Positions 1 to 64,000 of a DNA stretch of 64,000 nt are shown here, one piece after another. The first letter of the stretch is position 1. Each line of letters begins with the position of its first letter. The position numbers and the translations under genes were made by a program. Source of the DNA: Podarcis liolepis (lineage: Eukaryota); the NCBI GenBank assembly GCA_965112155.1, contig OZ218104.1; one strand, 5' to 3'. The notes under the pieces were generated by a model, which was not told the DNA's origin, searched no databases, and worked only from the letters and a program-made list of their open reading frames with translations.

Positions 1-1
1 T

Positions 2-2947
2 GAACCCTTTCTGAGCAGCAACTGCTAATAGTGCCCGTAGGGTCTCACTCCTTGAAGTGGGTGCATAGACTTCGGAATAATGTAACCCCTTGCTTTGCGT
101 AAAACCTCGAGCTACAAGCCTTGCTTTGTACTCTGGTTTCCCCATCGCTGTTGTCTTTATCCTGTACACCCACCTACAACTTACTGCCTTGGTACCTTCT
201 GGCAGTTTGGTGATGGAAAACACACCCAGTTCTTTCATAGAATTCAACTCCTTTTGCATGGCCTCACGCCACCTACTGGCCTCCTCCTGGGGTAATTGCT
301 CAACCTCCTCAAAACTTTCAGGTTCGCAATTTGCCAAACCAGCCCAAATACTAATAGCTTGGTACCTTTCAGGAGGTTTACCTTTGTTGGTACGCTGAGA
401 ACGCCTTAACAGTTCCTGCGATGTTCCTTCAGTTTCCCCCTCTGACCCAGAATCACTAGTCGTCACCTGTTTGTCACTAGTAGTTGTAGAACTTTCTGAT
501 TCTGACTTTACACGTCTCTCTTGCTGTACAGGTGAACTTTTAGAGCTAGAAGATTCTGACTTTACAGACTTGGGTGAACTAGGCGATTTCTCACCCTTGT
601 CCTCAGACTCAAATTCCTCAGTCTGTTCTGGAACTAATACCTGCCCTGGGGCCTGAGTTTCATTGCTACTGTTCACCACATCAAATAGTATGTCAGGATT
701 TCCATGAATTTTATTCCAACCATCCTGTTCACAAAATTCCGCACTTCTGCTGATTGTGACTTTCGTTTGATTTCCTTCTACATTCACAAATCTCCAACCT
801 TTTGTGTTTGCTTGATAACCACAGAAAAACATTTCTTTAGACCTAGGATCGCCTTTCCTATGTTGTGCCCTAGGCACCAGCACATAAGCACGACATCCAA
901 AAACTCTTAGATGATCAATTTTTGGTTTTTCCCCAAATAGCATGAAGTAAGGAGTGTTGCCTACTGTGCTATTGTACACTCTGTTAAAAGTATAATTCGC
1001 ATACAGTGCAGCCTCAGCCCAAAAACGCTGTGGAAGTCCAGAATCAAACAGCAAAGCAGCAATGGCTTCCTGTAATGTTCGAAATTTTCTTTTGGCAACT
1101 GCATTCTCCTGTGGTGAATAGGGATTGGTAAGTCTATGAACTATACCTTTCCTTTTTAACCACGTCTCCAGCGTGTAGTTCACAAATTCCCCACCACGAT
1201 CTGATTGTATTTTACGTACCCTGGTGTCAAATTTACATTCGACTTCTTCAATCCAATCCATCAGGATGGAAGCTGCTTGTGATTTTTCTTTCAGAAAGAA
1301 AACCCAACTAGCCCTTGAAAAGTCATCCACCAAAATTTGCATAAATCTCGCACCTCCAAGCGATTTGACTGGCATAGGGCCACACACGTCTGTGTGCACA
1401 AGTTCAAAGGGTTTCTTGCTTACTCTATCAGATCTAGGATAGTTACATGTCTTAACCTTAGCATGTTTACAAGCACAACAATCCAAAAAATTTGGACAGG
1501 GTTTAATGTTACACTCCTCAGCTAAATCTGGCATCTTGCTTACATACTTAAAGCATATATGAGCTAACCTTCTGTGTAGTAGATGTGCACAACCTGTATG
1601 AGGAGCCTTATTTACACACTTAGCTTGCGCTTCACCTGTTGAACATCTACCTGCTGCTAACTGCTCTTCATCCAAAACAAAAAGCCCATCCTCACAGGGA
1701 ATTTTAACTAGCTCCTTTCCCTGTTTCGAAATGGTGCACACATCATTTTCAAACTCAACCTTAAAACCACTTTTTACCAGGCATGACACACTCAAAAGTC
1801 CATTCTTCATTCCTGGAAGAACAAAAACAGGAAGGTTAGTTTGCAAACAGTTAACATAAATTGTGCCTTTAAGGTTCATTTCTCGTTTACTATTGTCTGC
1901 TATAGTCACAGTTTTTGCAACTGGCAATGTCTTGCAGTTCATCAAGTGGCCACTAGATGTCGCTGGAACTAAACTGTGACTTGCTCCACTGTCAATTATC
2001 CACTTCAAGGTTTGTTGGCTTCTTTTAGGACTCTGTTGTGCTGCCATTGCAGATAGTCCCTTATCAGCACCTGCTCCCCCTCTGGATCGTTGATTCTTGT
2101 AGTTCTCATGTCGTCTTCCCCTGTAGCTCCGGAAACTGGCCTTGGACTGTTGAAATTCCTGTTGCTTTTCTGGACACTTTGCTATCAAATGAAACCTGCT
2201 GCCACATCGAAAACATGACTTGCTGGCCATAGCAGACACTTGTGAGGCTTCCTTACAGCTCTGCCTGCTAGTTTCCCCACGCTGGGAATTATCTGAACAT
2301 CCAACCCTTGGGGTATTTGAATTATCAATACATTTTCGATGATGTTGATATTCTTGCTCACACAATCTACCAGTCACATAATTCATATTCAGCTGGTCCT
2401 CTGGCAAAACTTGAAAAGTTAGTACTAAGTTTTCAAACCCTGCATGCAGGCTGCTAAGCAGAGTATAAACTTTAATATTTTCAGGAAAATTCACACCTAA
2501 AGATGACAGTCGGTTGAAATACTCAGTCATCTGTGACGTGTGTTCAACCACACTATCCTCTGGCTTCAGTTTCAACTCATACAAAGCACGTATAATGTTC
2601 ACCTTCTCTCCGGGCGTGGCTCTATGGTGAATTCGCCTAAGAGCTTCCCAAATTTCAAATGCAGACCTTAAATTTTCCACATGCGGTAATTGGGAATCGT
2701 CTATCGATACCATCAACATGCATCTAGCTTTAGTGTCCATTTTATCATGCTCCCTGTTCTGAGCATGTGCAGCAGCCTGTTGCTCTGCTGTGGCATCTGC
2801 TGCAACAGCCACAAATGGCTTTCGCCTCTGGACATAGTCAGCCCACACTTCTTTGGCTTCCAACCAGACTTGAGCCCTCTTAGACCACTGCACGTAATTA
2901 GCAGAGTTCAACTTTGTAAAGGGAACCTGGAAATTTTCCACTGCCAT
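2..2947 (-). CDS. Copia gag-pol polyprotein, N-terminal 982 codons, no stop up to window edge
   Basis: Hand translation: MAVENFQVPFTKLNSANYVQW (gag N-term); CFRCGSRFHLIAKC zinc knuckle 2174-2215; WIIDSGASH protease (Asp 1991-1993); HRRLAH..CCAC, ELVHTDVCGP and IQSDRGGEF (integrase); WREAMQKEL, SCRWVYRIK and YKARLVARGFTQ (copia RT). Confidence 0.95.
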   Translation of the reverse strand, partial: MAVENFQVPFTKLNSANYVQWSKRAQVWLEAKEVWADYVQRRKPFVAVAADATAEQQAAAHAQNREHDKMDTKARCMLMVSIDDSQLPHVENLRSAFEIWEALRRIHHRATPGEKVNIIRALYELKLKPEDSVVEHTSQMTEYFNRLSSLGVNFPENIKVYTLLSSLHAGFENLVLTFQVLPEDQLNMNYVTGRLCEQEYQHHRKCIDNSNTPRVGCSDNSQRGETSRQSCKEASQVSAMASKSCFRCGSRFHLIAKCPEKQQEFQQSKASFRSYRGRRHENYKNQRSRGGAGADKGLSAMAAQQSPKRSQQTLKWIIDSGASHSLVPATSSGHLMNCKTLPVAKTVTIADNSKREMNLKGTIYVNCLQTNLPVFVLPGMKNGLLSVSCLVKSGFKVEFENDVCTISKQGKELVKIPCEDGLFVLDEEQLAAGRCSTGEAQAKCVNKAPHTGCAHLLHRRLAHICFKYVSKMPDLAEECNIKPCPNFLDCCACKHAKVKTCNYPRSDRVSKKPFELVHTDVCGPMPVKSLGGARFMQILVDDFSRASWVFFLKEKSQAASILMDWIEEVECKFDTRVRKIQSDRGGEFVNYTLETWLKRKGIVHRLTNPYSPQENAVAKRKFRTLQEAIAALLFDSGLPQRFWAEAALYANYTFNRVYNSTVGNTPYFMLFGEKPKIDHLRVFGCRAYVLVPRAQHRKGDPRSKEMFFCGYQANTKGWRFVNVEGNQTKVTISRSAEFCEQDGWNKIHGNPDILFDVVNSSNETQAPGQVLVPEQTEEFESEDKGEKSPSSPKSVKSESSSSKSSPVQQERRVKSESESSTTTSDKQVTTSDSGSEGETEGTSQELLRRSQRTNKGKPPERYQAISIWAGLANCEPESFEEVEQLPQEEASRWREAMQKELNSMKELGVFSITKLPEGTKAVSCRWVYRIKTTAMGKPEYKARLVARGFTQSKGLHYSEVYAPTSRSETLRALLAVAAQKGF

Positions 2948-3194
2948 TCTTGGGGTCTGCTGCTACTCCCTCTGTGTGCCCTTGCTTCTCTTTCCCCTTG
3001 GGATTTGTTTTACTCACTTTTCAGACGCCTCCAGCCTCCTCTGAAGCCTTTTAAACTTTCACTTACGCAGCTCTCTCAATTTTCTGCAGCCTCTCAGTTC
3101 CTTTAAGAGCTGGATTTATGACCAAGCCGGTCTTCTCTCATCCGAAAGCTGCTTTCACTCTCTCTGCACACAATACAGCTGTAGAAACGTAGAA

Positions 3195-3206
3195 GGATCC
3201 ATAACC
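3195..3206 (-). promoter_or_regulatory. Primer-binding site of the half-tRNAi-Met type (GGTTATGGATCC)
   Basis: Matches 10/12 of the Drosophila-copia-type PBS GGTTATGGGCCC, which is complementary to the tRNAi-Met anticodon arm; lies between LTR and gag leader. Confidence 0.75.
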
Positions 3207-3558
3207 TAAGAGAGTTTGTACTGGTCCAGTAAACACTTCCGCTGCGCCACCAGCAACAGCTCTCTTTGCAGAGTATTAATTAAGTCCAGTGCAGAGATTC
3301 TTGTTGCAGTACAAGCTTCAGAGACTCAGCAGCAAAGAAATAACGACACAGGGAAGCCTGTCTTTCCAAAGACAGGTTTATTGCAGAAAGATAACAGAAA
3401 CACCTCCGGAGCTTTCGGACATTTTTGCTTCACGCCCCAAAGACAGAGAAAACAAACACTCTTTATATACTGAGCAACTTAACAACTTAACGAGCTTGAC
3501 TACTTAAAGTCACATCACATTGCTAACTTGCCAGCGTCTTAGGTTTCACACCCTAACA
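3207..3558 (-). repeat. 5' LTR of the copia element (about 352 bp)
   Basis: Minus strand starts TGTTAGGG, has TATATAAA (3462-3469) and AATAAA (3377-3382), and ends directly before the PBS. The second LTR is outside the window, so the boundary is inferred. Confidence 0.8.
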
Positions 3559-3926
3559 GTGGAGCCCGGTAGGTATGTCACTGTCACTTGCTGAGCGGGA
3601 AGATGGCATGGAGGCTGCAGATGCATTGACAGGGGCACCAGATTGGCTCTGCCAGTGCGTTTTCACTGCACTGGTCTCCCTGCCACTTTTGCCCTCTCCT
3701 TCTTGGGAAGCAACTGGGACACAACTGGTGAGAAGTTATCATAATGGCACCGCCCCACCTGGTGAGCCACTTCTGCTCATTCCTCCATTGGGATGTGTAC
3801 TTGTACCACTATGATTTCCCATGCTTAAGTGAAGGGCTGGCTGAGGCCTCTTCTCCAGGATCTGAAGAACCAGGGTGGATATTGGATCTCCACCCTATAA
3901 CAGTTTGCTTGTTTCTTTGTTTGCAG

Positions 3927-4007
3927 TTTGACATTCAGCAGCTTCACATTTATTGCGACCCAGCCATGGCAATGCATGAGGGATGCTGTGAGATCTCTGA
4001 TAACGGG
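3927..4007 (+). CDS. COL16A1: COL16A1 exon (81 nt) FDIQQLHIYCDPAMAMHEGCCEISDNG, end of TSPN domain
   Basis: ttgcag acceptor, gtgagt donor, FACIT TSPN C-terminal motif. Confidence 0.95.
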
Positions 4008-7000
4008 GTGAGTAATACTGCAGATATGCAAAAGCTGTCACTTCTGTTTATGTGTGTGCTCCTGCATTTCCTCATGCTGAGGTTGCAGGACTGAGACATT
4101 TATCCACAAAAGCTGTCAGACAACTTTTCTAGAGTTGAAAGCACTGCTGTCTGTTTTGCAGGTTTTTATTATCTACAGTGGTGCATCAGGTTCCCCATTC
4201 AAAACCACAGGCAACAGCAGCAATTGATATAGATGTGATCTTGCATTGTAGATGCAATCTACTCAGTTACATAGCAACTTGCATGTAAAAACTGCTATGC
4301 TTTTTTTGGGTGGATCCGATAATATGTTGACACCTGCTGCCTGTTTGGGATAGTTATTTTTTATTTTTTGGGGGGTGATAGTTATTTGAAACAATGTCGG
4401 TGTTGTTTTTGCTTCAGAAAACCTTCACTTTCAGGTCTATGCAGTCATTCCCCTCTACTTACTTCTCAACAAGCTCTGAACTTGTTCAAATAGTACAGCC
4501 TCATTATATAATCCTGTTTGTTCTTTGGCAAGCAGGGCTGCTGTCAGCACCAACCAGCTGTTTGGGACTGAAAGCTAGCAACTTGGAAGTTGCCACCTGA
4601 TGACACACCTGTCAAAATGGCCCATGATGGGCGAGGGAAGTGAGGATCCAGCCCACCAGGCTGAAAAGTCTTCCCACCTGAGCCATAAACTTTGGTATCC
4701 CAGTTCCTGGTCTATCACTAACCCATATTTGTTCCCAATTAAATTTTCTGGGGCTCCCCAGACACAACCAATTTGGGCAGCAGTAAGAAAAAGAAAACTT
4801 GCAAGTAGACACAGTGCTAGGATGGGTGTAGCCCAGTTCCCTTATAGGAAATGAAAACTACCTCCTTCCTGATCATCAGAGTGATAATTTTGTAGTTTTA
4901 GGGGGGCATGCAGATCAGCCAATGGGTGGCTTGTCTACCTGTGTGTATGCAGGTGAGTGCATGAGGCAGTGTAGGGTGGCTTGCAGCCCCCAGAGATTGG
5001 CCAAGGGTAATATCAACCCTTGGACCAAAACACACTAGCCACCGCTGCTATAAGCCCCAGGCCATGCTGGTCCACGAAGAGCTAACTGCCTTGCTCACCA
5101 AAGTTATTTCAGTACTTTCCTGTTTCATCAGTGCTTTCCCGAAGCATCTAAAACTCGCCGGGATGTGGAAGTCATGCAGAGCAATGACCTGATAGAGATC
5201 AACCCTCAGACTGAAGGCAAGGTCTACACCCGCTGCTTCTGCTTGGAGGAGACCCAAAGCAAGCAGGTGAGGAACACCAACCAGCAAGAAAGAAAGAACT
5301 AGCATAGCCCAGAGCATGGGCAGCCAGCATGGTGCCTTCCAGACATTTGGAACTACAACTCCCATCTGCCTCAGCCAGCATGGCCATTGGTCAAGGAGGA
5401 TGGGAGCTGGAGTCCACAACATGTGGAGTGTACCACTCCAATTACTCCTGGTGTAGAGCTATGAATCAGGAAGCCCCTAGCTCAAATCTTGTTCCTGTTG
5501 TGAAGTCAGGTCATGGCTATAAGCAAGCCTCTCAGTCTCCCATCTGGGGGTTGATGATGCTGTCCTTCCCTGGAAAATTGTAATGGTTATGACAAGCTAA
5601 AGTATGTGGAGCATTTGTAAGCATTACATAAGACAAAGTGTTATTGATTTGAAATCCTCTGGAGAATTCCATTTACTGGAACTGTACAGCCCAAACTGTG
5701 GAAATATGGGGTAGTTGTGGTTCATGGGTTTTTGTTGCATGTGTACAGACAGCACAGATGAAGATATAGTTTTCTGTTTCACCCTGCCTTTGTTGCTAAT
5801 GGCACTGTTTCCATTCCACTGCATTTCGTCTTCTGCATAAACTGTTATTCTTCTCACTGTCCACTGTGACAATATTGTGTTAATTATGTAAATTCCATCT
5901 TTTCATTATGTTATCCATTCATTTCAATGTAAAGAAAACATGATGCAAATGAGAGAAAATGCAATCGATTTCATATCATTTGCAGTTTGAAAGTAACAAC
6001 AGCAGTGAATAGCAATAGCATTTGCTGGATTGATTTCCATTCTGGACATGGAATGAACAAGTGAACATTGGCAATTTCTAGTCCTGTTTCTCTCTAGCAG
6101 ACAGCTAGGTTGATACGATGTGATTAAATAGGATGGATTTGTGTGGAAAGAATTTTATTGTGGAAGAAAAGCTGTGAGATCATTACTGAGCAACCATTGC
6201 AATGTTAGCCTGCGTAAACAACACTGAAAACTTCCATTGTGTGTGCTTAGCCATGTTCACCAATATCTTGCTGCCACCCCCAGCATCTGCCACCTGAGGC
6301 AGCTGGCTCACTCTGCCTAATGGTAATGTTATGTCCAATCACATTGTGTTGGACATAGTACCATGGCATTGTTCCATTTACTGTGTGATCCCTGATTGGA
6401 TGGGATCACCCATGTAACCATTATCAGAAGCAGCAGTCAGGATAAATAATGGCACCCAACAGTTTTGAGAAAAGATAAGTATTTGGGAGGGGAAATTACC
6501 CATCAAAATAAGTACTTTTGATCCACAAATCGGAAAGTTGTAGAGACTCAGTGCAGTTTTAATCCTCTGCTGAGATAGATTTAATGGTCCAACTGATGGA
6601 AAACTAATTTGCCTGTTCCCACCACCACTGTAGTATGGAATAGAGAGAGCATTGCTGGAATTAAACACCAGTCATCCGTTCAACATTTGCTGGGAATATG
6701 TTTGCTACCAATTTAGGGATTTTATTTTTCACTGTCACATCCTACTGAGAAGAAATACACATCAGAGAAGGGACTGGGAAGGGGGGAGCAAGAGGTTGCA
6801 ATCCAAACCATCTGAGACTACTGCCAGCCAGTTGTGCGCTGACATGATGGATAGAATATGGAAATATTTACATCCCTGCTCACCAAAGATGGTTCTTAAG
6901 GGGGTCTGCAACATTTTTTAATACAAAAACATGATCTAAAAGGAAACATCAGTACAAAAGCAAAACACAACCTTCGGCAGATTAAAAACAGCAGCAGAAT

Positions 7001-10000
7001 TGATTAATCAATCATTTAAACACTTTATTATTCAATCACTTGGTACATAAACAGTTTTTTTACCTTCTCCCAGAGGTGCAGTTACTGCTTGATTCCTGTC
7101 CTATAACTTAAGTTTTCTTTCATCTGGTGAACAACATTCCTGTTTTTGATAGCTCAAGTGTAGGCATTCATATCTGATATATAATTAAATTGTGCTTCTT
7201 TTATTTACATAGAAAAGCCCCATTTAATTCAGCATATCTTGTAGAGGCATTGATTTGGTTTTGAGATGAATTGTAGGGCCAATAGATGCTTACATCCAGA
7301 TGATTTAATATTAGCTTAGGCTACAGTCCTAACATGCTGATCCTTGTGGCTGAAGGGGGTTAGGAGGCAGCAGATGCATCCATCTGCTGGGCTACGTCTC
7401 TGTGGGACTCCGTTGCCCTGGAAGCCCCACTCCCAGCCATAGAAAGTGGTGGTGTTCCTGCCAGTCATAACCAGCATAGGACCCCAAAGTGATCTGTAAT
7501 GGGGCTGGGTCACAGCAGGGCCAGCCATGGATCCACTGGGTTCTGAACCAGTCCATTTAGCAGAGAGGGCTCCTGGAACTGGCATGGCTTTGAAAAGTCA
7601 CTAAAACCACTGCCCACTTCTTCTGCCCTGGCCAGCAAAAGCCAGCAGGATGTGATGGTCAACCCACCATGGCACTCTTAGTGAGTATATGCTTTTGTGT
7701 GCATTCTTTGGTTGGAGAACTGCATCATAATTTGTGTCTGCATTTTGAAGGACAGCTGCCTATCAGTTCATGTCTTGTTTCATGAAGTGGGTAGATTTGC
7801 ATTAAGATGCAAACCCTGCTGAATATTCCCCTCATCCTGAAGTGGCATGGACATCTTTGTCCAACTGTAGGTATATCTGACCCTGGGGCATTGTGTTCTG
7901 ACTTGCCCAAGGAAGATATGCTGAACTCTCTGACTTGGAACTGCCTTCTCCCACACATGGGCCCCTTTTCCATCTTGCTCTCCTCTCCATCCTTTGAGAT
8001 TCTTTCACTGATGAGAACACAAGCCTCATTCATTCACCCTCTGGGACAAAAACAAACCTGCCTCATTTTTTCCACAAGATTTAATGGTGGTGATGAGACT
8101 AGGCCAAAAGAGCCAGACTGAAGAAAAATGCAAGAAGAGCCAGAGGATAGAAAACGGAGCTTATCGAGAGGCGAATCTTGACAGGATGGAGCAGCAGATA
8201 AGTGGGAGTGGGGAAAGTATTCCTACAAGCGCAAGGGTGTGTGATGATAAGCATCTTGCTGGTGGGCTGGGAGAAAGAGGCCAAGGTGTTAGGACGATGT
8301 GTAGGCGGACTAGTCCCTGGGTGGTTGAAGTGTAGGTGGATCTATGGCCCTTCAGAAATTGCTAAACTACACCGCCCATAATCCGTGGCCACCAGCCATG
8401 CTTGCTAGGGCTGATGGGAATTGTAGTTCTGCAATATCTGATGGGCCAAAGGTTCCCCAGTCCTGACTTTGAGTGATGTAGAGACAGGCATGTAGCTGCT
8501 GCACAGCATGTTCCAGGGGCAGCTGAACAAGGTCAGAATGTGAGGAGAATTTACTGGAGACAAGTGGGTTTTTTTTGCAGTGCACAGATGGTGCAAAAGG
8601 GAGCAAACAGCCCAGAGACAGGCAGTGCTGAGACAATCAAAATATGTGTCTGTGAGCCATTTGGCAGATAAGGGGCATCACTCTCTGTTATAGTCTCTGA
8701 TTTGAATGCAGCAGGTCCTGAGCTCCTGGCATCTCTGGCTAAGGCTGCAAAAAAAGGTTTTGGAGAGTGATGGGGTGGTACTATAGAGCCACCATCCTGA
8801 CACTGGCATCACTGCCTCTCACTGGGCTGTTGTGTGAGTTGGGCGGGATGGTGGTGGGGTGGGGCTGAGCAGGTGAGAGTGCCAGATTGGCTTTGCCAGG
8901 GTGCCCACACAGACATGGCTTCACTGTCACCCTGCCCTGCCCCCACAAGGTCCTGGTTAGCAGCAACAATTTTGCTGTCAGGAGAACCGCTCTTCACAAG
9001 CTGCTCCTGCCTTGAGGAGCAAGACTGGAGAGCCAAAGGCTAAGATGGGTGACGGAGGAGGTCACTTGACCTCCTGAGCTTCTGCCATTTCATTTCTTGT
9101 TTAACACAAGAAACTGAATTGGTACAAGTCAGACCATCCAGCTCAGTACAGTTGTAGCTTGGAAGTTGAATAGCTTAGTTCCTGAACATTTTGGCTCCTG
9201 AACGCCGCAAACCCAGAAGTGACTGTTCCAGTTTGTGAACTATTTTTGGAAGTTGAATGTCTGACGGGGCTTCCATGGCTTCTGATTGACTGCAGCCAGT
9301 CAGAAGCCACACTTTAGTTTTTGAACATTTTGGAAGTCGAACGGACTTCCGGAACTGTTTACGTTTGACTTCCAAGGTACGACTGTACTGTCAACACTGA
9401 ATGACAGTTTCTCTCCAGGGTTTCAGACTAGGGATGCTAAGCCCCTTGGGGAAGGGGCATAGCCCAGTGGAGTGCATCTGCCTTTCATATAGAAGCTCTC
9501 AGGCTCAGTCCCCAGCATCTCCAGGTAAGGCTGTGAGAGCCTCCCTGTGTAGACAATACAGCGTTACATGGACCAGTGGTCTGGCTCCATATAAAGGCAG
9601 CTTTGTGTGTCCTGTGTTCAGGCAGGAGACCTTCCCAGCCATACTGCAGGGTGCCAGGATTTGAACTTGTGACCTTCTGCAAGCAAAGCAGATGCTCTAT
9701 CACTGAACTGTGGCAGTGCACTTCCAAATGCTGTGATAAGCACCTGTTAAATGTTAATCTTAGTTCTCTGAACATCAGCCATTTTCTCCAGCTGCTGGCA
9801 ACCTTCCCTCTTGACTCGGAGTGAAGGACGACAGAAAGAAGCTGTTTGGCCCACATGGAAGGCTTGCTACGTGGGAGGGAGCATTAGAGCATTCTGCAGA
9901 TTTATGGCTTTAAAAGAGGATTGGACATTTTCACTATCAGTGGCTACTAGCCATGATGGCTAGGCTCTACCTTCACAGATGGAAGCAGAAATGCATCCCA

Positions 10001-13000
10001 CAGGGGAGGGGAAGTTGCTCTTGTGCTCAGGTCCTCCTTGCAGGTTTCTCACATCTGGTTGGCTACTGTGAGAATAGGAAATAGGATGCTGGGCTAGATG
10101 AGTCCCCTTTGGCCTGATCCAGCAGACTCTTCTTATGTTCATATGCTAGAAGAATAGTTTGTGGACTACTAGCCAATAATGCTGTCTTTTCTCTGCTCTC
10201 TTCCAGGAGGAGGTGAGATCTTCTGGAAAGGTTGGGGTAAAAGAGGGCCAAGGTGACAAGGTGAGGAATCATATATGGAGCGTGAGTTAGTAATTTTGCT
10301 TACATAGCTGTAGCATCTTAGAAGAAATTGAGCTACTGATCAGGGAAACTCCAGTTCTGACCTCTCCTGTCATGCATTTTTGAGTCCTTGTGCCCATCGC
10401 TTTTTCAGATAACGCTCCGTGGTGACCTGGAAGTAACGGAGAGCGTTACTTCCGGGTTTCACTGCTCGCGCATGCACAGATGCTCAAAATGACATCATGC
10501 GCATGCACGGAAGCGGCAAATCACGACCCGCACATGTGCAGATGCGCAGACACGGATTGCGTTCGCTTCAGGATGCCAACGGGGCTCTGGAACGTTCGCA
10601 TCCAGAGGTACCACTGTATAGTTAAATAGGTTCGTTTGAACCACGACTTGTTAAGTTTGCTCTTTGATATATTCAGCTTGAGACAGTGTTGAAACATCCT
10701 TTTTGCATTTTTAATTTGTTTTTAAACAAATAAAGAACAGTGTTGAAACATTAACAGAAAGAAATATCAGAGGGGAAGTTGGAAATGTGGAATTGAAGGA
10801 AGGACAAAAGATCTAAGGTACAGAAGAAAAGCTGAGTGTCATCAGCATATGGGTAGTATTGAAAGCCACAAGAATTCAATATAAACGGTTGAAATTCTCA
10901 TATTGCATTGTGAGAATGACATTTTACAAGGCAGTTTGAATTCAATTTCTTTTGAATGGGAACATTGGCAAATGACCTATGGAGAGTTTTGTAAGGTGTT
11001 CTACTTTGGGGAGAAGTTTCTTGAGGAATTTCTCCAAGCACACACACACACATAATTTCTTTCAGTGGTATTCCAGACCTTTAGGGGCTGAGAATCAAAA
11101 CCCTGCTTGTCCCTGCTTACCATGTACAGTAGTACTTAAGACTTCATTGATGCTAATCCTTTCCTGGAGAGCTCTCAGTAAACGGTTCCTTCTGAGGGCT
11201 TCTTTGTATGTTCCAGACTCCTGAGCTATCAATGCCTAAAAGGAAGCAAGCAAAGCCTTCTGCACTCTGGCGCTTGTTACACAGTCAGGAATTGTAGCCT
11301 TCATAACATGCCTTTGCAGTTGCTGCTCCTTGTTCAGACCATTCTGGATGCCACAGTCATCTGGAAGATTGGATTGCTGACGTGGATATTGTCTTTCCAT
11401 TGATGCCATCAGTTATTCTGAACCCACAGATGCTGGGGGGGGGGTGTTGTATAAGTGTAGGTAAATGAAGACCTCACTTGCCAAGGACCAAAGGAACCTT
11501 TCCCCCAAGTCATCAGAACTCTTCTGATGTCACTTCCATGCCACCACAAAGAAACAAAAACAACCTCGGCTCAGTCCTGGGACGTGCTTTAGAAATTATC
11601 AAAATTAAGTAAAAATGTAGCTGGATGCATAAACCTTTGCACAATTTTGTCAAGGTGAGGTGGGATTATGAAGGGGGTTGTGCAACTGAATTCACTGGGG
11701 AAAAGGGAAGCCTCTGCACTTCATTCCATGTCCCACTGAAAACAATGAAGAGCACACCTAAAAAAATGGTGTCTTCTGAAATAATAATAATAATAATAAT
11801 TTTTATTTATACCCTGCCCTCCCCAGCCGAGACTGGGCTCAGGGCAGCTAATATCAGGTATAAAAACAATTAATTAAAATACAACTTAAAAACAGGATTA
11901 AAGTACAACTTAAAATGCAGCCTCATTTCAGTGGAAGCCCAGATCAAAAACTGTTTGGGGGGTGAAAACGTCAAATATTCACCAAGGCCAACTATCCAGA
12001 CTGGTCCTACGTGGGCCGGAAAAAAGCCAGGGAAGTCCCCAAATAGGGGTTCCATCACAGAAGGAAAAGTAAAGAGAGAGGGGGATCAGGCTGATTCCAA
12101 GCCAAAGGCCAGGCGGAACAACTCTGGCTTACAGACCCTGCGGAAAGAAATCAGATCCCACAGGGCCCTAGTCTCATGAGATAGAGCATTCCACCGGGCC
12201 AGAGCCAGTGCTGAAAAGGCCCTGGCCCTGGTTGAGGCTAATCTGACTCCCTTAGGGCCCAGGACCTCTAGAGTGTTGCTATTTATGGACCTTAAGGTCC
12301 TCTGCGGGGCATACCAGGAGAGGCAGTCCCGTAGGTACGAGGGTCCTATACGAGGGACATTATGCTCAAAAGCAAGGTGATCTATGGTGCTCTGTGGAGT
12401 TTCTGTGGAAATCTGAACTCACAGGAATACTGTGCTGAAATAAATGGGCAGGTTTCACATATCCCAGCCTTACACCTTGCTGGTGTGCTGGATATACCCA
12501 GAAAGGCATCTCTGCAATTTCCACTACATTCTGACATCCCTATCAACAGTATGTAAGTTTGCATTCCAAGCACCATTCCTTCAGTTGCCCCCGATGCAGG
12601 GAAACCACAGCAGCCACCAGCTGCCTCAGCCTGCCTGGTTTGGCTTCTTTAGAGCTGACCATCCCATGGGAAGCATCTCACACTTAACTGGTTTGGTGGG
12701 AGGAAGCAGTGGTCAAGCCACAAACCCTCACATATAATAAGAGCCTTTTGCTGTGCCCAGAAATCTGCCAGGGAAAGGAGACGGAGCCAGCTGCCTTTCA
12801 GACAACTGAGTCCCTTCACTAGTTCACTGGAGGCTTCCACCCAACACCCCCTTCACTAATAAACTGCTTGGCCTGTACTTGGGAATGGACTATAGGAGGG
12901 GTCAAACTGATCATATCACAAGGGAATCAGAGAAGGTATTTGCTTAACCCCCCAATGCTGCATTTAATATTTTCCCGATTGCATTAAAAATAGCCAAAGT

Positions 13001-16000
13001 TTGATCATTTGTGTCACTGCCCATCATACTGACAGTCACAAAAATGCATAAACATTACAGAGTGATTGATAGTTAAACTTGTAGATGGATGAAAGAAGTC
13101 CTTGCCCATGGGGTGTACGTCAATGAAGGAATTATTCTAGTAAACCCGCACATGTTTGCAAACAAATAAAGCAACACTGCTGAAGAAAAACATTCTCTCC
13201 TGACCCTTGATGGACCCTTGCGCCACAGCCAGCATCACCATAAACATATGTGAGGAAAAAGCAGGGATGCCTTTCTTAAGGTGGTGCCCACCACATATTG
13301 ATTTTTTTAATGTACTTAAATTCAAAGCAAGTTTCTTTTTTAAAATTAAAAACTGCTGTCCAATTCATGGTGGCATCTTTTTAATTGATCAAAATGTTTT
13401 AAATGTCAGCTCTCTAACCTGGTGCCCTCCAGATGTTTTGCCTTGGTGCCTAGGGTAGATGAGACTTGCCATCCAAAACATCTGGAAGGCACCAAGTTGT
13501 AGAAGGCTGCAATAACTAATTGCTTGACTGCTTGTCAATTAGTTAATACAGCCTTCTCAACTCGCTTACCTGAGGAAAAGCCCCCACTGAACACAGCAGG
13601 ATGTACTTCTGAATAAACATGCACAGAACTGCATTATAATTGTTGCAGCCTTTATTAGAAAGCATCTTCCTTTCCAGTTTTCTAATTGTTTTGTTCTTTT
13701 TGCAGTGTCCCCCATGCTCACAGAAGTCACAGCTTTCAAATGTAAGTCAACGGGCTGGTGTTAATATCACATTGATTTTCTAATGAGCCCTTGGATAAGG
13801 CAGGCTGATGGATGTCAGTTGCTGATGGTTCAAGAAGCAACATGGGCTCTCTTTAACTTCCAGGAGTGGGATCCATGCATTTGTGGATTTGGAAAAAAAT
13901 AATAATCTCCATAGGTCCAGTGGGCAGGAACTCGGGTCCAAGAGTAACTGTTCCTGGAAAACTGTTAATTAGGCAGGAGATGAGCTGAGCTGGTGGTCAA
14001 GAAGGCAAGGTCATGCTCAGAACAAGAAAGTACTCTGGGTTTGGCATCTCTGGTTGCCAACTGGATATTCCACACCCACCAACATTCCTCAGATGTAAAT
14101 AGGGACATTTCTTACTCTTCTCCAACTGAAGCTCCTTGATCCTGCTGAGTATTTCCTATGAGAAGAAGGGTAAGGCAAGACCAGCCTACCTCTTAGGGTT
14201 GTTGTAACCCCACAATAACCCCCCTCTCTTTTTAAAAAAGACCCACAATCTTGCTTGCTTCAAGAGTTGGCCAAACACTGTTGGTACTCTTGGGAACATT
14301 GTCCCACCTACATCCCTTTCTTTCTGGTGTTAGAGCAACATCATGACTGCTTTGCTGCCCCAGCTGCAAATGTAGTTGAATGTGCAGTTCGCCAAATTAG
14401 AGAAGCAACTTCTAGTTGTGAGCAATGTTGAAATCACCTGACACCCCCCCCCACACACAGAGAGAGACACAGGGCCTCTAATGGGACAAGGCTGTATTCT
14501 TAGATCCTTCCTCATTTGGCAGCCGAACTGCTGACTCAAAAGGCTTCTCAGCAGCTGCAGAATTGTAACCTCAACAGGGACCATTGATTCATTCATTGAT
14601 TCATTCATCCCAGTGGCGGGTTCCTTCCCCGGAACCTGGATTTCCATCTTCATTCTCCCCTGCCCCCCAAGTCCTTTTACCTGTCCCAGTTGGCTGAATA
14701 TCCAACTTTGCCCGCATGGTTTCTAAAAGGAGCTGTCCCTGTGATCCCACCCCCCATCCTTCCACCACTTTCCCCTGTTCCTTCTGGCTTGCATCCACTG
14801 GAACATCTGGATCACTGAAGAAATCCGTGATGGCTTCCAGATGTCAGCAAGGGTTCCCATGGCAACAACTTTGGCACATGGAACCACAGAGGATGAAAGG
14901 AAGAGGTGGGGAGGAGAGGCTGCATCAATGCTACTCTTTGCACTTTTCCCTTTCCTTGCTTACTTTGGTTACTCTTCTGCAGGGCTAGATGGTGGGACTG
15001 CCAAGCAGTTGCACAGGAATTTGTGGGAGGGGAAGCCACAGATCTGAGTCTTGGTGGCTTTGCCAGAGTCCCTTTTAGCCATTACTCCCCAGATGTAATG
15101 GGGACCCTGTGGCTTGACCCTCAACATGAACTGAGGGACAGGGGCAGATTGGTGTGTGAGAGAAAAGGACAATAAGAAGCTTCCTTATTCCAGTCAAATC
15201 ATTGGCCCAGCTAGGTCCATATTGCCCACAATGACTGCCTCTTTCTCAGCCCTATCTGGAGATATTGGGGGTTGAACATGGGACCTCCTGCTCTACCACT
15301 GAACAATTGTCCTCCCTTAAAAAGCCCACTTTATTCCATGCCAGACCATTTGTCCATCTAACTCAGGATTGTCTCCAGTGACAGGCAGTGCCTCTCTTGG
15401 TAGAAGATAAAAGACCTACCCAGCCCAGAAATGCCCAAGATGAGCAAGGTGTGGTGTTTTGGTCCTTCTGGCTTGCCGTACAAAGCTCAAGCCCTGGGCT
15501 CTTAGTTTCCATCTGCATTACAAGTGGCAGCTGGCTACATGACTTTCCCCTCCATAACCGTATTGTATTAGAGTTATTGTTGTTTGTGCATCCTCTTTGT
15601 GGCCTCTCCTTTGCGATACTTCTCAGCAGGGGACTTCTGTATACAGAAAATATGCTCTGCTGCCACTGAGAGCTGCCCTTTCCTTGACTGCAGGCTCTGA
15701 TCTCTACCTCCAGACCTTTCTTGCTCCTAGTCTGAAGGGAGCCAGCATCTGACATATTTAAGAGCTTCTTACAAAGGCCACCAGTTCACTCTTGATGAAA
15801 TGCAAGGTGCTGAATCGTCTCAGCAGCCCTGGGCCACAACTGCTCCCTCCCAACTTGTGCACAACAATATCTCTGAACTTGTTAAGCACCCTATCTCCAT
15901 GACTGAGCCACTGGCTCCTGCTTGTAACCTTGGAGAGCCCCTGTCAGTCAGTGTAAGCAGTACTGAGCTAGATGGTCTGAGGCAGCAGAAGGCAGCATCT

Positions 16001-19000
16001 TATGCTGCTTTATAACCAGTCTGTTGGTTAGCCTGAAAGCTCTAGCAGAGACCTGCACAACCTAAGATGCTTGGTGAGCTGAATGCAGACACTATACCAG
16101 ACTTGTATTGTGGTGGAGAGGGGGGTTATATTGCAAGGTTCTGCCCACCCTCACATTAGGGTTAGGATGAAGTGAAATGCACTCTGGGCATGCTCAGGGG
16201 CTGCCTTTTCACATTGGTGACCTAAAAATGAGCTAGGGCTTGTCTTCCCCCTCTCAGATTAAGCTCAAGCCACTCTGAAAATGCAGGCTTTTGGGTGAGA
16301 TTCTCTGTTCTCTGAAAGATGCTTAAAGCACTCGGTCTTATGTGACTTCCAGTCATAAGAATAAGTTTGCCTCCTTATGAACCTTCCTCCTGGCAAAGGA
16401 GGCCCTACGGAGCCAATGGATACAGCAGCTGCAGAATAGTAACTTTTGACAGGGGCTTTTCATTCATCTCAGTGGCAGCCAATTTTCCACTGGTATGTTT
16501 TAAACTGAAAGTCAAAGCTCAGGGTCTATCTTTACTTCAGTGTGTGAATGTGTGTGTGGTGGAGGGAGGGAGATGCTGTATGATTGCATGGATGGAACAT
16601 ATGGATGCCAGAACCATCTGCAGTGGGTCTTGAAGTGGAGATGTGCAAGGAGTTTTGAACCTGGATGCCATCACATTGCCCTGACTAGAAGAGTGAACAG
16701 TAATGAAACTAGCCAGTCCTGATTTCCTCACTTAGACCCACATCTTTTAGCATCTCCTTCTCTTTGCCACAGATTACCTCCTTGCATATCCACTTTGCCT
16801 CTAATCTATGTAGCTATGCAGACATCTTGCCCCTAACTTTAGCAAGCAGATGGAGCCCCATGGGCCTGACCCAGCCACCAAAGCCTGTGACTAATGCTGG
16901 CCTCCATCTTCTCCATCCGTTTCTGGATCCTTTTTCAGGTTGTTCCAGCAGTGTTTATAAGAGGCCCTCCCTCCCTCTCTCAATAAGACACCTACATTTT
17001 CCATCCTTGCAGCTTGACTAACTTTTCCATTTGTCTTTTCCTTGGGGGAAGGAGGAAAGAGTTCGCTCTATCTTCTTTATGGCAGCCTCTTAAGTTTGAG
17101 GCCTGTTATGTTACCTTTTAATCTTCTTTTCTCTAGGCTCACGTTACACAGCCCCTGATAGTTTTAACGTTTTGTCGGCCTGGATACTTGCTTTTCAGTC
17201 TGTTCCCGTTTGACCTGATTCCTCCTTTTACTTACTCTTGGCATGCAGAATGATCACCGAGGCGTCTAGCAGATGCATTAATTTTGTTTTTATCTCTTCA
17301 GGCCACGCTGGGTCCACCGGGCTTAAAGGTAAGTCTTTCACCTAAGCAGAATCCCAAATGGTGGCGGCTGCTTCAGGCTCCACATTCCTAATCTTATGCA
17401 GTTAACATTCCTAGAAGAATTGGCTGTCTGGCTTGCCATCATTAGTAGGGCTAAAAAGGACTGCTGATCACTCTGCATTTCCTTTTAAAGCCTTCTTCTT
17501 ATTAGATTAAATAAACAAACAGACTACAACATAATAAGCATGTAAATTACCTTATCCAGAACGTTCCCCAAATTGTAGTGCATATTTGTGTATTGATACT
17601 AACAGGCAATAATGCAGGCCATGTGCTCAGACGTCAACCACTCCTTTCCTCATTGTTACTAGGGATTTGTTATTTTCTCTTACTGCATAATTATTGTCAT
17701 CGCTTGCAGTGGTTCTCAACCTGTGGGTCCCCAGATGTTGTTGGACTACAACTCCCATCATCCCCGAGCTCTGGCATTGCTAGATAGGGGTGATGGGAGT
17801 TGTAGTTCAACAACATCTGGGGACCCACAGGTTGAGAAAGCCTGGGAAGTTTTTGAATATTAAGCAGTTTATAAATGTTTATATTGTTAACTGCAGATAC
17901 TGCACACAATCCAACTTCTGTCATTTGCGAATATTTTTATTTCAGGATGTTTGTAATTATTTTAAGGTAAGGGTGGCTAGAGTGTTCCTACTGGCGCACA
18001 TTATATATTTGAAGCACATTGATTCCCCCCAAAGAATCCTGGGATTTGTAGTTTGAGAACCCTGGGAACTGTAGCCAGCACCCTCACAGAGATACAAAGC
18101 TCAGCACCCTTAGCAAACTAAAATCCTTGGGATTCTTTGAGAGGTCATGTGTTTTAAATGGATAGACTTGTAAAGAAGGCAAACAACCGCTGATGTTAGA
18201 AAAGCTGCTAAACCTGCTATTCATTTTCAGACTAGAGACCTCAAGCCAAGATTGTGGCTGATGCTTATGCACACCTTAATCAACAGACTGGGGGAGAAAT
18301 TCCTTCCAATGCCACCCACCCATGCTGTTGCTGTCATCCTGTCTTTCTCTTTCTCTCTCTCTTTCTCATCCCCTCTCTATCTAAATCCCACCCACCTTTC
18401 ACTCCCTGCTCCTAACTGGAGAGAGAGTATGCGAAGGGCAAGGATGGCATTTACGTCTGAAAGAGATTAATAAACTAGCATATGTGTTTGCATCCAGACA
18501 TCAAGTGATGTCATGTTTTTGTATTGTGCGCTGCTCACATCCACAGCATGTGGGCTTTTGTGTTTGATTTGTGCGCTCCGGAAGTGTCTTCTGCCTAGAG
18601 CTTCTGTTTTCTTTTCAATGGCATGACAACAGTACTTTTCTCAGGGAGTTCCTTCTCTCTTTTCGTGCAGGGTGGGAAAGGCGAACGTGGACCACCAGGC
18701 ATCTATGGATCCAAAGGGGAGAAAGGCGATCGTGTAAGTACAGCATGGTTCTCCTCGCTCTGTCACACTTGGAACTTTGCTGACATGCTTTGGGGAGCAA
18801 CACTTTTACCATGTGGGAGAATTGGCATATCCAAATCCCAATGCCAAACCTTTGTTTGACATCATCACCATCATCATCATCATCATCATTGTTATGTACT
18901 TTGTGGTTTTGTTCTGTATTTTAAAGTATTTTTAATCTGTGAACTGCCCTGGGAACTTCAGATGAAGGGTGATATACAAATTTAATCCAGGCTGGCCCAC

Positions 19001-22000
19001 ACTCAAACCTGTAACACTATTATTAATTTTCCAGGGTGCTGACTGTGTCCGGATCTCACCTGAAGCTCCATTACAGGTGAGCTGCTGCCCAACCCTGGAG
19101 AGAGGTCATGCCTGTTTGGCTTCTCTCGCCTCTTCTTTGTCCAGTGTTGCTGTCCTACTAACTCCCTGTCTGTTTGTTCCTTATCTTTTCTGAAGTGTGC
19201 TGAAGGCCCACCGGGAGAGAAGGGAGATCAAGGAGAAAAGGTGAGCATGTATATACAGCAGGCTTTGCCAACTAGTGCCTTCCAGAAATTTTGGACTACA
19301 ACTCCCATCAACCCCTAGTGCCAAACTGTTTAGGGCTTTACACACCATTGGCTCTTGCACCACCCACTTTTGCCTTGGACTCCGCCCACGCTCCACTCTG
19401 GCTCCACCCACCGCCAGCTTGCATCCCCTACTCTGTGCTTACTCTGTGCATTATGGACCAGAGGGAGGGAGAAGGCTCCTGCTAGGACTGTGAAAATGGG
19501 TGAGCTTTCCTGCCCAGGTATTTTTCAATTTCAAGTTGAAAATTATTTTGAATGAAATTTCTCTTCAGCCTTACCTGCAATAGATTAGTAGCAATCTTAA
19601 ATGATTAGTTACCAATCTTAAATGACCCCCTCCTGCCTGTGCTTAATAAAAACCCACTTGATCAGAATGTACTACCATTGTTATCACTGTGACATTTTGT
19701 TTTCTGCATGCAGATAATTGTTTAGTGTGGAAAACAATCTGATCATGTGAGACCCTCATTTGCAACCTGAAGGGTTGCAGCTCAGCTGCAGATTTACCAC
19801 CTTTGTAAGGATTAAGGGATGAAGACAGAGAGACTATCCCCAGGGGCCCAAACTCTGATAGCCTGCCCTTGTTCATCATCTGGCATTGGACAGAACTTTT
19901 TTAGACTGACCTTTGATGCCAAAGAGTGCTGTGGGACCCAGAATTTTGCATACGCCTGCATCTTGCTTTCAGAGACTGGTCCACTCAGCGGCTTCTTCAT
20001 TCATTCTTCCGAGTTCTCTAGTTAATAAGCTCCACAGACATCCATGCATAGATGCATCAAATTCAGCCCCTACTCCTTAGCCTTCTTGGTTTAGCCTGAC
20101 CTTAGCAGGTCTGTGTCCATCGAATGTCACTTCAACTTGGCCCAAGTCACCCTGCTCTGACCTTTTGCTGACCAGCCACCTGCCTCTTTGCAATCTCTAG
20201 TTTGCTGTTTTGCAAAACGTCTGTTCTTCTTTCCCACTTTGAAAGCTGCTGATTTGAATAAAGGCCAGTGTGTGCTGGGCCAAAGTTTATACTGTGAATG
20301 ATAAATATTTAGTCACGGCATCCTGTGGTCAGGCCTGTCATGACACTGTGTGTCTCGGTGTGTCTGTGCCTGGCCAGCTGCATCCTGCCCTGTCCTCTTA
20401 ATGCATTAACAAAAACCAGAAATATAGTGGCACTATATATTTTGTCAGAGCCAAGGACTTTTGCTTTGTATTTCAAATTGATATGAAAAATTTAGCCTCT
20501 CTCACTTAAGAACTGCTGATGGCAAACCATCCTCCTCTCTGCCTGTTCCCTCTCTCATCTCCCTTTGGCCTCCTCCATTCTCCCAGAATCCAACCTTCCT
20601 TTCCTCTTCTCTTCTGCCTTTTCAGGCCTCTGCCTCCTCTTTTTCTAGGCCCTTGCTGCTGCTTCACCTCTCTCTCTGAGATCACAGCAATTCAACCAAT
20701 GGCAGCCAGAACCCATTCCTTATGTGACAGGTAGGCAGCTTAGCTAATGGTTGACAGAGGCTTCACCACTTCCGCTGCCACCATATTCCGTTTAATGCTC
20801 TACAGTAGCCCCAGTCTTGATCTATAGGGGCTTGGGTCCCATGTAGAAACTGGAAGCAATAAACAGAGACCTTTCTGGCCTAAGCAGGTCAAGTCAGGAC
20901 CCTGGACAGCTCCTAATGGGATGTGATGGGAAAGCTGTGGAAAATGTTGTCTCAGTAAAGGGGCAGAGAATAGATCCACACTACACATTTAAAGCATATT
21001 CAGTGCACATTTAAGGCATGTAATTTTCCCAAAGAATCCTGGGAACTGTAGTTCATTCAGAGTGCTGGAAATGGTAGCTCCAGAACAGGTGTGGATCTGC
21101 CTTGAGCTACTTATTTCAGCTACCCAAGTTATTTATTTATTATTTCATCCCCCACGCCCCCCCCCCTCAATGAATATCAACAGATGATCACAGAGTGGGT
21201 ACAAATGAAGAGGAAAAAAATCAATTAAAACAGTACAGTCATTAAAAATATATATATATAACAAAAGTATACTTATTACTGTCTGAGCACGATGGGAAAG
21301 CTGTCATGGCCTCAGGCTGGGATGGTGTAGAAAGGGATGCTAATAACTCCCCTCCCCCTCCAAATGACAGTTGTGAAAGTCCTTAGGCTTATATGTATAT
21401 CCTTATATATGATGAAACCAGCCCTCAGCATTTGGGATAGCATGGACTTAACAAATCTACACCACTAATAAATAATCCATTATGTTTCTAACAGGGACCT
21501 CCGGGATTGGCTGGAACAGTTGGCCAAAAGGTAAGCACCCCAGCTTTGAGAAGGAATAGTTGGCTCAAGGGAAGACGCTGACCCCTTGAAAGTTATTCTC
21601 CCATGACAGAAGGTCCTGCTACAAGAACTTTATTTATTTGTCTTGTTTATTTATTTCCTGCGTCTTGATGCTACCTTTCATCCAGAATGCTCCCAAATTG
21701 CCTCCTAGCTTTCAGAGAAATGACTTACAAGAGCTCTCCAGGGGAGCTGTGATATTAGCTAGAAGAACTGAGGGCCTCTGGCTGGCTACAAGGACTGGAT
21801 GTCAGACAGGGAAGCAGGGGTGCCAGACTGTGGCAGTAATGAGGATGACCCTAGAGTGGCCTTCCCCAACCTGGCACCCTCCAGATGTTTTGGACCACAA
21901 CTCCCATCATGGAAGTTGATGAAGGCTGTACTGGAGTGAGGCCAAGGCAGAAACTGAATTAATTGCTAAGACATGTCATCTCTTGTTTTCTTTAGGGGCA

Positions 22001-23906
22001 AAAGGGTGATAAGGGTGACTTTGGTCTTCAAGGAAAACCAGGAAGCCCAGGGCGCGATGTAAGTTGTGCAATTTTGATTCTCTCTCTTTTACATTCTCTT
22101 CTTCCAGCCCTCCTTCTCTTTTTCTTCCTTCTCTGTACTTAGGATTGTACCCTGAATACCATGCATTTGGGGACCATTTCTGACTTTTCAGGGGTTAAGT
22201 GCACCAGAATTCGTCACTGCCCTTTTGTATGGGTGCAGGATCAGCTTCCTTCATTATTATTTTTTTAACTGTATTTTGCCACTACCTGCTCAGTTATTTT
22301 GGCATTTTTGGGTGTGTGAGAGATGGCTGCCATGATTACCCTTCCCCAAATGCCTGAGAACAGCAAGGCATCTGCATAATTTGGGGGTTAAGAAAATAGC
22401 CCACAGGACAACCAAGAGCAAAGTCTTGTTCCTGCCACGGCATGAAAGAAAATTAAAAATAAGAAGTGCCCCCCACATGACAGCAAAGCCAATACACAAA
22501 CATCCTACAAAGAAAACAGTGAATTCCTCTCCTGTTCAGAGGCCTGGATTTACTTCCCCCAGCACAAAGATTGTTTGAGCGTTAACTTTGAGTGATTCTC
22601 CTCACAGTCCTATTCCTCACAAATTAAGATCTGGAGAGTCCTGCACATGCTGCAGTGTTCACTGTGTGGCTTTTTGGCTCCCTTGCCAGATTTGGGCAGG
22701 GTCTTCTTCCATCATGTCTTCACTTCTCTGAATCTGCCAGGAAGACCCTTACTTAGGCTATATACACATTTAAACACAACAAGGTGGCCTTTGCATGTTA
22801 CTGTACACACTAGAGACGCAGGTGGCGCTGTGGTCTAAACCACTGAGCCTCTTGGGCTTGCTGATCAGAAGGTTGGCGGTTCGAATCCCCGCAACGGGGT
22901 GAGCTCCTGTTGCTCTGTCCCAGCTCCTGACAACCTAGCAGTTTGAAAGCACACCAGTGCAAGTAGATATACAGGTACCACTGCGCCAGGAAGGTAAACA
23001 ATATTTCTGTGCGCTCTGGGACTTGTCACCGTCCTCCGTGCACCAGTAGCAGTTTAGTCATGCTGGCCACATGACCCAGAAAACTGCCTGTGGACAAACA
23101 CCAGCTCCCTTGGCCTGAAAGTGAGATGAGCGCCACAACCCCATAGTTGCCTTTGACTGGACTTAACTATCCAGGGGTCCTTTACCTTTACCTTATACAC
23201 AACAAGGTGGCCTTTGCATGTTACTGTACACACTAGCGAAGGGGTGGGAATGTCTTCCCCTGATGCTCACCACCTGATTGGCAATGCATGCCTGCAAACC
23301 CCCCCCCAAAAATGAAGCTGTCATCTGTGCATGTACAATGACTGTCCCAAACATACACACCTCAGTGAATGTGGCTTAACGTTACAAACACCAGCTGTGG
23401 GAGCACACTGAAGCCAGAGTAAATGGTAATGTGTACACAGTCATAGAGCTGCTCTACACATGCATGAACATTACTTGATTAGAACTGGGGCAAATCTGTT
23501 CGTTTTGGTGCATTTCTGTTTCTTGTTTTTCACATCTCAAGTTCAGATCACCACATTTCTGCATAATTTTGTGGTGCTTTTTTAGAAAAAATTATCATGA
23601 AAATTTGTCAGCAGGTTAGTGCATATATCTCCCAATGCAGAAGCTTTTGCATGCAATTTTGCCTAATATACCATTTGTGTAAGCAAACTCCCCTAGTATT
23701 GATTATTATGCACACTCTCCGCTAATATATGCATTTCTGTATGCAGTGTTTGGTTGAAGAACTGTATTACAAGATTTGTAGACGTGTAAATTTTGAAGGA
23801 TAGTTGCATTTTGGTTTGCATGTTGCCTCAGGAAGTGTGAATTAGATAGCTTCACAATAAAATGTGAACTGGGCCAACTTTCTTCCCATCCCTACTGTGA
23901 ACAGAG

Positions 23907-23954
<48 letters not shown>

Positions 23955-26900
23955 TGGTTTGTTTGTTTGGGGAGGGTCATCTGAAACTTCATCCTCTGGT
24001 GTGTCTGTGATGGCTCAGCCAATCACACATGCAAGTTATTCATAGATTCTACACGTACATTTACATCACTGGCTGACTTATCTGTGTGACCCAAGCTTTG
24101 ATCTTCTCTAGCTGGTAGGGATACTTCAAACAGTGAGCAATGTCACTGGGAAGTTGCTCTTATGGTGCTGTTCAAATCTGAAACCTTCAGATGTAAAAAG
24201 AAGTTTATTATCCATATAAACACCCTTGAGGTTAAAGAAAAATGTATGAGGAAGATTACTCATCAGTTCACTTAAACCAAAATAGGATTTAATGATTTTT
24301 TATTTGACATCTCCCTGAAATCCTTCATTTGTTGCTTCCTCATATGAGTGTGTTTCTGCCTGGCAAAACTGAGATATGATGCTGGAAGCTGAGCTGTTGA
24401 AAACAAATGTTGCATTTCCCATCATTGCTGTGTCTCCCATCATCAAATCTCATTTTCACCACATGGAGATGCGTTTCAAAGCATGAATGCTCATACTACT
24501 TTGGGTGACATTTCCCCTTTAACTCTGTTGTACCATTTCCCCCTGAACTATTATTGTCCATTCTGGCTTCCTGGATCAGAAGAGCAGGGACTTTAGAACG
24601 ATTGCTCAGAATAGATAAACCACACAGCACCTTGTACTTCTCTTCATTGATCTCTCCTTGACTGAGCCAGGGTCATGGAGGAACATGACATAAGAGGAAC
24701 CCTGCTGAATCCATAGGAATAGGGGAGACCTCTTCACATTTTAATGCAATTCTGACAGGCAAAAGCACCCAAGGAGAGTGCAAAGTATGGCCAGTGATGG
24801 GTATTTCGTTGGACGAGGGTGTGTGGCTGGGGATGTGTGAGCTGGGAAGAATCCTAGAGAGGCCTAGAGGACCATATTTGCCCCCTAGACCTGAGATTCT
24901 GCACCCTAGGATAGGGGTTTAAATATTGACCCCTGTGATTGGCCAATAGTATAAAGTCAGTCCAAACCCCTGCAATGCAGGAATACACACCTGCAACCTT
25001 GACATTATCAGAACCATGCTGAGCTAACCAGCTGAGCTATCCAGGCTGGTACGTAGATCAGGGAGATTGTGCCCTTGAACTCTGCTAATGCTGCCTGCTT
25101 GACTGGATGGAGGACAGAGGGTGTGTGTGTGTTTGTGTGTGTGTGTGAGAGAGAGAGTTTAAAAGAGAACGTGGCCCCTCGCACTCAAAGGGAGTTCTGA
25201 AGCCTCAGAATATACCCCCCCACACAGGCAGCACCCTTGACTAAGCCCCACCCTCAGCCCATGAGGCCCCCCATTCATACCTACAGGTATAGGGTGGTAT
25301 ATAAAATTCTGACAATCTGGCCCTGTTAAGTGGAAAGAAGCCCCGCCCTCATGCATCCTGCTTTTTCTTCCTAACCAGGGCCGGCCTGGGGAGATTTGCG
25401 TGGTGGGACCCAAAGGCCAAAAGGTACGATTATGCTTCTCTTGGGGGTGGGGGGGAGCCAGCATTCTACTGATGGGCTTGTCACTAGTAACAACTGTGCC
25501 TGTCTTTTTAGGGTGACCCAGGGTTCGTGGGTCCTGAAGGTCTCGCTGGGGAACCAGGACCCCCGGGTCGGCCGGGTCCACCTGGAATTGGCCTCCCAGG
25601 AAAACCAGTAAGACTTTCATTTCTGCCTGCCTTCTATTTCTGGCTCCTTCACGGCTTCAATCCTTTGTTAAAATTATGTCTCAGATAATTGTGATGATGT
25701 GCCAAGCTAGGTATGTGGGTCTTTTGCCGGTGGGTGGAGACAAATCAGATTGGTAGTGGCAGGTGGGGGCATTCAACCCCTGCTGTCCCCAATTCCATTT
25801 TCCTGATCTAAACCTTCCTCTTTCCAAAGCTGCTATTTGCCACGTGGGTGGAATAGAAACATGTAGGGTAGGTTCTTCCCTGCAAGGCGAACGACAATTT
25901 GTGGAAGATAATTTGCCTCAGGGAAATGGGGGGGGGGGTTAACACCACCTTCCCCAAGCACTGTGGCACTGTGTGATTTCCCAATTCACACACACACACA
26001 TGTCCCAAATATCTGCTTTGAACTAGGGGGAAAGTAAGGTGCTCTGCCCTTGGGTCTTCTGCAGCATGCCCAGTTTGTCCCATGAAATGAAATGCCTCAG
26101 TTGGCCCTTACTTTTTGAGTGCAGCTTGTGGTTAAAATTGTGGTTAAAATTTGAGTGCAGCTTGGCCCAACCACAGCATCGCTCTGGTGATATTTTTCAT
26201 TGTCTTTTGTGTTTGTTTTGGTTATTTTTCAAAAGTGTTTTAAAAAGAAAGAAAGAAAGGCATTTATAGAATTTTGGTCCTGTTCCAGCGCAGCCACTGG
26301 CAGCCAGGAGAAACATCGAGCAACAGCCAGTGGGTGTTGAGCCTAAACAATGCTCACAGCACTGACAGCTTTGTGAAAAGAATTGCTAAGAGGAGCTGCT
26401 TTTCAGGAATCTGAAATAGGGGCCCTGGAGGAAGCCTGTATGTGCAATTCATTCTTATCTTCCCCCAGATACCACCCAACCAGTCAGCCAGTGCCAGCCA
26501 GCTGCCTCTACCTCTGGGAGTCCAGTCTCTCATATATTCTCATCCACTTAGGGTTCCATATCAGGTGGGGAACCATGGGTCCAGGGACAAAATGTGGCCC
26601 TCCAGGCCTCTCTGCCTGGCCCTTGGGACTCTCCCCAGGCAACACCCACCTCCCTGGCCACAGCTTCTTTCCCCTGCCCTCCCATCCACCTTCACCAGCC
26701 TTGCTCCATATCCCCTTTGGCTGGAATGGTCCCTTGAACTCTGATAATGCCTCTTGCTTGCCTGGACGGAGGAGAGTGTGATCAGCTTGGGAAAGGGCAA
26801 GTACACACATTCCCACCCTGTCAGCATAATTTAACAGCTCCATAACCAAGATAGAAGGAATGAAGGAAAGGTCAAACTCAGGTTAAATTACATAGAAATA

Positions 26901-29900
26901 TGCCAAATGTACACACGGTAACAAAGGGCACGAGTGTTTAGAAGACTGCAATGCAACTTCCCCTCTGTTATGCTTTCCATAGTCATGGGTTCAAAAGTTA
27001 TACAGGATACAGGGTATGTAATGGGTACAGCAGACCTTGGCCTTATTCACACCTACCTTTCCTTCACGCTCCCCAGGCATGGCCTGTGCTTCACTTCCAG
27101 GCATCTTTTTTTCCCCTTCCCCAGAGCTTTGTCCACAAAAACCCGCTCTTTAAAGGTCAGTTGGAGCAAGGGGCAATTTACAGAAGGCCTGAATTGGTGT
27201 TTGCTCTGATTGGGTGCTAAAGAGCTGGTTTTCATGGGGAAATTCCCAGGGCAAAAAACAAACAAAAACAAATTCTTAGATGCAGAGCTTTTAAGCGCAG
27301 ATCTGTGCCTGGAAAGAGAGAGTCAAGAAGCGGCAGAAGTGGCACATATTCTGGGTCCTGTTTGGGATAGCAATGACCTTGGTGGATCATTCAGCTTCTG
27401 AATACAACCAACTGTTCTGCTTTCATTCTAGGGTGATCCCGGTGGCCCACCAGGTCCCAGAGGAGAGAAGGTAGGCATAACCATGCATATAGCTTTGGAC
27501 AGTCCCAGTGATTATCATGTCCCAGAAAACTAGTTTTTTATCTTGTCCATGGCTGCTTTGTCCAGACCTACTTACGTGGCTCTTATTCTCTGTTCTCTAT
27601 TTCCAGGGGGACTCAGGACCTCCAGGGCCAGGCGGTTCAAGTGGAAAGCCAGTAAGTTCCTCCTTCAGTGAGTAAACCAGCAAAGCAAAGTGGGGAGGAT
27701 CCACAAAATTGCAGCAGATCCCAGAACCCCCATCATAGGAGTGGGGGCTCATGCTTTGCATATTTCTGTGCTCTTGACTAGGCTTTCTCCACCCAGGTCA
27801 TGTGACCACTGACTGACAGCCAGGGAAGCTGGGTTGGACCTTGCTTATTGGGTAGCTGCTGGGTTTATTTATGATATGTATATGACACTGTTTTGTAACT
27901 CCTCTTGCTTATGGAGCTGGATACAAACCTATACCACCTGTGTGCAAGAGAGAGGCATACGCAGGCTCGAGATAACTGTGGTAGGTGGGTGAAAAAAATA
28001 TCTCAAATGGCCCTATAATAACTCAAATTCCAAAGCAAATGCAGTCCATTGTCCACAGACTGTAGGCTGGGAGAGGCTTTTGCGAAGCAAGACAACTCTT
28101 AAGTGTATTTCACAATGAATGGTGGAGTTCAGCTTCTGAATGGTTTACAACAAACTTGCAGTGTTGTCCAGAGGTATTAGCCCCCCCCCCCCACTGCTGC
28201 CTGGGGATTTGGCTAAAGTGCAGAGAGCAGCTTATAACTAACCCAGTCATGTTATCTATTGCTCGTATCACTGCGCTGCTGAGGTTGAGCTGTGAGAGTA
28301 GCACACAACAATCCTACAGGGTAGTTCACTGTCATATCCCTGTTGCAGATAGGAGGAATGTGCTGAGGCACAGTAGCTCTTAGCAGACCAGAGGTGGAGC
28401 TATCCCCCAGGTCAATTCAAGCATGGAGAGAGCTCAGGCTTTATGGGCTTGCATGCAAAATGTCCAAAAAGCTACAATAAGCCAATACGTTTTGGACGTG
28501 AAGATTCAAATCAGAGCCGAACCACCTGCCTTTGATGCCGATGCCGCAGGCTCAAGCAACGCACATGTGCCAGGAATGTACTGCAGCATTCTGTTGTGGC
28601 GCTCCACTTGGCATTTAGTGTCACACTTAAACGATGACATAAAGGGAGAATAAACTGAATGTACCAATGCAGCTGTTGGGAATGAAGTCATGCCTCGTTC
28701 CACGCCCAGCACTTGCTCCCTAAGGGCTGCTTAGATTGTTAAAAGTCTACATTGCTCAACAGCTGAGGTTTCTGCCAGTGAGGGAAGACTGGCGGGAAAC
28801 AGCAAAGCCAGAGGGGCTGTGGGAAGGATTTGAGGGGGCATTCAAAAGACAGGCAGAGTGTCTGTGTGGAATGGGACAATGGGACAATTTTTGTGACAAT
28901 GACTATAGGGATGGGGGAGAAATTCAGTTCAGTTTGCATTGAAGGGCAAACCTACATAATTCACACTTCCTGAAATAATATGCAGACTGAAACACAGCCA
29001 TCCTTTGATCTGACAATCAGCACACCCCCTATAGTCCTATTATATGGGAACAGGGCAGCACAACTTAATGTGGCAAGCAGAACTGTCTGTTCATGCCTGT
29101 GCTGGCATCTCTATTACCTTGGCAATGGACGAGGCATCACCAACTCCTCTGCAGTGGGTGGAGTAGGTGGGGCAGCCTCTGACAACTTCAGAGATGGATG
29201 CTGTGTATGAGCTGTGCTCTGGGGTGACTGATGCAGAGATGGAGTAGGGAAACCCCTCCCCCCACAGTAGGTCCTTCCCCATGATCTTCCTCCCCAAGTG
29301 GCTCATCGAGCTTCCGAGACTCTGGCATTATCTGTCCCAGGATCATCTATGGGCAACTCCTCTCCTCTCCACCTATGCCCAGCCAGGTCCCTCACTGGGG
29401 GCCCATGACATCATCAATTACTTGGCAGGAATTCCCATTGAAGAAGAAGAAGAAGAGTTTGGATTTGATATCCCGCCTTTCACTCCCTTTAAGGAGTCTC
29501 AAAGCGGCTAACATTCTCCTTTCCTTTCCTCCCCCACAACAAACACTCTGTGAGGTGAGTGGGGCTGAGAGACTTCACAGAAGTGTGACTGGCCCAAGGT
29601 CACCCAGCAGCTGCATGTGGAGGAGCGGAGACTCGAACCCGGTTCCCCAGATTATGAGACTACCGCTCTTAACCACTACACCACACTGAAGTTTCCTAGG
29701 ATTGATTTCCAGATACACATGAATAAGTTTAGGCTGCAGGTTTCCTGATCTGCAAACACATTAGCTATATAGCTAGCTATAGCTAGTTCCTGGTCTCATA
29801 GGAGCTTGTTTATTTGTTTCATAAAATGTATATACCATTTAAGTGTAAAAAAAACCTCGACACAATGTACAAAAAAGGAGTTGCATCACAAACGGAAACC

Positions 29901-32900
29901 TTCCTTCTTTCTCTGCAGGGGAAACCCGGGGTCCCAGGCCTGAAAGGAGACAAGGTGAGTCGAAGGAAGGCAGGATCAAGGCAAAGCCTGTGCATTCTCT
30001 GGTTTCAGAGAAGGGCATGAGGCTCCTACCCCACTCCCCACCAAGCTCCATTATCACCACATCTAATAATGAACCTAACCTGCCCTTCCCATAGGGTCCC
30101 AGGTCAGGTTATAGCAATATACTATACAGTTATAACAACAGATAAAATAGTTACAATTACATATAAAAAAGCAAAACTTTTCCAACCAGAGGAGGATAAA
30201 TAAACAGCAAAAAAGGTGTAATGCTTAAGCAGTAAAAGGCCAGGGTAAAGAGGCTTATCTTCAGGAATATGGCAAAAGCTGTACAGTGAAGATGCAACAG
30301 GCACCATTATGGGGAAGGAGTTCCACAGTTATATCCCTTTAATTTGCTCTTCCCTCTATTCCATCCCCCAAACCTCCCAAAAACTACTTGCCTGAACAAG
30401 AGGATCTAACTATGTTTTGTCTCAGGAATAATTCATCTTAATGCATTTTGTTTAAATAATTTTCTTTCTATTTTGTGGAAGGAAGCAATGGAGACCTTTT
30501 CCCTTTGGCCCTGTTGCCTTTGTTTTGTCTTCCTTTAGTTGAAATCTTCTTCACAGCATCTTGAATGTCTCTCAACAGGGGGACCCATGTGAAGTCTGTC
30601 CCACTACCTCTGATGGGAACAATGCAGTCAGCATCCCTGGGAAACCAGGGCCCAAAGGGGAGCCTGGACCTCCAGGGAAACCGGGCAAATCGGTGAGTCC
30701 CAGGTCACTGGGTGAAGGCTTTATCCCTTGAGGGTGTTACAGACAAGGAGATTCCTGCATTGGACTAAATGACCCTGGGAGGTCCCTTCCAACTCAACAG
30801 TTCTATGATTCTAAGAAGCAAAGGTGTTTGGTTGGTGGGGCAATTGCTGAGTTATTGGACCCTGTAGTTCTAAGCATTTCCTTTGGTCTCCTTCCTCCCT
30901 CCCCCCACGCCTTTCTTTTTCAGGACAAGCCTGGCCCTCCAGGACTCAAAGGCAGCAGGGTAGGTGTCAGATTCACTTTCTGTGAGATTAAGAGCAGAGC
31001 TGTGAGATTAAGAGATTAAGAGCAGAGGGGAAGACCCAAGTCAGAGCACATGCTTTGCCTGTAGAAAGCCTTGGGTCGAATCCTTTGCATCTCTGGTTTT
31101 AAAAGCATCAGGTGACACAAAAGACCATCTCCCTCATATCCCAGACAGCCACTGCCAGACCAGCACGGGGCTTTGGCCCAATTACAGGTAGCTTCCTATG
31201 TCCGTCAAGATGGCCTGTAACCAACAAGAACGGGTATCCCATGACCCAGAAGCTTAGATGTTGTGATGGAATAATACCACCTACAGCCTTTGGGCATGAA
31301 TCTTTCCTTGGCAGGTGTGGCTGTTTTCCCTGCAGTTCCCTCCTCTAGACAGAGTGAACTGGATGATGGCACACAGCCTGGATGCCCCACCTGGCATCCT
31401 TCAGGTCAGTGTTCTTCAACCAGATGCTGTTGACTTGCACCTGCCATTGTTCCCAGACAGCTTAGCCAATGGCCAGGGATGGTGGAGGCTGTAGACCAAC
31501 AACATCTGGAGACACAAGGTTGAAGGACACTGTCTCACTTCACTGGTTCAAGAACTGTGGCAGATTTCTGACACTAGGTGAATTTGTTACCTATTAAAAT
31601 GCATATTCATTCTTTTATATATAAAAAAAACACTCTTCAAATTAAAGCTGAAATGGCACAAAGCAGACCTACAAATTAGTGCATGGGAAGTTGACATGAT
31701 CCAGGATACACCGATTCCATGGAGGAATCAAGTGAGGGCCAGTTGTTGTGGCCCCTTGTGGTCTGTTGAGACTGTGAGCTGTGTGGATCCAGGAGCACTT
31801 TTGAACAGAGGTTGGGTGGGCATCTGCCAGGGATTCTTTAGCTGTGGTTCCTGCATTGCAGGGGGCTGGAGCAGATGACCCTTGGGGCTCCTTCCAACTC
31901 TACAATTCTGTGATTCTGTAACATGTTCCTGGTTTGTCTAAACTGAAGCAACCATTGATGGGGTACAGCAGGTGCATCTCTTGCTGATGCCCTCTCAGCA
32001 CCACCAACACCACCCAGGCTCAGCTGCCTCACCCAGTTGCTGGTCGCATGAACGTTTCCATTGCCTTCTGATTCTTTCCTCTCCCTTTTCTTTTTATCAT
32101 TCTTCAGGGGGACCCTGGGATCAATGGAATTAAAGGGGAGAAGGTAGGTGGCCATTTCCTTTTTATATGATCTCTAACCCCTGTTTTTGTTTTGGTTCAG
32201 TAGGGGTCACACTCTGTAGTGGGGGGGGGGGAGTTGTGCACATAAGCCCCACCACAAATGTCCTCATGTGTGCTGTCTCCCACCTCCTGCCTCGCTTTGT
32301 CCCCAACCTTACCCATGATGTACAGTGGTGCCTCGCAAGACGAAAATAATCCGTTCCGCGAGTCTCTTCATCTAGCGGTCTTTTCGTCTTGCGAAGCAAC
32401 CCTATTAGCGGATTAGCAGATTGGCGCTATTAGCAGTTTAGCGGTTTAGCGGCTATTAAAGGCTTAGCGGCTTAGAAAAAGGGGGCGGAGCGAAAAAAAT
32501 CGCAAGACTCGCAAGACGTTTTTGTCTTGCAAAGCAAGCCCATAGGGAAATTCGTCTTGCGAAGCGCATCGAAAAACGGAAAACCCTTTCGTCTAGCGGG
32601 TTTTTCATCTTGCGAGGCATTCGTCTTGTGGGGCACCACTGTACAAGGAAAATTTGCACAGGGATTCTACTTGGTGTTCAATTGAATTAGGATTATGTAA
32701 TTGTGGATTCTGATAAAGCACAGTCCTTGATCATGAGATGCATTCGAGTGAATGTGAATGGAATTCCTAGGCAGGCCTTCTCCTTTTAATCCTGGGCTTG
32801 TCCAAAGTTCTCTGTAGCCTTTGGGGAGTGCTTGCACACATCTCTGCTTTAGTTGTGATTAGTGGCAAGGGCTTAGACTGAAAGCAATCTTCAACTAACA

Positions 32901-35900
32901 GCATCTTTTGCATGCCTGCAGATTCTCATTTTAGCTTGCAAACTGCAGAACTCCTTAGGGAAATACTGCTTCATTTGTAAAAAAAAAACAAACAAACCAA
33001 AAACAGTGAGCATTTTGAGTTGGGTAAATTTTGCATTCTGAACAAGGTGATGATGAAGTTTTGCTGATGAAAAGGAACAGGTTTTACACAACTCCTCCAT
33101 CTCATTGCCTTTAGCCAGTTGTTCCTCACTGCAAGTGACTAGGCATGTGGTTATTTACAAGACTGCTGGATACCTTTGTGCAAATTATTTCAGGCACCCA
33201 CACCCACAAACAATACTTACTGCAAAGTCAATTTTGTAATCCATGTAAACAAGGAGACCCGCGCATTTTAGGCTTACTGAAATCTACCCAACTATGTCTG
33301 TCCCAAACCAGCAGTTTTCCCACGGTGCAAGCGGTTGGGGGGGGGGGCAGGCTTGTACCATATCCTGCAATCTGTATCACCATTTGCATTGCACTGGTAT
33401 GAAATGAGCTATTCCTCGCTAATACCAAGCATTGTGCTTCTTCTTCTTTAAGGGAGATCAGTGTCAGTCATGCAGCCCTGCAGCCCAGCACCTTCAGAAA
33501 GCACCCAAAGGAGAACCAGGACCACCAGGGATTGGCCTGCCTGGCCTTCCCGTAAGTATAGAGCCATTGTGCCTCTTGCCTTTAGTGTAGGGCACTGCAA
33601 GGATTTATGGGAAGAACAAGGGTGGAATGAATAGCAGTGCTGAAGTGAGAATGTGAAATAACACAAGGGTTTCTAGTCCTCATGATCATAGAAAAGCACA
33701 TGCAATCCCCATGGCAGTTTCTGTGAACAGGCAAGTCTACACAGTACAAGCCCATTTAATCCTCTTCACTTCAGCCTGCGGAACTCTAGTTCTGAGAAGC
33801 ATTCTTGATGATATCACTGAACTACAGTCCTCAGGGTTTGATGGGATGTCATGGCAGTTTCAAAGCTGTTTGGATTGGTTGTGCGAATAGAATGTTCCAA
33901 ATGAGAGCAGGTCTGATCTTAAGGTTAAAACCTGGTTAAAACCACATCCAGAACTTTTCCTGGTTCTGCCAACTCCTTCACTGAAATGATTCTTCTTACT
34001 TTTCTTTTATTTGCTTTCAGGGCAAAGATGGCCTTCCAGGGCTGTCTGGACTCAAAGGAGAAAAGGTAAGAGCAAATTTTCAGGAGACAGTCAGAGGGCT
34101 GGTTCCGGAATACCTTGCTTTATCTCTGTTCCACTGCAAGTGTAATTAGCCAGAACTTGAGGGTGAATCCAGTGATTTTTATCACAGGGTAATAATACCT
34201 CTGTAANNNNNNNNNNNNNNNNNNNNNNNNNNNNNNNNNNNNNNNNNNNNNNNNNNNNNNNNNNNNNNNNNNNNNNNNNNNNNNNNNNNNNNNNNNNNNN
34301 NNNNNNNNNNNNNNNNNNNNNNNNNNNNNNNNNNCCCTTTCTCCCGGGCAGACATTTGTCTGACAATACGAGGAATATAATTAATATTCTAGAAACATTA
34401 CAAGTGAATATCAATACTAAAGCAGTCTTGATATTTGTGGATGCAGAGAAAGCCTTTGACAATATTTCTTGGAGTTTTATGAAGAATAATCTACAGGGGA
34501 TGGGGGTAGGACAAGGTTTTGAAAATGGTATAGGTGCAATTTATTCAGAACAAAAGGCAAAATTAATTGTGAACAATGTGATGACAGAAGAGTTTAAGAT
34601 TGAAAAAGGGACACGACAAGGTTGCCCAATTTCTCCATTGCTTTTTATATCGGTCCTCGAGGTTTTGTTAAACATGATTAGAAAGGACCAAGAGGTTAAA
34701 GGTATACAAGTGGGAGCTAAACAGTACAAACTGAAAGCATTTGCTGATGATTTAGTGTTGACTGTACAGGAGCCAGAACCTAGTACTAAAGGGGTATTGG
34801 AACTGATTCAAGAATTTGGACAGGTTGCAGGTTTCAAGTTGAATAAGATGAAAACCAAGGTTTTAGAGAAAAATTTAACTATGAATGAGAGAGAGAAGTT
34901 TCAGGAGGAGACAGGATTAACATTGGTTAAAAAAGTGAAATACTTAGGGGTTAACATGACTGCTAAAAATGTGAATTTATTTAAGGATAATTATGAAAAA
35001 TGTTGGATTGAAGTGAAAAAGGATTTAGAAGTATGGACAAATTTGAAGTTATAATTGTTAGGCCGAATTGCTGTGATAAAAATGAATGTGCTGCCAAGGA
35101 TGTTATTTTTGTTCCAAACATTGCAAATTTTGGATAAGACGGATTGTTTCAAGAAGTGGCACAAGGATATTTCTAGATTTGTCTGGCAGGGCAAGAAGCC
35201 TCGAATAAAATTCAAGATACTAACTGATGCTAAAGAAAGAGGTGGATTTGCCCTGCCGGATCTTAAACTTTATTATGAATCAGCTGCTTTTTGCTGGCTG
35301 AGAGAATGGCTGCTTCTTGAAAACACTGAAGTGTTGGATTTAGAAGGTTTTAATAATGTATTTAGTTGGCATGCATATTTGTGGTACGATAAGGTAAAAG
35401 TACATAAAGCGTTTAAAAATCATATTGTTAGAAAAGCATTGTTTAATGTTTGGATAAGATATAAGGATTTGTTAGAAAAGAAAACCCCAAGATGGTTGTC
35501 ACCAATGGAAGCGAAGGCACAGAAAAAAACTCAATATGGAGGCCAAATGGCCGAAATATTGGGAAATTCTGGTGCAAGATGGAGATAGAATAAAATTGCA
35601 GAGCTTTGAAAAATTGAAGAACAAAGTGCGAGATTGGCTCCATTATTATCAAATAATGGAGGCATACAAATTGGACAAAAAAGTTGGTTTCCAGGTGGAA
35701 AAATCAAAATTGGAAATAGAATTGTTAGATCCAAAACCCAAGAATTTGTCAAGAATGTATAACTTGCTGTTGAAATGGAACACTCAGGATGAGATGGTGA
35801 AATCAGCTATGAGATGATGTTGGACATAACATAATGATGGCTGACTGGGAACGGTTATGGACCACAGGTATGAAATTTACGGCATGTAAATGCCCTAAGA

Positions 35901-38900
35901 GAAAATTTAATGAAAATGATTTATAGGTGGTACATGACACCAGTTAAGCTTGAAAAAATTTACCATTTGCCCAATAATAAATGTTGGAAATGTAATGAGA
36001 CTGAAGGTACATTCTTTCACCTTTGGTGGACGTGCCCAAGGATTAAGACATTCTGGGAGATGATTTATAATGAAATGAAAAAGGTATTTAAATATACCTT
36101 CCTTAAGAAACCAGAGGCCTTTTTCCTGGGCATGGTCGGCCAATTGGTGCTAAAGAAGGATAGAACTTTTTTTATATATGCAACAACAGCAGCAAGAATA
36201 CTCATCGCGAAGTATTGGAAGACACAAGATTTACCCACCAGGGAAGAATGGCAGATGAAGTTGATGGACTACATGGAATTGGCGCAAATGACTGGCAGAA
36301 TCCGAGACCAGGGAGAAGAGTCGGTGGAAGAAGACTGGAAAAAGTTCAAAGACTATTTACAGAAATATTGCAAAATTAATGAATGCTAGAAGAATGTTGG
36401 AATGAAGTGATATGGCTTTAGTAGAAAGGTTATAAGGAATTAAGTACAAATAGATTAATAGAGTATTAAAAGAAAAATAAGGTTGAAATGTGTTAAGATA
36501 ATTATAGGATAGGAAACAGGGGAAGATGGAAAGGAATTGCTGAAATAATTAATAGAAGTGGAATACAAAAAGGGAGGTGTGAGGAGGTCGTGGAAATATG
36601 TGAAAGAAAGATAAGACATTGAAATTTATTTATTTTTTCTTTTCTTTGTTGATGTGTTTTTAAATTGTTTTTGTTTTGTCTTGTTAGTTTAATGTTTTAG
36701 TGTAAGGTAGTGTCTTTGTATTGTAATGTATTGTTTTTTCTTTTGGGGGGGTAGTGTTTAAATTGTTGTAAAAGCAATAAATATTATTAAAAACAAAACA
36801 AAACAAAACAAGATCCCCCTTATGTCAGATTCATCTGAGCAGCAGTTTTCTTGTTTCAAGATGGTAGATCATTTGAGCATCATTGCAGCCATTTTCTGTC
36901 TTCAGCAACTCACCAGTTCCTCTTTGTACCTAGGGAGATACTGGAGCTGTAGGACCTGCAGGCAAAGCTGTGAGTATGAGAAAGTTCTGCAAGTTTAGAG
37001 TGCGTTCGTTGCCCTCTGGGAGCTGGCTTTTGTGATCTGAACAGCGTTGGAAGATATGAAAACAAGAACAAAGTCAGATAATAAAGGGATTTGGGGGAGT
37101 TAATAAGTCACTGTCACTCAGGGGGGAAAACAGGTAAGTAACAAACACAAAAACAGTAATACAGAGTTGCAGATCTGCAGGATGAAATAACAGCAAACCA
37201 GGGTACCAAACATCCAGTTCTTTAATATGAAATATGAAACACTGTGCAATTTTCTTTGTCTTTTACTTTGCTTGCTAGACAGTCTGGTGAATTGTCCCCT
37301 AGCATAGTTGCTAGACCTCAAGATTTTTATTGCATCAAGCTCAAAAGCTTCAGTTCATGCTTGAAGAGAAATGGTGTACTGCTCTTCAGTACATTCTGAT
37401 GCTTCCAAATTAACTCTAATGAATGGCAATGCCATGATGTATCTCTACTGCAAGGAATTCTCCGAATCTAGGAAAGGACCCCACCTCCTTCTCCTCAACC
37501 CTTCCTCTCATTCTGTGCTTAAAGCTCAGCAGTTTCTCACTCCTCCTGTAATCCTAGGGAGCCCGAGGGACCAAAGGGGACACTGGAGATTCAGGAGTCA
37601 AAGGCGAAAAGGTGAGCAAATTGGTATCAAAGCATGGAAGTGGTTGTGTAACTTGTTCAGATAAGTGAGCCTTTCATCTTGCTCACAATCTGTGGCCCTC
37701 TCCTCTCTTATCCATGTCCCCTGTTTTGCCATCTTGTATCACAATTCATTTTCTCTCCCCTGTAGGGAGAACCTTGTACTGAGTGCCCTGCCTCTCTGGA
37801 AGGTCGGGAGACCATGGTTTCCATTCCAGGGCCTCCAGGAGAGAAGGGTGAGCCAGGGCTTCCTGGTGCTGGACTTCCTGGAAAACCAGTAAGTGACCCT
37901 TGGCGTGGACCTCCTTTGGAGAGGAGCAAGGGGTGTGGCAATAGAGCTAGAGGGAAGGTGGTCCCATAGGCGAAAGAAAAATTTGCATTGCAGGGGGTTG
38001 GACTAGATGACTCTTCCAGCTCTACAATTCTGTGATTCCTGGGGCAGATAGAAAGGTTTTGTGAGTCTATGGCATAGTACGTTCCTCCTAAATTAGACAA
38101 ACTGGTGCAGAAGCTCAGTGTAGAAGATAAACAGGGCTGAGAATTGGGAACCTATTTCTAGTGGGCTTCTCTTATTAGGCTGCCTGGCAGACTTGATTTG
38201 TTGGAAGGACTGTCTTTGTGGCAGGATCCAAGGGGCCAGTGAAGTTTAAGCAGAAAAGCTTTTTCTCTTATATTGCTTGCTGTACTTTTTCAGGGAAAAC
38301 CCGGGGAATCTGGAATGAAAGGTCAGAAGGTAAGAGAAGTCCGCCTGCTGGAGTGCTTCTTTGCGAGATTACATAACCCAAGGGGGTTGGTGGCCAGAGC
38401 TGGCTTTGGAAAGGGGTGAGGAGGTCTGGCTTTTTCACACTCCTCGAGACAAAACCAGAGGCACAGGAAATGGATCTCTAGGGAGCAAATATATTCTCAT
38501 TATATTTACACAGTATAATTGGAAAAGCAAGCTACAAACAAAGTACAGTGATCTATAAGAAGTTGCAAAAGACCAGAAGGAAACACGAAAATCAAATATG
38601 CATGCGGTGCAATAGGAGGAATGTCAACACCTGCAGTCCAACACGGGTGTAAAACTGCTAAAAATCTCATCAGTGCAAATGAATCCCTTCTGTGCCAAAT
38701 TGGGCCAGTTCCCGAAAGGGCCCATAGCAGTTCAGTTCCTTGCTTCTACACATAATAAGGCTTTGGGTACTGGGGCTGGAAATACCCCCGTCTCAATACT
38801 TGTAGAGCCATTTGCCAATCAGCGTAGAGCAGTGGTGAGGAATCTTCAGCCTCTGGGCCTAATTAGGACCACTAGGTCTCCCCATTTGGCCTACAGTGTC

Positions 38901-41900
38901 GTTTTGATCAAGCCATGCTCACCTGTCCTACACCTGACAACCGATGTGGGGCTAAAAGCCCCATGCACAGTGTTTGGGAACTCCAATGATCAGATGATTG
39001 TCAGAACGCTTGTAGACAGTGCTATGCAAAAACAGCTCACCTGGTGTCATTGTGTCATCGGATGGTTGGCAGGTGGGTGGCCCCACCTATTTGTCAGGCA
39101 TGGCCTGCAGGGGGGCTGGGAAAGGTAAGGATCTGTCCTGCTGGCCGGATCCAGTCCCCTTTCCTCCCCCCTGCCCCTCCCCCGGGTGCAGAAGACAATA
39201 CTGGGCTACAGAGACAAATTGTATGGCTTGGTATAAGGCAGCTTCATGGACTATATTGACCTGGGTTATGTGGGTTACAGGTGTAAGGCTTTGCAAGGAG
39301 GACAGGGTCATAGGTTCAACAGCATGAGAGACAGCTTTCCCCAAGTGTGGTTGTGTAGTGTGACCAAGAGGCAAAGGAACATATGGCTGGTGTGTTTTTT
39401 TTGGGGGGGGGGTGATTAAAAGAATTGTTTAGAAGAAGTAATTTCATCAAGTGCAGGTTGCCAGGCAAGAGAAGCAGCACCTTTTGAAATCGATTTTACA
39501 CAACTCTTGAAGGTACAGTCTACCCTAGGCTATAGTGTTGTAACCACCGGTAAGCATCACTGCAGGAGAAAAGTGTGTCACAGCTGTTGTTGCCTACTCA
39601 CAGCCACTAGAGGGAGGTGCACACCCCTTTCCCTAGCAACCACATTTAGGGGGGCTGTCACCACGCAGCCTTTAAGTTGCCTGGCAACCTTGTATTTGAA
39701 TTCTTAATGCTTTAACGTTTGTTCCAGCAGGTGTTAGGAAGGTTAAAAATGACATTAAGAGACCCTATTTGGGTGCTACATATTTGTAATGCCTTACAAC
39801 CCCAGCAGAGAACTACAGCCTCCATGTTTCCTAACAACCACTGCTCACAAAAGCCCAGTCCTATCTCTACAGGCTACTTCAACGCAGGAACATAGGAAGC
39901 TGCCTTATACTGAGTCAGATCATTGGCCTATCTAGCTCAGCACAGTCTACACTGACTAGAAGCAGCTCTCCAAGGTTTCAGGCAGGGGGCATTCCTAGCC
40001 CTACTTGGGGATGCCACTGGGGACAGAACCTGAGTGTTTTTGTGGGCAGAACAGGTGCGCTACCGCTGAACTATGGCAGTATAAATATTGTTATATTTAT
40101 ATCCTGCTTTTCCTCCAATTATCTCTCACCTTGCCCTCAGTATTATCCTCACAACAATCCTGTGTAGTAGGTTAAGTTGAGAGACAACGACTGACTCAAT
40201 ATTATCCGCACAACAGCCCTTCGAAGTAGGTTAAGCTGAGAGGCGGAGACTTGCACCCGGGCACCCGGTATATTTTGATGCTGAATGGACATCTGAATCT
40301 GGGTCTGCCCCACAGTTCTCGTCTGTCCCATGAGCCACTACATCCCACTGGCTCTTGTAGTGTTGTGCCACAGATACAAAGGTACTCACAAAGAGCAGCA
40401 GATTTTTACTTCATAAACTAGCAATGGAACCATTGTTTTGTGTGATTTCTACCGCGTAAACAAGGCAGATTTTGGCGTAGTCTTGGAAGTCCTAGCAAAG
40501 AAGCTAGAGAATTCCTCTCCCCACCTCCCAAAAGAAACCCTTTCTGCCCACTGCTTTTGGCTGCCCCTGAGTTACAGCACATGGTTCAAGTAGGCCTGTG
40601 AAAACAGCCACTCCAGTCTGTATCCCTTGTTTCTATCATGCTGTGCCAAGACAATGGGCTGCCTTTTGAAGATGGTTCAGAAACTTCAGGAAGTGAAGAT
40701 TCCAGCAACCAGATGATCGACTGGGACCTGGTGGTCTGGGAATATACCACCAATTCTAGCCAAACGGTGCTGGCAGCAGATTGCCATTTGTTCTAGCATG
40801 AGTTTCCCCAGGAAATGCAGCAGGGAAAAGAAAAATCTCCGCTCTGGAAATCCCTGACCTGTGCCTAAAAAGCATGGCACAGTGTGGATGAGTTCTATAT
40901 TGAAATCAGCATCTTTCAGGCTCTCTCCACTTTAGTATATAACCTTTACTATTATTATTTGGATCTGAACTGTGCCTTGAGGTTGGGTAAAAAAAACAGG
41001 GAGGGTGAGAGGTCTAGTTTGTCATTTTTATCTTTTTGATAGGTTGTAAATATAAATAAGAACAAGTGTGTATAAAAATCTATCCTGTCTAGGGTGCTTC
41101 AGGAAGCCCAGGCGATCCTGGCATACCTGGCACAGCAGGTTTGCCTGGTCTTTCTGGTGAACCTGGAGTAAGAGGTCCATCAGGAGCTAAAGGTGAAAAG
41201 GTGAGTAAGCCCCTTGTTGGGGTACAACCACCATGCGGCCAAGAGGGACCAAATGTTTTTGGAACAGGATGTGTGTGTGCACCTGTGCAAATAACCAAAC
41301 TCACCCCAGGGTGAGCTTTCTCACCTGTACAGTGGAACCTTGATTCTCGAACTTAATCCATTCCAGAAGTCCGTTCAACTCCCGAAATGTTCAAAAACCA
41401 AGGCATGGCTTCTGATTGGTGCAGGCACCCCGGAAACAATAGCCAACAGCTGCACTGGATGTTCGGCTTCCGAAAAACGTTCAAACACTTACTTTTGAGT
41501 TTTTGGTGTTCGGGAGGCGATTTGTTTGTCAGCTAAGCCATTCGAGAACCAAGGTTCCATTGTATTGGCCACTCAACCAGTAGGAGTATTTTACTGCACT
41601 TGCAGTAGTAAAATTGCCATCTGCAAACAAGGCACTGAGTGAGTGGGAGAACGGTAAAAATAATGGTTGCTATCACCATTATCTCCCCACCCCCACTCTC
41701 GCCAATGCTCTGGAGCAATGCTACATCTTAGGCAATGGGAGGAGGATACAAATTGGTGGCTGGACCACTGAAAGAGGAGCTGGTGTGTTGTCGCTGCTGC
41801 TGTTGGTAGAGACTTTTGAAAAGGGGGAGAAAGGAAAACACCCATTGCCATTGCTAAGGATGAGCTGCTCCTCTGGTGCCAATTTTTTTTGTGCACACCT

Positions 41901-44900
41901 CTCTGATTTTTTTTTATCCTTTATTTTTTATTTTTTGGTGCGGGGAAAGAGGTTCTCCCAAGTTCACCACAAGCAAAAAGGGCCACAAAATTTGGAGCCC
42001 ATTTAAGTTCATCCCTAATTCAGCTTGGTTCATATCAATTATTGTGTACCTGACCATTAGACAAATGGTCCTCAAGCATATCTCTCAGTGGGGTGGGGTG
42101 GATCAGAATCCTGTATGATGTCCCACCCTGACTGCCCTGCTTTAAAGTTCATGTTTGCAAAGAGGAGCCTACACACACTAACTTTCTTTGCACAATCCAA
42201 ACCATCCTGTCTGGCAGGGTGTGTGCCCATAAGCACACATGTAAAGAGCCAGCAGACACAATTGCAGCTTGCCTCCTTGCTATGGCCAATGACTATCCAC
42301 ATGGGCCTCTGGTCTTAAGTGTTTACATGATGGAAAATTTTGATTCGGGATAATGGGGTAGGATATCTGGGACATCTAACCTGGTCTCCTGTTTGCTGAC
42401 ATATCACTCTGCATTCTTCCCCACTCTCACCATCCCGGCCCACAGGGTGATGCTTGTGACTCTTGTCCCACCCTCAGTGGAGACCTCTCTGGTGTGGTTG
42501 GGATCCCAGGAAAACCAGGTTCAAAAGGAGATCGTGGACTTCCAGGTGTGGGACAGCCAGGCAAACCTGTAAGTAATTTTCCAACTGATCAAAATAGTGG
42601 TGCTGAGAATGCCAAATTCAGAATTTAGTCTGATAGTCTGTTTTAAGATTGGTTCAGTCATTAACTACCATTACTTTGAGTTATTTATGTGAACAAAACT
42701 GAACAATTCAGGCTGCATCCCTAGAACCAGATACATTTGTGTTTGTATAATAGATTGGTCAACTGTTGCATGACCTTTTAGCCAGTTTAGATACCTGTGG
42801 GTATCACAAGCAGGCATGAAGGTGGAAGGCCTTTGCCCTGCTTCCAAGATAGCATCTGGTACTCAGGTACTCTGTACATTTATTTGTTTATTTACAGCAT
42901 TCTTATATCACCCATTAATAATAAGTTTTTGGAAATTCCATGCAACTACGATAGCTGTTGACTTTTGATAGATCTTCCACAAATATGTCTAATCCTTTAA
43001 GATAGCACAACTTGCAATAGCAACTTTCATAAGTTAATTACGTCTTGTGTGAAGAACTAATTCCTTTCATCCGTCTAGAACCTGCTGCCAATCACTTTTA
43101 TTGGATGACCCAGTGTTAACTGCCTCGTTTTTATTCCTTTAATTAACTGGCTCGATTTACATTTCACAACACCTTCACAAAGGATCTCAATAAAAGATCT
43201 TCCCTCAGTACAGGTGACTGTTTCTGTTCAGTATCAGCATGTCAAATAATTATAATTTTAAACACTAGCATTCCTTGGTAAGACAAAGGAAGACATCTTT
43301 GTTATTTTAAAAGCAAGTCATGCTCTAACCCTATTAAGTTTGTGAATATAATATCGTTTGTGAGATAACCGATGATGACGGCAGTATGGCTCTGTTTTCA
43401 CAGATACTGATCTTCAAACATAATTTGAAACAATATGAATACCATTGTTCGTACTGGGAGTCTCAAGAGATTTGAGAAACATATTCTAAGCACACCCCAT
43501 GATTTCATAAAAGCACAGGAAAGGCAGAGAATTTGCAACAGGGTCTCTGAATTCAGCATCTTGAAAATCTCATTTAAAAAAGAATCAAGTTTCTATCCCT
43601 CATGGCTATGAAGAGAGGCTTGAAAGGGTGTAGGCAATGTCTATTCCAGTGTGCAGAAGAGTAGGGTTGAAATGGTCCTGCACTGAGCATGGCATTATCC
43701 CTTCCTGCAACTAGCTGAAGCAGATGAAATTATGCACACTAGGGAAATTATGCAAATGTTCGTGATTTATGGTGGTTCGTGATTTATGAAGGTTGCATAA
43801 TTCTGTTTTTCTTGATGCAAAATTAGAGTGATCAAGATGCAGAATGATGTTATCTTTTGGTTGTTCATGACAGCAAAAATATCCTTTCACAGGATGAGGC
43901 TGGAATAAGAGCCTCATATTTCTTTGCTTTACAAATATCCTTTTTGGAGTACTTTTTAAGAAGTTATTTTAAAAAGTTTGTTTCACAAAGCTAGTAACTT
44001 TCTGATAGACCAGTATACTATTAAAAAAAAAAATCTGCAGCACTGAAAGGTCTAAAAATGATTAATTGCGCCCATTAAATTTTCCAGAACTACTCATTTG
44101 AAATCGAATGTCAATTTAGAGCAAATGCTGACTGTTTTAGCTTCCTCGGATAAACAGCTAGCTTTCCCCCTAGCTTTCTAGCTCAGAACTATACAGCAAC
44201 TGAAAACCTGCTGTGAACTCATAGAAGGTAGACAATTCGTTCCTCTAAGGCAACAGAATATGGATCAGATGTGTTGCAACCAGCATGAGTGATTTCTGGG
44301 GGGCTCTAAATTATTCAGGCTAATTCTACTGCATCTTCCCTCCTCTCACCACCAGGGAAAACCAGGACTTCCAGGAGTTCAGGGACCTCCTGGCTTGAAA
44401 GGACTGCAGGTGAGCAAGGGCATGTACCTAGTTTGCATAGACAGATGGGGCTGCTTTCTCCCAAGCACTGCTTAAACCTTGGCGTGGCTACCTATTTTGA
44501 CAGCCAGGCCCAAGAGATAAGAGGAAGAGTGAATTGCCATTGCTAATGAGCCACAAAAGGTGCTCCACAACCATCCAGTTGGGGTAGTGAATGAAGAGGA
44601 TTAAGGCTGCGGTGCAGAGATGCAGGAGGAGGGAGCATAAAATTCCAGGGAGGGAGATAAGGGGAATCACGGAGCCAAGGCTGTTGAAATAGCTATGACT
44701 CAGGTGTGCTTCATTCTTTGGGTGATTTGGTGATGTCGTGCTTCCACTAATCTGTGTGTTGCATCTTTCCAGGGGGAACCAGGTCCTCCAGGGATAGGAA
44801 TCCAAGGTCCAGAAGTGAGTATGGCCAGTGTGTGTGTGTGTGCGCGCGCGCACGTGTGTGTGTGAATAGTTTCTGCAACCATGTGTTGTGATTAGAACAA

Positions 44901-47900
44901 GATCCACCCACTTCTCTCTTCTTTCTCAGGGGGAAATTGGACAGAAAGGCTCTCCTGGCAATCCTGTAAGTAGAATCTCGCCTTGCCTTGTTCAGCCACA
45001 TTAAGGCAGGTCAGCCACAGTAGACCTGTCATGCCTAGACAATGACTCAGAGGATCCCTGAACCAGGCTCTGGTGCTAACCTATAAATTGGTTCTCACCT
45101 GGAAGGCCTTAGACTCAGGGTCCGCGTAGCCCTGATGACCCAGCAGCAAAGTCCCAAGAGGAGCAGTGTGGAGTTAACTGCTTTGCAAGGGGTTATGACC
45201 TAGCATGGAAATTAGCACTCATTTGCAGAAGGCTCTTCGATATTCCAGACAAGGGGAACGAGATGGGGTCTGGGGCAGAGTTTTATCAAAGCTCATTTTC
45301 CTTTTCTCAATAATCTTTATATGATTCCCTGCCCAGAGACCTCCAAATTTGCCTTGTCGCTTTAGTTTCAGGTATATTCGACTCTGCCCTGAATGCATGG
45401 GCATAGCCAGAGGGTAGGGGTGGGGGCAACAGCTCACCCAATCAAGCAGATAAGTAAAAATACTTCACTGGAAGTAGCAATAATCAGAATGTTTGAGATT
45501 GAAAGACTCACTACGGTCACTTGGAGGATGATTTTTCTTAGGGTCAAAAAATAGTAATTTAAGCAACTCTTGTTGAGAAATTGCATTCTGAATCTACTAG
45601 ACAGAGGATGATGCCCCCCCAAAAAAATCCTGGCTATGCCCATGCCTGAATGTGTAGGCTTCCTTCACCATGGCAAGTGGAGGATGCCCCAAAGGATGGC
45701 ACACAGAACATATCTAGACCCAAAACTACATCAACTTTTTTTGTAGTTCCTCTAGTAGGAATGTACGGAACGTTCTGAAATTGATAGCAAGAAAATTCAA
45801 TGGCATCTCTACTTTCCCCCCGAAAGGCTTTGCAAACTCCCAATGCAACCTTTGCTAACCTGGTGCCCTCCAGAGGTTTTGAGCCCATAATCCTCATCAG
45901 CTGGCTAGTCCAAAGCATTGGGGGAGGGGGAACCAGGTTGGCAAAAGCCTAACAAAAGGAAATGTTTTGCTATTGAGATATCTTCATGTTTCCAGAACCC
46001 AGCTTTGTTCTTCCTGTCTCTTTCACATGTGCTGTGATTCTCTTTTTTCTGTGCCACAGGGACCCCCAGGACCTCGAGGGCCACCAGGAAATGTTGGGGG
46101 AAAGGGGGAAAAGGTGAGCATTGGCATCTGGGTTGTATAATTTGCTGTGGGAACAGAGAAATGGCATCTAATAGCCTTCATGGCTGTGGTGGGTTCATCT
46201 TTAATTTCTTATTCATTACCAGTGAGCTGTTGCATCGAATGAATGATGAAACAGATAAAATATCAGTGAAGTGACATGTACTCCTATTCCAAGGTGAACC
46301 TCAGTAGAAAACTGCTTTAATTCTGTGCTGTTCACAGCGCCATTTCGCTGAAGATAGAATTACTGCTTTGCACCCTGCAGCAACTATCCCATATTCCATT
46401 GCATTAATATAGGAGCGTGGGAGACACTATGTTTGCAAAGTATACTTTATATCCCACAATATCTGTGCAAGATATTAGAAAACTCCAGCATAGATTGTTT
46501 TGGGCCTTAACCATGTTTTAGAGCAAATTCCACCATTAACATCAGAATGTTGTCAGCTTGGATGTAATATTGCTCTTTTCCCTATAGGGCTCCCCAGGTC
46601 TTAAAGGTGCCATAGGACCCACTGGACCTCCAGGTGCCAGTGTTACTGGCCCACCAGTAAGTGCCATTGCTTTGTAGCTCCGGAAATCTTACAACCAGCC
46701 AGCGCTTTGTGCTTTCTGACTCTTGTTGTCCTGATATTTTCCTCCAGGGCCGAGAAGGCCAGCAGGGCCTCCCGGGAGTTCCTGGATCCGATGGTTCAAA
46801 GGTGGGCAAGCTGTGTGCTCTGAAAACTAAAATGATCCTGTCTAATCATCTGGCTGCACCAGGTTCTTAATTACCTGTGAACCACTCACTTCTGACAATC
46901 CCACTGCTGGCAAAAACCTGCACTGGCCTTGAAAGCCTTAAAACAAAAGGAACTTGATAGGCCTGTCAGATGCATCCTGCCATGGCTGCTACCTGGATGG
47001 AATCCAATCAGTGAAAGATTCCTCCCTTTCTTAAAAATGCCCAGGTGCCAGATCCACCCTTCCTTTAGAGACAAACTTCTGCTTCTCACTTCCCTAGAAA
47101 GCATGGATCTGAGGTTTTCCGTTTGTCCCACGTTTCTAGGGACAGGTCTGAGCGGTTTTTCATTTGTCTCACCACTTTCCCCAGGAAAAGCCTATGTTTG
47201 CTGCTGAATTGTAACAATCCACAGCAAAAACTTATTGACATTTGCTCTGATTCAGTAGTAAACAGCAGGTTTTCCCAGGGAAAAGCATTGGGACAAGCAG
47301 AAATGTGTGGGCGAGCCCTCAGTGCCCTCTTTAATATTGAAGAGGGGCTTGTGCAACTAAGAATTCGCTCATGCTGCTTCTCACCTTCTTGGATGCTCTG
47401 TGAAAAATTATCAGAGTGATGCCCCTGAGTGCTGCTGGCCCTTTGCCCGCCTCCAGGCCACAGCACTTGCCTGACCCCACTCTCTTTGGAAGCAGGCTCT
47501 GAAACGAAAGTGTTGAAAGCCTGAATTTTGAAGCTTTGGATCCAGCTTTGGCATGACTAATGTGTGGATGTTTCGTGTAAACACTTCATTTCCACCCCAA
47601 AATAAGACTGACTAAAGATGACTGAAGCGGCCGAGGGTCAAAGAGCGAAGCATGCAGCACAGAACATGCTTTCTCGTTTGCAAAGCAGAGATGATTGTTC
47701 ACACCATGGCGGTTTTGAAATCTGCAGTGCAAATGCTCAGCGCTGCTCTAATGACGAGCGGTGCCTCAAAGGCCAACATATGGCGCTGAAAAATAAATTG
47801 GATTTGGGGTGCGTACTTTTCTTTAATAACTCCCAATGTTAGCAAGAGATATAAAGGGGGTTATTAATTATGCGCGCCTCTTTTGAGGGAAGACCTTCAA

Positions 47901-50900
47901 TTATTCAATAGGAGCCACTGTGCGCAGCCTTCAAAGATCTGTTCCGTGGTCCTTGGTGTTCTCAAGTTGTTCCGATTGAATTTAGCATGTCACTCAGCTT
48001 GTTTATCAGTGCAGCAATGCTGTTATCATGTCGGGTGGAAGGTAAGGGTGGGCTCCAACTCCCACAGGGCTCCAACACGCTGCGGACGTCTGCCCGGCGG
48101 GCGGGGCACTCTGCTTCAGGGCGCCCTGCGCGCCGGGCGGCAGGCTGTTATCCGCAGCATGGGGAGCCCTGCGGGGAACTCCACAGGGCTCCAACATGCT
48201 GCGGATGTCTGCCCGGTGCGAGGGGCGCTCTGTTCAGGGTGTCGCTCGTGCTGGGCGGCAGGCTGCTATCCGCAGCATAGGGAGCCCTGCGGGAACTCCC
48301 GCAGGGTTGCCTAGGCTGCGGATGTGTTCCTGAAGCCTGGAGAGCGAGAGCCTGCATTCGCCCCATAGGACGCACCCAGATTTCCCCTTCATTTTTGGAG
48401 GGGAAAAAGTGTGTCCTATAGGGCGAAAAATATGGTAGTTAGCTCAGAGCTCAGAGGTTCCAGACAGTGGGACGTCAGAAGGCATGAAAACGAGTGAAAG
48501 AAGCAGGCCAAAGAGAGCTGATCAAAGGAACTTACAGGTGTGCTTCTTTGCATATCTGAGAAGCAAATGGGACCATGAAATCACTCTGCACATGTGTGTG
48601 CATGTGTGCTATTGCCAGCAGCACGCTTCTCCAAATATCTGACTCTTCTTTCTCTTCCTTTTTTTTCCTCTAGGGTGAAAAGGGAGCCAGAGGAGAGAAG
48701 GTGGGTCAGCCTCCTTCTCCATCCCAAATTTTGCAACACTTAAGTTCCTTTTGGTGTCTTTCCACACCGTCAGCATCTTATACAACAAACACCTGCTGTT
48801 TTGTCATGTGCTGCACACAATTCTCCCAGTTCTTATCTTTCTGGGGATTCAATGCACTGGCTGAGAGAAGCACAGTGCACCTTTGAGTAATCCAACATGT
48901 GGAGGAGCCAGAAACACCCTGTCACTCTGCCACTCCTTGTTCATGTGGACCAGAAGTGTTACTCTGGGAATAACAACCCCTGACTCTTGATTAAGTGTCC
49001 CATTCCAGAGCCCCGAAGAACATAAGAAGAGTCCTGCTGGTTGAAACCAAAGGCTTATCTATTCTTCTCCCACAATGGCGAAGCAGATGCCTCTGGGAAG
49101 CCCACAAGCCATACATGAGCTGGGATAGCTCAGCCAGTACAGCATGGGATTCTTACTCTCAGGGTTGTGGGTTTGAGCCCTACATTGGGCAAAATATTCC
49201 TGCATTGCAGGGGGTTGGACTAGATGACTCTTGTGGTCCCTTCCAACTCTACAAATTCTATGATTCCATTGGCACAGTAGCCTTCTCCAGTAGGAAAAGA
49301 TCCCTGTGCTCCCACTCCTTGGTCCCCAGGTGTCTCTCCCTCCTTACCCTCCTCACCTTTATCTTCTCAGGGAGATTCTGGTGAGTGCAGCTGCCAGCCC
49401 GGCCCTCGCGTGGACTCAAGCAACATTGGTCTTCCGGTAAGCATCACTACATGCTCCTGCTGCCCCCAAGGCCTTGGGGATTCGCTGCCAGGCTGGATGA
49501 TGGTTCAAGCCACCTGTGCCCCCCCATTCTCCGCTCAACGCCTTTGCTGCTCCGGAGGCTGGAACGCCCATGTCCTGCTTGGCCTTTGCTAAACGCTCTC
49601 CCCTTTTGGACCCGCAGGGTGCCCCAGGACTGTGGATCGGGACTTCCTGGCAGCCTCAGCCGGGCCCTCAGGTGTGTGGGTGTGTGTATGTGCATGCTTG
49701 CTCCTCTGTGCGTAGCGACCTTGGCTCCTTTCTCCCCATCGCCCGCCCCGTAGCTCTCTTAACCTCTTCCTCTCTCTTTCTTTGTGGTGTTAACAGGGAC
49801 CGCCAGGTGTTCCAGGCCCTCCAGGCCCACCAGGAGCTCCTGGGAGGCAGGTAAGTGGTAGGAGACCCATATACCCCAGCATCCTGCAGACAAGAACAGG
49901 TATGCATTGACAGTGCCAGCTCCTGTATTCTTTGTGGTGGGGGAGTGGATAAGGCACAGCATTAGTGGACTCAGTTAACCTGGAAGAGGCAGGGCTTCCA
50001 AGCCCAGAATTCACTCCCACTCCCCCTGACTTCCTTGGTTGTGCAGTGCACAGGAAGAGCAGCAGCTCTGCTTAGATGGGGACCCAGTCCTGGTGCTGTG
50101 TGCTGTGTGCTGTGCTAAACAAATGAGTTGTGTTGTGGCTGTGAGCCAGTGTGCTGCCCTCAGCAGTTCTCATCGCACCCTCATGGAAATGACCTGGAAT
50201 GCTAAAAAGCTTTGGGAAGGTGGAGAAGTCCAGCAAGAGTCCCAATGCCATGACCCTTTTCTTGCTGGGCCATCCCTGTGTTGGTTGATCAAGAGCAGGA
50301 GGCAGAAATTGCTCTCCAAAAGGAACACTATACCTGTTTGTTCTATATGTTGCCCTGGCAAAGGGGAGCCCTCGGTACCACTTGGATGGAGAACCAGTTC
50401 ACAACATTTCCTTTCCTGCCCTTTCTCCCCTCCCAGAACACAGATATCAGTGTGGGGTGATGAGTCTAGTTCCTCCACCCCAACTAAACATAACAGCAGA
50501 GGCTTGTTTTGACTTAAGACACATTGATTGGTTACAGAACAGAGAACTGTGGCAATGTTCCACATGGCACATGTACAACTGATGTATTCCCGTCTTATAG
50601 ACCTTTTCATTCTAAAGGGCATCTAGATCTTAGGCATGCCTCCCCATCCCCTCTACACAATTGTTGGCTGCAAGAACAAAAGGTGTGCCTTCTAGAGGTG
50701 GGGAGAATACCATGCAAGCGTTATGAGTCCTGATCTAAGTTGCAGAAAATCACACCCACCCATGATACTTCTCCTAAGCCTTCACACCCCCAGCCCTTAT
50801 CTTTTTCTTATCTTTCTTTAAGTCTTGTTTCATCTTCTTGGATGCTCACCAGTTTTCTATGGGTTCCCCATTTATCTCTGAGATTCATCTTCTTGACTGC

Positions 50901-53900
50901 CACTGCTTCTGTCAGTGATATCCACAAGGGTGTTTTTCTTTCCAGAATATCTCTGTATTTCCTCCATACATTGTACAGGCTTCTTCTTATTACATGATTG
51001 AAGAAGGCCTTATGTGTTTTTGCTTTGCCATGGGGGAGAAATTTGATTCAGCTCACATTTAAAAGCGGGTCTATCAAATTTGCACTTTCCAAAACAATAT
51101 GAGAACCAAAACAGCATGCAAAAGTGTGTTTATTAGGAGAAATTTGAAATGAAATGCTAAAAAAAATTCATTAGCATTTTTCAAAGGAAATTGCTACAGA
51201 AATGTGAAGAACTGGATTTAAAGGCTCATCCAGACTTCTGCTTGTTCCACTGTTCCCCGCCCCCCAGGAAAGTCTACTCTCTAGCACTGAATCAGAGCAA
51301 ACATCATTTTTTTTAAAAAAAATATATTTATTAAGTTTTAAAAGAAAACACACATAACTACCACAAAAGTAAAAAGAAACAAAACATAATCAAAGATACA
51401 TATAAGACAAATCAGAACAATAAAATACAAAAAAAATAAGATTCCACCCAACAAAATACAAAACATAAAAACTCCAACTTTTAAAACCATATTTAATTAG
51501 CTTCCTTTCTTGACTTCCTCACACCTCCCTTTTTTGTGTTCCTCTTTACCCAATCAGGTACAGCAAATCCTTGCCCTCTTGAATCAGAGCAAACATCAAT
51601 CGGGTTTTTCATGAATTGACATTTGCTCTGAATGAGTGCCAAAGAGCAGGTTTTCCCTGGGAAAGGAGTGGAAGAAGTGGAAAACTGCTCACACCCATGC
51701 TTTCTAGGTATGGGATTGTGGAAGTGGGGATGAGCCCTAAGACTGGAAAAGCCAGGAACTAAGAGAACTGAAATTGACAGATTTTTCCATCCCTAGTGTG
51801 GATGAAGAGCCATGCTGGGGACTTAGGGGAGCTCAAAGGGAAGAAACAGGGTTCATCACATCACTAGATCTCTCAGGTCAGAGAGAGGAATAGGGAAGTC
51901 CTGACTTGGTGGTGACAGTCACCAGCAGACTGTCAATGATTGGTTGTTACCCTGATGAAGAAGGTGCATAGGAGGCTGCCAACCAATGGAGAGGCCAGTC
52001 TAGGAGCCAGTCAGGGCTTGAGGAATAGGTAAAGGAGTTGGAAAGACACAGTGAGGGGTGTTCTGGCATGGAAGGCAAGTATCGTAGGTCCCAAGTTCTG
52101 GTGCTTTTGAGGTGCCAACATCTTGCAGCAGAAGCCCTTTGAGATAGCAAAGATCACTTCAGGAGGCAACAGCTGGGAAGCACTCAAAATATTCAAAGTT
52201 TCTCCTTGCCTTTAGGGCATCCCAGGACACAATGGCTTGCCGGGACTGCCTGGGCCGGTGGGAGACTTGGTAGGTACAGGACTGCAGTGTCCGCCTTTTC
52301 CTGCCCTCGCTCAGGCCTGTGCTTAGTGCTGCCCCCTTTTGCTCAGCTCTTCCCCAAGCCTCCTCCATCACCCCACCAAGGAGAAGTGCAGAAGAGGTGC
52401 AAACTAGAAGCTATGTTTTTATCAAAAGCAGGGCCAGGAGGCTGCTGGAGGGAATCTGTTAGGTGTTTATGCTGCTTTTGGCACAATTCCCTAGAAGCTC
52501 ATGGCTCCGATAAAAAAGAAAAGGAAGATGGCTCTGTTTTATCTATGCATTTTTTCTCTCTCTTTCCTCCTTTCCATCTCCCCATTGCAGGGACCACTGG
52601 CTGCTGAGAGCATGGCTGTCCTCAAGGTAAGGCAAAAAGGACCTCTGGCTGGCTTTTGCTCCGGTGTGAGCGACAGAATGTGAGATGGCAGCAAAAGCTG
52701 TCCTCTCAAGAAATGGTTAGAAAGTCACCTGCCCAAGGTGTTTCTGTGTTTGGATGGAGGGCTGGACTGCAGCAGTGATTCAGTAAGCCATAGTCTGTGG
52801 GGCATTCTTCAGGTGATCCTAGAGACTGTGATAAAATAATTTTTGAGATTTTAATTATTTATTGTATTTGTTTATGTTTTTTATTTTATGTCTTTATTTT
52901 ATTTTATTTTATTTTGAGTGCCACCCTGGGCAACTTTCCAAGGAAGGGTGGCATAATAACAATAACAACAGCAGTGGCAACGGCAACAACAATAATAATG
53001 GAAAATACCAGAATCACTTGCCACAGCCATTGGTGACAAACTCCAGCAGAATTGTGCTGAGCGCACAGAGCAACAGGGAAAACGAGGCAATTATTAGGAA
53101 GGCGTTGCCACATTTGCAGATGCTTCATCTTACTGAGATGCTAGTCAGTGAAAGTGCTTCTGTAACAAACCCCAGTGCAGAAATGACACAGACTGTCCTG
53201 CCAGTATCCTTCTCACCAGAGCTGGCAGGATTCCTCCACTCCTCGTTACTTGTGCATCATTCACAATACAAATAGTACATCATTTAATACAAATGTTGAC
53301 AATTAATGTTGGAAAGGCAGCAGGCAGTGCTGGAATATTCTGCTTCTCAGCCTCTTTTTCTTCTTCCCTTGCCAGAACATTTGTGGAGACTGTGCTAACA
53401 TACAAGCTTCCCAAGTCCCCGGCGCAACCAAAGGCGAAAAGGGTGACCAAGGCATGCCGGGAGCCCCTGGCATAGATAATTGTGCACGGGTGAGTAGCCA
53501 GTCAGGCTTTGGTCACATCCAGATTCCTGTAGCTAGGCTTGAAGAGCACTGTAAATCAGACTGTGAAATCAGTGACCTTGCAATAGCATGAGTCTATAAC
53601 AGCCCATTCTGCCAAGATGATGTGACACATTTGTGCATCTTAGTAAGTGATGGGAAATGCTAAAAACTCAGGACACATGAACATTTGAGAGCCAGATTTT
53701 AAAAAAAATCATAATGTTTATTGATTATAAAACAATTCTGAATGCATGAAACACACATATATCCAATACAAACATTTCATCTCAGAATGTAATATACAAA
53801 TGTGTAATATGGTTCACCGTCAAAATAATTTTCACAACAAATCATTACAAGATCTGTCCAGCCAGAGTTTCCACTTCTGTTATCCCCCCCCCCCAATAAT

Positions 53901-56900
53901 TATATTGATCACTGCCCAGACTTTATTTTTCCATTATCTAACCACTAGAGTTTCTTCTTTTTTTCTGTCTACTGGCAATTCTTAACATTTTGGGAGGTGA
54001 TATATGTTAAATGTGATAAATTCAGGGTGGGGTTTTTTGTTTGTTTGTTTTTTACTGTCAGAGAGCTCAAATATCAGCAAGTGACTTTTTTCTCAATGTA
54101 ATGAAATCCTGCCCTCATTCCCATAATAAACCAGTAAATGTTGGCAAAGAGTGCAGGAGAGCCCCAAAATATGCTTGCAGAGGGAAATGCTTTCTGGTGC
54201 TATCTTGCTCAATCTCAACAAATCACAGAAATGCCTTTGGTCAACGTGCCAACATATAGTCCTATGTAGAGTCCCATTTTTATATACAGAAGGGGGTTGT
54301 GACTGTGTGGTCAAGTGGCCCCCTTACCCCCCCCCTATGCTTTGGACTTCCTGTTTGCATGAGAGCTACACAGATAGAGCTCACTGCATCAGTCATGGGA
54401 TTCAGGTTGACACATGTTGGGCTCCACCTGTAGGGGTCCCTATGGAAGTGATAGGCCCAACACAAGGACATTGGGCATGACCAGGAGTAGGGCAATCATA
54501 CATATTTTGCCTTACTTGCCAGCCCCTTTCCAGGCATGACCCAGAACTGACATAAGCAGCTCCAACAGCTGGGTTTTCTTAGATTATACCTATCAAATGC
54601 CACTCATGGTCCAAGACTGATGCCTTAGCATCCACTGAAATATTGCAAGGGATTCTGCGGTGCACTAATCAGGTCACCCACTGCTTCATTGGCATCCCTT
54701 GAAAATATGGCTGCTCACGTGTTTCTGGCAAGTGCTGAGCTGTAATGCTAAGTCGTACTACAAACTCTGGCTAAGAAATTAAATTTCTGCATCTCTTCTG
54801 CTTTCAGTGCTTTGCTCTTTACCCCAGAGCAGAAGAGGCTCGGGTGAGTAAAACTCTTGGCTGAGTATCTATGGAGACGGAATAATGGAAAAGATAAAAG
54901 CCTAAAATATGCTATGAGTTAATTAATCAATAGTACCTTTCTTCCACCCAGTGGTATGCAAAAAGTATCCTCATCAGTACATGCTATTTGCACTAAGGGT
55001 TCATCATCAGCCAAGTGAGGGAGACCTAGTTCTGTGTCCTCTTGATCATCATGTTCTCACTAGCAGTGCTGTACAGGTATATATATGCCTGCAGCAAAAT
55101 GCCAGTCTATACTGATACAGTTTGAGACCCTTTTGCTCTATACTATCCTTGATCCAAGACACTTCACTCTTCAGCTCAAGTTGCTGAGACTTCAGGTTCA
55201 GCAAAGCTTAGGGGAAGCTTAGGGGATTCTGAAGATATGTGTATTTCACATCATTCCTTGATCTCCAAAGGTACCTTGAGTAGATTATTATGGTGAGCTA
55301 AAATCCGACGATAATTCCAGAAAGTCAGTTGTTGTACCTTCCACGGGTGAAATACCATGGCAGAACCATGGCTTGGCATAAATGTGCAAGGATGCAGGTT
55401 CCTCTGAGGAGGAGATTGCAGCTACCCTTGCCCTCCATGGTTGTTTTACTGCTAAGCCATAGCCTGGATAGACCATGAGCTGTAGCTAAGAATAAACCTA
55501 TGAAGAGAGCTTAACCACAAGCCCAGGTTTGGGTAGTTCACTGTGGTGCAGTAGCAAAAATAATTGCATAGCAAGGTCCCAGACCCTCCCGGGATGTTGG
55601 AATAAAGACACATGAAACAGTATTTTGGGTTAATGGGTGAAAAAGGCCACAACTTTATTGGTTACAGAATGTGAGTGCTATTGCCTTAGGCATTGGAAAC
55701 CACACGACTATATCTGACTCCTGCCCATCCTCAGGAAGTCTTGGAAGGGTTAACCACCAGTAGGGGGAGGCCTGTTGATGCACATCAACTAGAAACTCCC
55801 CCAGGGTCACTGCTAGGGGTCATGCCATGGCCCTAGCCCCCCGTCTGGGGTTTCGGTAAGAGACCACGCCCCTCCTTTAATGGAATACCCTTGAAAAGGG
55901 GGTGAGTCCTTGGCCGCGGGCAGTTTAAATAGCCCACGCCACGCCCCCAGACCGTCCAGATTGGTCAGCCAGGGATGATACAGCCAAGGACCCCCCAATG
56001 GTGCAGGGGCTATCCTGCTCCATGCGCATGGTTAGGTCTTGCTCCCAGCCCGCAACGTCATTTCCCTGGGAACCGGAAATGGCTCTGTGGAGGAGAAAAC
56101 CAGGCCAGTGAAGGAAATTCATCCAGTTAACAAGCAGAATCGAAGGCAGTATTATTGTATCTGAATAGTATACAGCACAAATAATTACGGGATGGGTGGA
56201 ATCAATAAAAAGTATCTAACCACAAAAATATCTAAGCAAGCACACCAAACCAGATGGATTGTCTCTCCTCTGGGCGCCAAGGGGAGGGGCTGTCAAATAG
56301 CAAATGCAGCTTGGAACAGTGCGGTTGGGCAGTTTTAACTGGGTATTGGGCAGTTTTAACTGGGTATTGGGGAAAATAAGAGATCACCATAGCCCTGTTC
56401 TGTGATCCTGTTCAGAATCAAGGACCTTTGCAACTTTATTTGTCATTTTTAAAAAATGGTGGAGATGCAATGATATATTACCCACTTTAGAATGAGTCTA
56501 AATATAGAAGTATTTTGTCTGTAGTCAACAGTGCATGCAAATAGGCAGCCCGAAACAGCTGCTACACTGATTTAATCTTCTATGGGACTGTGGGTTCTGG
56601 AAAATGTAAGTTCCCTAGCCCAGTGCCAGTTCACTGATCTGTTCTGATGTGAATTCTGGCATTCAAGTTGGGTCTTGTTCCAAAGGGAAATGGATCTGAA
56701 AGTCTGAGTTGGCTCCTCCTTAAGGCTGCAACCCTATATGCACTTAGCCTGGAAGAAGTCCCATTGAACTCAGTGGAACTTGCTTCTGGGTGAACATGCC
56801 TAGGATTGAACTGTAAATTATGCAATCTTAGGTCTGGCAATGACCAAATTTACTGCATGGTCATCATTGCTCAGTTTACTGAGATTTCTCTCTAGAAGCT

Positions 56901-59900
56901 GTTTTCTTGAAAGAAGTCCAAATAGATGTTCATTGGTGGTGGGGTTGTGTGAAAATCCAGGACCATTGGACTAAAGCAACTAGCATAAACAGAGAGCTCA
57001 TTCTCATGACCTATGTCTTAAATATATATTTTTTTCTGTTTGTCTATTTAAAAAAATCTGGAAGAGGACAAAGAGCACATCAGGAAATTTTTACCAGTTG
57101 AATCACAACTACCAGAACTGCAAACAGCAAAAGGTCTTGTGGCACCTTAAAGAATATGAAATTTAATTATGGCACAAGGTTTCATAGACCATGGGATTGA
57201 GCCACAATCCTGAACTGGTAAACATATGTATCACATGACAGGGGAAGGAATGAGTAGGAGCGAATTCAGAGGGAAATGAAATGCAAGAACAACAAAGAAC
57301 GACAATGATCTGAAAGCAAAATAGTTACAGTGACTGATTAACAAGGTGGGACCACTGCCTTCTTAACTGGACAATGTAACTATTTTGTTTTCAGATAATT
57401 ACATCCTTTGTTGCTCCCACTTTATTTCCCTCTGAACTCATTCCTGTGCTTTTTCACTCACTCATATTTGCATGAATAGATGATTGCCAATTCAGGCTTA
57501 CACTTAGTGCAATGGATGGAATGTGGTCCTCAAAAGCTATTTATTCATAATAAATATGTTAGCTCTTAAAGTGCCACGTAACACTTTGTTGTTCTTCCTT
57601 CAACAGACCAGCATGGCTATCCTTCTGGCAATTGCCAGGATCACGTTAGCTTGTAAATTGAAAGCTGATGGAAGTCCTACTCCAGTAGATGCCGTTCTTT
57701 GTTTGTAAACTGCTGGCATCCTTTAACTGTGTAGAAAAGTTGGGATTGACTCAATGCATCTTGTCTTTCCTTCCAGGGCGATAGTAGCAATGACCAAGAT
57801 TGTGCTGGAGGTCCTGGCCATCCTGGAATCCCTGGATTACCTGGAGAGAGGGGGGAACAGGTAATGTCACCCGATGCTTGATGTTTTAATTATTTAATTT
57901 TTAGATATACTGTAAGTCACCCAGAGTGTCTGGGGAAACCCAGCCAGATGGGTGGAGTATAAATAAATTATTATTATTAAGACACCAAGGAGCCACAATG
58001 CTGCCACAGTATCTTGAGTTTAGGAATTATAATTTTCTCTTTGCTTCTCCTTCTGTGCAGGGCCTACCAGGCCCAAGAGGACCTCCTGGACCAATTGTGA
58101 GTACATTAGCTTCTGCTTTTTTGTTTCCCTTTTCAGTAAAGATTTTTAGCCTGCCTGTGCACCATTCACAATTTGCAACAATTTAAAATCACAATGCAAA
58201 TGCTTTTGTTTCCTTCCTCAAGCCTTTGACCCTTGCAGCATCCTTTTCACCACAAGCTGAAATCTGTCCAAAGAGCCAGGGAGAGAAAATGCATTTAAAT
58301 ATAACCTTCCTATTTTGTGCCTGGTCCATATTTGGCCTTTTACATCCAGGCTGTGAGCAGCTGCTCATTGCGTTTAATGCAAGTTCCAACCAAAAGGGTT
58401 CGAATTGCATTGGGGAGAAGGAAGGGATAGGCAGGTCTCTGTACTCTAAGGTAGCCTTGCTTTGGGGGAATACAGCGATGGATTCATTTGGAAAGGTGAG
58501 TCCATCACACTGGTGCTGCAATGGGAGAAATTAAGTCCTGCTTGTATCAGGAAAGCCCTGTCCATTCAAGCCAAATCTCTGCTTTCAGTTTCCTCCGTCT
58601 TCACCCACCTTCCCTAGCCTAGCCAATGTGATTGCCAAGGTATGATTTCACTGTTTCTTCCCATAGGGCCCCCCAGGTTTTCCTGGAACGCCTGGCGCAC
58701 CTGGATTACCTGTAAGAACCCAGTATAGCACGTGCTGTGTGCAGTCCTTTGTCGCCGCCGCTTGTTTGGCTTCTCACCCCTCCTCCTCCTCCCTCCTACT
58801 CCAGGCTCTGTATCTAATAGCACAGCCAACCTCCCATGCACACTTGGTCACATGATCTAACCCCCACCCCCATACAGTCAAGTTGCCTGATAAAGGCCCA
58901 TCTTCTGTAGATGTGGATCAGCAGGACTGGAAGGCTCTCCAACCTTTTGGCAACATGGGAATCATCTAATCTGGGATTCATCCTAGCCCCCAAACTGGTT
59001 AATCAGGGTCATTCTGTGGTCTTCCCTCAGCCCCATACAAGCATATTCTAAAACCTTCCAGAGTCCTGGCTATGAAGGAACATCTTCACCTCTGCCAAAT
59101 GCTGGGAAACCTTGACAGATCTAGTCACATTTCTGCCCACAAAGATTACGCATAGAATGGATTCCCACAGTTAACTTTTCTCTAAGTGCATAGCTTGTCC
59201 AACAATTGTTGGCTGTGGAGTTCATTGTGAGTTGAATCCCTTCAGATGAAGTGGTTCCACTTGACTGTGAACCCATGGTGGATAAACGCTGGAAAAATGT
59301 CAAGGTACAAGAAAGGAGATTCCAACTGAACATACGCTGACAGTAAGAGCTGTTCAACAGTGGAATGGTCTCCCTCAGGAGGTTGTGGACTCTCCTTCCT
59401 TGGAGGTTTTTAAGCAGAGGTTGGATGGCCATCTGCCATGGATGCTTTTGCTGAGATTTCTGCATCGCAGGTGGTTGGGCTAGATGATTCTTGGGTCCCT
59501 TCCAACTCTAAGATTCTATGATTCCACTCCAAAATGAAACCGCCTTCCTTCTGTGTCGTGTATGCAAATTGTGTTTCTGGTTCTTGAAATCCTCATTCCA
59601 CCCTCACCTGACCACCACCATCACCATTGTTAATTCCTTAATCTCATCCCTCAGCACCTCATCCCACTAATGGCACTGTAACTCCCACAGTCTGTGTGAT
59701 TAATTGCTATGCGGTGTGGCCCTGTGGTGTCAACAGTGTGTCCAGTGAAAACCATCACTGCCCAGCACCGCCATGTAACCCAAACTAACCCCACATTGTT
59801 AGCAGCACCAGGGGAGCCTCCTCACTCTTGTGGGTCACATGACAATGAATAGAGAAGTCATTCTCATATTCCATGTTGTGTAGCTCTGTCAGTTAGATAC

Positions 59901-62900
59901 AACACCCAGTTAAGGGCTGCTTGTGACACAGTGCCTTCTGAATAAAAGGTAACTGCTGGAGTGACTCCCATTGACCAGATAAATGAGCTGATGAGTTGTA
60001 TGTACAGCCAGCTGCTGCTCCTGACAATCCTGTAAACTGAAAATGATACTCCATTTGCTAAATATTCCACTGAAAGTTGCTAGCAAGGATGGATGAATGA
60101 GTTGTAATCTCTGGAGAATTCTGCCTGCGTCTTGGGATTTCTATTCAGAAGTGAAGCCCAGGTTTACTCCATTCACCTTCAGTCTCTCCAGATCTTAAAT
60201 GGAATAGGATGGACTCTGGCTGAAACCCTTCTCTCCCCAGTGGCTTATAAGGGAAATAGTAACCCCTCCATCCCACAGTCGTAGTCAGGAGGTGCCCATG
60301 TTTCTCATGCATTTTCCCATCACTTTCCTTATTGCAAAAAGTCTGGCCTTTGAGGGAAGCAGGTTTGTTGCACAAGAGCTCCAAATTAACTTAGATTGCA
60401 CAACCTGAATTTGCTAGTGTGTGGTGGAATCCCTCCTCAAAGCAGAAACAGTCTAGAAGTTCCCTAGAACACATCCACTGACTAGAGTTATTTCCATAGG
60501 CTCAAAATGAATTTCCTAATAAATGATCTCCTGTGCCATTTGGGGTTTTCCTCTTTTTTGTGCTCAGGCTTTCTGTGTCGGGCTACTTCTTATGCTGGGG
60601 CTTGAAAAACGGGCCCACCTTTCAGCCTGTCTTACACTTCACGTCCTTGGTTGCTTTGAGAGACTGCTTCTTCCTGTGTCTTGAGCATCTTGTGTGGTGA
60701 TGGTTGCCCACTGCTAGTGGTGGAGGGAACACAGCAGCTGAAAGCAGGAGAAGGAAGAGTTATACAGTTACCATACATAGCGGAGGGACAAGGTGGGGGC
60801 CTGGTTTTTCCCACCCACTTTTTCTTCTTTCGGGGTGCAGCTGTTAAAGATTATCTGAATGACTTTAGATATCCAAAATATTTAGAATGAAAGCACCACA
60901 AAAAATAGAAGGCAAATTTCCTGCAAGCAACTATTTGTAAGAATTCTGGCAAGACTCTCATAAGGAATGGGGGAACAATCCTCTCCCCACACACTGCTCA
61001 ATCCTGGGGCACAATTCAACAAAAGTTAATCAGTATCCATGGGGATTTAATGCATCACACAAATAGCAACCTGATCCCATGCTTGCTTACACAAAAGTAA
61101 CCCTCACTGAGTTCATTGAGATTCAAGACTAAAGCATAGGGTTGCAAACTAAGCTTGATTTTGATTTTACCCCAATGGAATTTAGTCAAAACAACTTGGG
61201 CTGGATTGTGTCCTCCTCCTAAACCTATTGGATGATACCATGGTTGGAGACTGGGATTGGATTTAAGCAGATTTTTGTAGCTCTTGCAGAGGTAGTTTTA
61301 AAAAGCACAAAAAAACAACGGGATACTGATTTCTCTAGAATCCTCAAAATGGCAATGCTGGAAATGTGACAGGTCAACCAAACTGTTGCTGGGAATCGCA
61401 GGTGGGGAGGATGCTATTTAGCTTGCCGGTTTTCACAGGCATCTGGTTGGCTACTGTGCAAACAGGATGCTGGACCTGATGGGCCATTAGCCTGTTCCAG
61501 CAGGCTCTTTTTGCATGTTTATGTTATTAAAGCTTCTCCAGCTGTTTTACTGTGCAACACACGCTACTGTGCACATTCACCAAATTGTCCAAGATGCCTT
61601 TTGCAGAGCACAAAGAAATCCAATCAATTGACTCTTTTGTCATGATATCATTTCTGGAATAATTTTTTGTGGGAAGGGTTGGGGATGTACATAGTACTTT
61701 CCCTTTGAAAGAGTATCAAGGTAAGATACTTGGACTTGAAGGTATGTGTATGTGTTCATGTGTGTGTATGAAAATTCTGTCATACAGATAACACAGGTTA
61801 TCTGCTGCAAGGTTCTCCTTGACTGGCCCTTTTCTAGATGTGGGAAGAAATACTGTTATAAGCACTGCTGTTCCAAAACTTTGTTCAATGCATTATCAAT
61901 AATATCTTATTGGTCCAGTTTCTTAAAAGAAGAGCCAACTGTGGAGAACTGAATGCCAAACAATCTTAACAAGAGGTAAAGCTTTCCAAGCAACAGTAGC
62001 CAGATGAAGGTGGTATTTGATTGCCTCGAGGCCACTCAATACTTGTGTCTCCGGGCTCTCATTTCTGCAATCCATTCTCCATTCATCCCCACCCTGCTAT
62101 ATGGCTTAGAGCACCCTCCCATCCACCCACACCAAATGCAATTAAATGAAAATGGGACAAACAATGTGAAACACCCCTTTTTTGCATTTCTTCCCAAAGG
62201 GTCTCCAAGGTGAACGTGGATCACCTGGGCCCCCTGGATCCAAGGGAGAATCGGTGAGTATGGATCCTGCTTCTAAACTCCAGAAGAGCTATAAAACATG
62301 CAAGGGGCTTGTCGATCTAGACTAGTCCTCCCTCCCCAACCTGGTGCCCTTCACATTTTTTTGACTACAAGTCCCATCAGCCCCAGCCAGCATGGCCGTA
62401 GTAGTCCAAAATATCTGGTGAAGGTCTAGAGCACCTTTCAACTAGATGTCTTAGATGGATTGTTGTTGTTGTTTAGTCACTTAGTTGTGTCCGACTCTTC
62501 GTGACCCCATGCACCAGAGCACGCCAAGCACTCCTGTCTTCCACTCTTAGATGGATAGGTGCTATTAACCCTAGTTGAGATCCTCTTTGTGTGTTCATGA
62601 GTCTGAGTGGCTGAAGCAAATAGTAGCAGGTGGTTTTAGCAGGAAACTGAGTTACTAAGACAACCAGAGACATTTTTAGTGCATATGATGGACAATCCAA
62701 TATTTTGATGACTATTTTCTCTCAATGAATGGAACCAAAAATCTGCTATCAAAGGTGATGCCCTCTATATAGATTGTCTAGATCAGGAGAGATTTTCTTG
62801 ACACTTACCCAAGACCAGCATCTTACCTTCTTCAGTAATAATTTGTAACAACAACTGTCTTTTGGGTAACTTACAATTATTAATGAGGATTAGAGGACAC

Positions 62901-63779
62901 ATTCATTTCTGACTTTTTAACATTCAGCCATGCTTTTTGGAATGGTTTTGCAACACAGCAACAATGATCAGGGTCTTCAAGAATGCATGGAAGCAGTTTG
63001 TCTGGCACTGTGATGGTTGTCTGAGACCACAAGACTTTTGTGTGTTGATGCTTTTCCAACATCCTTTTCCACAGGGTCCCCCAGGTCAGCCTGGATATCC
63101 TGGCTCAATGGGTCCTCCTGGGCTACCTGTAAGTATGGCATGCAAAGGGAAGGATGGAATGGCAAATTAGGCAGGCAGAGAAAAGGTGGAGGGAGGATGG
63201 GAAAGGTTTGGCTCCCTTGCTGGGTGGGGAGGGCCTCAGGTGTGCCGCCACACAAAATCTATTTTGGTGGTGCAGGAACAAACATATATAACAGGTCAGC
63301 CAGGCCCACACGTCACAAAGCAGGAGTCCGCAGGAGAGCTGAAATGCCTCAGGCAAAAACAGGCTCAAGCACATTGTATTTAGTCAGTTTTTGCTATCCA
63401 AAATTCACTTTTATATAAAAAAAATTGCTTTTGAATAATTTTACAGCATACCCTGCTGAGGACCCTCTTCGATTTTTAAAGATTTAAGGTGTAAATTATC
63501 AAACATGTCAAGTTAATATTTAATGTTCTCCATAGTAAAAATACCCATGTTTGTTTTGTTTTAATTCAGAATTTGAAAATTCAAAATGTAAGGTTTAAAG
63601 TTCTGAATGTAATGGGGGGGGGAGGAAAAAAATCACTGGAAAAGTTGACTGCCCTGCTCAATTAATCCAGTATCATGTGATGACAAGTCTTCTCCTTTCT
63701 CCTTACCTACCTAACCTACTACCAGGGTGCTAAAGGAGAACGAGGATACGTGGGGTCATCTGGAGAGAAAGGGGAATCG
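3927..63779 (+). CDS. COL16A1: Collagen alpha-1(XVI) chain, partial multi-exon CDS (46 exons in window, 910 aa, both ends outside window)
   Basis: Spliced translation gives FDIQQLHIYCDP..CCEI, SNDLIEINPQTEGKVYTRCFCLEE, DCVRISPEAPLQCAEGP, GEICVVGPKGQKGDPGFVGPEGLAGEPG, GAPGLWIGTSWQP, PRAEEARGD and GLQGER, all recognisable collagen XVI peptides. Every exon is flanked by AG/GT. Confidence 0.97.
5132..5266 (+). CDS. COL16A1: COL16A1 exon (135 nt) CFPEASKTRRDVEVMQSNDLIEINPQTEGKVYTRCFCLEETQSKQ
   Basis: catcag acceptor, gtgagg donor, collagen XVI-specific peptide. Confidence 0.95.
9149..9385. mobile_element. Tc1/mariner-pogo (Tigger-like) non-autonomous MITE
   Basis: TIRs CAGTTGTAGCTTGGAAG / CTTCCAAGGTACGACTG flanked by TA on both sides. 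Confidence 0.75.
9900..10140 (+). mobile_element. CR1-type LINE 3' end fragment; related copy at about 61395-61525
   Basis: ggctttaaaagaggattggac..ggcctgatccagcag..cttatgttc tail. Confidence 0.6.
10207..10260 (+). CDS. COL16A1: COL16A1 exon (54 nt) EEVRSSGKVGVKEGQGDK
   Basis: Long polypyrimidine tract plus ttccag, gtgagg donor, in frame; poorly conserved linker. Confidence 0.8.
10407..10616. mobile_element. Partial Tigger-like MITE (one end only)
   Basis: Ends GAGGTACCACTG followed by TA; CpG-rich interior. Confidence 0.6.
11780..12347 (-). mobile_element. L2-clade LINE, 5'-truncated 3' end
   Basis: Minus strand encodes RARAFSALALARWNALS..FRRVCKPELFRLAF (L2 ORF2 C-terminal motif), followed by a 3' UTR and a (TTA)n tail at 11781-11800. 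Confidence 0.75.
13706..13741 (+). CDS. COL16A1: COL16A1 exon (36 nt) CPPCSQKSQLSN
   Basis: tgcag acceptor, gtaagt donor, CPPC motif. Confidence 0.9.
17302..17328 (+). CDS. COL16A1: COL16A1 exon (27 nt) ATLGPPGLK
   Basis: ttcag acceptor, gtaagt donor, start of Gly-X-Y. Confidence 0.9.
17707..17844. mobile_element. hAT-Charlie-like palindromic MITE; degenerate relatives at about 5318, 8380, 13415, 19260, 21860, 31405, 45845, 62330
   Basis: CAGTGGTTCTCAACCTGTGGGTCCCCAGATGTTGTTG ... CAACAACATCTGGGGACCCACAGGTTGAGAAAGCCTG near-perfect inverted arms. Confidence 0.8.
18671..18733 (+). CDS. COL16A1: COL16A1 exon (63 nt) GGKGERGPPGIYGSKGEKGDR
   Basis: AG/GT, Gly-X-Y x7. Confidence 0.95.
19035..19076 (+). 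CDS. COL16A1: COL16A1 exon (42 nt) GADCVRISPEAPLQ
   Basis: AG/GT, conserved NC peptide. Confidence 0.95.
19196..19240 (+). CDS. COL16A1: COL16A1 exon (45 nt) CAEGPPGEKGDQGEK
   Basis: tgaag acceptor (AAG), gtgagc donor. Confidence 0.92.
21495..21530 (+). CDS. COL16A1: COL16A1 exon (36 nt) GPPGLAGTVGQK
   Basis: AG/GT, Gly-X-Y x4. Confidence 0.93.
21996..22058 (+). CDS. COL16A1: COL16A1 exon (63 nt) GQKGDKGDFGLQGKPGSPGRD
   Basis: AG/GT, Gly-X-Y x7. Confidence 0.95.
22814..23196 (+). mobile_element. Sauria SINE, full length
   Basis: tRNA head with A box (GTGGCGCTGTGG) and B box (GGTTCGAATCC), (ACCTTT)n tail, flanked by a 40-bp direct repeat. Confidence 0.9.
23483..23894. mobile_element. Old hAT(Ac)-like non-autonomous element with TAGGGATG terminus; relatives at about 7680-7815, 28906-29010, 51030-51795
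   Basis: Ends CCCATCCCTA; shared internal sequence among copies within the window. Confidence 0.55.
23909..23950. repeat. (GT)21 microsatellite
   Basis: Perfect dinucleotide run. Confidence 0.97.
25379..25423 (+). CDS. COL16A1: COL16A1 exon (45 nt) GRPGEICVVGPKGQK
   Basis: AG/GT, conserved GEICV imperfection. Confidence 0.95.
25512..25607 (+). CDS. COL16A1: COL16A1 exon (96 nt) GDPGFVGPEGLAGEPGPPGRPGPPGIGLPGKP
   Basis: AG/GT, Gly-X-Y with GIG imperfection. Confidence 0.95.
27432..27470 (+). CDS. COL16A1: COL16A1 exon (39 nt) GDPGGPPGPRGEK
   Basis: AG/GT, conserved GGPP imperfection. Confidence 0.95.
27607..27651 (+). CDS. COL16A1: COL16A1 exon (45 nt) GDSGPPGPGGSSGKP
   Basis: AG/GT, Gly-X-Y x5. 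Confidence 0.93.
29440..29688 (-). mobile_element. tRNA/CORE-type SINE (Squam3-like) with (CTT)n tail; degenerate relative at about 40090-40350
   Basis: Minus strand CAGTGTGGTGTAGTGGTTAAGAGC A box, GGTTCGAGTC B box, CORE-like GTGACCTTGGGC, (TTC)n tail. Confidence 0.8.
29919..29954 (+). CDS. COL16A1: COL16A1 exon (36 nt) GKPGVPGLKGDK
   Basis: AG/GT, Gly-X-Y x4. Confidence 0.94.
30579..30692 (+). CDS. COL16A1: COL16A1 exon (114 nt) GDPCEVCPTTSDGNNAVSIPGKPGPKGEPGPPGKPGKS
   Basis: AG/GT, CEVC motif. Confidence 0.95.
30924..30959 (+). CDS. COL16A1: COL16A1 exon (36 nt) DKPGPPGLKGSR (Asp at first Gly position)
   Basis: cttttttcag-type polypyrimidine acceptor, AGG/gtaggt donor, 3 Gly-X-Y triplets in frame. 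Confidence 0.8.
32108..32143 (+). CDS. COL16A1: COL16A1 exon (36 nt) GDPGINGIKGEK
   Basis: AG/GT, Gly-X-Y x4. Confidence 0.95.
32323..32641. mobile_element. Tigger/pogo-like MITE, young
   Basis: TIRs CAGTGGTGCCTCGCAAGACGAA / TTCGTCTTGTGGGGCACCACTG, TA on both sides, CpGs retained, internal (TTAGCGG)-like repeats. Confidence 0.85.
33453..33551 (+). CDS. COL16A1: COL16A1 exon (99 nt) GDQCQSCSPAAQHLQKAPKGEPGPPGIGLPGLP
   Basis: taag acceptor, gtaagt donor, CQSC motif. Confidence 0.94.
34021..34065 (+). CDS. COL16A1: COL16A1 exon (45 nt) GKDGLPGLSGLKGEK
   Basis: AG/GT, Gly-X-Y x5. Confidence 0.94.
34207..34334. other. Assembly gap (128 N)
   Basis: N run. Confidence 1.
34335..36389 (+). pseudogene. 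Disrupted L1 ORF2
   Basis: In-frame TAA at 35052-35054, frameshift in the A-run near 35525, further lesions near 35817 and 35888. Confidence 0.9.
34335..36811 (+). mobile_element. L1-clade LINE, 3' 2.5 kb (RT, C-terminal zinc knuckle, 3' UTR, polyA signal, A-rich tail)
   Basis: DAEKAFD, GTRQGCPISPLLF, AFADD, KYLG and CWKC..HLWWTC motifs; AATAAA 36776-36781; (AAAAC)n tail. Confidence 0.95.
36934..36969 (+). CDS. COL16A1: COL16A1 exon (36 nt) GDTGAVGPAGKA
   Basis: AG/GT, Gly-X-Y x4. Confidence 0.93.
37558..37611 (+). CDS. COL16A1: COL16A1 exon (54 nt) GARGTKGDTGDSGVKGEK
   Basis: AG/GT, Gly-X-Y x6. Confidence 0.94.
37766..37888 (+). CDS. COL16A1: COL16A1 exon (123 nt) GEPCTECPASLEGRETMVSIPGPPGEKGEPGLPGAGLPGKP
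   Basis: AG/GT, CTEC motif. Confidence 0.95.
38294..38329 (+). CDS. COL16A1: COL16A1 exon (36 nt) GKPGESGMKGQK
   Basis: AG/GT, Gly-X-Y x4. Confidence 0.94.
41093..41200 (+). CDS. COL16A1: COL16A1 exon (108 nt) GASGSPGDPGIPGTAGLPGLSGEPGVRGPSGAKGEK
   Basis: AG/GT, Gly-X-Y x12. Confidence 0.95.
41330..41562. mobile_element. Tigger/pogo-like MITE
   Basis: TIRs CAGTGGAACCTTGATTCTCGAA / TTCGAGAACCAAGGTTCCATTG with flanking TA. Confidence 0.8.
42446..42568 (+). CDS. COL16A1: COL16A1 exon (123 nt) GDACDSCPTLSGDLSGVVGIPGKPGSKGDRGLPGVGQPGKP
   Basis: AG/GT, CDSC motif. Confidence 0.95.
44356..44409 (+). CDS. COL16A1: COL16A1 exon (54 nt) GKPGLPGVQGPPGLKGLQ
   Basis: AG/GT, Gly-X-Y x6. Confidence 0.95.
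44773..44814 (+). CDS. COL16A1: COL16A1 exon (42 nt) GEPGPPGIGIQGPE
   Basis: AG/GT, GIG imperfection. Confidence 0.94.
44828..44864. repeat. Compound (GT)n(GC)n(GT)n alternating purine-pyrimidine tract
   Basis: Seen directly, within a 115-nt intron. Confidence 0.95.
44930..44965 (+). CDS. COL16A1: COL16A1 exon (36 nt) GEIGQKGSPGNP
   Basis: AG/GT, Gly-X-Y x4. Confidence 0.93.
45396..45644. mobile_element. hAT-family MITE (249 bp)
   Basis: Perfect 15-bp TIR CATGGGCATAGCCAG and perfect 8-bp TSD CCTGAATG (45388-45395, 45645-45652). Confidence 0.92.
46060..46113 (+). CDS. COL16A1: COL16A1 exon (54 nt) GPPGPRGPPGNVGGKGEK
   Basis: AG/GT, Gly-X-Y x6. Confidence 0.95.
46588..46656 (+). CDS. COL16A1: COL16A1 exon (69 nt) GSPGLKGAIGPTGPPGASVTGPP
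   Basis: AG/GT, conserved GASV(T/S)G imperfection. Confidence 0.95.
46748..46801 (+). CDS. COL16A1: COL16A1 exon (54 nt) GREGQQGLPGVPGSDGSK
   Basis: AG/GT, Gly-X-Y x6. Confidence 0.94.
47950..48435. mobile_element. Partial Tc2/pogo-like non-autonomous DNA transposon with internal GC-rich tandem repeat
   Basis: Right end GCGAAAAATATGG followed by TA (CCGTATTTTTCG-type TIR); left TIR not found. Confidence 0.6.
48674..48700 (+). CDS. COL16A1: COL16A1 exon (27 nt) GEKGARGEK
   Basis: Long polypyrimidine tract plus tag, gtgggt donor. Confidence 0.93.
49119..49266 (+). mobile_element. tRNA-headed SINE with CR1-derived tail; related antisense copy at about 24958-25047
   Basis: GGATAGCTCAG A box and GGTTTGAGCCC B box joined to the CR1 tail GTCCCTTCCAACTCTAC..ATTCTATGATTC. 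Confidence 0.75.
49371..49436 (+). CDS. COL16A1: COL16A1 exon (66 nt) GDSGECSCQPGPRVDSSNIGLP
   Basis: AG/GT, GECSC motif. Confidence 0.93.
49618..49671 (+). CDS. COL16A1: COL16A1 exon (54 nt) GAPGLWIGTSWQPQPGPQ
   Basis: AG/GT, conserved GLW..SWQP peptide. Confidence 0.94.
49797..49850 (+). CDS. COL16A1: COL16A1 exon (54 nt) GPPGVPGPPGPPGAPGRQ
   Basis: AG/GT, Gly-X-Y x6. Confidence 0.95.
51307..51579 (-). mobile_element. 5'-truncated L1 3' UTR with 19-bp TSD
   Basis: Reverse complement shares ACAAAAA(A)GGGAGGTGTGAGGA with the L1 3' UTR at about 36564-36585; T-run at left end; TSD TGAATCAGAGCAAACATCA at 51288-51306 and 51580-51598. Confidence 0.88.
52216..52269 (+). CDS. COL16A1: COL16A1 exon (54 nt) GIPGHNGLPGLPGPVGDL
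   Basis: AG/GT, Gly-X-Y x6. Confidence 0.94.
52591..52626 (+). CDS. COL16A1: COL16A1 exon (36 nt) GPLAAESMAVLK
   Basis: ttgcag acceptor, AAG/gtaagg donor, NC helix ending LK before ICGDC. Confidence 0.88.
53376..53489 (+). CDS. COL16A1: COL16A1 exon (114 nt) NICGDCANIQASQVPGATKGEKGDQGMPGAPGIDNCAR
   Basis: AG/GT, ICGDC and DNCA motifs. Confidence 0.95.
54808..54843 (+). CDS. COL16A1: COL16A1 exon (36 nt) CFALYPRAEEAR
   Basis: tttcag acceptor, gtgagt donor, conserved PRAEEAR. Confidence 0.92.
55542..56391 (-). mobile_element. Possible solo LTR / promoter-like repeat
   Basis: Minus-strand order CCAAT (55960), GC box (55939), TATTTAAA (55924), AATAAA (55654); imperfect TGTGGTG/CACCATA ends; no TSD found. 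Confidence 0.4.
57125..57625. mobile_element. Degenerate inverted Penelope-like terminal fragments
   Basis: GTGGCACCTTAAAGA (57139) and inverted TCTTAAAGTGCCAC (57564); family assignment is from recall only. Confidence 0.4.
57777..57860 (+). CDS. COL16A1: COL16A1 exon (84 nt) GDSSNDQDCAGGPGHPGIPGLPGERGEQ
   Basis: AG/GT, NC to Gly-X-Y transition. Confidence 0.94.
58061..58096 (+). CDS. COL16A1: COL16A1 exon (36 nt) GLPGPRGPPGPI
   Basis: AG/GT, Gly-X-Y x4. Confidence 0.94.
58667..58711 (+). CDS. COL16A1: COL16A1 exon (45 nt) GPPGFPGTPGAPGLP
   Basis: AG/GT, Gly-X-Y x5. Confidence 0.95.
59300..59524 (+). mobile_element. CR1 LINE 3' end; shorter tails at about 30748-30812, 31815-31918, 37975-38038
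   Basis: CAGTGGAATGGTCTCCCT..TTGGAGGTTTTTAAGCAGAGGTTGGATGGCCATCTG..GTCCCTTCCAACTCT..ATTCTATGATTC. Confidence 0.85.
62200..62253 (+). CDS. COL16A1: COL16A1 exon (54 nt) GLQGERGSPGPPGSKGES
   Basis: aaag acceptor, gtgagt donor, GLQGER motif. Confidence 0.94.
62461..62544 (-). mobile_element. Bov-B/RTE LINE extreme 3' end (84 bp) with 12-bp TSD
   Basis: Encodes VEDRSAWRALVHGVTKSRTQLSD*, (CAA)n tail, TSD TCTTAGATGGAT at 62449-62460 and 62545-62556. Confidence 0.88.
63075..63128 (+). CDS. COL16A1: COL16A1 exon (54 nt) GPPGQPGYPGSMGPPGLP
   Basis: AG/GT, Gly-X-Y x6. Confidence 0.95.
63726..63779 (+). CDS. COL16A1: COL16A1 exon (54 nt) GAKGERGYVGSSGEKGES
   Basis: AG/GT, Gly-X-Y x6. Confidence 0.95.
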
Positions 63780-64000
63780 GTAAGCGCCTGTCTTCTCCTG
63801 CCTGAACATGCCTGCATGATCCTCAGAGGCCCTTCCTTGAGGTTAGGTGGATAATGACTGGAAGGTGAGCCTTTTCAGCTGGGGCACTGCGCTCTGGGAC
63901 ATGCTCACCAATGAGGCTCGCTTTGGTACCTACTCTTACATCCTTCTTGAACTTGGCAAATATCTCCCCCAACCTGGCCTCATTCCCCGGATTGTTACAG

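Follow-up and report, generated by a model that had tools for sequence, protein, structure and literature searches.

A young Ty1/copia gag-pol element, very probably of the Mtanga clade, lies antisense in an intron of squamate COL16A1 and has begun to decay

Birds and mammals are without copia retrotransposons according to the accessible portion of PMC4350176, and on this point the original prediction for the locus described here agrees with the literature. Its further statement, that copia is patchy in vertebrates with some elements reported from squamates, implies a rarity that was overstated for squamates: the available text of PMC11889832 reports copia in 23 of 24 squamate genomes, all of it belonging to the Mtanga clade. 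In that survey squamates carry 66% of the 49,920 copia copies counted in 263 metazoan genomes, and 750 of the 750 classified amniote copia elements in its supplement are Mtanga. The same available text describes Mtanga as the only copia clade in Lepidosauria, with neighbours in nematodes and insects, and leaves open an ancient horizontal origin of the sarcopterygian Mtanga elements. An active family is described from the corn snake, where copia causes two colour alleles through intronic insertion; the family comprises 85 near-identical copies and the two insertions differ by one base (PMC11948899, accessible sections). Half-tRNA priming, in which the anticodon arm of the tRNA is used, has been described for Drosophila copia and Ty5 (PMC1181622 and PMC10886601, as far as their text is available), and the accessible part of PMC10886601 also reports that priming of fungal Helenus elements mostly involves the anticodon loop of the initiator tRNA and that Copia mobilises them.

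We analyzed an element at one edge of a stretch of 64,000 nt, which we call the window. Translation of the minus strand from position 2947 to position 2 gives 982 residues and zero stops, as had been claimed from inspection of the letters, and from the base composition the chance of an open frame of this length is about 1e-29. The gag-pol ORF (2..2947, minus strand) runs off the window edge and has the status ‘3open’ in the ORF listing, which fits the run-off that had been proposed to explain its absence from the ORF track. Gag, a CCHC knuckle, protease, integrase and the start of reverse transcriptase (RT) lie in this single frame with their motifs at the claimed places: the cysteines and the histidine of the knuckle are residues 245/248/253/258, the protease motif DSGA is found at residue 319, the HHCC of the integrase at residues 458/463/490/493 and aspartates of the integrase core at residues 520 and 583. 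Pfam agrees with this layout. Retrotran_gag_2 (PF14223, E=2e-27) covers residues 28-203, rve covers 511-612 and SH3_retrovirus 671-744, Pol_BBD (316-395) and gag_pre-integrs (421-497) score under the curated cut-off, and RVT_2 (PF07727, E=3e-16) matches residues 909-981, which correspond to the first 75 of 244 model positions only. The order protease-integrase-RT, with the integrase ahead of RT in pol, is the copia arrangement, and together with the copia-specific Pfam models it places the element in the Ty1/copia superfamily, the identity originally given. Judged by the length of a family mate, P0003, 982 of approximately 1,386 expected codons are visible; by extrapolation from this mate, the part past base 1 should comprise the remaining RT/RNase H sequence of about 404 codons, followed by PPT and 3' LTR. 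The RT catalytic motif and RNase H are found in P0003, which is 97% identical to the window copy. Between integrase and RT there is a Ser/Glu-rich low-complexity linker (270-700, minus strand; residues 750-870) whose conservation is poor, even versus the Podarcis element described below.

The element sits antisense in an intron of squamate COL16A1, so that the reptile collagen intron named in the original prediction can now be narrowed to one gene. Downstream of the element, the first exon of the host gene (3927..4007, plus strand) encodes part of the N-terminal non-collagenous region and is 86-90% identical to four named squamate proteins; its acceptor is 368 nt away from the LTR edge. The following exon (5132..5266, plus strand) shows 98% identity to Lerista and Phrynosoma, 91% to Crotalus, 87% to Gekko and 71% to a tortoise, and further Gly-X-Y exons extend to 63,779. 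All 26 collagen matches were left out of the copia analyses, and the 5 named ones that we used for the exon mapping are among them. In all, at least 25 candidate COL16A1 exons were observed between 3927 and 63779 on the plus strand, many of them Gly-X-Y exons of 36, 45 or 54 nt. The N-terminal 130-240 residues of four named squamate collagen alpha-1(XVI) proteins have no match of at least 70% in the window, and the upstream exons of the gene are presumably situated on the far side of the element. Within the visible 3,558 nt (1-3558), the host strand has no AATAAA or ATTAAA and no strong acceptor (defined as at least 16 of 18 pyrimidines, a criterion that leaves weaker sites aside). That the element is antisense, and that its visible 3.56 kb offers the host strand neither polyadenylation nor strong acceptor signals, suggests a near-neutral insertion as far as COL16A1 is concerned.

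The window also holds several other repeats. The intron that follows the exon with its end at 34065 contains, in COL16A1 orientation, a LINE (34335-36810, plus strand) that we take to be L1-type; it is 5'-truncated or hidden in part by a 128-N assembly gap immediately ahead of it (34207-34334), and it shows an RVT_1 match (E=3e-25), an ORF2 split into several frames and an AATAAA with an (AAAAC)n tail near 36776-36810. MITE-like inverted repeats were observed at 17713-17838, 13411-13503, 32319-32645 and 57256-57445. The first of these has 52-nt arms of 96% complementarity and is one member of a family represented several times in the window, and the ends of the one at 32319-32645 are presumably Mariner-like. 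Five short repeats (30781-30811, 31848-31916, 37980-38038, 49197-49254 and 59457-59524) share one type of 3' tail, assumed by us to be CR1-like, and a GC-rich tandem repeat at 48057-48306 consists of 2.1 copies of a unit of about 119 nt with 86% match.

For the copia element itself, a stop-free frame does not mean an intact one, because residue 619 is a lysine. This codon (1091..1093, minus strand) corresponds to the last catalytic residue of the DD35E triad of the integrase, as judged by alignment and by solved structures: it stands 35 residues past the second catalytic aspartate and aligns with the conserved position of the solved integrases 7z0h_W and 2x78_A. A catalytic carboxylate is kept at this position in 232 of the 233 aligned integrases, the window copy being the sole deviant, and the lysine is probably private to this copy, as judged on two family mates and the wider alignment. 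The DD35E triad of the window copy is thus not intact. By established integrase enzymology the loss of the third carboxylate should abolish strand transfer, and the copy can probably not integrate unaided. The case is a reminder that a catalytic lesion can hide in a stop-free frame.

Next, we compared the frame with its family mates, P0002 (98% identical, representing a cluster of 14) and P0003 (97%, a cluster of 2). P0002 ends at 773 aa and P0003 is without part of Gag, so both mates are incomplete as polyproteins and an intact autonomous copy was not among the sequences seen. The window copy differs from P0002 at 13 places, all of them single-base changes and 11 of them transitions. Five of the 13 are of the CpG-decay type on the window side, where a share of 15% would be expected for missense transitions (P=0.017), a modest excess from this single comparison; against P0003 only 3 of 28 differences are of this type. 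Six residues are private against both mates. These observations bear on the possibility that the insertion is fully competent, very recent and polymorphic, and that lysine 619 and the other private differences arose by mistakes in base calling or in one single cycle of reverse transcription. A frame that stays free of stops and frameshifts over 2,946 nt and mates at 97-98% identity would suit such a copy, active polymorphic copia is known in corn snakes (PMC11948899, available part), and the assembly is gapped, carrying the run of 128 N, so that lysine 619 could be an assembly error. However, the six private residues speak against it, as does the bias toward transitions and CpG, which is expected of methylated genomic DNA, and we regard a fully competent copy as unlikely.

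The divergence amounts to 0.3-0.7% of about 1,830 nonsynonymous sites. Squamate genomes evolve at 1-3e-9 substitutions per site per year, and from these two values we infer an age bound of roughly one to a few million years, which would be lower if some difference predates the insertion. The open frame is compatible with this age: an unselected frame stays open with a probability of 0.18-0.47 at 0.5% decay, and an open frame becomes improbable past about 1-2% neutral decay. The copy is therefore young but decaying. Of the very recent insertion originally proposed, youth is upheld by the 97-98% identical mates and the open frame, while ‘very recent’ and the intactness it implied were overstated in view of lysine 619 and the CpG-type decay. 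The same data can be set against the idea of a domesticated copia ORF held open by host selection. The frame is long and open and an integrase catalytic residue has been lost, as is common in domesticated genes; but an LTR and a candidate primer site are still attached, near-identical mates exist, the pattern of changes looks neutral, and youth by itself accounts for the open frame at the survival values given above. We consider domestication extremely improbable. As a young copy, the element may serve as an insertion marker.

To place the family among other copia elements we used trees of 70 of 222 integrase domains and 61 of 192 RT/RH domains, selected as top scorers plus named taxa. The nearest named relative outside its own family is a Podarcis lilfordi element, P0004, annotated as ‘TNT 1-94-related Pol polyprotein’, with 42% identity over residues 1-760, 55% in the integrase and 64% in RT/RH, and no named non-squamate match exceeds about 43%. 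The integrase tree groups the family with the Podarcis element and P0005 (SH-aLRT 95), and in the RT/RH tree, for which P0003 served as proxy, the family is sister to the Podarcis element (support 100/99). In both trees P0151 branches as sister to the lizard group (99; 100/100), with which it shares 44-45% identity; knowledge of its host would help to root the squamate lineage. Membership in the Mtanga clade is very probable, an assignment drawn from the literature and the neighbours in the trees; three peptide motifs of the element gave no matches in the text supplements of PMC11889832.

A horizontal origin had also been suggested for the element. For a recent transfer into the lizard lineage from an arthropod, a nematode or another non-squamate, one can point to the RT/RH tree, in which the lizard group nests (99/97) among elements including those of Trichuris, Araneus, Cordylochernes and Anopheles, and to the ancient horizontal origin of sarcopterygian Mtanga that PMC11889832, in its accessible text, does not exclude. 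Both trees nevertheless join the family to a lizard element, which is its nearest named relative. Among the best 150 matches from 1.84 billion cluster representatives, identity drops from 98% within the own family to 54% and then to at most 46%, although a donor could be unsampled, as repeats are mostly masked in annotated proteomes. Moreover, the element is 55-64% identical to its lizard relative while host exons among squamates are 86-98% identical. An element far more diverged than the host exons is the opposite of the signature of recent transfer, and a recent transfer from any sampled lineage is thus unsupported. We judge such a transfer to be very unlikely and reject it, together with domestication, on the points given for each.

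The 5' LTR (3207..3558, minus strand) starts with TG at 3558. As neither a second LTR copy nor a solo LTR or second copy of the element is present in the 64-kb window, its inner end has two candidates, 3207 (TA), directly before a candidate primer site, and 3302 (CA). An end at 3302 supplies the CA, but no primer site follows, and we take 3207 as the more probable end. LTRs with TG...TA termini have precedent as non-canonical ends. A motif scan revealed a TATA-like box at the end of U3 (3463..3469) and an AATAAA polyadenylation signal in the R region (3377..3382), both on the minus strand. The candidate primer-binding site (3195..3206, minus strand) can pair with the anticodon arm of initiator tRNA-Met over 8 consecutive positions and, when one G-U is counted, at 11 of 12; this pairing was compared by eye with the tRNA as printed in the accessible part of PMC8216282. 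The 8-nt core is found 4 times in the window when the two strands are taken together, and the call of the primer site therefore rests on its position. With an anticodon-arm primer site, the LTR would end in TA and not in CA. The position and pairing of the site point to half-tRNA priming by initiator tRNA-Met in this family. Literature matches for the primer motif in copia came from Allium and Rheum papers only, and our literature search returned no description of the primer site of Mtanga elements. The flank adjoining the LTR (3559..3563) reads GTGGA, as reported originally, and is a candidate 5-bp target-site duplication.

Taken together, we are confident that this is a young squamate Ty1/copia copy, very probably Mtanga, which lies antisense in a COL16A1 intron and has begun to decay, and that its family uses the standard copia cycle. 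In this cycle Pol II would transcribe a single gag-pol mRNA from the TATA box of the LTR, and the polyprotein would be processed by the protease that it contains. Minus-strand DNA would start from the 5' half of initiator tRNA-Met, held in place through the anticodon arm, and the DD35E integrase of the family would insert the DNA with a 5-bp duplication. The window copy could still supply RNA, Gag and protease, whereas new insertions would need the integrase of another copy.

Near the inner end of the LTR we recognized a sense copy of nt 7-24 of initiator tRNA-Met (3233..3250, minus strand), comprising the D-arm and an A-box-like Pol III motif, with 17 of 18 nt identical by eye. It lies 26 nt upstream of the primer site. 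Its 15-nt core has a single occurrence in the window, where 0.02 would be expected. For this tRNA taken alone, such a match has a chance probability of about 1e-5; when all tRNAs on both strands are allowed for, the value rises to about 2e-3, which is the fairer figure because the match was spotted by eye. The primer-site stretch also resembles tRNA nt 43-55 in sense (by eye), which partly reflects the internal complementarity of the tRNA itself. We could not find a tRNA here by other means: an Rfam scan of 2900-3700 at E<=10 returned 6 weak unrelated matches and no tRNA, and ARAGORN predicted 0 tRNA genes in the window. Besides the A-box-like motif at 3249, no B-box is present in LTR or leader, even at one mismatch, which leaves a Pol III promoter without support; the A-box 11-mer by itself is common, with 82 matches in 128 kb. 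RNA folding of 3445-3170 indicated no unusual structure (z=0.23), and the D-arm hairpin alone reaches only -1.8 kcal/mol.

It is conceivable, if doubtful, that the D-arm copy, which was seen in one element copy only, is a selected and conserved functional cis-element of half-tRNA priming in U5. Once about 26 nt had been synthesized, the minus-strand strong-stop DNA would begin to include the complement of nt 7-24 of the attached half-tRNA, and by folding back on it could stabilise or remodel the primer complex or aid strand transfer. A literature search, with most subscription journals outside its coverage, found no report of a D-arm copy in coding copia. If true, this would be a new cis-element of half-tRNA priming in a protein-coding vertebrate copia, and there would be two priming modes among squamate copia. 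Conservation of the D-arm copy in the family and its relatives would provide a testable handle on half-tRNA primer use and would link coding copia to the tRNA-bearing Helenus elements.

The closest precedent that we found for the D-arm copy is provided by the Helenus TRIMs, which, as far as the text of PMC10886601 was available, resemble the present element in having tRNA-like sequence inside the LTR. They are, however, short and non-coding, whereas the window element exceeds 3.5 kb and codes for gag-pol, and they are conserved around Pol III promoter motifs, whereas here there is an 18-nt D-arm match and no B-box. Identity with Helenus or TRIMp3 was ruled out by the coding length, the missing B-box and the negative Rfam and ARAGORN searches. 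Hemivirus-type copia elements (Drosophila copia, 1731, Ty5 and Osser; PMC1181622 and PMC10886601, accessible parts) likewise have a primer site that pairs with the anticodon arm of initiator tRNA-Met, but the window site has a mismatch and a wobble among its 12 pairs and no CA directly before it; the likeness noted here concerns the primer site. The corn-snake Copia insertions in OCA2 and CLCN2 (PMC4657000 and PMC11948899, available portions) are also young squamate copia copies in introns, and the domain order of the OCA2 copy shows that it, too, lies antisense to its gene. Unlike the window element, in whose visible part no such signals were observed, they are exonised and cause a phenotype. 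The corn-snake primer site fits the 3' end of the initiator tRNA (by eye, from the PMC4657000 supplement as far as available), whereas that of the window element fits the anticodon arm; in the same material we found neither D-arm nor anticodon-site motifs at the corn-snake LTR, and one partial match inside pol. The closest resemblance is to the Mtanga Copia of Lepidosauria such as P0004, which shares the squamate host, the single gag-pol frame and the domain order and is the sister group of the present element in the integrase and RT/RH trees. It is a separate family at 42%, 55% and 64% identity for the three regions given above, and the integrase lesion belongs to the window copy. The element is one more young copy of a copia clade already expanded in lizards and snakes, and it is ordinary apart from its D-arm copy.
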